NCBI GenBank assembly: GCA_902524805.1
Contig: CABZES010000005.1
Coordinates: forward strand, 24,121 to 88,120
DNA: 64,000 nt
Source: an uncultured SAR86 cluster bacterium
GTDB taxonomy: Bacteria; Pseudomonadota; Gammaproteobacteria; Magnimaribacterales; AG-339-G14
Direction of reading: 5' to 3'
This document shows positions 1 through 64,000 of the stretch, piece by piece (position 1 is the stretch's first letter; the number at the start of each line of letters is the position of its first letter). The notes below the pieces were generated by a model, which did not search any database, had not been told where the DNA came from, and saw only the letters and a list, made by a program, of their open reading frames with translations. A program made the translations under genes and the position numbers.

Positions 1-5
1 CTTTT

Positions 6-1385
6 ATGATTGAAAATCATAAATTTTTTTTCCCAATAGCATTCGCTGCTTATCGAAGTGGACTTAAGTATACAGCTATAAGTTGGAGGCTACAGGCAAG
101 CGAAGTCGAATATATTGTAAAAGATTGTGGTGCAAAAGTTTTTATTACAAGTAAATTTCTTGAAGAATCTGCTAAGTCTTTAGTTAATTCTTTAGAAGGA
201 GTTCATAAATTCATGCTTGATGGAATAACGGATGACTTTAAATCCTATGAAAAAGAGATAAACAACATGCCATTAACTTCTATAGAAGATGAGTGTCAAG
301 GAGCAGCAATGTTATATTCGTCTGGAACAACTGGAAAGCCTAAAGGCGTCAGCCGCGAAGTAAATTTAAGTCCTCTACCATATAAAGCAGAAGAAGATGA
401 TTTGGGTTTAACTCGAGTAGTACAAGGATTGTATTCCGCTGATGAAGATTCTGTTTATTTATCGCCAGCTCCTCTTTACCACTCCGCACCAATGGGCTTC
501 AACACAGGATTTCTAGCTTTAGGCGCAACTAGTATTATTTTAGAGAAATTTGATCCTGAAGCTGCACTGGCGGCTATTGAAAAATATAAAATAACTCATA
601 GCCAATGGGTTCCAACAATGTTCATAAGATTTTTAAAGAGTGAACCTGAAATCTTAACTAAGTACGATTTATCATCACATCGAATAGCTATTCATGCCGC
701 AGCACCATGCCCAGTAGAAATTAAAGAAAAAATGATAGATTGGTGGGGACCTATTATTCATGAATACTATGCAGGTACAGAATTTAATGGATTTGTGGCA
801 TGTAATTCTGAACAGTGGCTCTCTCATAAAGGAACAGTTGGCCAGTCTTTATTAGGTCCAATACACATTTTAGATGATGATCAAAATGAATTACCTGTTG
901 GAGATGAAGGAACAATTTATTTTGAAGGTCCTACAGCCAATGGTTTTTCTTACCATAACGATAAAGAAAAAACTAAAGGAGCCACTTCGAAACAAGGTTA
1001 TACAACATTAGGAGATATCGGATACTTAGACGAAGAAGGTTTCCTATATTTAACTGACAGGAAGGCTTTTATGATTATTTCTGGAGGAGTTAACATTTAT
1101 CCCAAAGAAACAGAAGATACATTAATTATGCATCCTAAAGTTGCCGATGTTGCAGTATTTGGAGTTCCAAATGAAGAAATGGGTGAAGAGGTCAAAGCAG
1201 TAGTTCAACCTGAAGATCTTAGTCTTTCAGGAGAAGATTTAGAAGCTGAACTTATGGCATATTGTCGAGAACATATTTCTCATGTGAAGTGTCCAAAATC
1301 AATAGATTTTAGAGAGGAGCTACCTAGACATCCAACTGGAAAGCTTTATAAAAGACTTTTAAAAGACGAGTATTGGAATATTTAA
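6..1385 (+). CDS. AMP-dependent acyl-CoA synthetase/ligase, probably 5'-truncated by the window edge
   Basis: 459-aa ORF with AMP-binding signature [12 protein letters not shown] and C-terminal GKLYKR. The frame stays open to position 3 and the usual ~50-aa N-terminus is missing. Confidence 0.85.
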
Positions 1386-2227
1386 TCAAAACCCAATTGA
1401 TTCTCACAGCTTTCTAAAGTTTGCATAATTAAGGTATTAATGGTCATTGGTCCAACACCACCTGGAACAGGAGTATATGCGGATGATCTAGAAATAACAC
1501 CTTCAAGATCGATATCGCCACACATCTGAGGATGATAGCCTGCATCAACAACAACCGAGCCATCTTTAATCCACTCTGATTTAATGAATTTAGGAATTCC
1601 TACTGCTCCAACCACAATATCTGCTTTAGATATTATTGAAGGTAAATCTTCTGTTTTTGAGTGACAAATTGTTACAGTTGAATTTGCATTCAGAAGCATC
1701 ATTGCCATTGGTTTACCCAAAATGGGACTTCTACCAACAACAACAGCATGCTTACCACTTAATGGTATCTTGTAATGATCGAGGAGTCTCATAATTCCAT
1801 AAGGTGTACATGAACCATAAGCTTTTTCTAACATTGTCATCTTGCCAAATCCTAAGCTAGTTACACCATCAACATCTTTGTTTATTTTAATTGCATCAAA
1901 ACATAATCGTTCATTGATCTGAGAGGGAGTTGGATGTTGAAGAAGAATTCCCGATACTTCTTCGTTATCATTCAAATTTTGAATTGTCTTTAACAAGTCA
2001 TCAGTAGAAGTTGTTTGAGGTAATTCAACCTTCATCGATTTCATACCAATTCTTTCGCAGGCATTTCCTTTCATTTTTACATAAGTTTCAGATGCTGGAT
2101 CATTGCCTACTAAAATTGTTGCCAAAATAGGAATGATGCCAGATTTATTCTTTATCAAAGAAACTCTTTTTTTAAAATCTTCTTCAGCCTGAAAGGCTAA
2201 TTCCTTACCGTTTAGTATTATTGTCAT
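1382..2227 (-). CDS. folD: Bifunctional methylenetetrahydrofolate dehydrogenase/cyclohydrolase
   Basis: 281 aa, typical FolD length. N-terminus LNGKELA...[18 protein letters not shown] and C-terminal [11 protein letters not shown] motif. Confidence 0.95.
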
Positions 2228-2271
2228 TTATTTTGATATGATACCACCGCTTTATTATTAGAATACACTAT

Positions 2272-2348
2272 CGGAGTGTAGCGCAGCCTGGTAGCGCGCC
2301 TGCTTTGGGAGCAGGATGTCGGGGGTTCGAATCCCTCCACTCCGACCA
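2272..2348 (+). tRNA. tRNA-Pro (anticodon UGG)
   Basis: Hand-folded cloverleaf: acceptor CGGAGTG/CACTCCG, anticodon loop TTTGGGA, T-loop GTTCGAATC, encoded CCA. Close to the E. coli tRNA-Pro pattern. Confidence 0.95.
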
Positions 2349-2540
2349 TTTCTTTTAATTCATTATATTCATTGATAGAATGGCTTTGAGTAATCAAGGG
2401 GGGAGATTATCAATCTCTCGGTTGCTCATTAGGACGAGCATTTCGTTTTTTAAAATGTCACGGGCAGGATGTCTGGCCGAGAGACCAGTAAAAGTTTATA
2501 AGAACACTGCCCATTTTTTATATAGAATACACAATTACAG

Positions 2541-2617
2541 CTCCTGGTAGCTCAGCTGGATAGAGCATCTGCCTTCTAAGCAGAGGGTCGCAGGTTCGAA
2601 TCCTGCCCAGGAGGCCA
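2541..2617 (+). tRNA. tRNA-Arg (anticodon UCU)
   Basis: Cloverleaf: acceptor CTCCTGG/CCAGGAG, D-arm GCTCAGCTGGATAGAGC, anticodon loop CTTCTAA, T-arm GCAGGTTCGAATCCTGC, encoded CCA. Confidence 0.93.
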
Positions 2618-2622
2618 TTAAT

Positions 2623-2699
2623 GGTGGGCGTAGCTCAGTTGGTAGAGCACTGGTTTGTGGTACCGGTTGTCGTGGGTTCAAGCCCCATCGTCCACCCCA
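2623..2699 (+). tRNA. tRNA-His (anticodon GUG) with the extra G-1
   Basis: Cloverleaf with G-1, acceptor GTGGGCG/CGTCCAC, anticodon loop TTGTGGT, T-arm GTGGGTTCAAGCCCCAT, encoded CCA. Lies 5 nt after tRNA-Arg. Confidence 0.93.
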
Positions 2700-2714
2700 T
2701 TAAAGGAAATTAAT

Positions 2715-4010
2715 ATGTTCGGAATTAATAAAAAGAAAACTGAAAATAAATTATCTCTCAAATTAGAAAGCGCATCTCTGCAAGAACAATTTAATAAAAA
2801 AATTGAAGAACAACAAAGAAATTCAAATCTAAAAGGATATCGTAAAGGAAAAGCTCCTAAAGATATTATCGAGCAATATTATGGAGATCAAATTACCTCT
2901 CAAATTATCTATGAAAGTATGGCTAACATTTTTTATAAGAAAGTTTCTGAAGATAAGATATCTGTAGTTGGACAACCTTCTCTAAATCCATTATCCATGG
3001 ATATAAAAAAAGATATTAAATTTGAGGCAATTTTCGAAGTTTATCCTGAATTTACTTTAAAAAAATTTGGCTCTATTAAGTACAAAAAACCAACTGCATT
3101 ATTGAAAGATGAAGATTTAGACAAATCTATTTTACAAATGCAGAAAAGATTTGGAAATTTAGAAAAAGTAAATGAACCTGCAAGCGATGGAAAATACACA
3201 AAAATAGATTTTGAGGGATATATCAACGATGAATTATTTGAAGGCGGAGCAGCTAAAGATTATCTTATAGAAATTGGTTCTAACAATATGATCCCTGGTT
3301 TCGAGGAAGGACTAGAAGGTTTAAAGGAAGGTGAAGAAAAAGAGATAAATATAAGTTTTCCTGAGGATTATCATGTAGATGATTTAAAAGGTAAACCTGT
3401 TAAATTTAAAATTAAGGTAAATGAGGTTTTAGAAACTTCTTTACCACAACTAAATAAAGATTTTTTTACAAAAATAGGAATTGACGTTGAAACTACTGAG
3501 GAATTCAGAGAGGACCTTAAACAGAAACTACAGAAAGATTTAGAAGTTACTTTAAAAAGAAAAGAAAAAGAAAGATTATTCGATTCTTTAGAAAAGTTAA
3601 ATCCTATTGAAATCCCTTCAGCAATGGTTTTGGCGGAATCTGAAAATCTAAGAAAAGCTGCGGCCCAACAGATGGGAATGGATATTTCAAAAATTTCTGA
3701 GGAAGAATTACCACTAAGTAATTTTTCTGAAAACGCAACTAAACGAGTAAGGTTGGGCGTTATTCTTAATAAAATCATAGAAGATAATGACTTTAAAGCT
3801 GATGAAGATCTAGTAAAAGAATTAATTGAAGAAAGATCTTCCGGCTTTAAAGATCCTGAGCAATATAAAAATTGGATTTTTGGTAATGAAGAACAACTTA
3901 AAAATATTGAGTCTTTAGCACTTGAAGAGCAGGTTACAGATCTTTTAATTAGTCAATCAAAGTCTGAAGAAGAGAGTCTTAGTTTTGAAGAAGTGATGAC
4001 AATGAGTTAA
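2715..4010 (+). CDS. tig: Trigger factor (ribosome-associated chaperone / PPIase)
   Basis: ORF track starts at 2655, but that extension overlaps tRNA-His. The in-frame ATG at 2715 is preceded by AAGGAAA. Carries the ribosome-binding YRKGKAPKD motif, and clpP-clpX-lon follow as in gammaproteobacteria. Confidence 0.92.
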   Translation: MFGINKKKTENKLSLKLESASLQEQFNKKIEEQQRNSNLKGYRKGKAPKDIIEQYYGDQITSQIIYESMANIFYKKVSEDKISVVGQPSLNPLSMDIKKDIKFEAIFEVYPEFTLKKFGSIKYKKPTALLKDEDLDKSILQMQKRFGNLEKVNEPASDGKYTKIDFEGYINDELFEGGAAKDYLIEIGSNNMIPGFEEGLEGLKEGEEKEINISFPEDYHVDDLKGKPVKFKIKVNEVLETSLPQLNKDFFTKIGIDVETTEEFREDLKQKLQKDLEVTLKRKEKERLFDSLEKLNPIEIPSAMVLAESENLRKAAAQQMGMDISKISEEELPLSNFSENATKRVRLGVILNKIIEDNDFKADEDLVKELIEERSSGFKDPEQYKNWIFGNEEQLKNIESLALEEQVTDLLISQSKSEEESLSFEEVMTMS

Positions 4011-4019
4011 ATTAGAGGT

Positions 4020-4625
4020 ATGGAAACTTCAATATACAGCCAGTTAGTGCCGATGGTAGTTGAACAGACTCCAAGAGGAGAAAGGGCTTTTGATATTTAC
4101 TCCAGACTTTTAAAAGAAAGAGTAATTTTTATAACTGGCGCTGTTGAAGATCATATGGCTAATCTTATTGTTGCCCAGCTTTTATTTTTAGAGGCTGATA
4201 ATCCTGATAAAGATATTAATCTTTATATAAATTCGCCAGGTGGGTCTGTTACAGCCGGGATGTCTATTTATGATACTATGTCATACATAAAGCCTGATAT
4301 AAGCACACTATGTATTGGGCAAGCTTCTAGTATGGGTGCAGTATTATTAGCTGGTGGTACTAAAGGCAAAAGGTTTGCATTGCCTAATTCAAGAATAATG
4401 ATTCATCAACCTTTAGGTGGTTTTCAAGGTCAAGCAAGTGATATAGAAATTCATGCTAAAGAAGTTTTAAAAATTAGAACTAAACTAAATGAAGTTTTGT
4501 CTAAACATTCTGGTCAAAAAATTGAAACAATCGAGCAGGACACAGAAAGAGATAATTTTATGTCAGGTGAAGAAGCCTGTGATTATGGTTTAATTGATAA
4601 AGTTATTTCAAAAAGAGACAAATAA
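4020..4625 (+). CDS. clpP: ATP-dependent Clp protease proteolytic subunit
   Basis: 201 aa with [23 protein letters not shown], catalytic-Ser context GQASSMGA and MIHQPLGG. Confidence 0.97.
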
Positions 4626-5890
4626 TGAGTGACGAAATAGAAACTAAAGACAAACAGCTTTTCTGTTCTTTTTGTGGAAAAAACCAATCAGAAGTTAAAA
4701 AGCTAATTGCTGGACCTTCAGTTTACATCTGTGATGAATGTGTTTCATTATGTAATGACATTATCAAAGAAGATCTTTCTGAAAAAGAAAGTGAAGAGAC
4801 AGAAAAGAAACTTCCTATACCTTCTGAGATTAAGTCTACTTTGGACGAATATGTAATTGGACAAGAGCAAGCTAAAAAAATACTATCCGTCGCTGTATAT
4901 AATCACTATAAAAGACTAAAAGATTCTAATAAAAACGACGAGGTAGAGTTAAGCAAAAGTAATATTTTACTTTTAGGGCCTACTGGAAGTGGAAAAACTT
5001 TATTAGCTCAAACTTTAGCTAGACTGCTTGACGTGCCTTTTACAATTGCTGACGCAACTACACTAACTGAAGCCGGATATGTTGGTGAAGATGTTGAGAA
5101 CATTATTCAAAAACTTCTACAAAATTGTGATTATGACGTCGAAAAAGCTCAACTAGGAATTGTATACGTTGATGAAATTGATAAAATTGCAAGAAAATCT
5201 GACAATCCTTCTATAACTAGGGACGTTTCGGGAGAGGGAGTTCAACAAGCATTGCTTAAGTTAATAGAAGGAACAACAGCATCTGTACCTCCTCAAGGTG
5301 GAAGAAAACATCCTCAACAAGAATTCCTTCAGGTGGACACTTCCAATATTCTCTTCATATGCGGGGGAGCTTTTTCTGGTTTAGATGAAATTATTAGAAG
5401 CAGATCTGAAGAAAAAGGTATGGGCTTCGAAGCATCTGTAGTCAAAAAATTAGAAACAAAAAATATCGCTGAAACAATAAAAAAAGTTAAACCTGAAGAT
5501 TTGATTAAGTATGGTTTGATACCAGAGTTTATTGGACGTTTGCCAGTTACTGCGTCTCTTGATGAATTAGATGAAGATGCACTTGTTACTATTTTAACAA
5601 CGCCTAAAAACTCATTAGTTAAACAGTTTAAGAAACTATTTGAAATGGAATCGGTAGAATTAGATTTTAGAGATGAAGCCCTTATCGAGATCGCTAAAAA
5701 AGCCATTGACATGAAAACAGGTGCAAGAGGTCTTAGATCTATACTAGAAAACGTGCTCTTAGACTCCATGTATGATGTTCCTTCACAAACTGATTTAGAA
5801 AAGATTGTTGTTGAAGCATCTTCTATTAAAGAAGAATCAAAACCTTTGATGGTTTATAGAACAGATATTAATAAGAAAGAATCTAACTAA
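4625..5890 (+). CDS. clpX: ATP-dependent Clp protease ATP-binding subunit ClpX
   Basis: N-terminal zinc ribbon CSFCGK...CDEC, Walker [12 protein letters not shown]-type loop [13 protein letters not shown] overlap with clpP. Confidence 0.97.
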
Positions 5891-5938
5891 GACTTGAAAT
5901 TTTTATTTTTGGCCTTAACTAGGCTTTAGAGGTTAATT

Positions 5939-8323
5939 ATGATTTTGCCGTTAGTACCATTAAGAGACGTTGTTATTTTTCCCGGAGTTGTAACTCCTCT
6001 TTTCGTTGGCAGAGATAAATCAATCAATGCCTTGCAAAGAGCAATGTCAGATGACAAATCTGTAATGTTGGTCGCACAAAAAGATCCAAACAAGGAAGAT
6101 CCTAGTTTAAAAGATCTTTATTCTATTGGTACGGTTTCTACAATTTTGCAATTGATCAAATTACCAGATGGTACATACAAAGTCCTCGTTGAGGGAATTA
6201 AAAGGGCCTCTATTATTAGTTCAAAAAACAAAAAAGAATATACAGAGTCAGAAGTAGATGTCATGGAAAACTCTGAAATGGATTCAGATTTACAGAGAAG
6301 CTATTTAAATACTTTGCAATCGCAATTTAAAGATCTATCAAAAACTTCCGCAAAAATTAGACCAGAAATAATAAGTCAAGTTAGATCTATTGAAAGATTA
6401 GAAAAACTTATCGATACTCTCGTTGGCCATTTATCTTTATCAATTGATGATAGGCAAAAGCTTCTGGAAGAATCTAACTTAGAAGAACGCTCAAAACTCT
6501 TGGTTAATTTATTAGAGAATCAATTAGATCTTACTCAAATGGAAAAGAAAATTAGAGATAGAGTTAAAAAGCAAATGGAAAAAAGTCAAAAAGAATACTA
6601 TCTCAGTGAACAAATGAAAGCTCTTAAAAAAGAAATGGGCGAAGGTGATGATTCAGACGACGAAGTTGAGATTCTTGAGAAAAAAATAGCTGATTCGGGT
6701 ATGACAAAGGAAGCACTTGAAAAGGTTAATGCGGAATTGAATAAATTTAAAATGATGCCACCGATGTCAGCAGAAGCGTCTGTTGTTCGAGGTTACATAG
6801 ATTGGATGGTCAGCATTCCGTGGAAAAAGAAATCTAAGGTGCAAAAAAATATTCAAAAGGCAAGTGAAGTGCTTGAAAAAGATCACCATGGCCTAGAGGA
6901 AGTTAAAGAAAGAATATTAGAATTTTTAGCGGTTCAAAAAAGAGTAACTAAAATCAAAGGCCCTGTCTTATGTCTAGTCGGACCTCCAGGCGTTGGAAAA
7001 ACATCATTAGGAGAATCTATAGCTAAGGCAACAGGTAGAGAATTTACTAGGGTTTCTTTAGGTGGAGTTAGAGATGAAGCTGAAATTAGAGGCCACAGAA
7101 GAACTTATATTGGTTCTATGCCAGGAAAGATTTTACAAAAAATGTCAAAAATAGGAGTAAAAAATCCACTTTTTCTGCTTGATGAAATAGACAAGCTTGG
7201 AGCTGATTACAGAGGCGATCCGTCGTCAGCTTTATTAGAGGTTTTAGATCCTGAACAAAATCACACATTCAACGACCACTTTTTAGAGGTTGATTATGAT
7301 TTATCAGATGTTATGTTTGTTTGCACTGCGAATTCTTTAGATATACCTGGTCCTCTTTTAGATAGGATGGAAATAATTAGACTCCCTGGGTATACGGAGG
7401 ATGAGAAATTAAGTATTGCAAAAAATTATTTAGTCCCTAAGCAATTAAAAAATAACGGCCTTAAGGAAACAGAAATAAAGTTTGAAGATTCAGGTCTGCT
7501 GGATGCAATTAGATATTTTACTAGAGAAGCCGGAGTAAGAGCTTTAGAAAGAGAAATTGCAAAGATTTGTAGAAAGACAATAAAAAAAATAGCCGACTTA
7601 AAAAAGAAATCACTACAAAAAGTTTCTTCAAAAAACATTGAAGATTATCTTGGTGTTAAAAAATTTGATTTTGGAGAGGCCAAAGAAAAAGACAGGATTG
7701 GGCAGGTAACAGGCCTAGCATGGACTCAAGTCGGTGGTGAGCTTTTAACAATTGAAGCTGCAACTTTTAAAGGAAAAGGAAGAATTATAAAAACTGGTAG
7801 ATTGGGTGATGTGATGCAAGAATCTATACAAGCAGCAGTTTCTGTAATTAGATCTAGATCAGAAGGATTAGGAATTAATCCTGAATTTTCTGATTTAAAT
7901 GACATACATATACACGTCCCTGAAGGAGCAACTCCTAAAGATGGACCCAGCGCAGGGGCAGCGATGACAACCGCAGTAGCCTCCGTTCTTTCTAACATTC
8001 CAGTTAGAGCAGATGTTGCTATGACAGGGGAGATAACCCTTAGAGGCGAAGTTTTAAAAATTGGTGGATTAAAAGAAAAACTTTTGGCAGCAAGAAGAGG
8101 TGGAATAAAAACAGTTTTAATTCCTGAAGACAATTTAGGCGACCTTCGTGAAATTCCAGATAAGATAACGAAAAACTTAGATATCAAACCGGTTCGTTGG
8201 ATTGACGAGGTTTTTAAAATTGTTTTAACGGAAGTTCCTAAACCTTGGTCCGAAGATAAAGGTAAGGATTCAAAGTCAATTAAGAAAACTAAAAATACTA
8301 AAAATAAGCTTGAAACCCATTAG
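5939..8323 (+). CDS. lon: Lon protease
   Basis: 794 aa with N-domain PLRDVVIFPG, Walker A GPPGVGKTS and protease-domain PKDGPSAG catalytic Ser. Confidence 0.97.
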   Translation: MILPLVPLRDVVIFPGVVTPLFVGRDKSINALQRAMSDDKSVMLVAQKDPNKEDPSLKDLYSIGTVSTILQLIKLPDGTYKVLVEGIKRASIISSKNKKEYTESEVDVMENSEMDSDLQRSYLNTLQSQFKDLSKTSAKIRPEIISQVRSIERLEKLIDTLVGHLSLSIDDRQKLLEESNLEERSKLLVNLLENQLDLTQMEKKIRDRVKKQMEKSQKEYYLSEQMKALKKEMGEGDDSDDEVEILEKKIADSGMTKEALEKVNAELNKFKMMPPMSAEASVVRGYIDWMVSIPWKKKSKVQKNIQKASEVLEKDHHGLEEVKERILEFLAVQKRVTKIKGPVLCLVGPPGVGKTSLGESIAKATGREFTRVSLGGVRDEAEIRGHRRTYIGSMPGKILQKMSKIGVKNPLFLLDEIDKLGADYRGDPSSALLEVLDPEQNHTFNDHFLEVDYDLSDVMFVCTANSLDIPGPLLDRMEIIRLPGYTEDEKLSIAKNYLVPKQLKNNGLKETEIKFEDSGLLDAIRYFTREAGVRALEREIAKICRKTIKKIADLKKKSLQKVSSKNIEDYLGVKKFDFGEAKEKDRIGQVTGLAWTQVGGELLTIEAATFKGKGRIIKTGRLGDVMQESIQAAVSVIRSRSEGLGINPEFSDLNDIHIHVPEGATPKDGPSAGAAMTTAVASVLSNIPVRADVAMTGEITLRGEVLKIGGLKEKLLAARRGGIKTVLIPEDNLGDLREIPDKITKNLDIKPVRWIDEVFKIVLTEVPKPWSEDKGKDSKSIKKTKNTKNKLETH

Positions 8324-8438
8324 TAATAATGGTTATAGGCATAAATTTTTCTTTGCAATCACTTAAAGTTCATATATAAAGGTAACTAAGTTTTTACATT
8401 TTATGTAATATTATTTAAATTTTTTTTGGAGAGAGATA

Positions 8439-8708
8439 GTGAATAAAGCAGATTTAATTGATTCAGTAGCAGATTCAACTGACATGTCTAAAGCAGAAGC
8501 TGGAAGAGCTTTGGATGCAGTTCTTGATGGAATATCAGGAGCTTTAAGTAATGGTGACCAAGTTGCATTGGTTGGTTTTGGTACTTTTTTAGTTCGTGAG
8601 AGAGCTGCAAGAATGGGAAGAAATCCTCAAACAGGAGCTTCAATTCAAATAGCTGCATCTAAGGGTGTTGGCTTTAAACCAGGTAAAGCTCTTAAAGAAA
8701 GTTTATAA
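8439..8708 (+). CDS. hupB: Nucleoid-associated DNA-binding protein HU
   Basis: 89 aa, [11 protein letters not shown]...GFGTF...RNPQTG. GTG start preceded by GGAGAGAGA. Sits in the lon-hupB-ppiD position. Confidence 0.92.
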
Positions 8709-8722
8709 ATCTGTTTAAATTT

Positions 8723-8752
8723 AAAAACGCGTCTTTATGGCGCGTTTTTTTT
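8723..8752 (+). terminator. Rho-independent terminator after hupB
   Basis: AAAAACGCG-tctttatgg-CGCGTTTTTTTT: GC-containing stem followed by a T-run. Confidence 0.7.
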
Positions 8753-8759
8753 AAAAAAT

Positions 8760-10544
8760 ATGTCAGCATTATCAAGCATAAGAAACGGCCTTACTTCTTC
8801 AGGATCCTCAATAATAGTTGGAATTATAATTTTTGGATTAGTCGCTACTTTTGGAGGATTTTTGGGAGAGGGTAGTGTTCTTTCTAATAATAGTATTCTT
8901 TCAGTAAATGGAAAATCGATTACTCCAGGCGAATTTTCTTTAGAATACGGAAGAATTTCTGATCAGTTATCAGGTAGTGATCAAGATTTATCAGATGAAA
9001 TTATTGAAGACATAACTAGAGACAGTATTGTGTTCAAAGAACTTTATGCCCAATCTGCCATTGAAGCTGGTTTGAACATAGATGATAAAAAGTTAAATTC
9101 TTTAATTGTTAATGATCCTTCCTTCTATACAAATGAATCTTTCGATATAGAACTATTTAAAGGTTTTCTTTCCAGACTTGGGATGACTCCTGATTCATTT
9201 AAGGAATATATAAAGTCTAGATATCTTGCTTCAGACCTTCAGAATTTATTAAATAAAGAAATAAATTTAAGCAATGATTTAGTAAGAAATTTTATAGAAG
9301 CTAATAACCAAACCAGAGATATTTCTTTTCTAAGAATGATTCTTGCCGAAGAAGCATCAAGAGAAATAATAAGTGAGAAAGAAATCTCTGAATATTATGA
9401 TAAAAATAAATTTTTATATATTTCTCCTTTGAATATATCGTATAGGTTTTTAAATCTAAATCGGGATGCTTTTAATAAATCATTATCTATTTCAGAAGAA
9501 GAAATTACTGAAGAAATAGAAGCAATTAAGATTAATTTTCTTCCTCAAAAAAAGGTTAATCATATAGAAATCTCATATGATGAAAACAATAAAGAGGATA
9601 AATTAAATGAAATCAACGACCTTTTAAATGATTTAAATAATAACAAATTGAGTTTTGAAGATGCAGTAAGAGATTTTTCTACAGACTTGAGTACTAAAAA
9701 TAATAACGGCGATCTAGGATACACAGATGGAACAATTTTTCCTGATGAATTTGAAGAAGTTCTAAGTAAAATTAAAATAAATCAATTATCTGAAATTATT
9801 GATTTAACGACTTCATTTCATATTATTAAATATACTGAACAAACAAGCTCAAATTTTACAAGAGAAGATATAATTGAAAGAATAACTTTTGCAAAAGCTT
9901 CAGAAAAACTTGAGGAAGCCCTTAACTACGTAGATGAAAACATATTTATTTCAGATCTAGAATCTATTTCAGATAATTTGAATCTTAAGATAGAAAACAT
10001 CAATTCTGAAGAAGAAAATATTTTTGTATCAAAGTTCAATGATATTGATATAGATGAAATAGAAGAAGGTGGTTTGTATGGGCCATTTCAAGAAGAAGAT
10101 GGGTATTTAGTTATTGCAATAGATAAAGTTGAGGAACAACGCTACAAACCCTTTGAGGAGGTTAATGGTCAAATTGAAGAAGAGCTAAAACTATTAAAAG
10201 CTTCAAAAAAAACAGATCTTATGATTGAGTCATCAATAGAGAATCTTAAAAGTAATACTGGAAAAATTACAAAATATTCAGAAATTAAAAGGGATAATTT
10301 TTTGTTGCCTTTAAAAGTTACAAGAAAGCTTTTTTCTTTTGAAACTAAAGAAAACGATATTTTTTCTTTGATTTTAGATAATGGCGATGCTTACGTGGTA
10401 AAGCTTGATAAAGTAAATGATAACAAGGGAGTGATATCTACAAAGGATTTAAACGAGGGAAAGAATTATTTATCATCCGTTTATAAAGAAATTATAAAGC
10501 AGTCTTTTACTACAAAGTTGAGAGAAAGCTCAACTGTTAATTAA
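8760..10544 (+). CDS. ppiD: Periplasmic folding chaperone PpiD (parvulin-type PPIase domain protein)
   Basis: 594 aa with an N-terminal single TM ([16 protein letters not shown]). Conserved position after hupB. Parvulin-like region around [10 protein letters not shown]. Confidence 0.8.
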
Positions 10545-11346
10545 CTTCACTTAGATCTCCCATCGCAGTGATGTTGAAACCAGCATCCACATAAAGAATT
10601 TCACCTGTTATACCACTAGCTAAGTCAGAACACAAAAAAGCTGCTGCATTACCAACTTCAGAAGTAGAGATATTTCTTTTCAAAGGAGCTCTTTCTGCAT
10701 TATAAGACAACATTTTCTTGAAACTTTTAACGCCGGAGGCAGCCAGTGTTTTTACCGGCCCAGCTGAAATTGCGTTAACTCTAATACCTTTTTGACCCAA
10801 GCTATTAGCTAAATATCTTGTAGTTGATTCGAGGGCAGCTTTCGCCACACCCATGACATTGTAATTCGGCAATGTTCTTTCAGCACCAAGATAAGATAAA
10901 GTTAATAAAGACGCATTTCGGCCTTCCATTAAAGGCCTGCCTGCTTTAGCTAAAGCTGTAAAACTGTAAACACTTACATCATGAGCTATTTTGAAACCTT
11001 CTCTAGTCGCAGCCTCAATAAAATCTCCATCTAATTCATTAGAAGGAGCAAAACCAACCGCATGAACGATACCATCTAAATATGTCCATTTATCTTTTAT
11101 GACTTCCATCATGTTTGATATAGATTCATCACTGGATACATCACATTCTATGTAAGTTTTACAATTCCAATCATCTCCAAGTTTCATAACTTTATCTTTC
11201 AATCGTTCAGATTGATAAGAAAGAATTAGTTCGGCACCTTGTTTATGCATGGCTTCGGCTATACCAGACGCAATAGAAAATTTATTTGCTACGCCAACTA
11301 TTAATATTTTTTTTCCTTCTAAGAAGCCCATATCTAATTTTAGCAT
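10537..11346 (-). CDS. fabI: Enoyl-[acyl-carrier-protein] reductase (NADH) FabI
   Basis: [25 protein letters not shown] matches the canonical FabI N-terminus, so the true start may be the internal ATG at 11331. Also has the SDR-like Y/K region. Confidence 0.92.
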
Positions 11347-11373
11347 GATAAAATTCTCAATATTTCCTTTGTT

Positions 11374-14169
11374 ATGCCTCTAAATAAGTATTTATTTTTA
11401 AAACTATTATTTTTTATCAATGCATCTTTTATCTTTACTCAAGATTTTAAAGAGGAAGTAATTGTTACCGGATCATTAAACTCAAAATTAGAAGTAACTA
11501 ACTCAGTATTAGAATTTAGCGAATTAGATTTAAAAAAAAGTGGGGTCTTTAGGATAGAGGATTTTTTAAATGAACTTCCTATTATTGATCCTTCTAATTC
11601 ATCTTTGCAATCAAACAACTCTATAGGCATATCAACAATAAGCATCAGAGGGCTAGGAAGTGATAGATCTCTAATCTTAGTTGATGGCACGCGAATAGCA
11701 CCTGGCACTTCTTTTAATGGAAAAAATGAGCAAGATTTAAATGATATTCCTTTAGAGCTCATAAAAAAAGTTGAGGTACTAACAGGAGGTAAGACAACTA
11801 TCTATGGATCGGATGCCATTGGAGGCGTTGTAAATTTCATCTTAGATGACAGTTTTTCTGGAACTAAACTCTCAATGCACCAAGGCGGTTATCAACATAG
11901 AAATAATAATACTGCCATTCGTAAATTAATTTCATCTCAAGGCTTGAATAATCCAGAAGAAAATAAGTTCGATGGAGGAAATTCTTCCTATTCTTTTACT
12001 TCTGGAAATAAGACTGAATTTTCTAATATTATTTTTCATGCATCTTATAAAAGAAACTCAGACATTAAATGGGGAGATAGAGATATAGGTAGCTGCAGAT
12101 GGAAAAATGGAAACTCTGTTTGTTCCTTAAGCAGCTCGACATATGCAACTAGGTTTTTGCCATTATCTGTTCATGGAAGTGGTGGTTATATATCAGACAG
12201 TGGATTTAATTCATCTTCTCAGAAATACAATTTTGGACCAGATAATTTCTTACAAAGACCTGAAAAAAAAATAGATGTAGCACTATTATTTAAATATAAA
12301 ATTAACGAAGAACATAACCTCAAAATAAACTTTTTCAATACTTCTAAAACCAGTTTAGCTCAAATTGGAGCGCCTTTAATTTCAGGTAAAATCTTAGAAA
12401 TACCTTGTACCAATCCTTATTTTGTTCAATCTTCTACGTTAACGTGTGGCGCCTCTAACAACTCAGTGACAGCGACTATTTTTAGAAGATTCACCGAAGC
12501 AAATGTTTATAGAACTCAAGAGTTTAAAAATAAGTCATTCAAGACCAATATTAAGTTTGATGGAAACATAATTAAAGATACTTCGTACAGCCTAGTTATT
12601 CAAAATAATCACAAATCATTAGATTATAAATATCTCAACGATTTATCCTTATCAAAAATAAAAAATGCTCTTAACATAAGCTCTTCAGGTGAGTGTTTGG
12701 TTGGAGGAAATTGCAAGCCATTAAACATCTTTACAAATAGTAAAATTTTACAAAATAATATTTCTGAAGGAATAACTAAAGATGCCTTTGAATATATAAG
12801 AAAGGATTTAAACCTAATCGGAGAGCAATCTGATAATTTAATAAATCTTTCACTTTTTAAAAACTTTTCATACAAAAATAATTCAATTAAAAATATTAAA
12901 GTTGCATCTGGTTTTGAACGAAGAGAACTAAAATCAATAAAAACTCCTATTTCTAACTTTTCGGATGGAGTAGGGCAACAATATTTTCATTCGCAACATC
13001 ACATAACCAATCAGGTGAACCAAATTTTTGTTCAAGCCGAATTTGAATTTGTAAATAATTTTGATCTTATTACAAGTTTTAGGAACTCAAATTATTCATT
13101 TGTTAATGATGACCTTACTTATGATATGGGATTTAAATTTCCTTTTAATGATTCTTTTAGTATTAAAGGCTCGCACCAAAAATCATCCAGAGCACCAAAT
13201 TTCCATGAGTTATTTGTAGATGAAAAAAGACTAAGACTCCTAATCAGGCGAGATCCTTGTAATGGAAGCAATCCTACATATACTCTAGCTCAATGCCAGC
13301 TTTTAGGTTTGGATTCATCTTTGTATGGAAGTGTAAGAAACGAAGCTCAGCTTTTTATCAAAGATAAAGGCAATATCGATCTTAAATCTGAAGAAGCTTT
13401 TTCTAACTCATTATCTCTTGAATATCGAGACAAACAATTTAACTCTGAAATTACCTTCTATGAAATAAAGATGTCCAATCAGATATCTCAAATTGAATTC
13501 GATTCAATTTTAACCCGTTGTGTAGATAGTCTTGATGCTTCAAGCGAGTGGTGCGGATACATCAATCGCGCCTTGGATGGAACTTTTTCCTCCAGTGGAG
13601 GTTTTATCTCTTCTCCTTTTTATAATATTTCATCTTTCAAGACCGAAGGCGTAGATTTTAAAATTAATTTTTCAATAGATTCAAGATTTGGGGAAATAGA
13701 AATTAATAACTTCATTAATATTTTATTGAAAAAGACTTATCAAGAGTCACTTAAAGAAGAGGAAAGAAATTGTAAGGGATTTTATTTGTTAGGTAATAGC
13801 GATGGTCTTTGTTATCAGCCTTCACCAAAATTTCAAAATGTTTTAAATATATCTATAAAAAGACCTACCTTTGGATATGACAGTGAATATAACTTAAATT
13901 ATAGATATATCGATTCCGTAAAAGGTTACCTTTATCAAAATACTTCTAACAATATTTCATTTAAGGAAATGGAATATTTTGATTTAAATTTAAATTTGTC
14001 TCTTGAAGATGATTTAGATATATATTTAGGAATAAATAATCTTTTGGATAGCGATCCGCCCATAAACGGAGATATAGGATATGTTCCTGGAAACGCTAAT
14101 ACCTTTCCATCTTTTTATGATCCTTTAGGAAGATACTTATTTTTAAAATTTTCCAAAAAAATTAACTAA
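11374..14169 (+). CDS. TonB-dependent outer-membrane receptor
   Basis: 931 aa with signal peptide, plug-domain motifs ([46 protein letters not shown]) and a long beta-barrel with many Cys pairs. Confidence 0.85.
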
Positions 14170-14170
14170 A

Positions 14171-15088
14171 ATGAACTTACTTGTTATTGACATTGGCGGC
14201 ACAAATATTCGTTATTTAGAGATATTTAGAGGCAAGAAGAATAAAATAATAAAAGAAAAAATTTCATCGACATCGATATTTCTTAATTTACTAAATGAGG
14301 TTATATCCAATTGTCTTAATCCAATTGATAATTTAGTTATTTCCGCTGCCGGTCCTAAAAGTAATAATTCAATTAAAATGACGAATCAAAAATTTAAGAT
14401 TGATTCACAAATAATAAAAAAAAAGTTTAATCTTAAAAACTGTTTTCTTTTAAATGATTTAGAAGCTGCAGGCTATATCTTGCATAAAATATCTAGGGAT
14501 AATAAAAAAATAATTAAAAAAGGAAAAAAAACTAATTCAGCCCAAATTTTAATTACACCAGGAACGGGCTTAGGTTTATCCTTTGTAATTGATAATAAGA
14601 TTGTAATACCTTCTGAAATAGGAAATTCAAAAATTTTAATCTCTGACATAATAAACAAGAATAAAAAATTTAGTTATTCAAATTTTTTAAAAATAGAAGA
14701 TTTTCTTTCTGGTCCTGGATTATCAAAAATTTACAAAAGTTTCTATAAAAAAGATATTTCTTCAAGTGAAGTGGTTTCGCAAGGCTTGAATAATAATCCT
14801 AAGGCGTTAAAAGCCATTAAAGTTTTTTTAGAAATATTAGCTAAATTTTTAGCAGAAATTTCTCTTGTTTACGTCCCAGGGAACGGTATATTTTTATCAG
14901 GTAGTCTTTTGAGATCATTAAAAAACTTTATTGACAATAATAAGTTTGAGGATATTTTTTTAAAACAAGTTAACAAAACTCACAGAAAACTACTTGAATC
15001 AATTGAAATAAATTTTATTGATAAAGAACATCTTTCTATTCATGGATGTATTGAATATTTTAATTTAACTCAGAAAGATTTAGGTTAA
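14171..15088 (+). CDS. glk: Glucokinase-family sugar kinase
   Basis: 305 aa with IDIGGTNIR phosphate-1 motif, PGTGLG and LSGPGLSKIY, aligning by eye to E. coli Glk. Starts 1 nt after the receptor stop. Confidence 0.78.
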   Translation: MNLLVIDIGGTNIRYLEIFRGKKNKIIKEKISSTSIFLNLLNEVISNCLNPIDNLVISAAGPKSNNSIKMTNQKFKIDSQIIKKKFNLKNCFLLNDLEAAGYILHKISRDNKKIIKKGKKTNSAQILITPGTGLGLSFVIDNKIVIPSEIGNSKILISDIINKNKKFSYSNFLKIEDFLSGPGLSKIYKSFYKKDISSSEVVSQGLNNNPKALKAIKVFLEILAKFLAEISLVYVPGNGIFLSGSLLRSLKNFIDNNKFEDIFLKQVNKTHRKLLESIEINFIDKEHLSIHGCIEYFNLTQKDLG

Positions 15089-16472
15089 GTACTTCTCCCG
15101 GATAAATTAAACCTGCATCTTCGATTTCATTCCACTTTAAAATCCAGTCTTTATCTATTCCAAATTTAATGGCAATTTTACTAATAGTGTCTCCATTTTT
15201 AACTGGATATGAAATATCATTAAAATTTGCCTTTACAATTTTTTTTGGTTTTAAATATTTTGGATAAATTAATATTTTTGTTCCTGTTAAAAGAAAGTTT
15301 GAAGGATTAAGTCCATTCCAAATTGTTAAGTCTCTTATTGTGACATTAAATTTTTTTGAAATAGACCAAAGGCTATCACCTGATTTTACATAATATATAT
15401 CTGGACGATTTAAATAATCTTTAATCCAACTTGGCCCTCTTGGAACAAACAGCTCTTCATTTTCGTAAATTAAATTATCATCTAATCCATTTATTTCTTT
15501 AAGCAACTCATAATCGATCATATAAGAATCAGAAATCGAAGAAAGGGTGTCACCTTTCTGCACTAAATATTTATCCCACTGAACTAAATCAGAAGGATCA
15601 ATATCTTTTAGTACTATTTGAAACCTATCTGCTATTCCAACTGGTAAAAGAATTCTAAAAGGACCGCTGGGATCTGTTGCCCATTGATTAAAACCTGGAT
15701 TAAGCTCATAAATAACTTCAAGCTTTAAACCCGATAAGTTAGCAATTTGCATTAAGTCTACTTGGGAAGGTAAATCTACAACTCTGAAATAAGGTCTATT
15801 TGCTAGATAAGGAAGTTCGATATTAAAAGACTTTGGATTCCTTACGACTTCTGCTAAAGCTAATATTTTTGGAACATATGATTTTGTTTCTTTTGGCAGA
15901 TTAAGCGACCAAAAATCAGTTGGAAGGCCTTTCTCTTTATTTTTTCTAATTTCTTTTCTGACTCTTGAGGGCCCAGCGTTATAGGCGGCAATTGCTACCA
16001 ACCAGTCATCGTGCTCTTCATTTAATTTAACCAAGAAATTATAAGCAGCATTTGTAGAAGCAACGATATCTCGTCTGGCGTCGTACCACCAATTTTTTTT
16101 AAGACCATTTTCTAAAGCAGTAGATGGAATAAACTGCCAAATTCCTGAAGCGCCAGTTGAAGATTGAGCATAAGGATCAAATTGACTTTCAACAAATGGG
16201 ATTAAACTCAACTCAACGGGCAGATCTCTTTTTAATGCTTCCTGAACAGTATAAAAAAGGTACCTTTGTCCATTTTTCGATAATCTATTTATTAAGTATT
16301 GATGAGAATCATATTTCTTTAAAGCTTCAATTATTTGAGGCTTAGTATTGTCATAGTCTAATTTACTATTTGTTCTAATTTCTTCCCAAAGACTTGGACC
16401 GTTACGACCATTTTGAGAAATTGAATTCATGCTAAAAAATAGTAATAAAAAATATAATGTTAGTTTCTTCAT
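15060..16472 (-). CDS. mltD: Membrane-bound lytic murein transglycosylase D (SLT domain plus LysM repeats)
   Basis: Signal peptide, SLT catalytic region ESQFDP...SGASGIWQFIPSTA, and three LysM-like repeats (YLVQKGDTLSSIS, YYVKSGDSLWSIS, YPVKNGDTISKIA). Adjacent to gloB as in E. coli. Confidence 0.88.
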   Translation of the reverse strand: MKKLTLYFLLLFFSMNSISQNGRNGPSLWEEIRTNSKLDYDNTKPQIIEALKKYDSHQYLINRLSKNGQRYLFYTVQEALKRDLPVELSLIPFVESQFDPYAQSSTGASGIWQFIPSTALENGLKKNWWYDARRDIVASTNAAYNFLVKLNEEHDDWLVAIAAYNAGPSRVRKEIRKNKEKGLPTDFWSLNLPKETKSYVPKILALAEVVRNPKSFNIELPYLANRPYFRVVDLPSQVDLMQIANLSGLKLEVIYELNPGFNQWATDPSGPFRILLPVGIADRFQIVLKDIDPSDLVQWDKYLVQKGDTLSSISDSYMIDYELLKEINGLDDNLIYENEELFVPRGPSWIKDYLNRPDIYYVKSGDSLWSISKKFNVTIRDLTIWNGLNPSNFLLTGTKILIYPKYLKPKKIVKANFNDISYPVKNGDTISKIAIKFGIDKDWILKWNEIEDAGLIYPGEVLNLNLSELN

Positions 16473-16475
16473 ACT

Positions 16476-17261
16476 TTAAAAGGAGTCTTTCATAGATCTA
16501 ATGGTTGCTAAACTTTCGATTGAGTTAGATATCTTTCCATTAATGAATTGTTCTGAATTTTTTAAAATTTCTTTATTATTTAATAAAAAAAATGGATTTA
16601 TTTTTTTCTCTAAGCCAATATTAGAAGGTAGGGTAATTTCAGAATTAGTCCGCAATTCATCAATTTTCTTCGAATATTTTATTAAATCAACATTGCTTGG
16701 ATTAACTGATAAAGCAAACTTTAAATTGCTTTGAGTATATTCGTGAGCACAAAAAACTAGTGTCTCTTCAGGAAGCGAGATAAATTTATTTAATGAGGAA
16801 AACATATCTTCCGCAGTACCTTCAAATAATCTTCCGCATCCACCAGAAAACAATGTATCGCCACAAAATAAGTAAGATCCTTTATCGCTAGAATGGAAAT
16901 AAGCTATATGATCAAGAGTATGTCCAGGTGTTTCAAATATTTTGAATTTTAAATTGAAGATAGTGATTTCATCTCCCTCAGACATTTTACTGGTTAAGCC
17001 TTCTATATGATCTCCTGTTGGACCATAAACTGGACAATCATGTTTTTTAGCTAAAGCAAGCATCCCTCCAGTATGATCAAAATGATGATGAGTAATTAAA
17101 ATACTTTCTAGGTCTAAATTATTTGATTTTAAAAAATCAAATACTGGGGAAGAGTCCCCTGGATCAACCACAACACAGGAATTTCCATATACAATTGCCC
17201 ATATATAATTATCTGTAAAGGCAGGTAATGGAATAATCTTTAACATACGTGATTTTAACAT
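16476..17261 (-). CDS. gloB: Hydroxyacylglutathione hydrolase (glyoxalase II)
   Basis: MBL motif THHHFDHTGG. N-terminus IPLPAFTDNYIW is like E. coli GloB, with an alternative start ATG at 17246. Confidence 0.9.
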   Translation of the reverse strand: MLKSRMLKIIPLPAFTDNYIWAIVYGNSCVVVDPGDSSPVFDFLKSNNLDLESILITHHHFDHTGGMLALAKKHDCPVYGPTGDHIEGLTSKMSEGDEITIFNLKFKIFETPGHTLDHIAYFHSSDKGSYLFCGDTLFSGGCGRLFEGTAEDMFSSLNKFISLPEETLVFCAHEYTQSNLKFALSVNPSNVDLIKYSKKIDELRTNSEITLPSNIGLEKKINPFFLLNNKEILKNSEQFINGKISNSIESLATIRSMKDSF

Positions 17262-17291
17262 TTGAAAATCTTTAAGATAAGTTTTTAATCA

Positions 17292-17723
17292 ATGGAAATT
17301 ATAAAAATTTACACTGACGGAGCATGCAGAGGAAACCCAGGAAACGGAGGATGGGGCGTGTATATTTTAAATGGAGAAAAAAGAGAGAAAATTTTTGGAG
17401 GAAAAACAGTTACAACTAACAATGAAATGGAATTAACTGCCTCAATAAAAGGATTAGAATATTTTAGTAATTCTTCAAAAATTGAATTATTTACCGATTC
17501 TAAGTATGTCATGGATGGTATTACTTCTTGGATTCATAATTGGAAAAAAAATGGTTGGAAAACGGCAAGCAATAAGCCTGTTAAAAACTCCTCTTTATGG
17601 ACTGAATTGGATAAATTGAATTCTTTTCATGACGTGAATTGGCATTGGGTTAAAGGACACAGCGGTGATGAGGGCAATGACATGGCAGATAAGTTAGCAA
17701 ATCAAGGCATAGATAATTTATAA
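17292..17723 (+). CDS. rnhA: Ribonuclease HI
   Basis: 143 aa with IYTDGACRGNPGNGGWG, TNNEMEL and WVKGHSG...N..AD. Confidence 0.95.
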   Translation: MEIIKIYTDGACRGNPGNGGWGVYILNGEKREKIFGGKTVTTNNEMELTASIKGLEYFSNSSKIELFTDSKYVMDGITSWIHNWKKNGWKTASNKPVKNSSLWTELDKLNSFHDVNWHWVKGHSGDEGNDMADKLANQGIDNL

Positions 17724-17724
17724 A

Positions 17725-18399
17725 ATGAAACAAATTATTTTAGATACAGAAACTACGGGCTTAGATATTCAATCTGGTAATAGAGTAATTGAAATTGGAT
17801 GTGTTGAAATTATAGATAGAAAATTTACTGGTCGAGAATTTCATACTTTTTTGAATCCTGAAAGACCAGTAGAGCCCGGAGCTTTTAAAGTGCATGGTCG
17901 TTCAAATGACTTTCTATCAGATAAGCCAATTTTTAAGGATGTTTACATAGATTTTCTAAACTTTATAAAAGAATCTGAGCTTTTAATCCACAATGCAGAT
18001 TTCGATGTTAGTTTTTTGAATAACGAATTTAAATTATCAGAATTACCCAATCTGATTGAAGAGCATGTTAATGACATAGTCGATACTTTAGGTATGGCAA
18101 GACAACTCCATCCTGGGCAAAGAAACAGTCTTGATGTCTTGACCGATCGCTATAATATCCAAGGATATGATAGGAGTTATCATGGCGCTTTATTAGATTC
18201 TAAAATCTTAGGCGAAGTTTATTTGGCCATGACAGGCGGACAAACAAAATTAAATTTTAACGAAGCCATTGAAAAGAAAGAATTATTATTGAAAGAAGAT
18301 TTTAAAAATAATTCGATTTCATTAACAAAAGTAGCTGTGTCTCAAGAAGAAGAAAAAAGTCACCAAGAATATTTAAACAAAATTAAAATACAAAATTGA
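17725..18399 (+). CDS. dnaQ: DNA polymerase III epsilon subunit (3'-5' proofreading exonuclease)
   Basis: Exo motifs ILDTETTG, HNADFDVSFL and HGALLDSKIL. rnhA-dnaQ adjacency. Confidence 0.93.
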   Translation: MKQIILDTETTGLDIQSGNRVIEIGCVEIIDRKFTGREFHTFLNPERPVEPGAFKVHGRSNDFLSDKPIFKDVYIDFLNFIKESELLIHNADFDVSFLNNEFKLSELPNLIEEHVNDIVDTLGMARQLHPGQRNSLDVLTDRYNIQGYDRSYHGALLDSKILGEVYLAMTGGQTKLNFNEAIEKKELLLKEDFKNNSISLTKVAVSQEEEKSHQEYLNKIKIQN

Positions 18400-19772
18400 A
18401 AGAAGAAATAACAAGATTTGCTCCTAGTCCGACTGGACATTTGCATTTGGGAGGCGCAAGAACCGCTTTATTTTCTTGGCTTTTTGCAAGGAATAAAAAT
18501 GGGAAATTTTTATTAAGATTTGAAGATACAGACAGAGAGAGATCTAAAAAAGAATATGAAGAATCTATTCTTTCAAGTCTCTCTTGGTTGGGTATAGAAC
18601 CTGACGAAAATCCAATATTTCAAAGTAACAATAAAGAGTTGCATCAAGAACTTGCTTTTTCACTTATGGAACAAGGCAAAGCTTATTCTTGCGATTGTTC
18701 TTCAGAACAATTACGAAAAATGAGGGAAGATCAGATTAAGAATAAATTACAACCTCGTTATGATGGATTTAATAGAGACATGAACCTTCCTCATAAAGAA
18801 GGAAACGTTATAAGATTTAAAATGCCTCAATCTGGAAAAACCTTATTTGAAGATAAAATTCTAGGAAATATTTCAGTTGAAAATAAAGAATTAGATGATT
18901 TTATTATCTTAAGAGGAGATGGAAATCCTACCTATAATTTTTGTGCTGCTATAGATGACTTAAATATGAATATTACAACTGTAATAAGGGGGGACGATCA
19001 TATTACAAACACACTCAAGCAAATTAATATATTTAAGTCACTAGAAGCTAAAATTCCGAATTACGCTCATCTTCCAATGGTCTTGTCAAAATCTGGAAAA
19101 AGATTATCAAAAAGAGATGGAGCTATTGATATATCCGATTATCGGAAATCAGGATACTTAAAAGAAACTTTAATTAATTACTTGGTAAAATTAGGATGGT
19201 CTTATTCAGATCAAGAGATTTTTTCTAAGGATGAGTTAATTAATTTATTTTCTTTGGAATCTGTTAATTCGTCACCTGCAAAATTTTCAGAAGAACTAAT
19301 TAATTTTTACAATAATCATTATTTAAATTCTTTAAACATAGAAACTATTTATAAATTAATTGAAGAAGAGTATGAACTTTCATTTGATATTAAATCTAAC
19401 GAGCATTATCTAGAAATACTTAAATTACTTAGAGAAGGAGCAAAGACTGTTTTAGATTTAATTGATCAAATAAGGTTCTTTTATGAAACTCCTGAGTACG
19501 AAGATAAAAGCAAAGAGCTAATTAATTTAGATATAGACACGATAAAGTCTTTTGCTTTATGTATAAAAGATTTAGATTTTAAAAATCTACAAAATTTAGA
19601 GTCAGACATAAAAGACTATCTAACTTCAAATAATTTAAAGTTTCCTCAATTGGGTAAACCTCTGAGAATGATTTTATCAGGAAGAGAAAATGCCCCTTCT
19701 ATTTCACAATTATTATTTTTTCTGGGTGAGCAAGAATCTTGTAGAAGAATTAATTTATTTTTAAATAACTAA
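18396..19772 (+). CDS. gltX: Glutamyl-tRNA synthetase
   Basis: RFAPSPTGHLHLGGART (HIGH) and RLSKRDG (KMSKS). The apparent TTG start overlaps the dnaQ TGA by 4 nt. Confidence 0.94.
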   Translation: MKEEITRFAPSPTGHLHLGGARTALFSWLFARNKNGKFLLRFEDTDRERSKKEYEESILSSLSWLGIEPDENPIFQSNNKELHQELAFSLMEQGKAYSCDCSSEQLRKMREDQIKNKLQPRYDGFNRDMNLPHKEGNVIRFKMPQSGKTLFEDKILGNISVENKELDDFIILRGDGNPTYNFCAAIDDLNMNITTVIRGDDHITNTLKQINIFKSLEAKIPNYAHLPMVLSKSGKRLSKRDGAIDISDYRKSGYLKETLINYLVKLGWSYSDQEIFSKDELINLFSLESVNSSPAKFSEELINFYNNHYLNSLNIETIYKLIEEEYELSFDIKSNEHYLEILKLLREGAKTVLDLIDQIRFFYETPEYEDKSKELINLDIDTIKSFALCIKDLDFKNLQNLESDIKDYLTSNNLKFPQLGKPLRMILSGRENAPSISQLLFFLGEQESCRRINLFLNN

Positions 19773-19792
19773 AAAGTTGTAAGATAATTTAA

Positions 19793-19975
19793 ATGATCGA
19801 TCAAAAATTACTAGATATTTTAATATGTCCAGTTTCAAAGGATTCTCTTATCCTGGTGGGAGAAGAGCTATTTTCTAGGAAGGGAATGTTGGCATATCCT
19901 ATAAGAGACGGCATACCCGTAATGTTAGAAAACGAAGCTAGGAAATTATCTAAAGATGATCTCAAAGGTATTTAA
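19793..19975 (+). CDS. Trm112/YcaR-family small protein (UPF0434)
   Basis: 60 aa with [11 protein letters not shown]...[11 protein letters not shown], characteristic of the Trm112p-like family. Confidence 0.8.
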
Positions 19976-21264
19976 TTTTTAGTTTCTGCCATATCTCTCA
20001 AACCCTTCATACTAGCTAAACTAGCATGGTTTAAGATATTCCTGCCCATAGACGAAGATTGTTTTAATGAGAATTTTCTATATATTTCTGAGCGAGCTTC
20101 GTGGGTTTTTTCGTTGTTATGGTCAGCATGAAAAGCTGTCTCTATTAAATGAGCCGCCACTGCATAATTTTCTTGATTAGATTGTTCCAAAGCTTTAGAA
20201 ATAATATTTTCGATACCTCCAGATAACTCAACCCAAGCTTTAGCTTCGGCTTTTCTAGGAGAAGGAAGTAGTCTGTCGTATTCACCATCCCACCATCCTC
20301 CGTATCTTCGCCAAATCATTCTTATTAAGAAATGTGGATCATCATAAATAGGGGTTAACCACGCATGATTCATTAAATTTTCAGGTATTTCTACTTCGTG
20401 TAAAACCTGATTCAAGCTTTTACCTTGATTCATTAATTTTAGCGTTTGATCTTCTATCGTTTTTAAGAAGCTTGAAGTAGTTTCTAGAGCTAATTTAATT
20501 CTTGCTTTTCCTATAATCGGAAATCCATGGCCAGGTAAAAATAATTCACAATCAAGCTTCAGCATTTCATCCAAAGCATCAGCCCAATCCGATATATATC
20601 GTTGAACTTTTTGGGGGTTTCCTCCGTTTGGAACAGCCCAAATAAAAAGATCTCCAGGAGCAATAATTTTTTCCTCAGGAATATGAATCCAAGTATGGTC
20701 ATCTGTTTCACCACGAGCATGATGAAGGTTAAAGGTAAGATTTCCGCATTCAAACGAAATATTATCTCTGTAAGTTATATCTGGATATCGATATTCAGTT
20801 GGCCACTGAAAGTGTGCAACATCAATAGCAAACTGGCGTCGATTAATAGCAGTATTCCAAGCGTTAGTTTTAATATATCTATCAAAATGATCAGGCATTA
20901 ATTCATGGCCATATACTATTGGTTGAGCAATTCCATTTTTTTTATTTTCTTTATCAAAATGCTTAACAGAAAAAATATGATCAACATGATGGTGAGTAAA
21001 GATTACTGATTTTAATGGTGTCTCAGGTCGCCACTTTTTTATTTCCTCGTAACTAGTATCTATATCGAGCTGACTTCCAGCATCAATCATTACTAATCCG
21101 TCGCCGGTATCTACTGCGTAATGACCTGCAATGCCTTTAATTCCTAAAATGTTTGGTTTAATTTCTGTTGAGCCTTGATAAAACATATGAACAGGATGGT
21201 GTTCAAACTGAAGATCTAACTCCCCATTCCAAGCTAGTTCGGCAAGTTCTAGTAAATCTTTCAT
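19972..21264 (-). CDS. MBL-fold hydrolase with alkyl-sulfatase dimerisation region (type III alkylsulfatase-like, short form)
   Basis: 430 aa with metallo-beta-lactamase motif THHHVDH and a downstream [10 protein letters not shown] segment typical of SdsA1/BDS1-like alkylsulfatases. No C-terminal SCP2-like extension. Confidence 0.72.
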
Positions 21265-21291
21265 ATTTTCTCCGTTTATAATATGTTGTTA

Positions 21292-21316
21292 ATTCTAATT
21301 GATATTTAATTAGAAT
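21292..21316. promoter_or_regulatory. Inverted repeat in a divergent promoter region (candidate operator)
   Basis: ATTCTAATT-gatattt-AATTAGAAT: perfect 9-bp arms extendable to 12 bp with one mismatch. Lies in the 70-bp gap between divergent genes. Confidence 0.3.
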
Positions 21317-21334
21317 AAAAAAAGGGAGAAAAAA

Positions 21335-22459
21335 ATGAATCATAAAAAACCATTAGATGGAATAAAGGTGATAGAAATTTCAACAATTATAACGGCTTCT
21401 TTTTCTGCCATGATGCTTGCAGATCAGGGGGCTGAGGTTATTAAAATTGAACAAACTGGTTTCGGCGATCCTTTGAGATATTTAGGCACGCAAAAGGGCG
21501 GAATTTCAGCAATATTCGCAAATACCAATAGAGGAAAGAGCTCTGTAGAGTTGGATCTAAAAAAGGAAAAAGATTTAGTTTTAGCCAAAAAATTAATTGG
21601 TACTGCGGATGTGCTGATAAATAATTTTAGACCTGGAGTAATGGATTCGCTTGGGCTTGGCAAAGAGGAATGTAAAAAATTAAATAAAGATTTAATCTAT
21701 GTATCTATTTCAGGGTTTGGAAAAGAAGGGATTTTTTCAAGTTCTCCAGCATATGATCCTGTGGTTCAAGCAATGTCAGGAGCAACGGCAATTCAGTCTG
21801 ACGCGGAACAACCAAAATATATCAAAACTTTACTGTGCGACAAAATTACTGCATACACAGCTACACAATCTATATGTTCTGCTTTATTACAAAGAGAAAA
21901 AACTGGTATTGCATCATGTATAGATTTATCAATGCTTGATGCATCTATGTTCTTTCTTTGGCCGGATGGCATGATGAATCAAACTTTATTAGATGAAGAC
22001 GTAGATGTTCTATCACCATTAACCACTGCTTATACGATGTATGAATGCAAAGACGGAGCAATATCTATTGCCGCAATGTTAGATAAACATTGGCATGGTA
22101 TTTTTAAATCCATTGATAAATCAGAATTGATCGATGATCCAAAATTTAGTACGGCTGGAGAGAGAAGCAAGAATTTTGAAGAATTATTAGGATTTGTCTC
22201 TCACTTTAAAAATTACACGGTAAAAGAAATGTATAAAAGACTTACTGATAATGATGTTCCTTGTTCAATCAATTTGACTTTAGAAGAAGCTATAACCAAT
22301 CAACAAGTAATAGATAATAAGTTAATAAAAGAAAAAAATACGACAGTTCAAGGTAATTTAAGAATGATAAGATATCCTGCCATATTTGATGATCAAATAT
22401 ATATAAACGATCAACCTGCACCAACACTTGGCGCAGACAATGAAAAATTATTAAAATAA
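21335..22459 (+). CDS. Family III CoA-transferase (CaiB/BaiF type)
   Basis: 374 aa. N-terminus PLDGIKVIEISTIITASFSAMMLADQGAEVIKIE is the family hallmark. Confidence 0.85.
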   Translation: MNHKKPLDGIKVIEISTIITASFSAMMLADQGAEVIKIEQTGFGDPLRYLGTQKGGISAIFANTNRGKSSVELDLKKEKDLVLAKKLIGTADVLINNFRPGVMDSLGLGKEECKKLNKDLIYVSISGFGKEGIFSSSPAYDPVVQAMSGATAIQSDAEQPKYIKTLLCDKITAYTATQSICSALLQREKTGIASCIDLSMLDASMFFLWPDGMMNQTLLDEDVDVLSPLTTAYTMYECKDGAISIAAMLDKHWHGIFKSIDKSELIDDPKFSTAGERSKNFEELLGFVSHFKNYTVKEMYKRLTDNDVPCSINLTLEEAITNQQVIDNKLIKEKNTTVQGNLRMIRYPAIFDDQIYINDQPAPTLGADNEKLLK

Positions 22460-22463
22460 AGCT

Positions 22464-23294
22464 ATGAAATTTGAAGCACCAAAAAACACAGCTCAATTGG
22501 GCGTTGAAATTAGCGATCTTGATTTAACTAATAAATTTACCGAAGAGGAGATAAGCATTATAAGAAAACAATGGTTAGATTATGGAGTAGCTGTATTCCC
22601 AAATCAAAAATTAGCTCATGCAGATTTCGAACAATTTTCGTTATTGTTTGGAAAATTTGGAGACGATCCATATCTGAAATCCCTTGATGAAAGACCAAAT
22701 ATTGTAGAAGTTAAAAGGTCTGCCTGTGAAAAAGCCCCACCTTTTGGCGGCTCTTGGCATTCAGATTGGTCTTTTCAGAAAACTCCTCCTTCAGCAACTT
22801 TATTACATTCCAAAGTCATTCCACCTGTTGGTGGAGATACACTCTTTGCGAATACGCAATTGGCGTATGAAGATCTCGATGAAGACATAAAAAATAAAAT
22901 AAAAGATCTTCAAGTAATACATTCAGCTAGTTTGCCGTACGCAGATGACGGATTTTATGCTACGGAAAAAGAAAATAGAGCTATGGATATTTTGCCGTCT
23001 AAAAAAGCAAAAGCTACTCAGCTTCATCCTTTAGTTAAGACTCATGCTGAAACAAACAAAAAATGTTTATTTATAAATCCTGTCTATACTTTATCAATTA
23101 AAGATTATTCAGACGAAGATTCTTTCTTATTACTTTCTTTCTTATACGAACATATGTCACAAGATAAATATGTTTATCGTCATAAATGGTCTGAAAATAT
23201 GCTTTTGATGTGGGATAACAGAACCGTAGTTCATAAAGCCGATGGCGGTTATGATGGATATGAAAGATTACTTCATCGAATTACAATAAATTAA
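22464..23294 (+). CDS. TauD/TfdA-family Fe(II)/2-oxoglutarate-dependent dioxygenase
   Basis: 276 aa with the HxD iron motif in GGSWHSDWSF, GGDTLFAN, and a distal His in WDNRTVVHKA. Confidence 0.85.
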   Translation: MKFEAPKNTAQLGVEISDLDLTNKFTEEEISIIRKQWLDYGVAVFPNQKLAHADFEQFSLLFGKFGDDPYLKSLDERPNIVEVKRSACEKAPPFGGSWHSDWSFQKTPPSATLLHSKVIPPVGGDTLFANTQLAYEDLDEDIKNKIKDLQVIHSASLPYADDGFYATEKENRAMDILPSKKAKATQLHPLVKTHAETNKKCLFINPVYTLSIKDYSDEDSFLLLSFLYEHMSQDKYVYRHKWSENMLLMWDNRTVVHKADGGYDGYERLLHRITIN

Positions 23295-23728
23295 AGCTCT
23301 GATAAATATTGGTCTAATCTTTCTTTGTTGGTAACAAAAGAGTTTTTCAATTGACCGGCCTTTAATTTGACTTCATCTAAGTTGTTATTGTTGCCTACCT
23401 GAATGACTCCTACCATTGCCATCATCAAATGAGGCGTGCATTGATAAACATAAACACCTTCAGTGTTAAAAGTTACGCTAATGTCTTGGCTCATTGCACC
23501 CATCCAAGTATCACCACCTTCAGGAATCATATTTTTAATAGATTCGGAATTATGAGCCATATCAACAGACTTGAAATGAATAGTGTCTCCTTTGGAAATT
23601 TTCATCACTGGGGGATCAAAAACCATTACTCCACTAGGTCCAGAGTTGAGCATCCTGACTTCATAATCAGAAGCCAAAAGCTGGTTAGTAAAGAAAAGAG
23701 CTAATAAAAGTATTTTTGTTATTTTCAT
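23291..23728 (-). CDS. Pseudoazurin-type blue copper protein (cupredoxin), secreted
   Basis: Signal peptide. Type-1 Cu ligand pattern H...C-T-P-H-x4-M in YQCTPHLMMAMVGVIQVG, with the same C/H/M spacing as pseudoazurins. Confidence 0.8.
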   Translation of the reverse strand: MKITKILLLALFFTNQLLASDYEVRMLNSGPSGVMVFDPPVMKISKGDTIHFKSVDMAHNSESIKNMIPEGGDTWMGAMSQDISVTFNTEGVYVYQCTPHLMMAMVGVIQVGNNNNLDEVKLKAGQLKNSFVTNKERLDQYLSEL

Positions 23729-23868
23729 GCTTTTATTTTAATTATTTGGTTCTTATAAAAATACAATTACTTTTAAAAATTAATTAATGTTCTATTTAAA
23801 TAACTATTGATACAAAAACTTTAGAAAATACATATAATATTGATTGATTTTTTTAATAAGGAGAAAAA

Positions 23869-25047
23869 ATGGGAAATGCATACATAGTTGGAGCAGTAAG
23901 AACTCCAGGTGGAAAAAAAGACGGAAAATTAAAAAATTGGCATCCTTCTGATTTAGGAGCTTTAGTTTTAGATGAATTGGTCGAAAGAACAGGCGCCAAA
24001 GGTGAAATGATCGATGATGTTATTTTTGGCTGTGTTAGTCAATCCGGTGCTCAAGCTGGAAACGTTGCAAGAAATGCAGTTCTTAGCTCAAAACTTCCAG
24101 AATCCGTTCCAGGAACTTCTGTTGATAGACAGTGTGGATCGTCCCAGCAGGCAATTCATTTTGCTGCACAAGCTGTAATGTCTGAAACTCAAGATATTGT
24201 CATCGCTGGGGGTGTTGAGGTCATGAGTCAAGTGCCAATTGGGTCTAATATTATCGATAGTTTTAAAGAAGGGCACGGACAACCTTTTAACGGCAAAGGA
24301 ATGATGGAAAGATATCCAGGCGTTCAGTTTAGTCAATTTTCAGGTGCTGAAATGGTAGCAAAAAAATGGGGTCTTTCTCGCGAAGATTTAGATACTTTTG
24401 CGTTTGCTAGTCACTCAAAAGCTATTGCTGCTACTGAGTCAGGATATTTCGATAGAGAAATTGTGCCAGTTGAGGGCGATTTACCTTCTGGTGAAAAAGA
24501 AATGGTATCGATTGACGAAGGAATTAGATTCGATGCCTCTCTAGAGAGTTTATCTGGTCTAAAGACTTTATCAGACGATGGTGTCATAACAGCTGGTAGT
24601 TCAAGTCAAATTTGTGATGGCGCAGCTGCGATTATGATAGTTAATGATGCTGGTTTAGAGAAATTAGGACTTAAACCAAGAGCAAAAATCATCTCATTAG
24701 CACTTGCAGGCGATGATCCAGTAATTATGCTGACTGGTCCAATTCCAGCATCTAAGACAGTCTTAGAAAAGGCTGATCTTTCGATAAATGATATTGATAT
24801 CTATGAAGTAAACGAAGCGTTTGCTCCTGTTCCATTAGCTTGGGCACACGAACTAAACGCAGATAAAGAAAAACTTAATGTGAATGGTGGGGCTATGGCC
24901 TTAGGACATCCACTTGGCGGCACAGGCGCAAAATTAATGACTACCTTGCTCCATGAGCTTGAAAGAAGAGAAGGAAAGTATGGACTTCAATCTATTTGCG
25001 AAGGCGGGGGAACAGCCAACGCAATGATCATTGAAAGAATGAGTTAA
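23869..25047 (+). CDS. Acetyl-CoA C-acetyl/acyltransferase (thiolase)
   Basis: 392 aa with active-site Cys in VDRQCGSSQQA, NVNGGAMALGHPLGGTG and the C-terminal CEGGG motif. Confidence 0.93.
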   Translation: MGNAYIVGAVRTPGGKKDGKLKNWHPSDLGALVLDELVERTGAKGEMIDDVIFGCVSQSGAQAGNVARNAVLSSKLPESVPGTSVDRQCGSSQQAIHFAAQAVMSETQDIVIAGGVEVMSQVPIGSNIIDSFKEGHGQPFNGKGMMERYPGVQFSQFSGAEMVAKKWGLSREDLDTFAFASHSKAIAATESGYFDREIVPVEGDLPSGEKEMVSIDEGIRFDASLESLSGLKTLSDDGVITAGSSSQICDGAAAIMIVNDAGLEKLGLKPRAKIISLALAGDDPVIMLTGPIPASKTVLEKADLSINDIDIYEVNEAFAPVPLAWAHELNADKEKLNVNGGAMALGHPLGGTGAKLMTTLLHELERREGKYGLQSICEGGGTANAMIIERMS

Positions 25048-25221
25048 ATGGAAAAAAAACATTGGTGGGAAAAAATTCCTGATGGCGGTGTATATGAAGA
25101 TGCTAATTCTGGCATTTTCTTTTTCAAAGAAAACGGAAAATTAAAAACTTCTTATGAATTTCATATTGGTGCGGGCGGAGATCCAGAAGTATTTCGGGCT
25201 TGGAGCATAGCAAAGAGCTGA
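25048..25221 (+). CDS. Small hypothetical protein (57 aa), not in the ORF track
   Basis: Hand translation gives MEKKHWWEKIPDGGVYEDANSGIFFFKENGKLKTSYEFHIGAGGDPEVFRAWSIAKS. The ATG directly abuts the thiolase TAA and the ORF ends 5 nt before tRNA-Ala. Confidence 0.35.
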   Translation: MEKKHWWEKIPDGGVYEDANSGIFFFKENGKLKTSYEFHIGAGGDPEVFRAWSIAKS

Positions 25222-25226
25222 TTTTA

Positions 25227-25299
25227 GGGGCTATAGCTCAGCTGGGAGAGCGCTTGCGTGGCACGCAAGAGGTCCGCGGTTCGATCCCGCGTAGCTCCA
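25227..25299 (+). tRNA. tRNA-Ala (anticodon GGC), CCA not encoded
   Basis: GGGGCTATAGCTCAGCTGGGAGAGCGCTTGCGTGGCACGCAAG... is near-identical in pattern to E. coli tRNA-Ala(GGC), with the G3:U70 identity pair. The 3' end reads ...TCCA-caa. Confidence 0.93.
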
Positions 25300-25395
25300 C
25301 AAAAAAAGTAAATAAATATAGGGGATCGTGTAATGTCTTCAAATCATTATTTTTTTCAATATCCTGAGATATTCATTTCTTCATTCTTTACTCTA

Positions 25396-26016
25396 TTATT
25401 TTAAACTTTTAACGAATTTTTTAACTTTTTTCATGTGCTTATCAAATTCTTTATCGCTCATATTAGGTAAAATAGAAAAAAATCTTAAATATTTAGTTCT
25501 TAAACCACCTAATTGAAATACTGTTTTTTTTAATCTTCTATAAGGAATATTTTTAAAGAATGAAAAATTAAAGTAACTTATCTTTGGACCTCCATATGTA
25601 ATCGAAACAATGCCTAACTTATTTTTCATCGCTCCAGCAACAGGATAGCCATAATTTTTAAAGAATTTACTATTAGGCATTATTGATTTATAGGTGAAGA
25701 ACCAAGTGGGATGTAGTACCCAATCTATCCAATTTTCTATAATCACGTTCATTCTTAAATTATGACAAGCTCCCATTAAAAACATGACATCTGAATTTTC
25801 AAGTCTTTTTCTATACTCCAAAACCAATTTTGGAGGAGGATTAATATCGCTTCTGTAAAATGGTAACTTTTCTTCCTCTTCAAAAAGATTTATTAAATCT
25901 ATTTCGTGACCTAATCTTTTTGCTTCTTTTATAAAAGTATCACGAATGGCAGAATTAAATGAATTTGTCGTATTATAGTGACCAAAAATTAAACAAATTT
26001 TCATATTTTTTCGCAA
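25396..26016 (-). CDS. Flavodoxin-like-fold NAD(P)H (quinone) oxidoreductase family protein
   Basis: The MKICLIFGH... N-terminus (likely start 26004) and NWIDWVL segment resemble the Flavodoxin_2 / NQO-KefF-like family. Confidence 0.65.
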   Translation of the reverse strand: MRKNMKICLIFGHYNTTNSFNSAIRDTFIKEAKRLGHEIDLINLFEEEEKLPFYRSDINPPPKLVLEYRKRLENSDVMFLMGACHNLRMNVIIENWIDWVLHPTWFFTYKSIMPNSKFFKNYGYPVAGAMKNKLGIVSITYGGPKISYFNFSFFKNIPYRRLKKTVFQLGGLRTKYLRFFSILPNMSDKEFDKHMKKVKKFVKSLK

Positions 26017-26121
26017 TAATAAAAATTATAGATTAACTCATTATCCTTTTACTAAGCTAATAACCTTTATTAATCACACAAGACAACTGCACAAAATTTT
26101 TTATATCATTTTCTGAGAGAT

Positions 26122-26538
26122 ATGAAAATACCTAAATTACCGGCTCCATTAGCAACCTTTTTGTTGAGAATACCCTTATCTGTTTTATTTTTTCAACAAG
26201 GTTTAAGTAAATTCCCTGTGAATGAAGCTACAGCAGAGGCATTTGGCTTACCTTTTATAGTGTGGTGGTTTGTTGCCTATGGCGAAGTTGGATCGGCAAT
26301 AGGACTTATTTTAGGAGGAATCGTAGGTATTATTTTTACAAAAGGGTTTATCAGTGAACTTGCAGACCTTTTGACTCGTTTTAGTGGTATTACGATGACG
26401 TGTGTCGTCACAGGCATAATTTGGCTAATGATGCCAAGTAGTCTTCTTGACGTAATTACCAAAGATTACTTGCATGTAAGTTTATATGTTGGGGGGCTTT
26501 ATTTTGCACTTAGAGGGAATTCAAAATATGGTTTTTAG
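26122..26538 (+). CDS. DoxX-family small membrane protein
   Basis: 138 aa with about 4 TM segments and N-terminal LLRIPLSVLFFQQGLSKF, typical of DoxX. Confidence 0.6.
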   Translation: MKIPKLPAPLATFLLRIPLSVLFFQQGLSKFPVNEATAEAFGLPFIVWWFVAYGEVGSAIGLILGGIVGIIFTKGFISELADLLTRFSGITMTCVVTGIIWLMMPSSLLDVITKDYLHVSLYVGGLYFALRGNSKYGF

Positions 26539-26562
26539 AAAAACTATTTTGTTTTACAAGAA

Positions 26563-26979
26563 ATGATACAATTTAAAACAATCTATTTTATTTACGATGC
26601 TGACGGCGGTCTATGGAATGAAATTAAATATTGGATTAATAAAAATCTATTAAATAAAGCAAGCGCGTGTGAGCTATGTGACATTTCTCATAGTAAATTC
26701 TTTGTGAGATTAGAATGGTTAACATTTATTAAGGAATTAAAGGATCATTACAAAGTTAAAGTACTGCACCGCAATGAACTCTCACAAAACATTCGAGACA
26801 AAAATTATCATCTCCCATGTGTAATAGGTGAGACAGAGAATGAGTTAATTGAAATCCTTAGTAAAATTGCATTCATAGATTATGGGAATCCGACAAGCGT
26901 CAAAGAATTAAAAGAGCAATTCTTCCAAAAGCTAGCAATCCTTGAACCCAATTCTGAATTTGATAAGGTACAAGAGTGA
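26563..26979 (+). CDS. Hypothetical protein (possible thioredoxin-like fold)
   Basis: 138-aa ORF with a CELC pair and later LPCVIG. I recognise no family. Confidence 0.55.
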   Translation: MIQFKTIYFIYDADGGLWNEIKYWINKNLLNKASACELCDISHSKFFVRLEWLTFIKELKDHYKVKVLHRNELSQNIRDKNYHLPCVIGETENELIEILSKIAFIDYGNPTSVKELKEQFFQKLAILEPNSEFDKVQE

Positions 26980-27545
26980 AAAGGTTTGATGTTTTTGTTC
27001 TTGTTTTGTTTTTAGTTTTTAATATAAATATCATGGCAACGGAAGAATCTAAGTACGAAGTAGTATCTAAAGCAGAAAATTATGAAATAAGATATTACGA
27101 AGAAAGGTTGGTAATTCAAACTGATTCAGGAACTCAAAATAATGCTTTCAGAAAACTTTTTAAATACATATCTGGTTCAAATAATGAATCAAAAAAGATT
27201 GCAATGACTGTTCCTGTGACTCAGGTTAAAGACAAAAAGGGTGATTTTATGCAATTTTATTTACCAGAAAAATTTACGAAATCTAACACTCCTTTACCTG
27301 AAGACAATTCTATTAAAGTGACTTCAATAGAAGCGGGGCATTATGCTGTTTTAAGATTTTCAGGGAGAGCTAATGAACAGAATTTTAATAAACATTCAAA
27401 AATTCTTAAAAATCATTTAAGTAAAGATAATATTTCTATTATAAGTTCGCCAATAAAAGCAACATATAACAGTCCCTTCATTCTTCCTGTGTTTAGAAGA
27501 AACGAAAGCATGTTTCTTGTTGAGTGGAACCAGATAGTTAACTAA
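26976..27545 (+). CDS. SOUL/HEBP-family heme-binding-like protein, secreted
   Basis: GTG start overlapping the upstream TGA. Signal peptide. YEVVSKAENYEIRYYEE and KIAMTVPV match the SOUL family pattern. Confidence 0.75.
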   Translation: MKRFDVFVLVLFLVFNINIMATEESKYEVVSKAENYEIRYYEERLVIQTDSGTQNNAFRKLFKYISGSNNESKKIAMTVPVTQVKDKKGDFMQFYLPEKFTKSNTPLPEDNSIKVTSIEAGHYAVLRFSGRANEQNFNKHSKILKNHLSKDNISIISSPIKATYNSPFILPVFRRNESMFLVEWNQIVN

Positions 27546-27568
27546 CCATCGAATCAATATTAAATATC

Positions 27569-27871
27569 TTAGATCTCTAAGCTTGATCCACATCTAATCA
27601 TTTTTAGAGCCTTTGAACCACCATCAAGCAATGGTTCCATGATATCTGCCAATCCAGTTTCTGCTCGCCATGCTGCATATTTTTCGTGATCATCTAAAGA
27701 TTCCCAATCTTCTATTAAAAAGATAGTGTTTGAAGATGTTTCTTCAAAAGTCTCTACGGAAATACATCCTTCAAAAGCTCTTGTATCAACCAAGGCTACT
27801 TCTAAAGTATTTTTTAATTCTTCAAATTTTTCTTCCTTAGCTGGAAAAATAACAATAACTAAATTTTTCAT
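27569..27871 (-). CDS. ABM-domain (antibiotic-biosynthesis-monooxygenase-like) protein
   Basis: 100 aa with a ferredoxin-like pattern ...TRAFEGCISVETFEE...IFLIEDWES...AWR. Confidence 0.65.
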   Translation of the reverse strand: MKNLVIVIFPAKEEKFEELKNTLEVALVDTRAFEGCISVETFEETSSNTIFLIEDWESLDDHEKYAAWRAETGLADIMEPLLDGGSKALKMIRCGSSLEI

Positions 27872-27945
27872 AATTTATATTATTTATATATTAATATTTA
27901 CACTTTATTTAAACATTAAAAAAGAAATATATTAAGGAGATAAAA

Positions 27946-28374
27946 ATAAAAAAACTAACTACCATCTTAATCACCTTATTCATCTCTGGAGGCTTATGGG
28001 CACAGAATCCTGAAGAAGCTATTCATAAATTCTTTGAGTTATTTAATAGCGCGGATAAAGCGACACTCAACGAAGTTTCAGACTCTCCTTTCATTTTTCT
28101 TATTGGAAACAATAAAACTGTTTCAGAAAATTATGGCGACTCAGTAGACTTCGAAGGTCTGAGAAAACAAGGATGGGCATATTCAAAAATAAATGAATCC
28201 GAATTGATATATGCTGATGCAATATCAGCGATGGTAGATATAAATTTTTCGAGAATTAGTCAGGATAAAGATGTTCTCTCAACAACTAATGCTACTTATC
28301 TGTTAGTAAAAAAGAAAGGTAAGTGGCTATTAAAAGGAGCATTCATAAACTCTAATCTCTCCCTTGGCAAATGA
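27946..28374 (+). CDS. Secreted NTF2/SnoaL-like protein with a non-canonical (ATA) start, or a start-codon pseudogene
   Basis: Hand-translated 142-codon stop-free frame, absent from the ORF track. AAGGAG lies 6 nt before ATA, giving (M)KKLTTILITLFISGGLWAQ, a signal peptide. The frame has no ATG/GTG/TTG upstream of codon ~86. Confidence 0.5.
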   Translation: MKKLTTILITLFISGGLWAQNPEEAIHKFFELFNSADKATLNEVSDSPFIFLIGNNKTVSENYGDSVDFEGLRKQGWAYSKINESELIYADAISAMVDINFSRISQDKDVLSTTNATYLLVKKKGKWLLKGAFINSNLSLGK

Positions 28375-28378
28375 AATT

Positions 28379-29416
28379 ATGATTTATGTATATTTGATTA
28401 GATTATTATTAAACCTACCTGGTGTTTTTTTAATTTGGCTTTCTGGTAGCAGGCAAAAAACTACAAAAGGAAATAGAAAACTAGATCCAGGGTTTCAATT
28501 TCTTTTAAACCATATGGGAGAGGTCGATCCCTCTAAAATTGATCTATCAATGTCGTCTTCTGATATTAGAAAAATCATTTCTAATGCTCAAGATGACATT
28601 AAATCATTAGAAAAGCCTCTTGCTAAAGGAGTGAGTTATAAAGATCATCAGGTAAAAGGAGAAGGCGGATCGATTCGGGTCAGAGAATATTCTTTGAAAG
28701 GACTTAGTAATATTGCACCAGCCTTGATTTATTTTCATGGAGGAGGCTGGGTCCTAATGAATATAGAGAGCCATCATGCTTTTACTGGGTTTCTATCTAA
28801 GACGCTTGAGACAAAAGTTTTTTCAGTTGATTATAGATTAGCACCTGAAAATCCTTATCCTGCTGCTTTAAATGATTTTGATGCAGTCTTTGACTGGTTA
28901 GAGCTTAATCATGCCGAATTAGGGATTGATCCCCGAAGAATATCAGTTGGTGGAGATAGCGCTGGGGGAAACTTATCTGCTTGTATTTCAATTAGAAGAC
29001 AAGCAGAAAGTAAAAACCTGCCAAAAGCACAATTATTAATATATCCAGTTACAGATCTCACTTTCTCCTCAGGTTCTATAGAAGAACTTGCTGAAGGTTT
29101 TTTCTTAACCAAAGAAGTAATGTATTGGTTTAGAGATAAATATCTTGAAGCTGGAGAATCAATTAAAGATCCATTAATTTCGCCTTTGTTTGCAAAAGAT
29201 TTATCTCATCAACCTCCTGCTGTAGTTGTAACAGCTGGATTTGATGTTTTAAGGGACGAGGGAGAAGCTTATGCCAAGTTACTTAAAAATTTTGATGTAG
29301 AGACTTATTATCACGAATACCAAGGTTACATTCATGGCTTTGTTAATATGGAAATGGTCAAAGGAGTTAATGACTCAATTATTAAGTTTTGTAACGACTT
29401 TAAAAAAATTAATTAG
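28379..29416 (+). CDS. Alpha/beta-hydrolase esterase/lipase, hormone-sensitive-lipase (family IV) type
   Basis: HGGGW oxyanion motif, GDSAGG nucleophile elbow and a C-terminal HGF. ORF track gives a TTG at 28364; the ATG at 28379 avoids overlap with the upstream ORF. Confidence 0.85.
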   Translation: MIYVYLIRLLLNLPGVFLIWLSGSRQKTTKGNRKLDPGFQFLLNHMGEVDPSKIDLSMSSSDIRKIISNAQDDIKSLEKPLAKGVSYKDHQVKGEGGSIRVREYSLKGLSNIAPALIYFHGGGWVLMNIESHHAFTGFLSKTLETKVFSVDYRLAPENPYPAALNDFDAVFDWLELNHAELGIDPRRISVGGDSAGGNLSACISIRRQAESKNLPKAQLLIYPVTDLTFSSGSIEELAEGFFLTKEVMYWFRDKYLEAGESIKDPLISPLFAKDLSHQPPAVVVTAGFDVLRDEGEAYAKLLKNFDVETYYHEYQGYIHGFVNMEMVKGVNDSIIKFCNDFKKIN

Positions 29417-30351
29417 TTTTCAGATAAAGAAGTAAAAACTCTATCATTCAGAAGTTCCGGTCCAACCGGAAAATACTCAAAGGCAGGATTTATTTCTTGA
29501 ACTTCTGCAAGCGTTTTACCCTCAGATATAAACGCTTCAATTTTATTTCTTACTTGAACTAGGCCATTGAGATAAGTCTTTATGATGGATTTGTTGGCAA
29601 TGTCGCCATGACCGGGAACTACTATGGTATTTTCATCAATTATATTTAAAACTTTTTCTAAGCTGTATATCATTCCATCGATAGAGCCTCCATTATCAAC
29701 GTCGATAAATGGAGCTACTTCTAAGTTTCCTACATCACCCAAATGAATAACATTTGCATTCGGGAAATGAATAATACTGTCACCCGTAGTATGAGCTGGA
29801 CCAAAATGAAGAACATCGATCATATGATCATTAATATTTAGTGAAAGTTTTTCTTTGTATAAAATATTAGGAATAGCTTCTTCTTCATAGGGTTGTTGAG
29901 GCCAGCCAATAGCAACTAAATTTATATAAGTTCCTTTTTTAAAAAAATCTAAAGTATTTTCATGAGCATAGATATCAGCACCCATAGGCCCATAAGCTCT
30001 GTTGCCTTCTGCATGATCAAAATGAAAGTGAGTATTAATTACAAAATCTACTTTTTCACCGCCTAATTCGTTTATCTTTTCTAAGATAACGCTCGAACTA
30101 TCCGGAAATTGACTATCAACAATCAAGGTTCCATCTTTGCCAATTGATACCAAAATATTTCCCCCATATCCAAAAATTACATGCAAATTATCTTTCAAAG
30201 AGGTAGCTTTAATAAACGAAGGTTCAAATCCTGCCCAACCTAAAGATTCTAAAAACAAGTTTTGTTCTTCTGTATATGAATATTTTTTATTAGAAACGTT
30301 TTCAGAACATGAGACTATAAAAAAACTAAAGATGAGAAGAAAAATTTTCAT
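29413..30351 (-). CDS. MBL-fold metallo-hydrolase, probable lipoprotein
   Basis: Lipobox FFIVSC. HFHFDH metal motif plus downstream HTTGD and PGHG. Confidence 0.8.
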   Translation of the reverse strand: MKIFLLIFSFFIVSCSENVSNKKYSYTEEQNLFLESLGWAGFEPSFIKATSLKDNLHVIFGYGGNILVSIGKDGTLIVDSQFPDSSSVILEKINELGGEKVDFVINTHFHFDHAEGNRAYGPMGADIYAHENTLDFFKKGTYINLVAIGWPQQPYEEEAIPNILYKEKLSLNINDHMIDVLHFGPAHTTGDSIIHFPNANVIHLGDVGNLEVAPFIDVDNGGSIDGMIYSLEKVLNIIDENTIVVPGHGDIANKSIIKTYLNGLVQVRNKIEAFISEGKTLAEVQEINPAFEYFPVGPELLNDRVFTSLSEN

Positions 30352-30412
30352 TACTGTGAAATTGTTATAATTGATTTTAGATAATTTTCAACAAAAAAAC
30401 AGGAGAAATTGA

Positions 30413-30727
30413 ATGAATCTATTTGAAAACGTAAAAGTAGATAAGAAAGCTAATGTTTATTTTGAGGGTAAGGTAATTAGTAGAAATATCTTTTTCAAAA
30501 ATGGATCAAAAAAAACATTAGGAGTAATGTTGCCCGGAAACTATGAGTTTGACACCGAACAAAAAGAAATCATGGAAATTATTTCTGGCAAATTAAAAGT
30601 TTTATTACCCGACCATGATGAATGGCAAACAATAGAAGGTGGAACGTCGTTTGAAGTTTCTTCGAATTCTAGTTTCAAAATAGAAATATCATCATTAGTT
30701 GATTACTGCTGTTCTTATTTAGACTAG
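30413..30727 (+). CDS. ppnP: Pyrimidine/purine nucleoside phosphorylase PpnP (YaiE/UPF0345)
   Basis: 104 aa. Aligns by eye along its length with E. coli PpnP (YFEGKV...GVM.PG.Y.F.T...E.M.IISG.L.VLLPD...W). Confidence 0.85.
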
Positions 30728-30739
30728 AGAATTAAAAAT

Positions 30740-31303
30740 ATGAAAAATATATTTACAGACAATAAAACCTATTATGGTTTTAAAGACAAAGAAGTTTCAA
30801 ATGAAACGCTTAGTGAACTTTATGAAATGGTTAAAAATAATGCTACTTCATTTAATTGCCAGCCTCTTAGAGTAGTTTTTATCAAGTCAAAAGAGGCGAA
30901 GAAAAGATTAGACCCCTTTATTCTAGAAAATAATAAAGAAAAGACTATGAAAGCACCGATTACAGCAATTTTAGCTATGGACTTGTCCTTCTATGAAGAC
31001 CTTCCAAAAAACTTTCCAGCAATGGATGTAAGTTTTTTATTTAAAGACAATCCAGATTTTACTTATCAGACTGCCTTTCGAAATTCATCTTTACAGGGCG
31101 GTTATTTTATTAAAGCGGCTCATGTTCTTGGTTTAGGAACTGGGCCAATGAGCGGTTTTGACAATAATGGCTTGGATGATGAATTTTTTAAAGGAAAAAA
31201 TTGGAAAAGTAATTTTTTATGTAATTTAGGTTATGGAGATGAAAATCAAACTAGAGATAGGGCTCCCAGATATGAATTTAGTGAAATTATTGAAATTTTA
31301 TGA
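30740..31303 (+). CDS. Nitroreductase-family NAD(P)H oxidoreductase, RutE-like (malonic semialdehyde reductase family)
   Basis: 187 aa. FTD..T..GF....VS.ETL.ELY...K...TS.NC.P.R.VFI.S.E.K.RL and GPMSGFD, NLGYGD match E. coli RutE by eye. Confidence 0.82.
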   Translation: MKNIFTDNKTYYGFKDKEVSNETLSELYEMVKNNATSFNCQPLRVVFIKSKEAKKRLDPFILENNKEKTMKAPITAILAMDLSFYEDLPKNFPAMDVSFLFKDNPDFTYQTAFRNSSLQGGYFIKAAHVLGLGTGPMSGFDNNGLDDEFFKGKNWKSNFLCNLGYGDENQTRDRAPRYEFSEIIEIL

Positions 31304-31722
31304 CTAAACTTTTAACTACAATTGCGTTAATAGGAGTTTCAATAGTGCCAATTTTTCAAGATACAGGGATAACACATCTCCTTAATCCAGTTTGGGATGC
31401 CCATGCAAGGACTCATCTTGTTTGGATGATGGCTTCAAACTTTTTAATCTTTCTTCTGGCTATTTATGTTTTGTGGTTTAAACATATGGAATTACTCGCT
31501 GCTCTATTAAGCCTTTGCATGTTGATTGGCTATGATATCTCTGCTGTAACTATGCCCTTATATGATGGCGTTCCTTTGGGAGAAGGAGGTGTGGAGCCAA
31601 AACCCTTCGGAATTCCAATTAATCTTTTATTTTTTAATTTGATGTTAGTCATTCAAATTATCTCAACTAGTCTAATTTTAAGAAAAAGGAAAATAAGATT
31701 TTATGAATCAAGAAGACTTTAA
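31300..31722 (+). CDS. Uncharacterised 4-TM membrane protein with NPxW-x2-HAR-x-HLVW and MPxYDG motifs (paralogue A)
   Basis: 140 aa with a 4-nt overlap on the upstream gene. Clear homology to the 35198..35752 product. Confidence 0.7.
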   Translation: MTKLLTTIALIGVSIVPIFQDTGITHLLNPVWDAHARTHLVWMMASNFLIFLLAIYVLWFKHMELLAALLSLCMLIGYDISAVTMPLYDGVPLGEGGVEPKPFGIPINLLFFNLMLVIQIISTSLILRKRKIRFYESRRL

Positions 31723-31933
31723 CGTAATAAGATTTTTAGAATATTTAAAATATAGGGCTAATCATAACGAAGTCCCTTTGCCTTTGGATGAGGGCTTTAT
31801 TCTTGAGTCATTTCATATAGGCGTTAGATTTTTCTTCGGGGTAACTATTGATGACAATGGTTTGCCCATGCACGATGCGGAACAACCTTACGACGGGTTT
31901 CTCGAGGAATGGTTAGAAAGGACTGTCAATTAA
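31703..31933 (+). CDS. Hypothetical small protein
   Basis: 76-aa ORF packed between operon genes. No recognisable family. Confidence 0.45.
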   Translation: MNQEDFNVIRFLEYLKYRANHNEVPLPLDEGFILESFHIGVRFFFGVTIDDNGLPMHDAEQPYDGFLEEWLERTVN

Positions 31934-31935
31934 AA

Positions 31936-32355
31936 ATGATGCTAACTAAATTTTTTTCATTTTTTAATCTGCCTAACGGATTTTGGAGAAAACTGGCTCT
32001 GTTAAGTTTTTCTATTTTTTTTATCAGTGCTGGTATAGACCATTTTACCAATAAAGAATTTTATTTGTCTATTATGCCTCCTGCTTTCCCTTTACACCTA
32101 GAAGCGGTTTACTTAAGTGGGTTTTTTGAAGTACTTGGAGGATTAGGACTATTAATACCAAGGTTTAGAAAAATAGCTGCTCTTGGTTTATTTGCTTTAT
32201 TAATTGCTGTTTATCCTGCAAATATATATATGGCTTTATACCCAGAAGCCTTTCCACAATACTCCATCAATCTGCTCTATTTTCGATTGTTTTTACAATT
32301 TATTGCTTTTTATTGGGCTTACTCTTTATCAACAACAAGATTTAATCCACAATAA
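31936..32355 (+). CDS. DoxX-like family membrane protein
   Basis: AGIDHF....P..P........SG..E..GG.GLL.P..R..A..GL......YPANIYMA pattern. The ATG at 31936 is chosen because it lies 2 nt after the upstream stop; the ORF track start is 31909. Confidence 0.65.
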   Translation: MMLTKFFSFFNLPNGFWRKLALLSFSIFFISAGIDHFTNKEFYLSIMPPAFPLHLEAVYLSGFFEVLGGLGLLIPRFRKIAALGLFALLIAVYPANIYMALYPEAFPQYSINLLYFRLFLQFIAFYWAYSLSTTRFNPQ

Positions 32356-32361
32356 ATTTAT

Positions 32362-32754
32362 ATGAAAGTTCTATCTGAAACTCTTACACTCGATTGTCCT
32401 GCGGCTTCTTTATGGAGTATCCTTTCTGATGTTACTAGGTGTGACTGGGTCCCCACTATTGATTCAATAAATTTAGAGGGGGATTGTAGAGTTTTTGAGA
32501 TGGATGGCATGGGCAAAGTAAAAGAAAGAATCTTGTTATTAGATAATGAGTATATGAAATTGAAGTACTCAGCTGTAGAAACGCCTGCACCAATTGAGCA
32601 TCATTTAGCAACAATGCAAGTAACTGAAATAGACGATTTTAGTTGTCAATTAGATTGGACAACCGAAATCGATCCAGAAATATTTGCCGAAGCTATTCAT
32701 CAAGGGATGTTAGTATCAATTGAAGGGATAAAAAAGACTATTAAGCATTCTTAA
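32362..32754 (+). CDS. SRPBCC (START/polyketide-cyclase-like) ligand-binding protein
   Basis: 130 aa with the typical SRPBCC N-terminus (..L.C.A..LW..L.D......W.P.I.S). Confidence 0.65.
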   Translation: MKVLSETLTLDCPAASLWSILSDVTRCDWVPTIDSINLEGDCRVFEMDGMGKVKERILLLDNEYMKLKYSAVETPAPIEHHLATMQVTEIDDFSCQLDWTTEIDPEIFAEAIHQGMLVSIEGIKKTIKHS

Positions 32755-32944
32755 ATATATTTAAGATTAATCAAATGAATTTTATTTTTCTATGGGTTAT
32801 TTGGTCTTTGGTTTCTTATTTTGTCGTGCAAATAGTTTCTTACGAAAGAGTTTTAGAAAGTGATAGAAATAAAAACATAGAAATATTGGCTTGTCTTGTT
32901 TTTGGCGGAGTAATAAATTTAGTTTTATTTAGTATTTATTAATT

Positions 32945-34246
32945 ATGAAAGAAAAAATTAAAAAATTAAGAAACTATATTTTTTTTAAACTATATAAAGT
33001 TCTTATATCTTTTGAAAAATTTAGAAATAAAGGGTTTGCTTTAGATATTCTTTCTCCAGACTTTATCAAAGATCCTTACACGACATATTCAACTATGCGT
33101 TCTAAAAAACCTATTTATTATTCAGCACCGACTTTTTTATATTGGGTTACGAAAATGGACTTTGTTCAAGAAATGCTCAGAGATAAAAAATTCAGCGTTG
33201 ATGATAGAAAATATTCCATTGCCAAAAGAAGAAGAAGGGAGCTTATCAAAGATGGCAGAGAGATAATGTTAGATCAATTTGATAATCCAAGTATTTTAAA
33301 ATTGGATCCCCCAGATCATTCAAGAATTAGGAAGTTAGTTTCTTATGGTTTTACAAATAGATATATATCTTCACTTGAGTCCGAAATAAAAGAAACTATC
33401 AATGATTGTTTGGATAGAACTCATAACAAAGATTCGTTTGATTTAATTGATTCTTTAGCAAAACCTCTTCCTGCAATAGTTATTGCTAAGATGATGGGCT
33501 TGCCAAAAGAAGACTTAACTCAATTTCAAAATTGGTCTGAAGATTTATTACAAGAGGTTGGCGGAATAAGTTCTAATGCAATTCAAAGAAAACAAGCTAG
33601 GGATGCTTATGAAGAACTAATTAGATATTTTGAAAAAAAAATAATAGAAAGAAAAGATAACCCTGGAGAAGACTTCATAGGTAAATTAATACAAGCTGAA
33701 GAAGAGGGCGATAAATTAAATGTTAAAGAAATGTTTGGAACTTGTTTGCTTTTGCTCGTTGCTGGCCACGAAACAACAACTAGATTGATTGGAAATGGTT
33801 TGTATACTTTATTTAAACACCCAGAGCAGTTTAATTATTTAAAAGATAACTTTGAATTAATACCAAATGCAATTGAAGAAATAATGCGTTATGAACCTCC
33901 TGTCCACGCAACGGTTAGATTTGCTTATGACGACATAATTTATGATGATAAAAAATTCAAAAAGGGAACTCCTTTCGCAATAAGCATTGCTGGAGCCAAT
34001 AGAGATCCATCGGCAAATAAAAATCCAAATGAATTTGATATTAAAAGAGAGAATATTAAGCATGTTTCTTTCGGCTATGGACCTCATATGTGTATTGGAG
34101 CTCATTTAGCTAGAATGGAAACAAAACTTGCCTTTGAAGCGCTTTTTGAGAGATTTCCAAAAATGGAATTACTTGATAACGAACCCGAATGGGGAAGAAA
34201 TTTTATTTTTAGAGGTTTCGATCACCTACAAATTAAACCAAATTAA
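32945..34246 (+). CDS. Cytochrome P450
   Basis: 433 aa with I-helix LLLVAGHETTT, ExxR (EEIMRYEPP) and heme-Cys loop FGYGPHMCIGAHLA. Confidence 0.92.
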   Translation: MKEKIKKLRNYIFFKLYKVLISFEKFRNKGFALDILSPDFIKDPYTTYSTMRSKKPIYYSAPTFLYWVTKMDFVQEMLRDKKFSVDDRKYSIAKRRRRELIKDGREIMLDQFDNPSILKLDPPDHSRIRKLVSYGFTNRYISSLESEIKETINDCLDRTHNKDSFDLIDSLAKPLPAIVIAKMMGLPKEDLTQFQNWSEDLLQEVGGISSNAIQRKQARDAYEELIRYFEKKIIERKDNPGEDFIGKLIQAEEEGDKLNVKEMFGTCLLLLVAGHETTTRLIGNGLYTLFKHPEQFNYLKDNFELIPNAIEEIMRYEPPVHATVRFAYDDIIYDDKKFKKGTPFAISIAGANRDPSANKNPNEFDIKRENIKHVSFGYGPHMCIGAHLARMETKLAFEALFERFPKMELLDNEPEWGRNFIFRGFDHLQIKPN

Positions 34247-34250
34247 ACAA

Positions 34251-34445
34251 ATGAAAATATTAAAAGTTTTTGATAATGCAGAATTAATCTTAGTTGACTT
34301 AGAAGTAAATCTTGGAAAAAAAATACAAAGTTCTCCTACACTTTGTATAAAAATGGATGGCAAGATAATACCTCTTCATAGCGCACACGATGGCAGGCCT
34401 ATATTAATGAATATGGAAAATGCTATTGAAATTGAAGATAAATAG
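34251..34445 (+). CDS. Hypothetical small protein (64 aa)
   Basis: In-frame ATG 4 nt after the P450 stop; the ORF track's longer 34128 start overlaps the P450. No family recognised. Confidence 0.45.
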   Translation: MKILKVFDNAELILVDLEVNLGKKIQSSPTLCIKMDGKIIPLHSAHDGRPILMNMENAIEIEDK

Positions 34446-34450
34446 TCTTA

Positions 34451-35191
34451 ATGGTTCAAACAACAGAACTACAAAATTTAATTAACGAATGTTCTTATCC
34501 AGTTTTTTTCACTGGTGCAGGGGTAAGTACCGATTCAGGAATACCTGACTTTAGAGGCCCAAATGGTTTTTGGAAAAAAAATAAACCCATTTATTTTCAG
34601 GATTTTATTGCTTCTAAAGATGTAAGATCAAAGTACTGGGATCAAAGTATAGAATTCAAGAGCAATTTTGAGTCTTATTTGCCAAATGATGGTCACAAAG
34701 CGATTGCTCAAATTATAAATTCTAAAAACAATGGTCATTGCATCACTCAAAATATAGATAATCTTCATCAACATGGGGGCTTGCTAGATTCTCAAGTAAC
34801 AGAAATTCATGGAAACGCTACTTATGCACTTTGTTTGGATTGCAATAAAAAATTTACACTAGCAGCTATTCACAAAGATTATATAAATTCAAAAGAACCA
34901 CCATCTTGCGATGAATGTAAGGGCATTATAAAAACTGCCACAATTTCATTTGGACAACCAATGCCTGAAAAAGAAATGATGATAGCTCAAAGTGAAGCAT
35001 CCAAATGTGATCTATGTATTGTTGCAGGTTCATCTCTAGTTGTTTTTCCAGCTGCATCTATCCCTTTGTATGCTAAAGAGCAAGGAGCAAAACTCATCAT
35101 CATAAATAACGAATCTACCGATTTCGATAATATTGCAGATTTAGTTATTAATGAGAGTATTAGTCAAGCTTTAAAAAATTATTTGAAATAA
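34451..35191 (+). CDS. cobB: NAD-dependent protein deacylase (Sir2/CobB family)
   Basis: GAGVSTDSGIPDFRG, QNIDNLH, catalytic HG and zinc ribbon CLDC...CDEC. Confidence 0.9.
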   Translation: MVQTTELQNLINECSYPVFFTGAGVSTDSGIPDFRGPNGFWKKNKPIYFQDFIASKDVRSKYWDQSIEFKSNFESYLPNDGHKAIAQIINSKNNGHCITQNIDNLHQHGGLLDSQVTEIHGNATYALCLDCNKKFTLAAIHKDYINSKEPPSCDECKGIIKTATISFGQPMPEKEMMIAQSEASKCDLCIVAGSSLVVFPAASIPLYAKEQGAKLIIINNESTDFDNIADLVINESISQALKNYLK

Positions 35192-35197
35192 ACCTCA

Positions 35198-35752
35198 TTA
35201 TTTATAAAAAATAATTAAAGATGCATAAGTGCAAAAAATAAGAGAGGCTGAGATGGCTTGTACGTTTCTATCGATTTCAATTTGTTTTCTAAATAATGAA
35301 ATTTTTATTGGCGGTACGCCATTTACATCATTCAATTTTCCGTCATAAATAGGCATAAAAATTAAGGCAAACATAAAACTTAATAACCAAACGTAAAGAA
35401 TTATTATAGAAATTAATAAGTTCATTGCCGACGGAATCATCCAAAGTAAGACCAAAACTAAGACACCTGAAGCAACCAAAGCATTCACCTGCCATACCAA
35501 ATGAAATCTAGCGTGGCCAGTCCATAATGGATTAGTTGCGTGCGACTCATTAAAGTCAATTAGGGGAGCAATCAAAGCCAATCCTAAACATAAAGTAGAA
35601 AGAATTACCTTAGCTATAAATATTGATTCTAAGTTTGAAAAAAGCAAAGCCCAAATAGACCATAGAATAGTTAAGGCCACCGCTTTTCCAAAATTATCTT
35701 GTGCTTGTAAAGAAAAGGCAAATAATTTACTTCTTTTTTGGTTTTCTAACAT
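35198..35752 (-). CDS. Uncharacterised membrane protein with NPxW-x2-HAR-x-HLVW and MPxYDG motifs (paralogue B, N-terminally extended)
   Basis: 184 aa with a TAATG overlap on the upstream FAH gene. Homologous to the 31300..31722 product. Confidence 0.7.
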   Translation of the reverse strand: MLENQKRSKLFAFSLQAQDNFGKAVALTILWSIWALLFSNLESIFIAKVILSTLCLGLALIAPLIDFNESHATNPLWTGHARFHLVWQVNALVASGVLVLVLLWMIPSAMNLLISIIILYVWLLSFMFALIFMPIYDGKLNDVNGVPPIKISLFRKQIEIDRNVQAISASLIFCTYASLIIFYK

Positions 35753-36660
35753 TAATCTTCATCCTTTGGCAAAAAGCCTTTGAACATGTCTGGAAGAAAA
35801 TCTGCTCTTGAATGATCGGATACTCGAACACATTTATTTTCCATTTCTCCTAGGCCTTCAATTGTAGTTTTGAGAATATCTCCATCTTTAAGAAATATAC
35901 CTTGTGTTGCACCAACTCCTGCAGGCGTACCAGTCCAAATTGTATCTCCTACTTTGAGGGTCACAATCTCAGAAAGATAGGAGATGATAGTTGGTACATC
36001 AAAAATTAAGTCGTTGGTGTTGTCTTTCTGCATTATTTTTCCATTAAGCTTACATTCAAGGTCGAGACTTTTGTAATCATTAAGAGAATCTGGTGACACT
36101 AAATATGGTCCCATGGGGCCATAAGTATCAAAAGATTTTCCTAGATTAAACATTGGTGGCTGAGTAGCAAATTGAGCAGGGCGATCAGAAATATCTTGTC
36201 CAATACACATTCCTGCTACATGATTCCACCCATCTTCTTTTTTTATGTCTTTTCCCTCTTTTCCTATAACAACTACTAGCTCAGCTTCATAATCGACAAA
36301 ATCACTACGCATTTCAACATTAGCATTCGGCCCAACAAAACATGAAGTATGTTTTGTGAACACCATAGGAACTTCTGGAATTTCCATGCCACCTTCTTCT
36401 GCATGCCCTCTATAATTCAAACCTACCGCATACGAGTTTCTACTATTTGGAACTGGATTACCAAGTTCTATATCTGATAATTTTCCTGTTGGGGATATTT
36501 CTCCAAGACTGGACGATAAGTTATTAATTTCATCTATTGAAGAAAGAGCCTGAACGCTATCAGAGCTAACAGAACCATTTGATATTTGCTCCAGATCATA
36601 ATAGTTATCTTCGTTTATTAAAATTGCTCTATTATTTGAGGTACCTAATTTAAAACTCAT
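35752..36660 (-). CDS. Fumarylacetoacetate-hydrolase (FAH) family hydrolase/hydratase/isomerase
   Basis: 302 aa with VGLNYRGHA, PMVFTKHTS, DYEAELVVVIGK and GTPAGVG, the hallmark FAH-family blocks. Confidence 0.88.
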   Translation of the reverse strand: MSFKLGTSNNRAILINEDNYYDLEQISNGSVSSDSVQALSSIDEINNLSSSLGEISPTGKLSDIELGNPVPNSRNSYAVGLNYRGHAEEGGMEIPEVPMVFTKHTSCFVGPNANVEMRSDFVDYEAELVVVIGKEGKDIKKEDGWNHVAGMCIGQDISDRPAQFATQPPMFNLGKSFDTYGPMGPYLVSPDSLNDYKSLDLECKLNGKIMQKDNTNDLIFDVPTIISYLSEIVTLKVGDTIWTGTPAGVGATQGIFLKDGDILKTTIEGLGEMENKCVRVSDHSRADFLPDMFKGFLPKDED

Positions 36661-36672
36661 AATTACTCCTTT

Positions 36673-38190
36673 TTAGTTATTAAATCCTATTCTTATTTTC
36701 AAATCTTCTATTAAATCTGAAAGTGATACGTTTTCATTTGTTGATCCAAAAATATACTTATCAGGTCGAACGATATAAACCTTATCTTCTTGAACCATTG
36801 TCGACATCCACATATTGGAATCAACAAGTTCACTATCCAAGATCAGTATTTTTGAATTAATGGAGGATAAGAATTTTTTTTCATCCTCAGATAAAATAAT
36901 ATCTTTTCTAGCAACAATTGAAAAATAATCTCCTAGTAGGATATCGCATCTTTCTGTTATTTCACCATCATCAATTTTAACTGGTTGAGGAAATAACTGC
37001 CCTGACATAGATTCAGGATTTGATTTTCCTTCATAGAAAATTCCTTTATCCAGAGGGGGAATAATAAAAGATCCATATCCTTTGGCAACCAATTCGGCTG
37101 GAACATCCTCTTTGTTTTCAGTATGGGCATATGCTTCCATCAAAAGACCAATTCCTAAAGAGTTTTCTACAATATATTTAGCATGCTCCTTTCTTTCAAT
37201 TTGATAATTCTCCAATAAATTAGGTAAATTGTATTCAAAATCCATAATTATTTTCCAAGCTAAATTTTCTGCATCTCTACAACCTGTCATCATGCCTTCG
37301 CCCATAAAGGGAGGATTTTGATGAGCAGAATCGCCAATCAAAAAACAATTATCCTTTTGAAACTCTTCAGCCAATACTGAATGAAATTGGTAAATAGCTT
37401 TTCTAAGTATTTTGTATTCTTTAGGTTGTAGCCAAGGTGAAAGAAGCTTATTTATATTTTTATCAGATGAAAATTCTTCAATATTATCATCATCATGGAT
37501 TTCAAATTCCCATCTTTTGAAAGGCGAATGAGTGGGTATAAAAGTGCCAATTCTTTTTGGATCGCAAATTTGAATTGCAAATTCGCCTAATTCTTTTTCA
37601 GTAAGCAATTCAATATCAATTATTATCCAATCTCTATCGTAATTTAAATCTTCCTGTTTAATATTTTTTAATTCTCTTACCTTGCTGTTAGCGCCGTCTG
37701 CACCAATTAAGTACTTAAATTCGTAATTAATGGTTTCATTGGTGTTTAAATTTTTAATAGAACAGCTTGATTCATTTGAATCATTTATTTCTAACAATTC
37801 ATGTTCAACAAGAATGTCACAGCTTGAGTTTAATAATTTATTTCTTATCTCCCTATCAGTATAAGGTTGATGAAAAAACCTCATAGGAGGCCAACCGTTT
37901 GGGGTATTTAAACCTTTCATAGTCATTGGTTCGCCAATGAACTCTAAATTTTCATTGACAAAACCTGCTCCTCCAGGTGCATCGCTGTTTTTATAATATA
38001 TATTTTCTAAATCTAGCGATTGATGCATTCGCATGCCTTGGTCACTAATACTGACAGCTCTAGGAAGAGGGTAAATATCTTTTTCTTTATCAATAGCTAA
38101 TACTTTTAGCCCGTATTTTTCTAGCTTCAGAGCCATGAAACTTCCTACTGGCCCCAATCCAACAACTACTGCATCGTATTTTACATCCAT
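36673..38190 (-). CDS. FAD-dependent aromatic-ring hydroxylase (MhpA/PcpB-like flavoprotein monooxygenase)
   Basis: 505 aa with the GxGxxG dinucleotide fold (VVVGLGPVGS), GADG and GDSAHQNPPFMGEGMMTGCRDAENLAWK. Confidence 0.88.
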   Translation of the reverse strand: MDVKYDAVVVGLGPVGSFMALKLEKYGLKVLAIDKEKDIYPLPRAVSISDQGMRMHQSLDLENIYYKNSDAPGGAGFVNENLEFIGEPMTMKGLNTPNGWPPMRFFHQPYTDREIRNKLLNSSCDILVEHELLEINDSNESSCSIKNLNTNETINYEFKYLIGADGANSKVRELKNIKQEDLNYDRDWIIIDIELLTEKELGEFAIQICDPKRIGTFIPTHSPFKRWEFEIHDDDNIEEFSSDKNINKLLSPWLQPKEYKILRKAIYQFHSVLAEEFQKDNCFLIGDSAHQNPPFMGEGMMTGCRDAENLAWKIIMDFEYNLPNLLENYQIERKEHAKYIVENSLGIGLLMEAYAHTENKEDVPAELVAKGYGSFIIPPLDKGIFYEGKSNPESMSGQLFPQPVKIDDGEITERCDILLGDYFSIVARKDIILSEDEKKFLSSINSKILILDSELVDSNMWMSTMVQEDKVYIVRPDKYIFGSTNENVSLSDLIEDLKIRIGFNN

Positions 38191-38194
38191 GTTT

Positions 38195-39748
38195 TTATCT
38201 TAATTTCTTCAACGAGAGAAAAATGACAATGGTTAATAATACTATAGCTAATATGTAATACTTAAAAGCTTGAATCAAAATCCAAATGCTTATAAATATT
38301 GTCGATAATAGAGAAGGAGGATTATTAAATTCGTAATCACCTTCTAACCAAGGAGAACCCAACACGCTGCCTCCTTGTCTATCATCGCCATGAAGATAAG
38401 CATGAGCTGGATTCATATCGCCAACTACATCTCTTTCTTCATAAGAAGTAATTATTTTTTTCATTTTTTCAAATACTTCAGATTCAACTTCTGATAAATC
38501 ATTCTTTTCATAAGGATCTTTAATAATATTGAATAATTTATAAGATGCTGAAACAGGTATCAATTGAGGTTCAGACGAATACAATTTCCATTCACCATTG
38601 AACAAAGCTCTTTCATCAGAAATAACTCTTGAACCAATAAAAGCATTCTCTGGAGGAATTATTGTATTAGTTTTTAGGTTTACCCATTTATCTTTACCAT
38701 CAAATTTCATGTTATTTGAAATACTAATGCCTGATGCAGATAATAAGGTTGGTAAAATATCTTGCACAAAAAAGAATTGATCTGATTTTGATTTTTCAAT
38801 AACTCCTTTCCACCAAATGACAGCAGGGACTCTTATTCCGCCCTCAAGAGCTGAGGTTTTGCTTCCGTTCAAGCCTGCTGTACTCCCTTTGGCATTAATC
38901 AAGTTTGGAGCGATTACCTTTACTATTGGATCTATATCGAAAACAGGACCGTTATCACTAAAAAAAAGAACAATCGTTTCTTCTAAAATTCCTTCATCTT
39001 CAATTGCGTCAAGAATTTTTCCTATTTCAAAATCTAAGGCATTTACATTTGCTGCATAAACTTGATTTTTTTTATCATCAAGATAGGCAAATGATTCAAT
39101 ATTTTTAAGTGGGGCTTCGATAGGAGTATGAGGTGCGTTGAAAGCAACGTATAAAAATAGCGGACGATCCTTATCCTTGTTTTTAATTATATTTATTGCT
39201 TCATTGGCAATTAATTCCGTTGAGTATCCTTCTTCTTCTAAAGGTTTCCCATTTCTATGCCAATCTAATCGACCTGCTGCAGTATGATCAAAATATCCAA
39301 TTCCTCCAGTCATATGTCCATAGCTTGTTTCAAAGCCTCGATTAGTCGGCCAAAATTCTTTTTTAGCCATGCCAAGATGCCATTTACCTGATAATGCAGT
39401 TTGATATCCAGCTTCTTTAAAATATTGCGGCATAATTTTTAATTCGGGAGGCATACCTGTTTGTTCTGCAGCAGGATTCATGAAAGGTCTGACAACGCCA
39501 TGATTGAATATATGTAATCCTGTCAACATAGACGCCCTAGTGGGACTGCAAACAGGATTAGAATAAAATCTATTCATTTCCATCCCATCTTTAGCAAGCT
39601 GATCTATATTTGGAGTAGGTATATAGCCATCATGATAAGAAACATCACCCCAACCCAAATCATCAGTAAGAATAATTATCACATTCGGTTTCTCTAAAGA
39701 TAATAAATTTAACGAGCACACGAATAATGCAAGTAAAAAACAACGCAT
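38195..39748 (-). CDS. Cys-type (formylglycine) sulfatase, secreted, with a C-terminal hydrophobic anchor
   Basis: Signal peptide, metal site LTDDLGWGD, sulfatase signature CSPTRASMLTG and GKWHLG. The last ~45 aa form 1-2 hydrophobic helices. Confidence 0.9.
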   Translation of the reverse strand: MRCFLLALFVCSLNLLSLEKPNVIIILTDDLGWGDVSYHDGYIPTPNIDQLAKDGMEMNRFYSNPVCSPTRASMLTGLHIFNHGVVRPFMNPAAEQTGMPPELKIMPQYFKEAGYQTALSGKWHLGMAKKEFWPTNRGFETSYGHMTGGIGYFDHTAAGRLDWHRNGKPLEEEGYSTELIANEAINIIKNKDKDRPLFLYVAFNAPHTPIEAPLKNIESFAYLDDKKNQVYAANVNALDFEIGKILDAIEDEGILEETIVLFFSDNGPVFDIDPIVKVIAPNLINAKGSTAGLNGSKTSALEGGIRVPAVIWWKGVIEKSKSDQFFFVQDILPTLLSASGISISNNMKFDGKDKWVNLKTNTIIPPENAFIGSRVISDERALFNGEWKLYSSEPQLIPVSASYKLFNIIKDPYEKNDLSEVESEVFEKMKKIITSYEERDVVGDMNPAHAYLHGDDRQGGSVLGSPWLEGDYEFNNPPSLLSTIFISIWILIQAFKYYILAIVLLTIVIFLSLKKLR

Positions 39749-39788
39749 GAGTAGTTTCCCCTAGTAGTTACAAATTAGTATAGCTTAG

Positions 39789-40796
39789 TTAGCCGTTTCT
39801 ACTGTCGCCAAAAGTATCAAAATTAATGTCAGGTCCCCATTGTGACGGACCTGGTCCATCAGATTCTAGACCGTCTTCAGTAACATTAACGTCATTTGGA
39901 GGAATAGTATTGTCAAAGTAATCACCATCGGTTTGATGTTCATGTGTTTGTTTAAATGGACTTCTCCAATAATCAAATACTTGTGCTCCTTGATAGTGTC
40001 TTCCTACTCCCCATTCTAATTCATAATCAAATTCTTCTTTGTTTCGTTGTAAAATTTCATGACCTCTTAAAACATCATCAATTTGTAACATTTCAAAAGA
40101 AACATGATTTAAACCTGGCTTTCCTTCAGAAAGCATTGCAGGCAGCCAAAAGATTGTATGATGATCTGCTGGTTCGAGACCTTTGTCTAATCTAGCAAAA
40201 ATTCCCATCAATGGCGTATCGGGATTTTTTGGATCTCCTGCGTAAAGTTTGTCTGTTGCGATAATGCCTAAATGTTCGTTGTACCACTCAAGGGCAGCAG
40301 GTATATCATTCACATTGATTCCGTAATGACCAAATCTGACTATTGAGGGTGGAGCTCCTTTCACATATCTTTTTCTTTCATTTATTCTATTTATCTGACC
40401 ACCTTCATTGCTGGATTGAGGCACGAGAGCTTGATAATCGTCTCTGTCCTTAATACCAAAACAAACATCAACTCCAATTCCTTCCAAATCTTTGCCTCTA
40501 GAAATATATCCTCCACCTGGAGTTTTGAGTTCTTCGACATCAGAAAAAGCATCGGTTTTACTAATTTTTTCTAAATCCTCCATGGAAGAAGCAACATAAG
40601 TCGCCCCAAGAAATTTTTTTTCACCTTTTTTACAAACCTCTATAAAAGGCTGAGGGCCATCACCTCGCATAATTAACACATCATCAGTTTTTTCAACTGT
40701 GTGCATTCCAAAGTGCAATAAAAATTGCTCTTGGATATCTAAATCAGGACATTGCAATGTGCAATATTGAACTCCTATAGCTTTTATTACTGGCAT
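39789..40796 (-). CDS. Type I extradiol ring-cleavage dioxygenase (VOC superfamily, two-domain)
   Basis: 335 aa with His contexts HYGINV and NHVSFEM, and a GVGRHYQGAQVFDYWRSP block resembling the BphC/C23O G.GRH....F.Y motif. Confidence 0.78.
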   Translation of the reverse strand: MPVIKAIGVQYCTLQCPDLDIQEQFLLHFGMHTVEKTDDVLIMRGDGPQPFIEVCKKGEKKFLGATYVASSMEDLEKISKTDAFSDVEELKTPGGGYISRGKDLEGIGVDVCFGIKDRDDYQALVPQSSNEGGQINRINERKRYVKGAPPSIVRFGHYGINVNDIPAALEWYNEHLGIIATDKLYAGDPKNPDTPLMGIFARLDKGLEPADHHTIFWLPAMLSEGKPGLNHVSFEMLQIDDVLRGHEILQRNKEEFDYELEWGVGRHYQGAQVFDYWRSPFKQTHEHQTDGDYFDNTIPPNDVNVTEDGLESDGPGPSQWGPDINFDTFGDSRNG

Positions 40797-41596
40797 TATT
40801 TTTCCTCCATTAATTTTAATGCTTCTTCTTTTACTTCTCCTCCAAAAGTACCCATCATATGTACTAGTGGTGGTGGAAGAAGATTTGTTACAGCTTTATC
40901 AAAAAATTCTAAATCTTTAACTTTTTGATACCAATTATTTATTTTTGGTCTTTTGTCTTTGCTGAATGCTTCAGAAAGAGATAAATGATCAAAACGAAGA
41001 ATGTAAGGAAGAGTGCAGGCATCTGCTAAACCAAACTTATCTCCTGCAATCCATCCACTATCTTCAATAATATTCTCCAAATGGTCCAAAAATTCTCCCG
41101 CTTTTTTTAATGAATTTATTACAATTGGCGCTTCTATACCTTCTTCCATGGTTTCTTTTCTTGCTTGTCTTTTAACAGGATCTGGAATGCTATCTAAATC
41201 TGCTTGTTTTTCTTCATCAGACTTATCCATTTGTAAGCGTCTGACAGCAATGCCATAAGTTATGGGACCAGTATATTGTTGAAAATTATCAATTTCTTTC
41301 ATCCATAATCTCACTTTATGGATATCTTCAGGGGAAGAGGGCTTTGCTGGAATTTCTGGGAATGCATCATCTAGATATTCTAGAATTAGATTTGACTCAA
41401 TTAAAACTCCATTATTAGTCACCAAGGTAGGAACGACATGATTTGGATTAAGTTTTACATATTCAGGATCATGCTGCTCTCCAGCTAACAAGTTAACTTC
41501 TTTAGATTTATATGGAAGTTTTTTTAATTCCAGAATTAATCTTACTTTTTGTGAACAAGTTGAAGGTCCATGATGATAAAGAGTTAAATTCGTCAT
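40796..41596 (-). CDS. Glutathione S-transferase family protein
   Basis: 266 aa with N-terminal thioredoxin-like GST domain (LYHHGPSTCSQKVRL...NPNHVVPTL...ESNLILEYL). Its stop overlaps the dioxygenase start (TAATG). Confidence 0.85.
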   Translation of the reverse strand: MTNLTLYHHGPSTCSQKVRLILELKKLPYKSKEVNLLAGEQHDPEYVKLNPNHVVPTLVTNNGVLIESNLILEYLDDAFPEIPAKPSSPEDIHKVRLWMKEIDNFQQYTGPITYGIAVRRLQMDKSDEEKQADLDSIPDPVKRQARKETMEEGIEAPIVINSLKKAGEFLDHLENIIEDSGWIAGDKFGLADACTLPYILRFDHLSLSEAFSKDKRPKINNWYQKVKDLEFFDKAVTNLLPPPLVHMMGTFGGEVKEEALKLMEEK

Positions 41597-41617
41597 TATG
41601 TAAATCTATCCTAATAT

Positions 41618-41630
41618 TGACATAGTGTCA
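41618..41630. promoter_or_regulatory. Small palindrome TGACA-tag-TGTCA overlapping a TTGACA -35-like hexamer
   Basis: Read directly from the sequence. Lies 22 nt upstream of the GST operon start codon (minus strand), in the 206-bp divergent region. Confidence 0.3.
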
Positions 41631-41693
41631 CTTTTTAAATCATTTAAATAATTTTATCATTTTTTTTTGTTTACTTTTAAAGCTAAACCTTTT

Positions 41694-41721
41694 AATGTGA
41701 CAATTGACAATGTGTCACATT
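41694..41721. promoter_or_regulatory. Inverted repeat AATGTGACA-N10-TGTCACATT (candidate operator) enclosing a TTGACA hexamer
   Basis: Perfect 9-bp arms. The spacer attgacaatg contains TTGACA. Lies about 80 nt upstream of the first tandem receptor gene. Confidence 0.35.
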
Positions 41722-41802
41722 CATTGATTTGTGTCTACTTTGTTACTTTTACTTGGATGAGTAAGAGATATTTTAAAATACCTATCTTTCAAAGGGGGAG
41801 AT

Positions 41803-44295
41803 ATGATCAATTTCAAACGCATTGTTACGCTCGTCGTACTTTTTGCTACACCTATGGCTATTGCACAAGATGCAGTATTCGAAGAACTGACAGTTACAGC
41901 TCAGAAGAGGACTTCTACTGTAATGGATACCGCAGCAGCCATTGCTGCTATTTCTGGAGATGATCTCCAAGAAAGAGGAATCAGAAATATTAATGACCTG
42001 GACCAACTTTCACCTGATCTTGTAATAGGTGGAGAAGGAATTCAAAGGAAACAAATTAGAATTAGAGGGGTTGGAACTTATAGTTTTGATATTGCTGCCG
42101 ACCCATCTGTAGCAATTGTTATTGATGGTGTTGCTCAACCTAGAGCGACAACTAATACATCATCTTTCACTGATCTAGAACGAATTGAAATTCTTAAAGG
42201 TCCTCAAGGTGCGATTTATGGTGTTAACTCTATTGGTGGAATAATTAATATGGTCACTAAGAAACCAGTTGGCGGACAAGCCGGAAGAGTTATTCTTAAA
42301 ACAGGTGATAACGGTCAAGAAGGTCTTTCTTTTACTTACGAAAATGATTTAAGTAATTCTGTGTCAGGTAGATTTCACCTTTCATCTTCTCAAGATGATG
42401 GTTTATCGTTTGATGAAGTAACTGGTTTGAACGATGGAATTGATCAACAATCATTGAGAGCAACTTTTTATGGCTCTACCGATTCAGGAATGAATTGGAC
42501 CGCTGCTTTTGGGCATAGTAAAACTAATGTCGATGCGCAAATAATGGAACAATTATTCACTTGTAATACCTTAAATGGTGCCTCTCACTGGTTACCGGTT
42601 TTCTCTGCAGGAGCTACAAATCCTAATAATATTTGTACTACTTTAGCTCCTCCTACATCACAAAATACGCTAGGTGAGGTAAATCTTGAAAATGCTCTTG
42701 TTAAAGCTGCGTACGCAAGTCAAGAATCACAACCTTTATCGGTTCCTGGTTTTGCATCTATGGAAGGCATGACTGCTAGTCTAAACATGAGTAAAGATTT
42801 TGATGATTATAGTGTTACAACAATCATTGGAGCTACCAAAACCAATTCTGCTGAATTAAGAGACTTTGATGCAACAACTGCAGCTGCTCTTACACAAGGT
42901 CATCACTCAATGACTAATACAACAAGTATTGAAGTGAGAATTGATTCGGATGATTCAGTCAAATATCCATGGTCCGTTGGAGTTTATGGCTTAAGAGATC
43001 AAGGTTATAGAGAAGACAACTTTACTTCTTTCCCTCAAAGTGTACAAAACGTTTTATTTGGTTTTGGTGCAGCAGGAGCAGCAGTAGGTTTAGCTCCAGC
43101 ACCACCTAATTACGCTGCTATTTTATCTGCCATGCAAGCTTGTGTTGTTTCTGGTGATTGTCAGGCTTACTACGCTGGTGGTGCTAATCCGGTAGCAAGA
43201 ACAGCTGCAATGGTGGGTGGTCAATTTGTTACCCAACAAGATGTTGATAATTTAGTTAATGCAGTAACTGGAAAATTTGACAATATAGCAAGAATGGGGA
43301 TCAAAACATCTTCATCCGCAGTATTTGGAAATATTAAATTTCCTTTAGCCGATAACTTAGAATTATTTGTTGGTGGAAGATACTCTATACACGATAAACC
43401 TTATACTTATGAAGGAAAGACTAATGCTACAAATGCCCCATTAGTTGTAGTACCTTACACAACAAGTGGAGGTCTAACTGCAAGAGAATTCGATCCAAAA
43501 GTTACACTTGAATATACACAAGGAGATAGTTTGTCTTGGGTAACATATTCAACTGCTTACAAATCTGGAGGTCCTAGATTTGCCCAATGGACAAAAGCTA
43601 CAGCTGATATCACTTACGCACAAGAAGAACTTGAAATGATTGAAGTTGGTTACAAAACTGACCTTAATGGTGGAAGCAGCCAACTAGAGTTTACTGCGTA
43701 TAATTACGACTATACTGACAATCAACAACTATTGGTTTGTGTCCAGAATGGATCTCCGAGTGGTTGTGTAGTTACGGGTGATGCAATTGTTCAAGGACTT
43801 GATTTAACATATCGAACTTATTTATCCGATAAAACATCTTTTGGCGGAACTTACGCATTTGTGGATGCGACTTGGGATAGATTCTGTGATACAGCTGCTG
43901 CTCCTGCGACAGAAGCAAATCCATGCGGAATTAACAGAAAAGGTCAAACCTTACCTTTTTCAGCTGAAAATAATTTAAGCATGAATATTCAGCATATAGA
44001 AAATATGGACATGGGTGAATTAACTTTGACGGCTGCTGTCTCTTATAAAGATGAATATTCAGTTACGTTAGGTAAATGGCCTGGTGTTTCAACTGTCGAA
44101 GATTTAACTAAACTTAATTTGAGTGCAGAGTTAGCTTCGCCAGATGGCTGGAACTTGAGCTTAGTTTGTACAAACTGTACTGACGAAATATACCAAGCAA
44201 ATGGTTTGCAAGGTGTCCGAGCACAAGGTGGTGGTTACCGTTATGCTAATGCTGAACGAAGAAGAATTGGACTTAGTTTAGAAACTAATTTCTAA
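41803..44295 (+). CDS. TonB-dependent outer-membrane receptor (tandem paralogue 1)
   Basis: 830 aa with SD GGGGGAG, signal peptide, plug motifs (IRIRGVG, IVIDGVAQPR, LERIEILKGPQGAIYG) and C-terminal ...LETNF. Confidence 0.9.
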   Translation: MINFKRIVTLVVLFATPMAIAQDAVFEELTVTAQKRTSTVMDTAAAIAAISGDDLQERGIRNINDLDQLSPDLVIGGEGIQRKQIRIRGVGTYSFDIAADPSVAIVIDGVAQPRATTNTSSFTDLERIEILKGPQGAIYGVNSIGGIINMVTKKPVGGQAGRVILKTGDNGQEGLSFTYENDLSNSVSGRFHLSSSQDDGLSFDEVTGLNDGIDQQSLRATFYGSTDSGMNWTAAFGHSKTNVDAQIMEQLFTCNTLNGASHWLPVFSAGATNPNNICTTLAPPTSQNTLGEVNLENALVKAAYASQESQPLSVPGFASMEGMTASLNMSKDFDDYSVTTIIGATKTNSAELRDFDATTAAALTQGHHSMTNTTSIEVRIDSDDSVKYPWSVGVYGLRDQGYREDNFTSFPQSVQNVLFGFGAAGAAVGLAPAPPNYAAILSAMQACVVSGDCQAYYAGGANPVARTAAMVGGQFVTQQDVDNLVNAVTGKFDNIARMGIKTSSSAVFGNIKFPLADNLELFVGGRYSIHDKPYTYEGKTNATNAPLVVVPYTTSGGLTAREFDPKVTLEYTQGDSLSWVTYSTAYKSGGPRFAQWTKATADITYAQEELEMIEVGYKTDLNGGSSQLEFTAYNYDYTDNQQLLVCVQNGSPSGCVVTGDAIVQGLDLTYRTYLSDKTSFGGTYAFVDATWDRFCDTAAAPATEANPCGINRKGQTLPFSAENNLSMNIQHIENMDMGELTLTAAVSYKDEYSVTLGKWPGVSTVEDLTKLNLSAELASPDGWNLSLVCTNCTDEIYQANGLQGVRAQGGGYRYANAERRRIGLSLETNF

Positions 44296-44304
44296 GTCTA
44301 ATAT

Positions 44305-44338
44305 AAAAAAAAACGGCATCTTTAGGTGCCGTTTTTTT
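44305..44338 (+). terminator. Rho-independent terminator
   Basis: AAAAACGGCA-tctttagg-TGCCGTTTTTTT. Confidence 0.75.
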
Positions 44339-44457
44339 ATAAAAAAATGAATGCAAAAGGTTTACAAAACCATCAATTAAAGTAGATTTACGTTACTTAA
44401 AAATAGTATTTAGTTAAAAAAGGCAATAATTAAGCCAATTTCAACCTGGGGGAAGAA

Positions 44458-46968
44458 ATGAATAAAACAATAAACTTAGTAATTATTTCTTTATTTGCTT
44501 TTGCATCTGTAGTTACTTCTCAATCTGCCGTGTATGAGGATTTGGTAGTAACAGCAACCAAAAAAGAATCTTCATTAATGGAAACTCCCGCGGCTATTGC
44601 GGCAATAGCTGGTGACGATCTTAACAATCGAGGTATTAGTGATATTTCTGGACTAAATCAGTTAACTCCTGACCTAGTGATTGCAGGAGAAGGTCACTCA
44701 AGAACAAATGTTAGGATTAGAGGTATAGGAACTTACGGGTTTACTTCTTCAGCTGACCCATCATCTGTTTTAGTAATAGATGGCGTAGCTCAACCAAGAA
44801 TATCTAGTGCAAAACATGCTTTTAGAGATTTAGAAAGAATTGAGATATTAAAAGGACCTCAAGGAGCGCTTTATGGGACTAATGCTTTGGGTGGAATTAT
44901 TAATATTGTAACCAGAAAACCTATTGGAGGAGAATCGGGTTCCTATTCTATAGCAACAGGAAATAATGACGATTCAGATATTTCTCTATCCCTTGAAACT
45001 GATTTAAGCGATTCTACGTCTGTAAGGATATCTCTTGCTCGTGGTTACGATGCTGGTTTAGCTTATGAAGAGTTAACTGGTCGTGACGATGGCGTTGAAT
45101 ATACTTTTGGAAGAGTAGCTCTTTTTGGCACTTACGAAAACGGAACAGAGTGGAGCTCTTCTTTTAGTCACTCCAAAGACAATCAATATGCTGCTGTTTC
45201 TGAACAAGACTTTTTATGTAACTCAACAAATGCTGCTACAGAGTTATTAATTGTTGCTGCAGTCGCTCCACTTGGCTCCGTGTTTTGTAAGACTGTTAAT
45301 AATAGTACAGCCAAATCAGACATTATAAAAAGAGGCCAAGCTGATTTAACTAATGCTGTAGTGAAAGCATCTCTAGCAAGTAAATATGGTCAACCAATGA
45401 ATATTCCCGGTTATAACTTCTCTGAATTAATGAATTTCAGTTACAACGCTAAAATGAGTTTGAACGATATGACTTTAACAGCTCTGTTAGGTTATAACAA
45501 AGTTAATTCTGGTGAAGAAAGAGATTTTGATGCCACTACAATAAATGCTTTAAATCAAGGTCATCACGCTTCTTCAGATTCTACGACGATAGAATTACGC
45601 TTAGATTCTGATCCCTCAATAAGAACTCCTTGGTCTGTTGGGCTATATGGAATGAGAGATCATGGTTACAGAGAAGATCACTTCACATCATTTGGGCTTG
45701 GAGTTCCAAACTTTATAAGTTTTGGTGCAGGAGCTTTTGCATATATTGCAGGTAATCCTGGCACTGCTATTTCATTGCAAACTGCTTCACTGCCACCTAA
45801 TGCTCTTACAATTGGAACATGGTTACAAAATTGTGTGACTAATAATAGTCAATGCCAAGCTTATGCAACTCCTGCTGTGGCAAGACCAGCTATAACGGGA
45901 AGACAATACATAGACCAATATGATGTCAATAACTTTACTGGAGCTTTCACCATTCCTGGAGTCAACTTAGCAAGAGTTGGGCTAAAAACTCAAGCAACAG
46001 CTGTAAATGGAAATATAACTTTTCCTTTAGCCGATAATATTAATTTGCTTGTAGCTGGAAGATATTCTGTTCATGACAAACCATATACCTACGAAGGTAA
46101 AACAAACAAAACTGGACAAGCCTTATTAGTCGTAGAAGATTTTTTAGTTCGTCATGGAACAACAGAAAAAGAATTTGATCCAAAATTGACTTTAGAAATG
46201 ACAAATGGCGAATCTCTTTCTTGGCTGACATTTGCTACTGGGTATAAATCAGCGGGAATAGGATTTGCTAATTGGTCTCCTGCTGATGCAAAAAAACCTT
46301 ATGCAGCAGAGAAGTTAGAAATGATTGAACTTGGATACAAAACTACTCTTTCTGAAGGCAGCGCTCAATTAGAAGCCATTTTATATAACTACGATTATAC
46401 AGATCATCAGCAACTTCTAGTTTGTAGTACAGCTCAAGGCCCTGCTGGTTGTGTAGTAAATGGTGACGCAACATTACAAGGTATTGACTTGGCTTATAGA
46501 ACCTATGTTACTGATAATACAAGCCTAGGTTTGTCTTATGCGTTTACGGATGCAACTTGGGATAAATTTATCGATACAGCATGTTGTGGTGTCGGATCTG
46601 CTTATGATAGATCAGGACAACAATTACCATTTGTTGCAGAAAATAATTTACTTTTAAATTTAGAACATATTCAAAACCTTGAAATAGGTGATGTAACTTA
46701 CAATTTAAATTTATCCTACAAGGATGAATACTCAGTTCAATTAGATAGATGGGAAGGAGTTACTCTGGTAAGCGACTTAGTGTTAGTAAATGCCAATATT
46801 TCATTAATGACTCAAGGAGGAGTTGAAATTTCAACTTTTTGTACAAATTGTTCAGACGAAGAATATTTATCTGTTGCATTAATGGGAGTTAGAGCCCAAG
46901 GTGGAGGCGCAAGAACTGCCTATGCTGAAGGCAGAAGAATAGGCTTGCAAATATCTTCTGATTTTTAA
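44458..46968 (+). CDS. TonB-dependent outer-membrane receptor (tandem paralogue 2)
   Basis: 836 aa, collinear with the 41803 product along its whole length, including the plug motifs and conserved Cys pairs. C-terminal ...ISSDF. Confidence 0.9.
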   Translation: MNKTINLVIISLFAFASVVTSQSAVYEDLVVTATKKESSLMETPAAIAAIAGDDLNNRGISDISGLNQLTPDLVIAGEGHSRTNVRIRGIGTYGFTSSADPSSVLVIDGVAQPRISSAKHAFRDLERIEILKGPQGALYGTNALGGIINIVTRKPIGGESGSYSIATGNNDDSDISLSLETDLSDSTSVRISLARGYDAGLAYEELTGRDDGVEYTFGRVALFGTYENGTEWSSSFSHSKDNQYAAVSEQDFLCNSTNAATELLIVAAVAPLGSVFCKTVNNSTAKSDIIKRGQADLTNAVVKASLASKYGQPMNIPGYNFSELMNFSYNAKMSLNDMTLTALLGYNKVNSGEERDFDATTINALNQGHHASSDSTTIELRLDSDPSIRTPWSVGLYGMRDHGYREDHFTSFGLGVPNFISFGAGAFAYIAGNPGTAISLQTASLPPNALTIGTWLQNCVTNNSQCQAYATPAVARPAITGRQYIDQYDVNNFTGAFTIPGVNLARVGLKTQATAVNGNITFPLADNINLLVAGRYSVHDKPYTYEGKTNKTGQALLVVEDFLVRHGTTEKEFDPKLTLEMTNGESLSWLTFATGYKSAGIGFANWSPADAKKPYAAEKLEMIELGYKTTLSEGSAQLEAILYNYDYTDHQQLLVCSTAQGPAGCVVNGDATLQGIDLAYRTYVTDNTSLGLSYAFTDATWDKFIDTACCGVGSAYDRSGQQLPFVAENNLLLNLEHIQNLEIGDVTYNLNLSYKDEYSVQLDRWEGVTLVSDLVLVNANISLMTQGGVEISTFCTNCSDEEYLSVALMGVRAQGGGARTAYAEGRRIGLQISSDF

Positions 46969-46978
46969 TTAAATGTTT

Positions 46979-47010
46979 AAAAAACGGCATCCTTTGTGGT
47001 GCCGTTTTTT
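46979..47010 (+). terminator. Rho-independent terminator (near-copy of the one at 44305)
   Basis: AAAAAACGGCA-tcctttgtgg-TGCCGTTTTTT. Confidence 0.75.
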
Positions 47011-47030
47011 ATTTAATATAAAATAATCTT

Positions 47031-47645
47031 ATGGCATCAAATAAATTAAGCTCAAAAGAAAAATTAATAGATGCCGCTGTTTATCATTTAAATACAGAAG
47101 GCTTAAATAACTTTACTGCAACAAGCTTAACTAGAGCGGCTAATTTAGGATATGGAACTTTTTATAAATACTTTTCTTCAACTGAAGATGTTTTAGAAGA
47201 CGCCATAAAAAAAAGAATATCTGATTGGTCTCACTTAATCTCAGAGTCTAATAAAAATGAACCAGATAGGTTGTTTGCTTTTATAGAAGCTTTTTATAAA
47301 ACAATAATAGAATTAAGTAATAATTTATCAATGAGGTGGCTTCTGGAAAAACCTAATTATTTTGTTGAAGTTTATTTTGAATTAACGTTTCCCCATGCAA
47401 AAAAGGATGTCGAATCTGCCGTTGAAACAAATCAAATTTCTTCTGATTATTTAAATAATTTTGAAACCATTTTTAAACTTTATTTATGGCAGATGTGTGG
47501 AGCCTTATCTATGGTCGATGAGGGATCAAATTATAAAGATATCGCTTTAACTTTAATAAAATTAATTATTCCTTATGGCACAGATGAAGTTAAAATCGAA
47601 CAAATTTGTAAGCTTTTAGAGGAGAGAAATAGTAATAAAATTTAA
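47031..47645 (+). CDS. TetR/AcrR-family transcriptional regulator
   Basis: 204 aa with N-terminal HTH: KEKLIDAAVYHLNTEGLNNFTATSLTRAANLGYGTFYKYFSSTEDVL. Confidence 0.82.
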   Translation: MASNKLSSKEKLIDAAVYHLNTEGLNNFTATSLTRAANLGYGTFYKYFSSTEDVLEDAIKKRISDWSHLISESNKNEPDRLFAFIEAFYKTIIELSNNLSMRWLLEKPNYFVEVYFELTFPHAKKDVESAVETNQISSDYLNNFETIFKLYLWQMCGALSMVDEGSNYKDIALTLIKLIIPYGTDEVKIEQICKLLEERNSNKI

Positions 47646-47647
47646 TT

Positions 47648-49015
47648 ATGAAACTTAATAGCGACTTGCAACCTAAAGTTGTAATAAACGAACCGCTCTA
47701 TGAGCCGGTAAACAAATATCAAAGAAATTTTGATTTAACCGACGTTTTTTTATTTGAAAAAGGGCAGCCTTACGAAGAATATAAACAATTAAGAGAAAAT
47801 TCACCCGTTCATTTCCACGAAGCAGGAATTGGTGATAGTGAACCAGGTTTTTGGGTTTTAACAAAATATGATGACATAGAATTTGTTTCTAGAAATCAAC
47901 AAATTTTTTCATCTCAATTAGCAAGTGGAACAACTTTGACCCTAGGTTATTCACAAGAAGTTAGTATTGATCAATTATTTAGATCGGCTCTAGATCATAT
48001 GCTTGGTACTGATGATAAATTGCACTTATCAATGCGAAATCCTCACATGAAGTTTTTTACTCCCAAGTATGTTGAAGAATTGAGAAAAAAGGTTTCTTTA
48101 AAAGTTACAGAACTGCTTGATGGAATTGCTCCATTAGGAAAATGCAATTTAGTTGATTCTATTTCGTCAGAACTTCCTATTTTTTCCCTGAGTGAAATTT
48201 TAGGTGTGCCAGAAGAAGACAGGTCAAAAATAAAAGAATGGATGACTTTTTTAGAAATGGCTCAAGTTGTTGGAGCAACTCAAGCTGCAGAGAAAAATAA
48301 TATTGAATTGAACGAAGATCAACAAGCTTCGGCTCCAGATCCGGCAATGATTGCTATGTTTACAAATATTGTTAAAGAGATGTTTGATTATGGAAGAGAT
48401 ATTCTTCTTAAAAGAAGAAAAGATCCGAAAGATGATCTTCTCTCGGTTATTGCTAATATGGAAGTTGACGGAGAGAAATTACCTGATGAATATTTAGACG
48501 GTTCTTGGCTGTTAATTATTATTGCTGGAAACGAAACGACTAGAAATTCTATCAGCGGAACAATAAAACTTTTAACTGAAAATCCTGATCAAAAAGAAAA
48601 ACTAATTAACAATATGGAACTACTTCCTAATATGGTTAATGAGGCTATAAGATTAATTTCGCCTGTGATTTATATGAGAAGAACGACCAAAGAAGAAACT
48701 TTAATTGGAGATCAAAAAATTGGTCCCCAAGAAAAAGTTGTTTTATATTATGGTGCAGCAAATAGAGATCCAGATATCTTTAAGAATCCCGATGCATTTG
48801 ATATTGAAAGAGAAAATGCTAAAAAACATTTAGCTTTTGGTTATGGAAGACATTTATGTTTAGGTAAGCATATGGCCAATATGCAACTAGCTGAAGTATA
48901 TAAACAAATACTTTCAAGATTTCCAGATATGCAGCAAAGCGATGACTGGAAAGTTGTTCCAAATAATTTTACTCACTCAATATCTGAGATGCCTGTCTCA
49001 TTCACGCCTGAATAA
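47648..49015 (+). CDS. Cytochrome P450
   Basis: 455 aa with I-helix IIIAGNETTRNS, ExxR (NEAIRLISP) and heme-Cys loop FGYGRHLCLGKHMA. Starts 2 nt after the TetR stop. Confidence 0.9.
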   Translation: MKLNSDLQPKVVINEPLYEPVNKYQRNFDLTDVFLFEKGQPYEEYKQLRENSPVHFHEAGIGDSEPGFWVLTKYDDIEFVSRNQQIFSSQLASGTTLTLGYSQEVSIDQLFRSALDHMLGTDDKLHLSMRNPHMKFFTPKYVEELRKKVSLKVTELLDGIAPLGKCNLVDSISSELPIFSLSEILGVPEEDRSKIKEWMTFLEMAQVVGATQAAEKNNIELNEDQQASAPDPAMIAMFTNIVKEMFDYGRDILLKRRKDPKDDLLSVIANMEVDGEKLPDEYLDGSWLLIIIAGNETTRNSISGTIKLLTENPDQKEKLINNMELLPNMVNEAIRLISPVIYMRRTTKEETLIGDQKIGPQEKVVLYYGAANRDPDIFKNPDAFDIERENAKKHLAFGYGRHLCLGKHMANMQLAEVYKQILSRFPDMQQSDDWKVVPNNFTHSISEMPVSFTPE

Positions 49016-49017
49016 AT

Positions 49018-50109
49018 ATGCAAAATTTTATTGATCTTTTTATGAGTGTTTGGAATCAAGGCTTATTAGGCGTAAGTATTTCTCAAATTATAATTTCATT
49101 AGTTATTTTATTGATTGCTTTTATATTAAGAGGAGTTGTTTCAAACATAGTAATTAAATGGCTTGAGGTTTTAACATCAAAAACTGACTCGCAAGTAGAC
49201 GACATTATTCTAGACTCTTTAAAAAAACCGCTTGGTTTTATTCCAATAACCATTGGACTTTATATAATAACTGTTTACCTTCCTTTATCGGGCTTGCTAG
49301 ATATTATTGCAACTAATATTGTTAAAGCCTTTGTTGTGTTTACAATTTTTAGTGTTCTTTCTAATGCCGTAGATCCACTTTTTAAAGTTTTAGCTGGAAA
49401 TACGTGGCTTACCTCCGCAATGTCTTCTTGGTTAGAAAAATCTTTAAAAGTGCTGATATGGATTATAGGATTTGCAGTAATCCTAGATATCTTTGGAATA
49501 GAAATTGGGCCGTTAATTGCTGGACTAGGACTTTTTTCAGTTGCGATCGCACTTGGAGCACAAGATTTATTTAAAAACTTAATTGCAGGAATGTTAATAA
49601 TTGGAGAAAACAGGTTTCAACCTGGAGACCGCATAGAAGTAATAGGACAATTTCACGGAATTGTTGAGACAATAGGGTTTAGATCTACTACGGTAAGACT
49701 ATTCAATACCTCACCAATGATCATTCCTAACAAGGATTTATCCGATGTAAGTGTCATCAATCACAAACAATTAAAATTTCGAAGAATTAGATGGGTAATT
49801 AATTTAATTTATGCAACAAATTCAGAAGCAATCGTAAATATTTGTAGAGATATTGAAAAAGTAATAAACGACACAAACAATGGCTTTGCTATTAACCCAG
49901 GGCAAGAGTCATTTGCAAAAGCAGTTGAGTTTGGAGCAAGTTCCATAGACTTAGAGATTCTTTGTTACACCGAAGTCAGTGATTACACAGGATTTTCTGA
50001 GGTTAAACAGAAGTTATTATTAGAAATACAAAGAATAGTTTCAAAGCATGGCTCTGACTTCGCTTTCCCTTCTAGATCTATTTATATTGAATCGTCTCCA
50101 TCAGAATAG
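49018..50109 (+). CDS. Mechanosensitive ion channel (MscS family)
   Basis: 363 aa with several N-terminal TMs, then pore-helix/beta-domain junction GAQDLFKNLIAGMLIIGENRFQPGDRIEV. Confidence 0.88.
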   Translation: MQNFIDLFMSVWNQGLLGVSISQIIISLVILLIAFILRGVVSNIVIKWLEVLTSKTDSQVDDIILDSLKKPLGFIPITIGLYIITVYLPLSGLLDIIATNIVKAFVVFTIFSVLSNAVDPLFKVLAGNTWLTSAMSSWLEKSLKVLIWIIGFAVILDIFGIEIGPLIAGLGLFSVAIALGAQDLFKNLIAGMLIIGENRFQPGDRIEVIGQFHGIVETIGFRSTTVRLFNTSPMIIPNKDLSDVSVINHKQLKFRRIRWVINLIYATNSEAIVNICRDIEKVINDTNNGFAINPGQESFAKAVEFGASSIDLEILCYTEVSDYTGFSEVKQKLLLEIQRIVSKHGSDFAFPSRSIYIESSPSE

Positions 50110-50114
50110 ATTAG

Positions 50115-50660
50115 ATGACAAGATGGTTTTTTCTTTTCTTACTTGCCTTAACGTTAGTAATTTCCTTTAGGCTGTTTACATTTTCTCCATTTCCGAACTT
50201 ATCAAAAAATTGCGACAAAACCTCAATAGAATCGAATATGTCTGGAATTTGGAACCTGAATAGGGTAGATAATTTTTCGGGAATAGAGCCATATTTAAAT
50301 GCAAAAGATTTAAATAGTTATTCTTTTTTTATCTATTATCTAGTCCCATCTATTCTTAGTAATAGTCAAATTTTATCGATAGATTTTTGCGGAGATGAAG
50401 TTACTGTAACTTATAATGTTTTTAGAAATTGGAGACAATATAATTTTTCTACAATTCAAAATCAGGCCTTTAAATCAAATTCATCTGATTTATCTGGAAT
50501 TGCTAGTTTTCAGCCAAAAATCATATCAATTGAAATAAATTCAAAAGATATAGACTTTACAGAAGAATTATATTTAGATGGCGGGGAATTAATTAGAGAA
50601 ACAGAATTTTCAAACTCAAAAACAGGAAAAATAAGGTACTTTTATAGAAAAAATGACTAG
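50115..50660 (+). CDS. N-terminally anchored protein with a cytosolic-FABP/iLBP-like beta-barrel signature
   Basis: 181 aa with a hydrophobic N-terminus, then GIWNLNRVDNF, ..LSIDFCGDEVTVTYNVFRN..YNF.. and a C-terminal LDGGELI...KIRYFYR. These align by eye with FABP4/CRABP blocks. Confidence 0.55.
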   Translation: MTRWFFLFLLALTLVISFRLFTFSPFPNLSKNCDKTSIESNMSGIWNLNRVDNFSGIEPYLNAKDLNSYSFFIYYLVPSILSNSQILSIDFCGDEVTVTYNVFRNWRQYNFSTIQNQAFKSNSSDLSGIASFQPKIISIEINSKDIDFTEELYLDGGELIRETEFSNSKTGKIRYFYRKND

Positions 50661-51513
50661 TCCTAAAGAATATATATTACGCGTGACGTGTCCAGATAGG
50701 TTTGGAGTTGTTGCAAAAGTATCGACTTGTTTAAATGATTCAGAACTATTTATTTTAGATTCAGCTCATTTTGGAGACCCAGATACCAATAAATTTTTTA
50801 TGAGAGTTAAAGTTATTTCTCCAAATAAAAATTTTAAATATAAATCATTTGAAAAAAAATTCTCTTTGATTGCTAATGAATTAAATATTGATTGGACATT
50901 TATTGATGCCAGTATTAAACCAAGAACGGCAATTTTTGTTTCAAAATATAGTCACTGCTTGCAAGATCTACTTTATAGAGAAAGTGTTGAATCATTGCCT
51001 ATAGATATTAAGTGTATAATTTCTAACCATCCAGATCTAAGAAAAATTGCAAAAAGCTATGACATCCCTTATCACTTTATAAATATGAAAAAAAATTCGA
51101 AAAGTGTTTCAGAAGCTAAAATCAATCAAATCTTAAATAAAGAAAATGTGCAACTCAATATACTTGCTAGGTATATGCAAATTTTATCCAAATCGTTTGT
51201 TAAAAAACATTATGGAAATATTATAAATATCCATCACTCGTTTCTTCCAAGTTTTAAAGGAGCAAAACCATACCAACAAGCTTATAGTAAAGGAGTCAAA
51301 ATTTTAGGTGCTACAGCGCATTATGTTTCATCTGAATTGGACGAAGGACCAATTATAGAACAAACGGTTGATAGAATTAATCATTCTATGACTCCAAAAG
51401 AAATGGAGATAATCGGCAGAGATATTGAGTCTATTACTTTAGCGAAAGCTGTTAAGTATCACGTTGAGCAGAGAATTTTTTTGAATGATGGTAAGACAGT
51501 GATTTTTAATTAG
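50653..51513 (+). CDS. purU: Formyltetrahydrofolate deformylase
   Basis: 286 aa with N-terminal ACT domain (ILRVTCPDRFGVVAKVS) and formyltransferase core INIHHSFLPSFKGAKPY...GATAHYV. Confidence 0.93.
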   Translation: MTSPKEYILRVTCPDRFGVVAKVSTCLNDSELFILDSAHFGDPDTNKFFMRVKVISPNKNFKYKSFEKKFSLIANELNIDWTFIDASIKPRTAIFVSKYSHCLQDLLYRESVESLPIDIKCIISNHPDLRKIAKSYDIPYHFINMKKNSKSVSEAKINQILNKENVQLNILARYMQILSKSFVKKHYGNIINIHHSFLPSFKGAKPYQQAYSKGVKILGATAHYVSSELDEGPIIEQTVDRINHSMTPKEMEIIGRDIESITLAKAVKYHVEQRIFLNDGKTVIFN

Positions 51514-51522
51514 GAGAAGAAA

Positions 51523-51909
51523 ATGAGTATTAATTTAAAGGGCTATTCAACTATTGGAACAAATAATAAGGAGGCAGCAGAAATTTTTTACGATGGTGTA
51601 TTAGAACAATTGGACCTAAGGAAATTTCCTGCAAATGACAGAATAACTATGTGGACTTCTAAAGAAGACGGCTCAGTAATATTAGCTATAGCAATTCCAT
51701 ATGATGGCGAAATAGCACAACATGGAAATGGAACGATGAAAGCTATTGCTCTTGGGTCGCAAGAAGAAGTCATAACAATGTACAACAAAGCAATGGAAAT
51801 GGGCGCAATTGATGATGGCGAGCCTGGTATGCGAGCAGGTAAGTTTTATGGTGCTTATGTATACGACCTCGATGGGAATAAACTTTGTTTTTTTAATTTT
51901 GGAGATTAA
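51523..51909 (+). CDS. VOC (glyoxalase/bleomycin-resistance) family protein
   Basis: 128 aa, single VOC-module size, with the end motif YGAYVYDLDGNKL. Confidence 0.7.
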   Translation: MSINLKGYSTIGTNNKEAAEIFYDGVLEQLDLRKFPANDRITMWTSKEDGSVILAIAIPYDGEIAQHGNGTMKAIALGSQEEVITMYNKAMEMGAIDDGEPGMRAGKFYGAYVYDLDGNKLCFFNFGD

Positions 51910-53069
51910 CTCAAAGCTTGGTTGATATCGTCAATCAAATCTTCGATAGATTCAATACCGACTGACAATCTTACGAGCCCATCAGATATTCCTATCTCGT
52001 CTCTTACTGATTTCGGAACTGAAGCATGAGTCATAAGAGCAGGGTGTTCAATTAAACTTTCAACACCTCCAAGGCTTTCCGCCAAAGAGAAAATTTTCGT
52101 TTTTTCAAGAAATTTCTTAGAAGCTTCCAGGCCACCGTTTATTTCTAAAGAAACTATTCCACCAAATCCATTCATTTGATTTTTAGCTAGCTCGTGTTGG
52201 GGATGAGATTCTAATCCTGGATAAATTACTTTACTTATTTTGTTGTTATTGGTTAATTCTTTAGCAAGTATAAGGGCATTCTCACTGTGCCTTTCCATTC
52301 TTAAGCCTAATGTTTTTAAACTTCTTAAAATAAGGTAACTATCAAACGTACTAGTTATTGGACCTAAAGAATTATGAATATTAGACATTTTATCAATCAA
52401 CTCTTGGTCATCTTTTCCAATTACTAAAACACCTGCAATTAAATCTGAATGACCGCCTAAAAACTTAGTAGCTGAATGAAGAACAATGTCTATACCAAAA
52501 TTTAGAGGTTTTTGAATATAAGACGATGCAAAAGTATTATCACAAACGGAAAGAATACTATTTGCTTTAGCAAAATTTGCAATTTGTTCTAAATCAGCAA
52601 TTTTTAAAAGAGGATTGGTAGGTGTTTCTACGAAAATCATTTTGGTTTTGTCTGTTAAAGCGTTTTCAACATTTTCAAAATTAGTCATATCCACATAAGA
52701 GACTGTAATTCCTTGAGATTTAGTTTTTACTTCGTTAAATAGCCTGACTGTTCCCCCGTAAAGATCATCCATAGCAATTACATGATCGTCTGGTTCTAAT
52801 AATTCCACACATGCAGAAATAGCTGCTACGCCTGAAGAAAAACCATATCCTTTTATGCCATCTTCTAGGCTAGTCATGCATTCTTCTAAAGCATTTCTAG
52901 TTGGATTGCCAGATCTAGAATAATCATAGCCTTTGTGAATACCTGGAGAATCTTGTTTAAAAGTAGAAGAAGTATAAATAGGCATCATAACTGCCCCAGT
53001 CAAAGGATCAGCTTCTTGTCCAGCATGAATAGATCTAGTTTCAAATCCCTGTTTTTTCTTTTTACTCAT
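51906..53069 (-). CDS. Cystathionine gamma-lyase / gamma-synthase family PLP enzyme
   Basis: 387 aa with PLP-Lys context HSATKFLGGHSD, the N-terminal TRSIHAG motif and ESLGGVES. Confidence 0.9.
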   Translation of the reverse strand: MSKKKKQGFETRSIHAGQEADPLTGAVMMPIYTSSTFKQDSPGIHKGYDYSRSGNPTRNALEECMTSLEDGIKGYGFSSGVAAISACVELLEPDDHVIAMDDLYGGTVRLFNEVKTKSQGITVSYVDMTNFENVENALTDKTKMIFVETPTNPLLKIADLEQIANFAKANSILSVCDNTFASSYIQKPLNFGIDIVLHSATKFLGGHSDLIAGVLVIGKDDQELIDKMSNIHNSLGPITSTFDSYLILRSLKTLGLRMERHSENALILAKELTNNNKISKVIYPGLESHPQHELAKNQMNGFGGIVSLEINGGLEASKKFLEKTKIFSLAESLGGVESLIEHPALMTHASVPKSVRDEIGISDGLVRLSVGIESIEDLIDDINQALS

Positions 53070-53071
53070 AA

Positions 53072-54043
53072 TTAATTAATATTTTTTTTAATCCAATCTT
53101 TATTAAAAGCTTTAGAGAGATACTTATTTCCAGTATCACATACCAAAGTTACCACTGTTTTAGGTTCTGTTTGCGCTTTACACCATTTCACTGCAGCATC
53201 TACCAAAGTACCACAAGAAGAGCCGGCTAAAATACCTTCTTTTTGTAATAACAAATCAATCATGTGAAAAGCTTCTCTATCGGAGACATAAATACCTTCA
53301 TCAATAATATCAAGATTTAAATTGCCAGGAATATAATCTTCTCCAATTCCTTCTACATTCCAACTACCTCCATCATATTTAAATTCTCCATTATTCACTG
53401 CATCAGCAATTACTGAGCCAACTGGATCGGCAATTACAATTTTTATATCAGGATTTTTTGATTTTAAGAATTCTCCTACGCCGCTAATAGTTCCTCCTGT
53501 ACCAACGCCAGCAACAAATGCGTCAATTTCTCCCTCCATCTGTGACCAAATTTCTGGTCCAGTAGTTTCAAAATGAACTTTTGGGTTTGATTGGTTCTCA
53601 AACTGATTAGCAAAAAAAGAGTTTGGGGTAGATTCTAATAACTTCTCTGCAATGGATTGATAATGCTCTGGATGACCATTTTCAACATCAGATCTTGTCA
53701 TAATTATTTCCACACCCATCGCTTCAAGATGCATGATTTTTTCTTCACTCATTTTATCTGGAATGACAAGTATTAAATTATAGCCCTTTAATTTTGCCGC
53801 CAATGCTAGTCCTAATCCTGTATTTCCAGCTGTAGACTCAATTATTGTAGACCCTTCTTTAATTAAACCTTGAGATTCAGCATCTTCAATCATTTTTAGG
53901 CCAACCCTGTCCTTAATAGAACCAAATGGATTGAGACTTTCCATTTTTACATATAAATTACACTTTCCTGTATCAATATTATTTATTTTTAAAACAGGAG
54001 TATTGCCTACCATCTCAAGGACATTATTGTATTTAGAACTCAT
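53072..54043 (-). CDS. Cystathionine beta-synthase / cysteine synthase family (fold-type II PLP) enzyme without CBS domains
   Basis: 323 aa with GNTPVLKI, PLP-Lys context NPFGSIKDR, TAGNTG and GVGTGGTISG. Confidence 0.88.
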   Translation of the reverse strand: MSSKYNNVLEMVGNTPVLKINNIDTGKCNLYVKMESLNPFGSIKDRVGLKMIEDAESQGLIKEGSTIIESTAGNTGLGLALAAKLKGYNLILVIPDKMSEEKIMHLEAMGVEIIMTRSDVENGHPEHYQSIAEKLLESTPNSFFANQFENQSNPKVHFETTGPEIWSQMEGEIDAFVAGVGTGGTISGVGEFLKSKNPDIKIVIADPVGSVIADAVNNGEFKYDGGSWNVEGIGEDYIPGNLNLDIIDEGIYVSDREAFHMIDLLLQKEGILAGSSCGTLVDAAVKWCKAQTEPKTVVTLVCDTGNKYLSKAFNKDWIKKNIN

Positions 54044-54171
54044 TGATCTTTAGAAGAATTATTTTTTTTACGATTATACTTTGTCTTATCAGCAAAAACT
54101 TTTGCTTTATTAAATTTAGCGGCATTTTTTGCTACTGGATTTTGAACTTTTCTTTTGGTTGTCTTTTTCAT
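54040..54171 (-). CDS. Lysine-rich 43-aa ORF translationally coupled (ATGA) to the CBS-like gene
   Basis: Hand translation gives MKKTTKRKVQNPVAKNAAKFNKAKVFADKTKYNRKKNNSSKDQ. It is stop-free in an otherwise AT-rich gap, and its TGA overlaps the downstream ATG. No clear SD. Confidence 0.4.
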   Translation of the reverse strand: MKKTTKRKVQNPVAKNAAKFNKAKVFADKTKYNRKKNNSSKDQ

Positions 54172-54208
54172 TAATCTTATTTAGATAAGATTGACTATAA
54201 TAAGTTCT

Positions 54209-55552
54209 TCAATTTAAACGCTTATAAATCTCTTCTTTAACCAGCCACATTCTATCTTGGCCCCATACGTAGAAAGGGTCGCTACCGTCAGAGTTAGTAA
54301 CTTTAAAGCTTGGAACTCCCCAACAGTTCCCCGAATACATATCTTCACAATTATCATTCAGAATCTTTTTCCATTTTTTTGTTTTAAGATCATTTTTTAC
54401 TTTTTTCCAATTTAAATCTAAATCTTCAACCAAATCTTTTAGAAAATCTTCATCTCCAATATTTATACCATCTTGAAATGAAGCTTTAAGAAGAGCATCT
54501 ATATAATCAAATCCCTTTCCAAGACTATCTATTATTGGAAATAATGAATAAGCCAATCTTGCTGGCTTCCCAATGGGCGAGTAGATTGATTTCATTTCGT
54601 AATTATATTTTCTACCTTCTCTTGCAGCATCAGAAATAATGTATTTTGCTTTAAAATCAGGAATTACCATCATTCTCATTAACATCGGTAAGACAGGTTT
54701 GGTTATCAGATTTATAGGATATTCAGTAACTAGTTCTTTCACTCTTTTAGCACTAATAAAGGTATATGGACTATTTAGAGAAGGATAGTAAGTCAAATTG
54801 AGTTTGCGCTCCGATGAAAATTCTTTAGGTGCGTTTGTATTTAAATTGCATATTAATTCGTTATTGAGCGTCTTTTTAGCTCCAAGTTCAGATAATCTCG
54901 TTTCAAGGTGATTAAGCCTATCAACTCCCCAATAAAGTTCTTTTTCGTAATAGAACGCTGAGCCAAAATAATAATCACATTCGTTTCTAATTTTGTTACC
55001 TTCAAAAAGCTTCTTGTTGACTTCTTCTTCAGAAGATGAATATTTTGTCGATATTTCTTTTAATTTCTCTTCATCACTATTCCATAAAGCGCTACTTACA
55101 TCTCTAGCAATATTATTAAAATTTTCTTTTTCTACGCTACTAAGAATAGAATTTGCTAAATCTACTAAATTTTTGGATGGATAAGAATCCGCTGTAAAAT
55201 CAATTTGATAATAATTTGCAATTCTTCGAACATCTTCAAGACAATACTTGTTATAAAGAGATGGCTCGTGAAGAGCTTCAGGGTTTTCTTCACCAACTAA
55301 TATTGACTTTAAAACTATGTCATACGAGTCTTTAAGTTTGTCTAAGTATTGAACAGTTAAATGTGAATAAGGATCATCTACCTTATGGAAATAAAATACT
55401 TCATGGGGTCTTTTCTCTGTTTGTCTATTTTGTTCTTGTTTTTCTCGAATCGATTTAAAAATTTCATAACTAGAAAACGTATTCATAGCTTTGTTTCTTA
55501 ATTTATGGGCAAAAGTTCTTCTTGCTAGGACGCTTCTTATGTATTTATACAT
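54209..55552 (-). CDS. Tandem (duplicated) DsbA-like / 2-hydroxychromene-2-carboxylate-isomerase-family protein
   Basis: 447 aa made of two thioredoxin-like halves. Each starts F/YY-x3-5-(D/S)PY(S/T)(H/F) and ends (Y/V)WG-x-DR(L/M). Confidence 0.7.
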   Translation of the reverse strand: MYKYIRSVLARRTFAHKLRNKAMNTFSSYEIFKSIREKQEQNRQTEKRPHEVFYFHKVDDPYSHLTVQYLDKLKDSYDIVLKSILVGEENPEALHEPSLYNKYCLEDVRRIANYYQIDFTADSYPSKNLVDLANSILSSVEKENFNNIARDVSSALWNSDEEKLKEISTKYSSSEEEVNKKLFEGNKIRNECDYYFGSAFYYEKELYWGVDRLNHLETRLSELGAKKTLNNELICNLNTNAPKEFSSERKLNLTYYPSLNSPYTFISAKRVKELVTEYPINLITKPVLPMLMRMMVIPDFKAKYIISDAAREGRKYNYEMKSIYSPIGKPARLAYSLFPIIDSLGKGFDYIDALLKASFQDGINIGDEDFLKDLVEDLDLNWKKVKNDLKTKKWKKILNDNCEDMYSGNCWGVPSFKVTNSDGSDPFYVWGQDRMWLVKEEIYKRLN

Positions 55553-57315
55553 TAAAAACGCTCCTCTCCAGATTGGATTCGACCATATAAATCTGAATTG
55601 ATTTCAACGTAATTTCCTTTCTGATAAAAATATATTTTATCCTCAATCAAATTAGGGTCAAAACCTTGTTTCTTGAGATCTTCTTTTTGATGTTTAAAAG
55701 TTCCTGTTGTTTTCATTACTTCTGTAATTCTTAAAAAATAGGGTTTTTGAAAAGCATTTAAATTTTTTTCAATATGATCTGAAAAATCGGCAAAATTAAA
55801 TTGATCCGTCACACTTAATAGAGCCATTCCAGCTTTGCCCTCAGCAGACTTTACTTCTACACCATAAACATTTGAATCTAGTACTTCTTGATATTTATTT
55901 ACAATTGCAGCAACTTCCATAGTCGAAACGTTTTCACTTTTCCATCGATAGGTATCCCCAACTCTATCTGCAAAAGAAAGCCAGTTATTTTCATGTCTAG
56001 TAAGCAAATCACCAGAGTTAAACCATAAATCTCCTTGTTTAAAAACATCGCTCATAATCTTCTTATTTGAAGCCTGTTTATCTAAATAACCTTCAAAAGT
56101 TGCAAGCCTAGATAATTTAGAGACAAAAAGACCTGTCTCATCAATCCCCACTGATTCGCAAAAACCATCCTTATTTCTTATTGGCTCCCCACTTTCTTGG
56201 TCACATTTTATTACCAGAGATCCGCTAGAATAACGACCCACCATACCAGGTCTTCCATGTGTATTTACTAAAGCTCCAACACCTTCAGTTGCTCCATATA
56301 ATTCTCTAATACTTGGAATATTAAATCTATTTTGGAATTTCTCCCAGATATCTGGACGAAGACCATTACCCGATATCACTCTTAAACTATGGTTTTTGTC
56401 CTCATCATTTGGGGCTACATTCATCAAGTAACGACATAATTCTCCAACATAGCCAAACATTGTGACTTTGTGTTCTCTAATATCAGGCCAAAACTCTGAA
56501 GCAGAGAATTTTTCTTTGATTACTGTTGTAGCTCCTCCTCTTAGGCATCCCGCCCAGGACCACAAAAGGCCTGTAGCATGATAAAGGGGCAGGGTAAGAT
56601 AAAGAATATCTTTTTGTTTGGCTCTAAATCCGAAAAACTGTCCAGCATAACTAGTTTTAACTGCTCTGCCATTTGTTATTAAAGCGGCTTTAGGCAAACC
56701 TGTGGTACCGGATGTATAGATATACATAGCAACGTCTTTAATTTTTAGCTTGTGAGGCTCGACATCTTTTGAATCTTTTGAAGCTTCATTGATGTCTTCA
56801 TAGCCACTTGGAATTTCAAATGAATCTTCAACAAGATAAGTATTTAAAGATTTCAATTCGGATTCAGGCATTGATGAGTTAAATTTTTCTAAATGCGAAG
56901 CGCCTAATATGATTGCTTTAGCGTCCACGATGGTAACAACATGTTTTAATCCTTCGCCAGTAACTGTGGTGTTGATTAAAGCAGCAATAGCTCCGATTCG
57001 ATGAGCAGCTAAAAGAAGCATTAGAAAGTCTGGACAATTATCCATTAACAGCGCAAAACAATCTCCAGGCTTGATTCCTTGTTGTTGAAGATAAGCTCCA
57101 TATGAAGAAATTTTATCGTCTGCTTCTTTCCACGTTATTTTTTTATCATTAAAAATGAAGGCAACTTCATTAGGATATTTTTTAACGTTTGTTTCAAAAA
57201 AATCTAGGATAGATAATTTGTTATCTGGCTTCCATGCAATAAATAGTCTTGGTATGCCTTGTGCATAAAAATAAATATCATCTAAGACTCCATTAATTGC
57301 CCATTTCAAACTCAT
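55552..57315 (-). CDS. Long/very-long-chain acyl-CoA synthetase (FATP/FadD6-like)
   Basis: YIYTSGTTGLPKAA AMP motif. The ATG at 57315 is preferred because it has SD AGGGGAGA and an ATGA overlap with the upstream gene stop. ORF track start is 57348. Confidence 0.87.
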   Translation of the reverse strand: MSLKWAINGVLDDIYFYAQGIPRLFIAWKPDNKLSILDFFETNVKKYPNEVAFIFNDKKITWKEADDKISSYGAYLQQQGIKPGDCFALLMDNCPDFLMLLLAAHRIGAIAALINTTVTGEGLKHVVTIVDAKAIILGASHLEKFNSSMPESELKSLNTYLVEDSFEIPSGYEDINEASKDSKDVEPHKLKIKDVAMYIYTSGTTGLPKAALITNGRAVKTSYAGQFFGFRAKQKDILYLTLPLYHATGLLWSWAGCLRGGATTVIKEKFSASEFWPDIREHKVTMFGYVGELCRYLMNVAPNDEDKNHSLRVISGNGLRPDIWEKFQNRFNIPSIRELYGATEGVGALVNTHGRPGMVGRYSSGSLVIKCDQESGEPIRNKDGFCESVGIDETGLFVSKLSRLATFEGYLDKQASNKKIMSDVFKQGDLWFNSGDLLTRHENNWLSFADRVGDTYRWKSENVSTMEVAAIVNKYQEVLDSNVYGVEVKSAEGKAGMALLSVTDQFNFADFSDHIEKNLNAFQKPYFLRITEVMKTTGTFKHQKEDLKKQGFDPNLIEDKIYFYQKGNYVEINSDLYGRIQSGEERF

Positions 57316-58319
57316 TTTGTCTCCCCTAAAAATTTTAAACATCCGCAATTACTTAGAATCGGTTTAATCGATTCCTTCACGGGAAATTCATTATATTTCA
57401 ATCTAAGTTCTTTGAAAGATTTAGAATGATTATTTTGAGTCTTTTGAGTAAATAGTTGATTGTCTAAATTAATGGAAAAAACTTTTTTGTTATTATTCAA
57501 AGCCTCATGATTTGCATTTGTCCAAGAAAGAAATAGATTTGCTATTTCTTTCTCTAAAATAGGCTCTATAGTTAAGTGCACATCGCTCCATCCCACAAAG
57601 TCTCCTTCGATCTTTGGGTTTTCCATTCTCCTAAGCCAATTAACTAAATTAGGTCTTTGATTGATGAAATTTCTAGCTGTAATGTCAATCCAACAGCCAT
57701 ACAGTTGCCCCCATAAACCGAAATCAGCAATAGAAGGACGTCCCCCAAACAAATAAGAAAATTTACTTAAATGATTTTCTAAAAGATCAATTAATCGTTT
57801 GAAAGATTTTTCTATCATCTCTTTGTTTTCGTCATTTGATCCAAATGCAGATAGTTTTGAAATTTGTCTCTCTTTGATTTTGTTAGCTTTATCTTCTAAA
57901 GCTAAAGAAGAAATGATTGGTAAATATTTAATATGAATTGGAATATTAACTGCAGCTAGCCTTTTTGAAGATAAATTTCTATCTGCTTCGTAAGACCAAC
58001 GATAATGATATAAATGCTTACTAGACCATTCATCAGCATATTCTTCTATTAATGCTGCAATAAAAATTAGTCTTGAATCTTCAGGGTAAATAGATTGAAG
58101 GGGATGAGTTGCTTCTATTGTTTCGATAATCTTTGTCGAGTCCTGCAGTGATTGATTTTCATCAATTAAAAGTAAAGGAATAATCGGTAACTTTGCGTGT
58201 TTTTGAAGTTCTTTAGAATTTGGATTTGTAATCCATTTAAATTTAAGCTTTTTAAATTTTAAATATGATTTAACTTTTATAGAATAAGGGGATAGATCTA
58301 GCCCAAATAATTTGTACAT
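57312..58319 (-). CDS. GST-like protein (N-terminal thioredoxin-like GST domain, extended C-terminus)
   Basis: 335 aa with LFGLDLSPYSIKVKSYL...IPLL......LQDSTKIIE, typical of GST_N/Grx2-like domains. Confidence 0.68.
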   Translation of the reverse strand: MYKLFGLDLSPYSIKVKSYLKFKKLKFKWITNPNSKELQKHAKLPIIPLLLIDENQSLQDSTKIIETIEATHPLQSIYPEDSRLIFIAALIEEYADEWSSKHLYHYRWSYEADRNLSSKRLAAVNIPIHIKYLPIISSLALEDKANKIKERQISKLSAFGSNDENKEMIEKSFKRLIDLLENHLSKFSYLFGGRPSIADFGLWGQLYGCWIDITARNFINQRPNLVNWLRRMENPKIEGDFVGWSDVHLTIEPILEKEIANLFLSWTNANHEALNNNKKVFSINLDNQLFTQKTQNNHSKSFKELRLKYNEFPVKESIKPILSNCGCLKFLGETK

Positions 58320-58336
58320 TTTCTAGCAAATTTTTT

Positions 58337-60358
58337 TTATGCTAAGCCTCTTTTCTCAAGTAGTCGTTTTGGATCGGGTTCTTTCCCATTAAATTTAATG
58401 AATTGCTCCATGAGATCTTTTGAATTTCCAGATGCATAGACAAATTCTTTTAATTTTTGACCAGATTCTTTGTCGTAAATACCATTCTTTTCAAACACCT
58501 CAAATGCAGATGAGTCTAATACTTCTGACCACATATAACTGTAATAACTTGAAGAATAGCCTCCAGAAAAAATATGGTTAAAATAAGTACTTCCATATCG
58601 ACTATCTATTTCTTGAGGTTTTTCAATAGAATTAAATAAATCTTTTTCAAAGTTATCTATCTCTGTTATTTCTTTATCTGATGTATGCCAAGCAAGATCT
58701 AAATATGAAGCAGCAAGGTATTCAGTAGTTGCAAATCCCTGATTAAATTTTTGACACTGTAAGTATTTATTCATTAGTTCCGATGGAATTTTATCTCCCG
58801 TTTCGTAATGAAGAGCAAATTCATCAAGTACTTCTGGGTTTCTTATCCAGTTTTCCATCATTTGTGAGGGAAATTCAACAAAATCTCTAGGTACGCTAGT
58901 ACCCGATAATGAAGGATAAGTAACATTTGAAAGCAAACCGTGAAGAGCATGTCCAAATTCATGAAATAGGGTAATTGCATGTTCAAAATTAAGAAGGGAA
59001 GGCTTATCTTTGGTTGGTTTTGGAAAATTACAAACATTTATGATAATTGGGTATTGATCTCCATTATTTTTACATTGATCTCTGTAACTAGTCATCCAGG
59101 CACCTCCTTGTTTGGAAGATCTTACGTAGTAATCAGTTAGAAAAATTCCTACTATATTTTCTTTCTTATCAAGAACCTTAAATGCTTCTACTTCATCATG
59201 ATATTTTGGATAGTTACTCAATTTAATAAATTTAATATCAAAAAGTCTCTCAGCAGTTTTAAATGCAGCTTGTCTGATATTTTCTAAAGATAAAAACGGA
59301 CGCATATTCTCTTCCGAAAAATCATATTTTTCCTTTCTAACTTTTTCAGAATAAAACCACCAATCCCAGGGTTCTAATTTAAAATTATTACCTTCTTTTT
59401 GAATAAGATCCTGCATTTCACTAGTTTCTTCTTTGGCTCTTTTTTTAGCTGGCTCCCATACTTGATCCAATAAATTAGCAACGTTTGAAGTTGATTCAGC
59501 CATGCTATTTTGTAGGGCCAAATCAGCATGACATTCAAAACCTAATAGTTTTGCCTTCTCCTTTCTCAGCGCATACATATTTTTGATGTGAGATTCATTA
59601 TTTTCAGAGTTTTTATTTTTACCTCTGGAAACATAGCCTTTATAAATTTTTTCTCTCAAAGATCTATTTGAAGAAAATGTTAGAAAAGGGTAAAGGTTTT
59701 CTCTACTTGCTTTGAATAACCAGCCATTATCAATATTCTCAGATTCAGCTTGTTTTTTTCCTATTTCTATCAAATCATCAGGCAATCCTTCTAGCTCAGA
59801 ATGATCTGTAATTAGTAACTTAAAATTATTGGTTTCTTTTAAGGTGTTTTGATTAAATTTTAATGATAATTTTGAGAGTCTTTCATTTAATGATTTAAGA
59901 ACCTCTCTATCTTTATCGCTTAGTAATGATCCTCTAAGTTTAAAATTATCGAATAATACTTTTACCAATCTAGATTGTTCATCATTTAGACTCTCGTCAG
60001 AGTTATAAACCTTTTCTATTCTTTTAAACAATTCTTGATTTAAGGAAATGCTATCGTTGTGACGAGATAGAATTGGACTTATTTCAGAAGCAATTTCGTT
60101 TAACTCATCATCCGAGTGAGCCGAAAGAAGATTATAAAATACTCTGCTTACCTGACTTAATAAATTCCCAGAATTTTCAAGTGCATTAATTGTGTTTTCA
60201 AAAGAAGGGTTTTCTTTGTCGGATATTATTTTCTCAATCTCTTTTGAGTGCTCATCGATTGCATACTTAAATGCAGGAATATAGTGCTCTGCTTTGATAA
60301 GTTCGAAAGGCGGGATGCCATATTCATTTTTAAAGTCTTCTAATAAAGGATTTTTCAT
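58337..60358 (-). CDS. dcp: Peptidyl-dipeptidase Dcp (M3 zinc metallopeptidase)
   Basis: 673 aa with HEFGHALH zinc motif. The N-terminal region aligns by eye better with E. coli Dcp (NTI.ALE.SG.LL..V..VF......H.) than with OpdA. Confidence 0.88.
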   Translation of the reverse strand: MKNPLLEDFKNEYGIPPFELIKAEHYIPAFKYAIDEHSKEIEKIISDKENPSFENTINALENSGNLLSQVSRVFYNLLSAHSDDELNEIASEISPILSRHNDSISLNQELFKRIEKVYNSDESLNDEQSRLVKVLFDNFKLRGSLLSDKDREVLKSLNERLSKLSLKFNQNTLKETNNFKLLITDHSELEGLPDDLIEIGKKQAESENIDNGWLFKASRENLYPFLTFSSNRSLREKIYKGYVSRGKNKNSENNESHIKNMYALRKEKAKLLGFECHADLALQNSMAESTSNVANLLDQVWEPAKKRAKEETSEMQDLIQKEGNNFKLEPWDWWFYSEKVRKEKYDFSEENMRPFLSLENIRQAAFKTAERLFDIKFIKLSNYPKYHDEVEAFKVLDKKENIVGIFLTDYYVRSSKQGGAWMTSYRDQCKNNGDQYPIIINVCNFPKPTKDKPSLLNFEHAITLFHEFGHALHGLLSNVTYPSLSGTSVPRDFVEFPSQMMENWIRNPEVLDEFALHYETGDKIPSELMNKYLQCQKFNQGFATTEYLAASYLDLAWHTSDKEITEIDNFEKDLFNSIEKPQEIDSRYGSTYFNHIFSGGYSSSYYSYMWSEVLDSSAFEVFEKNGIYDKESGQKLKEFVYASGNSKDLMEQFIKFNGKEPDPKRLLEKRGLA

Positions 60359-60383
60359 AAAGTGATTCTATATATATTTTCTA

Positions 60384-61109
60384 TCATTGACTAAAAAACC
60401 TTTCTTTCAAATAAAAAGGTAAATAAGTTATAGAAAAAAGTAATAAAGCTATAGGAATAAAAATCAAAAGATGCAATGGAGGATCAGGCATAAATGCAGT
60501 TAAATTTTCACCAAGAGGAAATTCAAGTAAATACATATAATTTGCTTTGATATCGGTTGAGAAAAAATTAATCAGTAGATTTATTGGATAGATTATTAGC
60601 ACTATAGGAATGCTATAGAAAATAGTATCTTTATAAGATTCAAAATCTGGAATGTTTTTCATCGAAATAGATGCAAAACAAATGGCAAACAAAAGTAATC
60701 CATGACTGAAATTAAAAAGTATGAAATGTAGGTGAGGAAAATCATAGGGATAATCTGGCTGCGTTAAGGCCATTAATACCCCTGAAATTCCCCAAAAAAA
60801 AGAAATGTTATAAAAAAATCTTTTTTTTGTTATAAAAAAAATCGCAACAAACAAAGAAGCAAGGTTGCAAAGATGAAGAGGCAAAGTAGAAAGAAAAAAA
60901 AATCTCTCGGGATATAAAGCAGGGTAATAAAAAGGCTTCAAAGTTTCATTGAGGATAATAAGGATTGCTATTCCTAGCCCCATATTATTTTTTAAGGTCT
61001 CAGATGATCTTTTAAATAAAAAAGGACATACCAAAGAAAAAGCAATTACTAAAAAAATTGTTAGCAAATGTTCGAATCCAAATATTTTAAATTCTTCTAC
61101 TTCAAACAT
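60384..61109 (-). CDS. Integral membrane protein (about 7 TM), family not securely recognised
   Basis: 241 aa, highly hydrophobic. Confidence 0.6.
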   Translation of the reverse strand: MFEVEEFKIFGFEHLLTIFLVIAFSLVCPFLFKRSSETLKNNMGLGIAILIILNETLKPFYYPALYPERFFFLSTLPLHLCNLASLFVAIFFITKKRFFYNISFFWGISGVLMALTQPDYPYDFPHLHFILFNFSHGLLLFAICFASISMKNIPDFESYKDTIFYSIPIVLIIYPINLLINFFSTDIKANYMYLLEFPLGENLTAFMPDPPLHLLIFIPIALLLFSITYLPFYLKERFFSQ

Positions 61110-61123
61110 ATAATTTATTCTAT

Positions 61124-61465
61124 ATGAAAAAAATCTCTATCTCATTTGTAATTTTTATTATAGTTTTATCGTCCTGCGCAAATGAAAAAATAATTAATAA
61201 AATTGAATGGCAAGATGAACTAGATTATTTTGATGGGGAACAAGCATATTATTTTGTCGATGTAGGAACGAAAACAGCTTATCTCGGTGGAGTTTTAGAA
61301 ATCTATAATATACTTGATAATTCTTACATCGATCGTATAACTGTTGCTAATTTTGATCTAATCTTAAGATCAGATGGATATCCCCTTTGTCGAATTTGGG
61401 GAGAAAGTGGAAAATTAAATAAGCCCACTTATTTGCTAGCTAGAAACTGTTCTAATTCTGGTTAA
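61124..61465 (+). CDS. Hypothetical lipoprotein
   Basis: 113 aa with a signal peptide and lipobox VLSSC. Confidence 0.6.
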   Translation: MKKISISFVIFIIVLSSCANEKIINKIEWQDELDYFDGEQAYYFVDVGTKTAYLGGVLEIYNILDNSYIDRITVANFDLILRSDGYPLCRIWGESGKLNKPTYLLARNCSNSG

Positions 61466-62240
61466 ACTTATTATAAAAATCTTCAAACTTTTTTTGAAGT
61501 CTTTGCATACCAGAAATCCAGCGATCATAATCTGAAGCTTTTCTTTGAATGTATTCCAGAACCTCCTGATGAGGTGTAACCAAAAACCTTTCTTTTTTAA
61601 TAGCATCGATAACATCGGCAGCACATTCATCGGCAGAAATCATTCCATCCACGCCGGCAGTCCCAGCTCCCTGAGCAGTCATTGGAGTTTCTACTGCTTG
61701 CGGACATAGACACGAGACTCCGATACCTTTTTCCCCATAGGTAATTTTAAGCCACTCTGCCAAACTTAAAGCGGCAGCCTTTGTAACTGAATAGGGCGCA
61801 GATCCAACTTGAGTTAGTAATCCGGCAGCAGAAGCTGTATTCATTAAATAACCATTACCTCTTTCTAACATTTGAGGCATTACATGTTTAGCAGCATGTA
61901 TGTGTCCAATTACATTTATATCCCAAATATTTTGCCAGTCTTCGGTAGTTACTTCAAAAAAACCAGGAACTCCACCAATTCCAGCATTTGAACAAAATAT
62001 ATCTATACCACCTGCCTTTTCATCCATATAAGTTATCAAAGAAACAATTTCATCTTCCTTGCTGACATCTATTTTATAAGCATCGCAATTTAGTTCATTT
62101 TTACTTTCTTCTAAATTTTTTTCATTTAAATCAGCAATTAAGACATAACGAGCGTCTTCTGCAAGGAATGCCTTAGCTAAAGCTTTACCTATGCCACTGG
62201 CTCCGCCAGTCACCACTATTCTTTTATCTTTTATGTCCAT
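61452..62240 (-). CDS. Short-chain dehydrogenase/reductase (SDR)
   Basis: TGGASGIGKA cofactor motif, NAG, and the catalytic YSVTK (YxxxK). Confidence 0.9.
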   Translation of the reverse strand: MDIKDKRIVVTGGASGIGKALAKAFLAEDARYVLIADLNEKNLEESKNELNCDAYKIDVSKEDEIVSLITYMDEKAGGIDIFCSNAGIGGVPGFFEVTTEDWQNIWDINVIGHIHAAKHVMPQMLERGNGYLMNTASAAGLLTQVGSAPYSVTKAAALSLAEWLKITYGEKGIGVSCLCPQAVETPMTAQGAGTAGVDGMISADECAADVIDAIKKERFLVTPHQEVLEYIQRKASDYDRWISGMQRLQKKFEDFYNKFNQN

Positions 62241-63962
62241 CTATTTGGTTAACAATTCTATGGCTGAAGCTCTGAGATCTTTTTTAGCAATTTTGCCTGA
62301 TGCGATTCTAGGTAATTTTTCTTTTTGAATCCAAACATGAGTAGGTATTTTAAAATTAGCTAATTTTTTTGCCAGGAATGTATTTAAATCTATATCACTT
62401 AACTCACTTTCATCTCTAATGCAGACGTTGGTAGCTAAAATTTCTCCTAATCGCTCATCTGGGACACCAAAAACCGAAGCTTCCAGTACATCGGGGTGCT
62501 CGGCGATAACTGCTTCAATCTCAGGACAAGCGATATTTTCTCCTCCTCTAATAACCATATCTTTTTTTCTGTCATTGATAAAAAGAAATCCATCTTCATC
62601 TATGTAACCAATATCTCCTGTCTTAAACCAACCATCTGCACCCAAACATTCAGCTGTGGCCTCAGGATTTTTCCAATAACATCGAAAGGTAGCCGCAGAC
62701 TTTATACAAACTTCACCATTTTCATTAACGTCAAGATCCTTACCATTATCATCAATAATCTTTAAATCGATTATTTTAGGTACTGGAAAACCAGTACTCA
62801 TTGGCTTGGCTAAATAAGTATCACCAGCATTGTTAGCGCCCAAGGCATTCGTTTCTGTTAAGCCATAACCAATTCCAGGATTTGTTTTTGGCAAATGTTC
62901 TTTTTGTTTTTTTACTTGTTCAGGAGGTCTAGGTGCGCCTCCGCCAAATAAATCTTTGAGAGTTGAAATATCTCTAGGATTTTTAATTTGTGCTTCAACC
63001 ATTTCAGATGACATAGTTGGTACTCCAGTAAATGCAGAGATTTTTTCTTGCTCAATTAAATCTAATGCTACTTCAGGGTCCCATTTATACATAAGTACAG
63101 TTTTTCGTCCTACTGGAATTGATAATAAAAACAAAGCATGTGAGCCAGTTACATGAAATAAAGGCACGCCAACTAATGAAGCAGCTTGATAAGATTCGTT
63201 TGTTTCTTCTTCAGTTGTTTCAGCCTCATCTGCGCTAGCAACTCCTGACATCATCGTAAGTGTAATCCAATAATAAGGTGCGAAGATAATGCCTCTGTGA
63301 GTTGCAACTACTCCCTTAGGGTATCCTGTACTTCCTGAGGTATACATAATAGATGCGTCATCTTCAGGTTTGATATCAATAGGATTTTCCAATTCAACGG
63401 CAGCATCTTTTATTGTGTTATAAAAGTCTATGTTTTGGTGATCAGGCTTATTGGAGCGGACGGCTATTTTTGGTAAGTCAATTAGTCTGCCTTCCAAACG
63501 ATCTAAGCGTTCTTCGTCACCAATAAATAATTTAGCATCGCTATTTGTAAGACCATATTCAATTTCATCTCCTTTCCACCATGAATTTAAAGGAACAACG
63601 ATTCCTCCTATTGAGGTGATGGCTATATAACAAAACATCCATTCAGGATAATTTCGCATTGAAAATGCAACTCTATCTCCTTTTTGAATATTGAATTTAG
63701 ATTGAAGGGTATTTGCCAATTGGCTCGATATTTTCAGGGTATCGTTGAATTGAAATCTTTCATCTTGATAAACAATATGCGTCCAATCGCCATGCAAAAG
63801 TCCTAATTGATAATATTCTCTTAGATTTTTTGGCGCCTCTTTATAAACAGTATATTCATTTCCTCTTATTTCAGCCTGTTCTAGACTAAGCATGCCTTCT
63901 TTAGTCACTTCCTTTAGAAGTTCCAACCTACCTTGAGTATTAAATAATTTATTATCTGACAT
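62241..63962 (-). CDS. AMP-dependent acyl-CoA synthetase/ligase
   Basis: 573 aa with MYTSGSTGYPKGVV, GYGLTET, TGDIGYIDEDGF and the C-terminal SGKIAKK. Confidence 0.9.
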   Translation of the reverse strand: MSDNKLFNTQGRLELLKEVTKEGMLSLEQAEIRGNEYTVYKEAPKNLREYYQLGLLHGDWTHIVYQDERFQFNDTLKISSQLANTLQSKFNIQKGDRVAFSMRNYPEWMFCYIAITSIGGIVVPLNSWWKGDEIEYGLTNSDAKLFIGDEERLDRLEGRLIDLPKIAVRSNKPDHQNIDFYNTIKDAAVELENPIDIKPEDDASIMYTSGSTGYPKGVVATHRGIIFAPYYWITLTMMSGVASADEAETTEEETNESYQAASLVGVPLFHVTGSHALFLLSIPVGRKTVLMYKWDPEVALDLIEQEKISAFTGVPTMSSEMVEAQIKNPRDISTLKDLFGGGAPRPPEQVKKQKEHLPKTNPGIGYGLTETNALGANNAGDTYLAKPMSTGFPVPKIIDLKIIDDNGKDLDVNENGEVCIKSAATFRCYWKNPEATAECLGADGWFKTGDIGYIDEDGFLFINDRKKDMVIRGGENIACPEIEAVIAEHPDVLEASVFGVPDERLGEILATNVCIRDESELSDIDLNTFLAKKLANFKIPTHVWIQKEKLPRIASGKIAKKDLRASAIELLTK

Positions 63963-63964
63963 TA

Positions 63965-64000
63965 TTAGACTACAGTCCCGCCATCGATCACCAAAGTATG
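63965..64000 (-). CDS. 3' end of a gene cut by the window edge; the C-terminus ...HTLVIDGGTVV resembles an SDR
   Basis: Hand translation of the last 36 nt on the minus strand ends in TAA at 63967..63965. Only 11 codons are visible. Confidence 0.35.
   Translation of the reverse strand, partial: HTLVIDGGTVV

What the first reader, a model, noticed from the sequence alone, without database searches (positions are those of the whole stretch)
35198..41596. Six-gene operon embedding a secreted Cys-type sulfatase in an aromatic hydroxylation / ring-cleavage gene set
Seen in the sequence: six minus-strand genes are packed with 1-nt TAATG overlaps or gaps of 4-40 nt.
- The order is GST, two-domain extradiol (VOC) dioxygenase, sulfatase, FAD aromatic hydroxylase, FAH-family hydrolase, His-motif membrane protein.
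- The sulfatase has a signal peptide, the CSPTRASMLTG motif and a C-terminal anchor.

Established knowledge:
- Flavoprotein phenol hydroxylases, extradiol dioxygenases, GST-type isomerases or dehalogenases, and FAH C-C hydrolases are the building blocks of catechol, hydroquinone and gentisate-type lower pathways.
- Formylglycine sulfatases remove sulfate esters.

Inference: the operon could desulfate and then mineralise sulfated (possibly halogenated) phenolics such as algal phenol sulfates. I do not know of a described pathway with a type I sulfatase wired directly into a ring-cleavage operon. No formylglycine-generating enzyme or anSME is visible in the window.
Basis: partly seen in the sequence, partly recalled or inferred. 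Interest (0 to 1): 0.72.

Follow-up and report, generated by a model that had tools for sequence, protein, structure and literature searches.

The report
Sulfatase built into aromatic-degradation operon
In the abundant ocean bacterium SAR86, a membrane-tethered periplasmic sulfatase sits inside a regulated operon for hydroxylating and opening aromatic rings, next to outer-membrane importers, which suggests that these cells strip sulfate from sulfated phenolic compounds and then eat the carbon skeleton.

Summary
Six minus-strand genes (35198-41596) encode a GST, an extradiol dioxygenase, a formylglycine sulfatase, an FAD aromatic hydroxylase, an FAH-family enzyme and a five-helix His-motif membrane protein. 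They are joined by 1-nt overlaps or gaps of 4-40 nt.

The window is SAR86. The sulfatase has a complete catalytic set, a signal peptide and a C-terminal anchor. The dioxygenase keeps all extradiol catalytic residues and models as a catechol-type enzyme.

A 13-bp palindrome, TGACA-N3-TGTCA, occurs only twice in 64 kb. Both copies lie between the operon and a divergent TonB receptor, and the site is conserved upstream of GST in every same-order relative.

Across 46 SAR86 species genomes the sulfatase orthologue lies beside FAD-hydroxylase, dioxygenase, GST and FAH genes in 30, in four different arrangements. In 16 genomes it sits alone: either next to transsulfuration genes or between two TonB receptors. 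The dioxygenase-hydroxylase module also exists without the sulfatase.

The most likely function is TonB import, periplasmic desulfation, then cytoplasmic ring hydroxylation and cleavage. The substrate is unknown, halogenation is unsupported, and no maturation enzyme is in the window.

I found no published description of this wiring. It is a new variant built from known parts and is moderately interesting.

The parts
40796..41596 (-). GST, 266 aa, first gene of the operon. The N-terminus is zeta-class-like with an S-T-C-S motif at residues 12-15. The likely role is a glutathione-dependent isomerase or thiol transferase.
   Evidence: Pfam GST_N and GST_C. NCBIfam maiA matches the N-terminal part only (84.8 bits, cut-off 171). 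The nearest solved structure is LigF, E 4.5e-17.
39789..40796 (-). Two-domain type I extradiol ring-cleavage dioxygenase (VOC fold), 335 aa.
   Evidence: H157, H212/H213, H231, H267, Y276 and E286 are invariant across 34 homologues. The AlphaFold model has pLDDT 92.8. Foldseek top hits are 3b59, AphC, LapB, BphC, C23O, HPCD and HsaC, at E 1e-21 to 1e-17.
38195..39748 (-). Cys-type formylglycine (type I) sulfatase, 517 aa. It has a Sec-type signal peptide and a C-terminal membrane anchor, so the catalytic domain is predicted to face the periplasm.
   Evidence: Pfam Sulfatase 2.7e-57. The CSPTRASMLTG motif and the catalytic D29, D30, R71, K122, H124, H207, D265, N266 and K297 align to human ARSB. 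Hydropathy shows segments at 1-19 and 477-517.
36673..38190 (-). Group A FAD-dependent aromatic hydroxylase, MhpA-like subfamily, 505 aa.
   Evidence: Pfam FAD_binding_3 1e-43. NCBIfam NF004829 scores 352 bits, below the 390 cut-off. GxGxxG, GADG and GD motifs are visible in the sequence. Nearest solved structures are VibO and PnpA, about E 1e-15.
35752..36660 (-). FAH-superfamily enzyme of the short HpcE/FAHD type, 302 aa. The likely role is a hydrolase, decarboxylase or isomerase acting on a ring-fission product.
   Evidence: Pfam FAA_hydrolase 1e-60. Nearest solved structures are 6v77 'putative HpcE' (3.5e-55), HpcE and diketo-deoxyrhamnonate hydrolase. No equivalog cut-off is reached.
35198..35752 (-). 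Membrane protein of unknown function, 184 aa, weakly DUF6640-like. It has five predicted TM helices and invariant D66, H71, N74-P75, W77, H80, R82 and H84.
   Evidence: Alignments A3 and A6. The model has pLDDT 83 and no structural match in the PDB (best E 0.85). A homologue scores a weak PF20345 hit, E 1.6e-4. A shorter family member also follows FAH in some rearranged SAR86 clusters: L025, L088, L089.
41618..41630 (.). Candidate operator palindrome TGACAtagTGTCA. It lies about 22 nt upstream of the GST start codon and overlaps promoter-like hexamers.
   Evidence: It is one of only two matches in 64 kb (expected 0.06). It is conserved upstream of GST in same-order loci of other species. Promoter-like sites lie at 41631-41603 and 41623-41595.
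41705..41717 (.). Second copy of the palindrome, TGACAatgTGTCA, on the TonB-receptor side of the divergent intergenic region.
   Evidence: The equivalent site lies in the TBDR-SDR intergenic region of L012, L093, L091, L094 and L120.
41803..44295 (+). TonB-dependent receptor transcribed divergently from the operon. It is the proposed outer-membrane importer of the substrate.
   Evidence: Pfam Plug 2e-18. A TBDR is adjacent to the sulfatase in arrangement types A, B2, C and D.
44458..46968 (+). Second TonB-dependent receptor, in tandem with the first.
   Evidence: Pfam Plug 6e-16. Orthologues are adjacent to the operon in L010, L012 and L093.
47031..47645 (+). TetR-family regulator. It is a candidate binder of the palindrome; this is inferred, not shown.
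   Evidence: Pfam TetR_N. TetR-TBDR-operon order is conserved in all longer same-order loci.

Best explanation
The six genes form one regulated transcription unit in a SAR86 bacterium. Together with the divergent TonB-dependent receptors and a TetR regulator, they make a catabolic locus for a sulfated aromatic (phenolic) compound.

Proposed sequence of events:
1. The sulfate ester crosses the outer membrane through the TonB receptor.
2. The formylglycine sulfatase is exported by its signal peptide and held on the inner membrane by its C-terminal helix. It removes the sulfate in the periplasm and frees a phenol.
3. The phenol enters the cytoplasm. The route is unknown; the DUF6640-like membrane protein is one candidate.
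4. The MhpA-like FAD monooxygenase hydroxylates the phenol ortho to the existing hydroxyl, giving a catechol.
5. The type I extradiol dioxygenase opens the ring.
6. The zeta-like GST and the HpcE/FAHD-type FAH enzyme process the ring-fission product towards central metabolites.

SAR86 is reported to lack sulfate assimilation, so the sulfatase would serve carbon acquisition rather than sulfur nutrition.

What is shown: gene order, intact catalytic residues, topology signals, conserved linkage and a conserved operator. What is inferred: co-transcription, the substrate class, the order of reactions, and the roles of the GST, FAH and membrane protein.
For: **Operon packing and family assignments.**

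**Sulfatase.** The catalytic set is complete and aligns to ARSB. A signal peptide and a C-terminal anchor are present and conserved across 50-99% identical orthologues.

**Dioxygenase.** All extradiol ligands and catalytic residues are invariant. The confident model matches catechol extradiol dioxygenases.

**Hydroxylase.** The hydroxylases in every arrangement belong to the same MhpA-like NCBIfam subfamily.

**Linkage.**
- 30 of 46 species-representative SAR86 genomes place the sulfatase orthologue within 0-3 genes of FADmo, VOC, GST or FAH genes, in four arrangements.
- These include translationally coupled FADmo-TetR-sulfatase (L088/L089) and VOC-GST-sulfatase (L038).
- In an NJ tree, the aromatic-cluster contexts are basal in both sulfatase clades and the isolated contexts are derived.

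**Regulation.** The palindrome TGACA-N3-TGTCA occurs only in the operon/TBDR intergenic region (2 matches against 0.06 expected). It is conserved in front of GST in same-order loci of other species.

**TBDR adjacency.** A TonB receptor is adjacent in four arrangement types.

**The enzyme set works as a unit elsewhere.** FADmo, GST, FAH, VOC plus a transporter recur without a sulfatase in other Pseudomonadota. This supports the four enzymes acting as one pathway to which SAR86 added a sulfatase.

**Physiology and candidate substrates.**
- SAR86 lacks sulfate assimilation (PMC11582366).
- Sulfated phenolic acids, coumarins and bromophenols occur in marine algae (PMC6278426, PMC9322897, PMC12432060).
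Against: - In 16 of 46 species the orthologous sulfatase (74-80% identical) has no aromatic neighbour. In 11 it follows DSBA-PALP-cystathionine-lyase genes, at a spot where the window has no sulfatase. In 5 it lies between two TBDRs.
- In one single-cell genome the sulfatase and the FADmo|VOC-SDR module are about 40 kb apart on the same contig.
- VOC orthologues (62-73% identical) mostly occur as FADmo|VOC-SDR with no sulfatase, GST or FAH (25 of 38 metagenome loci).
- The nearest solved sulfatases include carbohydrate 4-O-sulfatases (ARSB, S1_19 carrageenan sulfatases) at scores similar to true arylsulfatases.
- A zeta-type GST plus an FAH hydrolase is typical of para-diol pathways, which fits awkwardly with a catechol-type extradiol enzyme.
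- No inner-membrane transporter of a known family and no FGE or anSME is in the window.
- SAR86 genomes carry many GST and catE copies (PMC11582366), which raises the chance of neighbourhood coincidences.
- There are no expression or biochemical data.
Confidence: 0.55

Rival explanations
1. The sulfatase is a self-contained periplasmic desulfation module for amphipathic or other non-aromatic sulfate esters: sulfoglycolipids, sterol or alkyl sulfates, or sulfated sugars. It is co-located and perhaps co-regulated with aromatic genes inside a flexible catabolic island, but it does not feed them the same molecule.
For: - The orthologue is retained alone in 16 of 46 species, and in 11 of these it sits at a different spot in the same chromosomal neighbourhood.
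- About 24.5 kb of the window (roughly 27.0-51.5 kb) is absent from those genomes, which marks it as a variable island.
- The membrane anchor would suit amphipathic substrates.
- The nearest solved structures include GalNAc-4-sulfatase and carrageenan sulfatases.
- The published SAR86 analysis proposes sulfoglycolipids (PMC11582366).
- The window also has an MBL-type alkylsulfatase-like gene and a TauD-family gene, so organosulfur processing is broader here.
Against: - The sulfatase is linked with the same four enzyme families in four rearranged layouts, across sulfatase divergence down to 50% identity.
- It is translationally coupled to FADmo, TetR or GST in three of those layouts.
- The only conserved operator lies upstream of the first gene, with none before the sulfatase.
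- No glycoside hydrolase, lipase or steroid-core gene is in the operon.
Confidence: 0.27
2. The locus handles halogenated phenol sulfates, or detoxifies algal defence metabolites. The GST would act as a PcpC/LinD-like reductive dehalogenase and the dioxygenase would cleave a (chloro)hydroquinone.
For: - The GST N-terminus has a zeta-like S-T-C-S motif and a maiA-like N-terminal match.
- PnpA, a para-hydroxylating monooxygenase, is among the nearest solved hydroxylases.
- Brominated phenol sulfates exist in red algae (PMC9322897).
Against: - The dioxygenase has the classical C-terminal-domain ligand arrangement.
- Its 50 best structural matches are all catechol extradiol enzymes, not PcpA/LinE-type.
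- No maleylacetate reductase is present.
- The nearest solved GST is LigF rather than a dehalogenase.
- Nothing in the sequence specifically indicates halogen chemistry.
Confidence: 0.08
3. The juxtaposition is a chance product of genome streamlining and of the high copy number of GST and dioxygenase genes in SAR86. It has no functional meaning.
For: - GST and catE genes are reported as multi-copy in SAR86 (PMC11582366).
- There is another GST at 57312-58319.
- The sulfatase has clearly moved between contexts.
Against: - A crude Poisson estimate gives about 7e-5 for four such genes within 8 kb.
- The linkage persists in both deep sulfatase clades despite rearrangement.
- Start and stop codons overlap.
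- A conserved operator is shared with the TBDR promoter region.
Confidence: 0.05

Closest known systems
Pseudomonas aeruginosa arylsulfatase AtsA (PDB 1hdh) and the ats/sulfate-starvation loci
   Same: It is a Cys-type formylglycine sulfatase with the same catalytic residues, acting on aryl sulfate esters. Sequence match E 4e-47.
   Different: From established knowledge, AtsA is a soluble enzyme used to scavenge sulfur, and it is encoded with sulfonate/sulfate-ester transport genes. Here the enzyme has a signal peptide and a membrane anchor, sits in an aromatic ring-cleavage operon, and belongs to a lineage reported to lack sulfate assimilation.
Bacteroidota polysaccharide utilisation loci with S1 sulfatases (for example the carrageenan S1_19 enzymes 6bia, 6prm, 6b0k)
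   Same: The logic is shared: a TonB-dependent outer-membrane importer, a periplasmic sulfatase that unmasks the substrate, then downstream catabolic enzymes under a local regulator. Sulfatase sequence similarity is E 1e-50 to 1e-52.
   Different: There is no SusD and no glycoside hydrolase. The downstream enzymes are an aromatic hydroxylase and a ring-cleavage dioxygenase, not carbohydrate-active enzymes.
Phenol/hydroxyphenyl-acid meta-cleavage pathways (mhp and hpa/hpc types)
   Same: They share an MhpA-like FAD hydroxylase, an HpaD/BphC-like extradiol dioxygenase and an HpcE-like FAH-family enzyme.
   Different: No equivalog threshold is met. The semialdehyde dehydrogenase, hydratase, aldolase and MCP hydrolase are missing from the operon. 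A GST and a sulfatase are present instead.
Gentisate/homogentisate and pcp/lin hydroquinone pathways
   Same: They share an FAD hydroxylase, a zeta-class GST (isomerase or dehalogenase) and an FAH-family hydrolase as building blocks.
   Different: The ring-cleaving enzyme here is a catechol-type VOC extradiol dioxygenase, not a cupin gentisate/homogentisate dioxygenase or a PcpA/LinE-type enzyme. There is no maleylacetate reductase.
Human steroid sulfatase (STS; 1p49, 8eg3)
   Same: It is a formylglycine sulfatase held on a membrane by hydrophobic helices. Sequence match about E 1e-32 to 1e-33.
   Different: From established knowledge, the STS helices are internal and the enzyme is in the ER. 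Here the anchor is C-terminal, and the context is bacterial aromatic catabolism.

Membership tests
Type I (formylglycine, S1) sulfatase | Sulfatase domain (PF00884) above the curated threshold | tested here: met
   194.8 bits against a cut-off of 25
Type I (formylglycine, S1) sulfatase | C/S-x-P-x-R formylglycine motif followed by the auxiliary LTG | tested here: met
   C67-S-P-T-R71-A-S-M-L-T-G. C67, P69, R71 and T76-G77 are invariant in 11 orthologues.
Type I (formylglycine, S1) sulfatase | Metal-binding and catalytic residues (DD, K/H pair, H, DN, K) | tested here: met
   D29, D30, K122, H124, H207, D265, N266 and K297 align with the corresponding ARSB residues and are invariant or nearly invariant.
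Type I (formylglycine, S1) sulfatase | A maturation enzyme (FGE or anSME) in the genome | not testable with these tools
   None among window ORFs of 120 aa or more. The rest of the genome is not available.
Type I (formylglycine, S1) sulfatase | Assignment to a SulfAtlas S1 subfamily (aryl- versus carbohydrate- versus choline-sulfatase) | not testable with these tools
   Only proxies are available. The best PDB hits are ARSB (190 bits), S1_19 carrageenan sulfatases (173-182) and PAS (164). The NCBIfam arylsulfatase model scores 148, below its 481 cut-off, and choline sulfatase scores 87, below 433.
Type I two-domain extradiol ring-cleavage dioxygenase (VOC superfamily) | Two-domain paired beta-alpha-beta-beta-beta fold | tested here: met
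   The model has pLDDT 92.8. TM-scores to AphC, LapB, BphC, C23O, HPCD and HsaC are 0.66-0.74, at E 1e-17 to 1e-21.
Type I two-domain extradiol ring-cleavage dioxygenase (VOC superfamily) | 2-His-1-carboxylate metal ligands plus the catalytic His/His/Tyr in the C-terminal domain | tested here: met
   H157, H231 and E286, plus H212/213, H267 and Y276, are invariant in 34 sequences. Their spacing equals BphC H146/H210/E260 and H195/H241/Y250 (BphC numbering recalled from memory).
Type I two-domain extradiol ring-cleavage dioxygenase (VOC superfamily) | Membership of a characterised equivalog (HpaD, catechol 2,3-dioxygenase, BphC, HsaC) | tested here: not met
   The best score is HpaD at 32.8 bits against a cut-off of 321. 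The substrate class is therefore not assignable.
Group A flavoprotein aromatic hydroxylase (MhpA-like subfamily NF004829) | FAD_binding_3 domain with GxGxxG, DG and GD fingerprints | tested here: met
   PF01494 1e-43. GLGPVG, GADGANS and GDSAH are visible in the sequence.
Group A flavoprotein aromatic hydroxylase (MhpA-like subfamily NF004829) | Score above the curated subfamily cut-off | tested here: not met
   352.4 bits against a cut-off of 390. The hydroxylase paired with VOC-SDR elsewhere passes, at 455.7.
FAH superfamily (HpcE/FAHD-type) | FAA_hydrolase domain, and a specific equivalog | tested here: inconclusive
   The domain is met at 205.5 bits. No equivalog cut-off is met: the diketo-deoxyrhamnonate hydrolase model scores 189 against 500, and HpaG-C scores 165 against 276.
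Zeta-class GST / maleylacetoacetate isomerase | Full-length match above the maiA cut-off | tested here: not met
   84.8 bits against 171, covering the N-terminal 97 residues only. The protein is 266 aa, and its nearest solved structure is LigF.
Gentisate pathway operon | Cupin-type gentisate 1,2-dioxygenase | tested here: not met
   No cupin in the operon. The ring-cleaving enzyme has a VOC fold.
Polysaccharide utilisation locus | SusC/SusD pair and glycoside hydrolases | tested here: not met
   TonB receptors are present, but there is no SusD or GH family among the annotated ORFs between about 25 and 55 kb.

The most novel reading that the evidence does not exclude
Sulfated aromatic compounds (algal and animal aryl sulfates) are a regular carbon source for SAR86, one of the most abundant bacterial lineages of the surface ocean. 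SAR86 has evolved a dedicated locus for them: TonB import, periplasmic desulfation, then ring cleavage. In this locus a membrane-tethered formylglycine sulfatase acts purely as an unmasking step for carbon, not for sulfur. The conserved DUF6640-like His-motif membrane protein would be a new component of that pathway, for uptake of the freed phenol or for redox support.
Probability: 0.35. Interest if true: 0.72.

Novelty: new variant of a known kind. Interest (0 to 1): 0.55.

Why it matters
**Why this could matter.**
- SAR86 makes up several percent of surface-ocean bacteria, and its substrates are largely inferred.
- A conserved, regulated locus that couples a sulfatase to aromatic ring cleavage points to a concrete, testable substrate class: aryl sulfates such as sulfated phenolic acids, coumarins, flavonoids or bromophenols.
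- This class is rarely considered in marine carbon budgets.
- It would release inorganic sulfate while feeding aromatic carbon to a cell that is reported not to assimilate sulfate.

**Effect on published work.** It revises the published guess that SAR86 arylsulfatases act on sulfoglycolipids.

**Practical leads.**
- It flags a conserved unknown membrane protein family.
- It identifies a candidate operator that could be used to define the regulon.

**If the rival reading holds.** The locus still documents how a sulfatase gene moves as a module between contexts in a streamlined genome.

Tried and rejected
- **Promoter and terminator scan** across 34.9-42.0 kb. Promoter-like hits (38) were barely above shuffles (29.7 +/- 5.8), and terminator-like hits (6 against 3.8) were inside coding sequence. 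It is uninformative in this AT-rich DNA, apart from hexamers that overlap the operator.
- **Rfam** over 30-52 kb: no match.
- **Membrane protein.** Pfam gave only sub-threshold DUF6640. Foldseek against the PDB gave nothing (best E 0.85). The third fold-search job was not used for BFVD.
- **Protein homologue search with the dioxygenase** timed out twice before succeeding.
- **Sequence search of the dioxygenase against the PDB** was weak (best 8.5e-8), so fold comparison was needed.
- **HPPD or hydroquinone (PcpA/LinE)-type dioxygenase:** considered and rejected. The ligand spacing and the top 50 fold matches are those of catechol extradiol enzymes.
- **Steroid-sulfate reading:** considered and rejected for this operon. 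There are no Kst/Ksh/HsaAD-type genes, and HsaC scores only 18.9 bits.
- **Sulfur-scavenging role:** considered and rejected. SAR86 is reported to lack sulfate reduction.
- **Outside SAR86**, the nearest sulfatase relatives (33-46% identical; Bacteroidota, Kribbella, cyanobacteria) show no linked aromatic genes.
- **Literature searches** for a sulfatase combined with an extradiol dioxygenase or ring cleavage found nothing relevant.

Full report
**Source and observation.**
- The window is AT-rich (about 33% GC).
- Its sulfatase has 88%-identical database relatives named SAR86 cluster bacterium and 50-82% relatives in dozens of SAR86 single-cell and metagenome genomes.
- GST/VOC and FAH/membrane-protein junctions share one base in a TAATG. 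The other gaps are 40, 4 and 12 nt.
- Pfam and NCBIfam confirm the five enzyme families. The sixth protein has no family above threshold.
- The identical sulfatase is found on six independent Tara/JGI contigs with the same neighbours.

**The sulfatase.**
- It has C67-SPTR-ASMLTG.
- In an alignment to human arylsulfatase B, all metal-binding and catalytic positions align: D29, D30, R71, K122, H124, H207, D265, N266 and K297.
- Hydropathy shows an N-terminal signal-like segment (1-19) and a C-terminal hydrophobic anchor (477-517) ending in KKLR. Both are conserved down to 50% identity. The other four enzymes have no hydrophobic segment.
- The catalytic domain is therefore predicted to be periplasmic and tethered to the inner membrane (inference).
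- Solved relatives do not settle specificity: ARSB 190 bits, S1_19 carrageenan sulfatases 173-182, P. aeruginosa arylsulfatase 164.
- There is a family-specific insertion of about 14 residues between the DNG and GSK motifs.
- No FGE or anSME family is found in any window ORF of 120 aa or more.

**The dioxygenase and other cytoplasmic enzymes.**
- *Dioxygenase.*
  - It hits Pfam Glyoxalase only in its C-terminal half, and sequence search of the PDB is weak.
  - In alignments of 12 and 34 homologues, H157, H212/H213, H231, H267, Y276 and E286 are invariant.
  - Their spacing equals that of the BphC ligands H146/H210/E260 and catalytic H195/H241/Y250 (numbering from memory).
  - The AlphaFold model is confident (pLDDT 92.8).
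  - Its 50 best Foldseek matches are all two-domain catechol-type extradiol dioxygenases: 3b59, AphC, LapB, BphC, C23O, HPCD and HsaC.
- *Hydroxylase.*
  - It carries the three group A flavoprotein fingerprints.
  - It belongs to the MhpA-like NCBIfam subfamily, just under the cut-off (352 against 390).
- *FAH protein.* It is of the short HpcE/FAHD type.
- *GST.*
  - It has a zeta-like N-terminus with S-T-C-S, but a divergent C-terminal half.
  - Its nearest solved relative is LigF.
- None of the four enzymes reaches an equivalog threshold, so no substrate can be read off.

**The membrane protein.**
- It models as five TM helices plus a short hairpin (pLDDT 83), with no structural match in the PDB.
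- About a thousand marine homologues exist, all unnamed, and a few are tagged DUF6640.
- Invariant residues are D66, H71, N74-P75, W77, H80, R82 and H84.
- A shorter paralogue lies in the window at 31300-31722, directly after a nitroreductase-family gene.
- A member of the same family follows the FAH gene in some rearranged SAR86 clusters: L025, L088 and L089.
- This FAH-partner linkage suggests it belongs to the pathway. Its function is unknown.

**Regulation.**
- The 207-bp region between GST and the divergent TonB receptor contains two copies of the palindrome TGACA-N3-TGTCA.
- These are the only two matches in the 64-kb window (expected 0.06; none of 100 shuffles reached two).
- Among 131 fetched loci the exact motif occurs, apart from one unrelated locus, only in same-order loci. 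There it lies immediately upstream of GST and in the TBDR-side intergenic region.
- An alignment shows an invariant AAGTGACA-N3-TGTCA about 25-35 nt before the GST start, in species whose GSTs are only 52-97% identical.
- It overlaps promoter-like hexamers.
- No copy lies before the sulfatase or any internal gene.
- This is consistent with one transcription unit that starts at GST and shares a regulator with the TonB receptor. The conserved neighbouring TetR gene (47031-47645) is the obvious candidate (inference).

**Comparative genomics of the sulfatase.** A scan of one genome per species returned 46 informative SAR86 loci. I classified them by tblastn and by clustering of called ORFs.

| Type | Species | Layout |
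|---|---|---|
| A | 4 | Same order as the window, usually with an extra SDR gene before GST, which the window lacks |
| C | 9 | MMSDH(-), FADmo-TetR-sulfatase(+), RutE-like/VOC/GST(-), TBDR(+), FAH(+), sometimes followed by the membrane-protein paralogue; overlapping start and stop codons |
| D | 5 | The same cluster as C, with the sulfatase displaced by two genes |
| E | 12 | Sulfatase next to FADmo/FAH and a divergent short VOC-GST pair; in L038, VOC-GST-sulfatase is co-directional with a 1-nt overlap |
| B1 | 11 | No aromatic neighbour; the sulfatase follows DSBA-PALP-cystathionine-lyase genes |
| B2 | 5 | No aromatic neighbour; the sulfatase lies between two TBDRs |

- In total, 30 of 46 species keep the sulfatase within 0-3 genes of the same four families.
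- In an NJ tree, the aromatic-cluster contexts are basal in both main sulfatase clades, and B1 and B2 are nested, that is, derived.
- Outside SAR86, relatives at 33-46% identity show no such neighbours.

**What the exceptions say.**
- B1 loci are syntenic with window 51.9-64 kb: AMP-ligases, TMEM164, DSBA, PALP and the Cys/Met-PLP enzyme. They carry the sulfatase between the PLP enzyme and a small ORF.
- In the window these two genes abut, with no sulfatase between them.
- B1 genomes lack roughly 24.5 kb of the window (about 27.0-51.5 kb). That segment holds the operon, both TBDRs, two P450s, TetR and other xenobiotic-type genes.
- The sulfatase gene is therefore mobile within the genome. It is kept even when this island is absent, so it cannot depend absolutely on this operon.

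**Comparative genomics of the dioxygenase.**
- A metagenome scan with the type A dioxygenase returned 38 loci.
  - 13 are type A.
  - 25 have a 62-73% identical dioxygenase in a minimal divergent module, FADmo | VOC-SDR. This sits among housekeeping genes and has no sulfatase, GST or FAH.
- One single-cell genome contig carries both the B1 sulfatase and this module, about 40 kb apart.
- In other Pseudomonadota, 54-57% identical dioxygenases sit with FADmo, GST, FAH, TetR, SDR, TBDR or MFS genes, again without a sulfatase.
- The hydroxylase/dioxygenase (+GST/FAH) set therefore behaves as a catabolic unit in its own right. Adding a sulfatase to it is a SAR86 feature.

**Interpretation.**
- The best-supported reading is a TonB-linked locus in which a periplasmic sulfatase unmasks a sulfated phenolic. 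The phenol is then hydroxylated to a catechol and cleaved.
- SAR86 is reported to lack sulfate assimilation and to carry many dioxygenase and GST genes. The same paper attributes its arylsulfatases to sulfoglycolipids, without noting this linkage (PMC11582366).
- Candidate substrates exist in the sea:
  - 4-(sulfooxy)benzoic acid, 4-(sulfooxy)phenylacetic acid and sulfated coumarins in Dasycladus (PMC6278426);
  - zosteric acid and sulfated flavonoids in eelgrass (PMC6389981);
  - lanosol disulfate in red algae (PMC9322897);
  - sulfated phenolics across seaweeds (PMC12432060).
- The weak HpaD/HpcE-like affinities of the dioxygenase and the FAH enzyme would suit a hydroxyphenyl-acid. This is a lead only.

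**Open problems.**
- A zeta-type GST plus an FAH hydrolase normally follows para-diol cleavage, not catechol extradiol cleavage.
- No known inner-membrane transporter is present.
- The maturation enzyme is unseen.
- The 16 isolated-sulfatase species show that the enzyme is useful on its own.
- Nothing supports halogenated substrates.

**Novelty and score.**
- Every part belongs to a known family. The logic, import then periplasmic desulfation then catabolism, is that of polysaccharide utilisation loci.
- Applying that logic to aromatic ring cleavage, with a conserved operator and an unknown membrane partner, was not found in the literature searched.
- I rate it a new variant of a known kind, with interest 0.55.

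Noticed in passing
window 19972-21264 (-), 21335-22459 (+), 22464-23294 (+): There is a metallo-beta-lactamase + Alkyl_sulf_dimr protein (type III alkylsulfatase-like, 430 aa), a family III CoA-transferase and a TauD/TfdA-family dioxygenase. The window therefore encodes three mechanistically different classes of sulfate-ester or sulfonate enzymes.
   Followed up: no
window about 27000-51500: About 24.5 kb is absent from the SAR86 species whose sulfatase follows the Cys/Met-PLP gene. The segment runs between a 138-aa ORF (26563-26979) and a 128-aa ORF (51523-51909). It looks like a flexible catabolic island: two P450s, two TBDRs, TetR, a nitroreductase, DoxX, SRPBCC, MBL, an esterase and the operon.
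   Followed up: partly
window 30740-31303 and 31300-31722 (+): A nitroreductase-family gene overlaps by 4 nt with a 140-aa paralogue of the operon's His-motif membrane protein. In rearranged clusters the nitroreductase homologue scores as RutE-type malonic semialdehyde reductase and sits next to the dioxygenase.
   Followed up: partly
L088 6233-7717 and 11550-12212 (and other type C/D loci): The rearranged clusters include a CoA-acylating methylmalonate/malonate-semialdehyde dehydrogenase (499 bits, above the 448.5 cut-off) and a RutE-type reductase (274 bits, above 152). This hints that a C3 aldehyde is a pathway product. I could not derive it from any standard ring-cleavage route.
   Followed up: no
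L010 7340-8113; also L012, L022, L023, L090-L096, L120, L127: In other species the same-order operon begins with an SDR gene before GST. The window lacks it and instead has an extra TonB receptor (41803-44295) abutting the operon. VOC-SDR adjacency is also kept in the sulfatase-free module.
   Followed up: partly
window 32945-34246 (+) and 47648-49015 (+): Two cytochrome P450 genes flank the operon region. Both are conserved in position in L010, L012 and L093. Their relation to the operon's substrate is unknown.
   Followed up: no
window 41803-44295 and 44458-46968: Both tandem TonB-dependent receptors match only the Plug domain in Pfam. No beta-barrel model passes, which suggests a divergent barrel family.
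   Followed up: no
window 57312-58319 (-) and 58337-60358 (-): A further GST (335 aa) and an M3 peptidase are inserted here, relative to the otherwise syntenic B1-type loci.
   Followed up: no
L035 10001-10975: In one MAG (CM1_5m.P123) the sulfatase match stops after about 325 residues and a separate ORF follows. This could be a frameshift, a pseudogene or an assembly error.
   Followed up: no
window sulfatase residues about 268-290 (within 38195-39748): There is a conserved insertion of about 14 residues between the DNG and GSK active-site motifs, relative to ARSB and an S1_19 sulfatase. It may shape the substrate pocket.
   Followed up: no
L043 9477-9962, L032 9486-9962, L041 8233-8724: A conserved 158-163-aa ORF with no Pfam family lies divergently upstream of the sulfatase in arrangement types D and E.
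   Followed up: no

Follow-up and report, generated by a model that had tools for sequence, protein, structure and literature searches.

TonB-dependent receptors and a TetR regulator of a SAR86 bacterium seem to belong with a divergent arylsulfatase/ring-cleavage operon and not with the P450 that follows them

In the 64-kb stretch of SAR86 DNA analysed here (the window), two TonB-dependent receptors (TBDRs) and a TetR-family regulator seem to belong with a divergent aryl-sulfatase/ring-cleavage operon, and the cytochrome P450, MscS channel and FABP-fold protein encoded next to them seem to be unrelated conserved neighbours. With a probability of roughly 60%, receptors, regulator and operon form a locus for the TonB-dependent import and breakdown of a sulfated aromatic under TetR-type repressor control. 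An earlier note had instead read positions 41597–50660 as one import/oxidation module, in which the TBDRs import, the FABP-like protein carries and the P450 oxidizes a hydrophobic or sulfated substrate that is sensed by the TetR protein, the divergent operon completing its degradation. On balance we prefer to see in these 9 kb three juxtaposed units with separate histories. Unit A (35198–47645), which is reasonably likely to be a functional module, comprises the TBDR(s), TetR and the divergent GST/dioxygenase/arylsulfatase/FAD-monooxygenase/FAA-hydrolase operon; Unit B would be the CYP125/CYP153-like P450 and Unit C the trio of MscS channel, FABP-fold orphan and PurU.

Organization and transcription of the locus

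All open reading frames and gaps given in the earlier note are correct, including the 206-bp divergent spacer between the GST end (41596, minus strand) and the TBDR1 start (41803, plus strand) and the gaps of 2, 2 and 5 nt on one strand from TetR to the 181-aa protein (o181). Its caveat that gene packing is tight everywhere applies across the whole window. It had missed that the tight same-strand run extends past 50660 into purU and then a 128-aa ORF, that both TBDR genes are followed by hairpin terminators, and that a palindrome occurs twice in the spacer. The features are as follows.

Unit A
35198–35752, minus: 184-aa ORF, operon tail
35752–36660, minus: fumarylacetoacetate (FAA)-hydrolase-family hydrolase (PF01557, E 1e-60)
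36673–38190, minus: FAD-dependent aromatic hydroxylase, MhpA-like (PF01494, E 1e-43)
38195–39748, minus: Cys-type arylsulfatase, predicted to be exported and membrane-tethered (PF00884, E 2.7e-57; arylsulfatase model NF010322)
39789–40796, minus: VOC-superfamily (extradiol-type) ring-cleavage dioxygenase (PF00903)
40796–41596, minus: glutathione S-transferase, GST (GST_N and GST_C domains)
41618–41631, no strand: operator-like palindrome O1, TGACA-TAG-TGTCA(C), 21 nt 5' of the GST ATG
41670–41698, plus: predicted TBDR1 promoter (-35 TTTACT, 41670–41675; 17-nt spacer; -10 TAATGT, 41693–41698)
41697–41718, no strand: operator-like palindrome O2, core TGACA-ATG-TGTCA(C) at 41705–41718 nested in GTGACA-N10-TGTCAC
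41803–44295, plus: TBDR1, 830 aa (Plug domain)
44307–44338, no strand: bidirectional hairpin terminator with T-runs (spacer fold energy -29.2 kcal/mol)
44458–46968, plus: TBDR2, 836 aa (Plug domain)
46978–47011, plus: hairpin terminator with T-run
47031–47645, plus: TetR-family regulator, candidate repressor for O1 and O2 (PF00440, 30.5 bits, cut-off 24)

Unit B
47648–49015, plus: cytochrome P450, CYP125/CYP153/CYP124-like (PF00067)

Unit C
49018–50109, plus: MscS-family mechanosensitive channel (PF21088, PF00924 and PF21082, all above cut-offs)
50115–50660, plus: o181, a SAR86-restricted orphan with a TM anchor and a predicted FABP-fold beta-barrel
50653–51513, plus: formyltetrahydrofolate deformylase PurU (NF004684, 377.7 bits, cut-off 223)

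The two receptors are paralogous as described, being 50% identical over their full length, and both carry a TonB-box-like sequence (ELTVTA/DLVVTA) and a C-terminal Phe. Compared with the TBDRs of the distant locus L082 and of L090, TBDR1 shows 76% and 89% identity, respectively; TBDR2 shares 74% with the only TBDR present in L001 and in L094. TBDR2 represents another receptor type occupying this slot; it lacks an operator and is preceded by a promoter-like site of its own (TTTACA-16-TAGATT, 44361–44388). A consensus promoter scan of the window returned fewer sites than were found in shuffled sequences, so promoter calls made from the sequence are weak here, and the TBDR1 promoter is termed predicted because its match is too weak for such a scan to detect. 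Of the eight loci compared, seven keep both its GTTTAC(T/A)TTTA motif and the distance from there to the palindrome in front of the TBDR next to the operon; the eighth, L082, has a shifted GGTTTACAAAAC variant.

Metatranscriptome contigs from eight runs in five studies were placed on the locus. Expressed as contig depth bins, which are a poor proxy for expression, TBDR1 was the most abundant in situ (about 2–87), with 0–43 for TBDR2, 0–11 for TetR to o181 and 0–14 for the operon. Depth falls at the TBDR1 terminator, one contig ends at 46986 within the TBDR2-TetR terminator, and contigs from two runs begin inside O2 at 41706, where transcription of TBDR1 is predicted to start. The stem of the second terminator, CGGCA(T/C)C...G(A/G)TGCCG, and its T-run are common to five lineages (the window, L001, L002, L037 and L082). 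Terminators and depth set the TBDRs apart from the TetR-P450 run; isolation of the TBDRs by terminators and an order-of-magnitude difference in transcript depth both count against the single-module model.

An operator-like palindrome and its candidate regulator

A 15-bp palindrome, (G/T)TGACA-N3-TGTCAC, lies just 5' of GST (O1) and at the TBDR promoter (O2), where it overlaps the predicted TBDR1 transcription start. The exact palindrome occurs twice in the window, both times in the 206-bp spacer, against 0.06 copies expected, and in 922 kb of SAR86 DNA the exact core TGACA-N3-TGTCA has 20 copies, all of them 5' of GST or of an operon-adjacent TBDR. The position of O1 relative to the GST start is identical in 9/9 loci examined, and an equivalent of O2 is found about 90 nt 5' of the TBDR ATG in L001, L002, L037, L082, L089, L090, L094 and L098–L100; position is kept across loci, and flanks and central N3 vary. 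Within the window no copy lies upstream of TBDR2 or near TetR, P450 or MscS, and the palindrome is missing from six Diox-SDR loci that have no TetR (L083–L088).

Among about 55 SAR86 loci compared, TBDR, TetR and operon co-occur wherever the GST-sulfatase operon is fully visible (the window, L001, L002, L037, L082 and L098–L100, independent gene calls for L098–L100 matching these annotations), and TetR adjoins TBDR and operon in all loci seen, with or without a P450. The distant L082, in which TetR, GST and the TBDR1-type receptor are 49%, 56% and 76% identical to those of the window, retains the divergent SDR-GST-Diox-Sulf-FADmo-FAAh-o184 operon along with TBDR, terminator and TetR, which is followed by DUF2061 and other genes, P450 and MscS being absent there. 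This co-occurrence across lineages, together with the conserved palindrome common to both sides, bears out the link between TBDRs, TetR and the divergent sulfatase operon that the earlier note had proposed.

Five lineages, with TetR proteins as little as 49% identical overall, have the same helix-turn-helix segment, LGYGTFYKYFSSTED, while the C-terminal domain diverges. On these comparisons we infer that TetR recognizes the O1/O2 palindromes, and likewise that it would act on them as a repressor; they could instead be read by a regulator encoded elsewhere. Autoregulation is common among TetR-family regulators; with no palindrome 5' of TetR, it is not evident here. TetR also starts only 19 nt beyond the strong TBDR2 terminator, which leaves little room for a promoter of its own.

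Given the tight packing throughout the window, a promoter scan below shuffled sequences and the very different transcript levels of TBDR1 and the operon, one might suppose that the locus lacks dedicated regulation, the palindromes being promoter-associated or structural elements not bound locally and the gene adjacency a product of streamlined-genome packing. As TBDR1 is high in situ and the divergent operon low despite their common operator, the two are indeed not simply co-expressed. However, 20 of 20 exact cores in 922 kb fall at two positions, which are kept across lineages with as much as 50% protein divergence; loci with TetR have the motif and related loci without TetR lack it; and the TetR helix-turn-helix does not change. 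We therefore regard the absence of dedicated regulation as very improbable.

P450, MscS channel and FABP-fold protein

The synteny breakpoint lies exactly between TetR and P450. The P450 has an intact heme loop (FGYGRHLCLG) and I-helix (AGNETT), and its matches in the PDB include an ancestral CYP125 reconstruction (1.5e-78) and CYP153 (about 1e-57). Orthologues are present in 35 SAR86 loci, mostly 3' of csrA and tRNA-Arg(ACG) (about 30 other species) and with different neighbours; in about 29 of these loci DUF1295 and Steroid_dh genes follow, and none of the genes usually found 5' of the SAR86 P450 is present in the window. Only in L001, L002 and L037 among the 35 P450 loci does TBDR-TetR lie 5' of the P450 with the sulfatase operon beyond. 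In three species (L003, L004 and L036) acyltransferase-csrA-tRNA-Arg(ACG) is followed by P450-MscS-o181-PurU, with no TBDR, TetR or sulfatase near this block. The P450 is thus plausibly a core SAR86 gene with a lipid-like substrate that has become a resident neighbour of TetR in the window subclade.

TetR regulators beside P450 genes are a known pattern, and TetR might chiefly regulate the downstream P450 in the manner of Bm3R1 and P450 BM-3, the palindromes being read by another protein. The gap between the two genes is 2 nt in the window, 2–3 nt in L002-type relatives and 8 nt in L001, and one metatranscriptome contig spans the junction, so that P450 and TetR are probably co-transcribed and the P450 may in practice be under the same control. 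Against a dedicated role, the L082 TetR, with an identical DNA-reading helix, keeps TBDR, operon and palindrome with no P450 nearby; none of the roughly 32 P450 orthologues outside the window subclade has an adjacent TetR; and no operator-like repeat occurs between the TBDR2 terminator and the P450. We consider this role unlikely and retain TetR as the candidate regulator of TBDR1 and the operon.

The description of the 181-aa protein as FABP-like agrees with a predicted fold. No Pfam model (PF00061 included) matches o181, and sequence similarity to FABPs is undetectable. Its AlphaFold model (pLDDT 80.7, pTM 0.75) consists of an N-terminal TM helix, a strand, two helices and 8–9 strands in a closed barrel, and its best Foldseek matches in the PDB are FABP5, CRABP2, I-FABP and myelin P2 (probability 1.0, E about 1e-5), with TM scores against FABP/CRABP structures of 0.65–0.71 (target-normalized) and 11–17% identity in the structural alignments. 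The anchor probably places the predicted barrel in the periplasm. A profile searched against 1.84 billion representative proteins found only 24 matches; the family is confined to SAR86, where it is always paired with an MscS gene. PurU overlaps o181 by 8 nt, as it does the o181 homologue of L095, and MscS-o181-PurU occurs without a P450 in L095–L097; MscS, o181 and PurU would then, as seems fairly probable, be a trio conserved independently of the P450.

What speaks for a single module is the spacing of 2–5 nt on one strand from TetR to o181, an arrangement kept in the closest relatives (L001, L002, L037 and L098–L100), the contig across the TetR/P450 junction, a predicted FABP fold that would suit a hydrophobic ligand, and a P450 from a clan of lipid and sterol hydroxylases. 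Yet P450, MscS and o181 occur without TBDR, TetR and operon in most SAR86 species, and the reverse holds in L082, the one lineage in which the TetR block stands apart from the P450. Furthermore, the tight run goes on into the housekeeping gene purU, TetR, P450 and MscS have no palindrome nearby, and the locus holds no gene for a P450 redox partner (ferredoxin or reductase). Independent occurrence in relatives therefore separates P450, MscS and the FABP-like protein from the proposed module, and does not separate TBDR and TetR; that all of these genes form one module is very unlikely.

A proposed pathway and its relation to known systems

For Unit A we infer the substrate class and the order of enzymatic steps. 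A TetR-family dimer on O1 and O2 would keep both TBDR1 and the divergent operon repressed as long as its variable C-terminal domain has not bound the substrate or one of its metabolites. The TBDR would carry the sulfated aromatic into the periplasm, where sulfate would be stripped by the arylsulfatase, whose translation has a signal-like N-terminal segment, a CSPTR formylglycine motif and a hydrophobic C-terminal (TM) helix. The phenolic product would be hydroxylated by the MhpA-like FAD monooxygenase (352 bits against NCBIfam subfamily NF004829, under its cut-off of 390) and its ring then opened by the VOC dioxygenase, which matches HpaD weakly; a search for a close solved structure found none, and its close relatives include no characterized member. 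GST and the FAA-family hydrolase, the latter similar to HpaG and to didehydro-deoxy-rhamnonate hydrolase, would convert the ring-cleavage product to central metabolites. The GST has a maiA-like N-terminus and LigF as its best PDB match (E 4.5e-17), and could be an isomerase, a LigF-like etherase or a dehalogenase. The 184-aa ORF matches nothing in Pfam or NCBIfam and also lies directly 3' of the FAA hydrolase in L081, L082, L098 and L099. The locus was not found to encode an inner-membrane transporter that could take up the desulfated product. Ring cleavage of aromatics is widespread in the order (PMC11582366), and SAR86 lacks sulfate assimilation and has tonB loci with varied catabolic enzymes (Dupont et al. 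2012, PMC3358033). Since assimilatory sulfate reduction is absent, the likely gain from the locus is carbon, not sulfur.

TBDR-linked catabolic loci are an established class, within which the SAR86 locus falls. Like the TBDR-containing catabolic CUT loci of Xanthomonas, SAR86 tonB loci place a TBDR beside degradative enzymes and a local regulator. Enzyme sets differ between SAR86 tonB loci (PMC3358033). Where those loci have glycoside hydrolases or lipases, Unit A has an arylsulfatase and enzymes for aromatic hydroxylation and ring cleavage; an inner-membrane transporter was not seen in it, and its operator and candidate TetR are defined by comparison only. The term PUL-like, used in the earlier note, fits loosely: Bacteroidota SusC/SusD PULs, in which sulfatases are common, likewise combine TBDR uptake, periplasmic trimming and local regulation, whereas Unit A has a gammaproteobacterial host, no SusD-like lipoprotein, CAZyme, hybrid two-component or ECF/anti-sigma regulator, and downstream enzymes that act on an aromatic ring. 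In Pseudomonas, the atsACBR-sftR-atsK-sftP cluster also joins an arylsulfatase to a TonB-dependent receptor (SftP) for uptake and hydrolysis of aryl/alkyl sulfate esters, serving sulfur scavenging under LysR-type (SftR/CysB) control with an ABC importer (PMC3596284). Unit A differs in its TetR and ring-cleavage enzymes and, as SAR86 is unable to assimilate sulfate, points to carbon use.

The candidate repressor resembles TetR/tetO-type systems, in which a repressor of roughly 200 aa, its helix-turn-helix at the N-terminus, binds a 15-bp palindromic operator over the promoter of divergent targets, in size and operator layout; its candidate operators lie 3–5 kb from the TetR gene, past two terminators, instead of in its own upstream region. 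As with Bm3R1, whose gene is directly 5' of that of P450 BM-3, TetR lies directly 5' of a P450, but this linkage is recent and limited to one lineage. The P450, with its intact heme-thiolate loop and I-helix, has its best structure matches among the terminal hydroxylases CYP125, CYP142, CYP124 and CYP153, which act on sterol side chains, branched lipids or alkanes; in most SAR86 the orthologue adjoins DUF1295 and steroid-5-alpha-reductase-like genes, unlike in the window. Finally, bacterial FABP-like proteins are known (for example M. tuberculosis Rv0813c), and o181 shares the predicted barrel topology of FABP/CRABP proteins and differs from them in its N-terminal membrane anchor, SAR86-only family, lack of detectable sequence similarity and pairing with MscS.

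Gene order around the P450 and the sulfatase operon

An earlier note had treated positions 41597 to 50660 as a single import and oxidation module. Our analysis argues instead, with a probability of roughly 0.85, for three units: Unit A, comprising the TonB-dependent receptor genes TBDR1 and TBDR2, the TetR gene and the divergent GST/dioxygenase/arylsulfatase/FAD-monooxygenase/FAA-hydrolase operon; Unit B, the P450; and Unit C, the MscS gene, the 181-aa ORF o181 and purU.

Features of the region (window positions)
40796-41596, minus strand: GST
41803-44295, plus strand: TBDR1, 830 aa
44458-46968, plus strand: TBDR2, 836 aa
47031-47645, plus strand: TetR, 204 aa
47648-49015, plus strand: P450
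49018-50109, plus strand: MscS
50115-50660, plus strand: o181, 181-aa ORF with no Pfam or NCBIfam family match

The ORF positions in the earlier note were exact, as was its 206-bp GST-TBDR1 spacer, and Pfam and NCBIfam upheld its family assignments except for o181, which matched no family. The tight same-strand run that it described is present, but the end at 50660 was misplaced, since purU overlaps o181 by 8 nt and is followed by a 128-aa ORF, o128. That genes of a streamlined genome lie close together does not show that they share a function. G+C is low throughout the window (about 0.28-0.38), and its genes have their counterparts in SAR86-cluster genomes (order Magnimaribacterales) obtained from single cells or assembled from metagenomes. 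Compared end to end, TBDR1 and TBDR2 are 50% identical, and both carry the plug domain PF07715 (E 2e-18 and 6e-16, both above cut-off); no Pfam barrel matched either at E<=0.001, and PF00593 stands in the precomputed Pfam list of an orthologue of the L002 type (see below). Their sequences also read as having a C-terminal Phe and, near the N-terminus, a TonB-box-like ELTVTA/DLVVTA. PF00440, the TetR helix-turn-helix, covers residues 12-57 of 204 and at 30.5 bits clears its cut-off of 24. A 98-aa TTG ORF (41667-41963, plus strand) that overlaps the spacer and the TBDR1 start, covering the candidate operator and 5' UTR, is most likely spurious.

For synteny we collected 80 loci around P450 relatives, one genome per species (35 of them SAR86), mapped the window proteins to them and clustered all locus ORFs. 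Three loci with P450s 88-91% identical (L001, L002 and L037) have the same layout as the window, differing in a single receptor instead of two and in an SDR gene at the head of the divergent operon. Three others (L003, L004 and L036; P450 about 75%) retain P450-MscS-o181-PurU-o128, and upstream of it carry MoxR, VWA, ABC transporter and acyltransferase genes, csrA and tRNA-Arg(ACG); receptor, TetR and sulfatase operon are all absent there. The remaining SAR86 loci, about 29 with P450s about 67% identical, have these same upstream genes, followed downstream of the P450 by DUF1295, a steroid-5-alpha-reductase-family gene and a Zn-dehydrogenase; MscS is either missing or 4 kb off on the opposite strand. 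Alphaproteobacterial P450 relatives (about 50% identical) share no neighbour with the window.

The P450's usual upstream genes (ABC, acyltransferase, csrA, tRNA-Arg(ACG)) were sought in the window and are absent, which places the breakpoint in conserved order exactly between TetR and P450. A simple island inserted at the tRNA was also considered; it is unconfirmed, since those same genes are absent, and the TetR/P450 breakpoint alone can be claimed.

Metagenome contigs scanned with the dioxygenase gave 14 further loci, among them a distant lineage, L082 (TetR 49%, GST 56%, dioxygenase 82% and TBDR1-type receptor 76% identical). It carries TetR, terminator and receptor together with the divergent SDR-GST-dioxygenase-sulfatase-monooxygenase-hydrolase-o184 operon (o184 being the 184-aa ORF that ends it), and downstream of its TetR lie a DUF2061 protein, a 155-aa ORF and a ferritin-like gene, with neither P450 nor MscS. 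The visible parts of three short contigs (L089, L090 and L094) agree with this pattern. The tie proposed earlier between the receptors, the TetR and the facing sulfatase operon thus holds, as they stay together in L082 with a shared palindrome. Membership of the P450, the MscS channel and the FABP-fold protein o181 does not: they occur elsewhere without receptor, TetR or operon, and the L082 block lacks P450 and MscS. Both receptors are present in L100, from the window's own population; L098 and L099 belong to the L002 type, with gene calls made independently that match our annotation.

At the operon, the receptor slot (window 41803-46968; L001 6716-9313; L002 6847-9324; L082 5605-8100) holds any of three receptor types, mutually about 50% identical, between flanking genes that are 80-90% identical; in the window two of the types follow one another, and the SDR gene of its relatives has been lost. 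In six loci (L083-L088) a dioxygenase-SDR pair is accompanied by another monooxygenase, and sulfatase, GST and TetR are absent; the divergent FAD monooxygenase beside the pair (e.g. L085 8439-11788) is only 32% identical.

A palindrome shared by the operon and its receptor, and the limits of the transcripts

TGACA-N3-TGTCA occurs twice in the GST-TBDR1 spacer, as O1 (41618-41630) and O2 (41705-41717), and has no other exact match in 64 kb (0.06 expected). The form AAAG-TGACA-N3-TGTCA lies 21-24 nt before the GST ATG in all nine loci with a visible GST start, whichever gene, SDR or receptor, adjoins beyond. About 90 nt before the ATG of every operon-adjacent receptor is (C/G/T)TGACA-N3-TGTCAC, mostly directly after a conserved GTTTAC(T/A)TTTA, a 17-nt spacer and a TAAnnT-like hexamer. 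For TBDR1 this predicts transcription from near 41705, with a -35 at 41670-41675 and a -10 at 41693-41698. Across 922 kb of SAR86 DNA, 20 of 20 exact copies of the motif occupy the GST-side or the receptor-side position; the palindrome is absent from the six TetR-less loci (L083-L088) and from the region upstream of the window's TBDR2. An over-specified motif, TTGACANNGTGTCAC, had no match in the comparison loci, and relaxing it to TGACA-N3-TGTCA recovered the conserved sites.

Five lineages share an unchanging TetR helix-turn-helix, including LGYGTFYKYFSSTED, and differ in the C-terminal half of the protein; a constant operator together with an evolving ligand pocket would give this pattern. 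A search for distant TetR homologues added no independent lineage, the matches listed all being at least 69% identical. From the comparison of loci, O1 and O2 are candidate operators that TetR would bind and from which a small ligand would release it.

Strong hairpin terminators with a T-run close both receptor genes (44307-44338 for TBDR1, 46978-47011 for TBDR2), and a receptor/TetR hairpin with the same stem recurs in L001, L002, L037 and L082, making five lineages in all. A consensus promoter scan gave fewer sites than shuffled sequence did and failed to pick up the conserved TBDR promoter; it was relied on for terminators only. We then mapped contigs of eight marine metatranscriptome runs from five studies to 35001-53000; these contigs are unstranded and their depth is a crude measure. 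Depth bins were about 2-87 for TBDR1, 0-43 for TBDR2, 0-11 for TetR to o181 and 0-14 for the divergent operon, so that across the eight runs TBDR1 stood roughly ten-fold above the TetR-to-o181 genes. In two runs a long TBDR1 contig starts at 41706, within O2 and at the predicted transcription start; one contig terminates at 46986, within the second terminator, and one bridges the TetR/P450 junction. The two internal terminators and the unequal transcript depth speak against a single transcription unit for 41803-50660 and in favour of TBDR1 as an independent, highly expressed unit.

Two details of the mapping stand apart. In run X1 a short contig in the 3' part of TBDR2 (46461-46733) reaches a depth of 57.6 against 1-10 elsewhere in the gene, with a promoter-like site at 46489-46518; transcription might begin there within the gene and run on into TetR, or the signal could be noise. 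Contigs of X1 and X15, from different studies, omit 108 nt within the dioxygenase gene (window 40202-40311), a gap that could come from strain variation or from the assembly.

Likely functions of the three units

In order, the divergent operon encodes GST, VOC dioxygenase, arylsulfatase, MhpA-like FAD hydroxylase, FAA-family hydrolase and 184-aa ORF. The arylsulfatase matches PF00884 at E 2.7e-57 and has the formylglycine motif CSPTR of type I sulfatases at residues 67-71; its signal-like N-terminus and C-terminal hydrophobic helix suggest that desulfation is probably periplasmic, after TonB-dependent uptake. Together, the hydroxylase, dioxygenase, GST and FAA-family hydrolase would make up a plausible ring-cleavage route. 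The best PDB match of the GST is the beta-etherase LigF, too weak for an etherase assignment; the dioxygenase had no informative match in the PDB and is without a close relative of characterised function. The operon's domain matches speak neither for nor against a halophenol (Pcp/Lin-like) or a gentisate-type pathway. The 184-aa ORF (35198-35752, minus strand) is without a family match, always directly follows the FAA hydrolase (L081, L082, L098 and L099) and is probably the operon's last gene. Beyond it, a second P450 (32945-34246, PF00067) is grouped with an SRPBCC/polyketide-cyclase-like protein (32362-32754), DoxX (31909-32355) and a Sir2 deacetylase (34451-35191); this set (31909-35191) also flanks the operon's tail in L081.

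Unit A would accordingly be a catabolic locus tied to a receptor and controlled by a TetR-type repressor: the substrate would enter by TonB-dependent uptake, the arylsulfatase would remove its sulfate, and the ring-cleavage enzymes would then act. Since SAR86 genomes lack sulfate assimilation (PMC3358033), sulfate would probably be removed to reach the carbon skeleton. For the mechanism as a whole, TetR binding to the palindromes included, the balance tips modestly in favour.

The P450 of Unit B has the FGYGRHLCLG heme-thiolate loop, EAIR (EXXR) and the AGNETT I-helix motif in its translation (PF00067, 99.7 bits). It best matched a reconstructed ancestral CYP125 (267.9 bits), with extant CYP125 proteins at about 164-171 bits; to count as CYP125 it would need at least 40% identity to members of that family, by the P450 nomenclature rule, and activity on sterol side chains. 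By these matches and its distribution it is nearest to the CYP125/CYP153/CYP124/CYP142 group and a core SAR86 gene. At L005-L032 and L063 (e.g. L012 9896-14616) its orthologue lies after csrA and tRNA-Arg(ACG) and before DUF1295, a 3-oxo-5-alpha-steroid 4-dehydrogenase-family protein and the Zn-dehydrogenase, surroundings that suggest a sterol- or isoprenoid-like lipid substrate.

In Unit C, the MscS domains PF21088, PF00924 and PF21082 (TM2/3 helices, beta domain and C-terminal domain) all exceed their cut-offs. The AlphaFold model of o181 (pLDDT 80.7, pTM 0.75) has a TM helix, then strand, two helices and eight strands, and its top Foldseek matches in the PDB are FABP5, CRABP2, I-FABP and myelin P2 (probability 1.0, target-normalised TM 0.65-0.71). 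The earlier description of an anchored FABP-like protein is therefore borne out by the predicted fold, which matches the ten-strand beta-barrel and helix-turn-helix lid of intracellular lipid-binding proteins, but not by sequence, which gives no Pfam lipocalin/FABP membership: no family matched at E<=0.001, and at E<=1 solely Lipocalin_8, with 15.4 bits against a cut-off of 27.2. Pfam and NCBIfam at permissive thresholds yielded nothing usable for o181, o128 or o184. A word-indexed search gave an o181 family of 40 members, and its profile found only 24 matches among 1.84 billion representatives, mostly fragments and all SAR86-type orphans; on these searches the family is an orphan restricted to SAR86. 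In every lineage seen MscS is encoded 3-5 nt upstream of o181. Homologues of o181 with 36% identity (L095-L097) follow an MscS gene (71-76% identical) by 3 nt and overlap or abut purU, and in L095 MscS is preceded by ATP-grasp and Alpha-E genes rather than the P450. That o181 is a functional partner of the channel, e.g. a periplasmic lipid-binding subunit tuning gating or coupling it to lipid uptake, seems to us improbable; if true, it would be a bacterial, tethered relative by fold of eukaryotic FABPs with a new role. Taken by itself, the pairing is a small curiosity. Downstream, o128 (51523-51909, plus strand) has a sub-threshold Glyoxalase/VOC match and keeps its position after purU in seven SAR86 lineages.

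Meaning of Unit A and comparison with known systems

To our knowledge, what the many TonB receptors of SAR86 import is largely unknown. Unit A joins a highly expressed receptor, a probably periplasmic arylsulfatase, a putative ring-cleavage pathway and a candidate TetR sensor with a putative 15-bp operator; sulfate assimilation being absent from SAR86, the locus points to sulfated aromatics of dissolved organic matter as a carbon source. The TetR is a possible handle for identifying the substrate by ligand screening. Annotating the P450, the MscS channel or the FABP-fold protein within this pathway is unwarranted.

Unit A appears to be an uncharacterised new locus within a known kind. Xanthomonas CUT loci are likewise receptor-containing catabolic loci, as are the SAR86 'tonB loci' (PMC3358033 for the latter). 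A comparative study of the order (PMC11582366) found aromatic ring cleavage widespread and GSTs and TonB transporters numerous; it links arylsulfatases to sulfolipids, with TetR and P450 unmentioned. In the literature on sulfated phenolics and arylsulfatase in marine bacteria we did not find such a locus described. The earlier comparison to a PUL is a loose one at most: a Bacteroidota-type PUL has an adjacent SusC-like and SusD-like pair and CAZymes, and Unit A is not of that type, as ORFs across 29.4-55.5 kb have no SusD or glycoside hydrolase family match. With the Pseudomonas atsACBR-sftR-atsK-sftP cluster (PMC3596284) it shares the pairing of an arylsulfatase with a TonB receptor, and it differs in its type of regulator, in the ring-cleavage enzymes attached and in its likely purpose.
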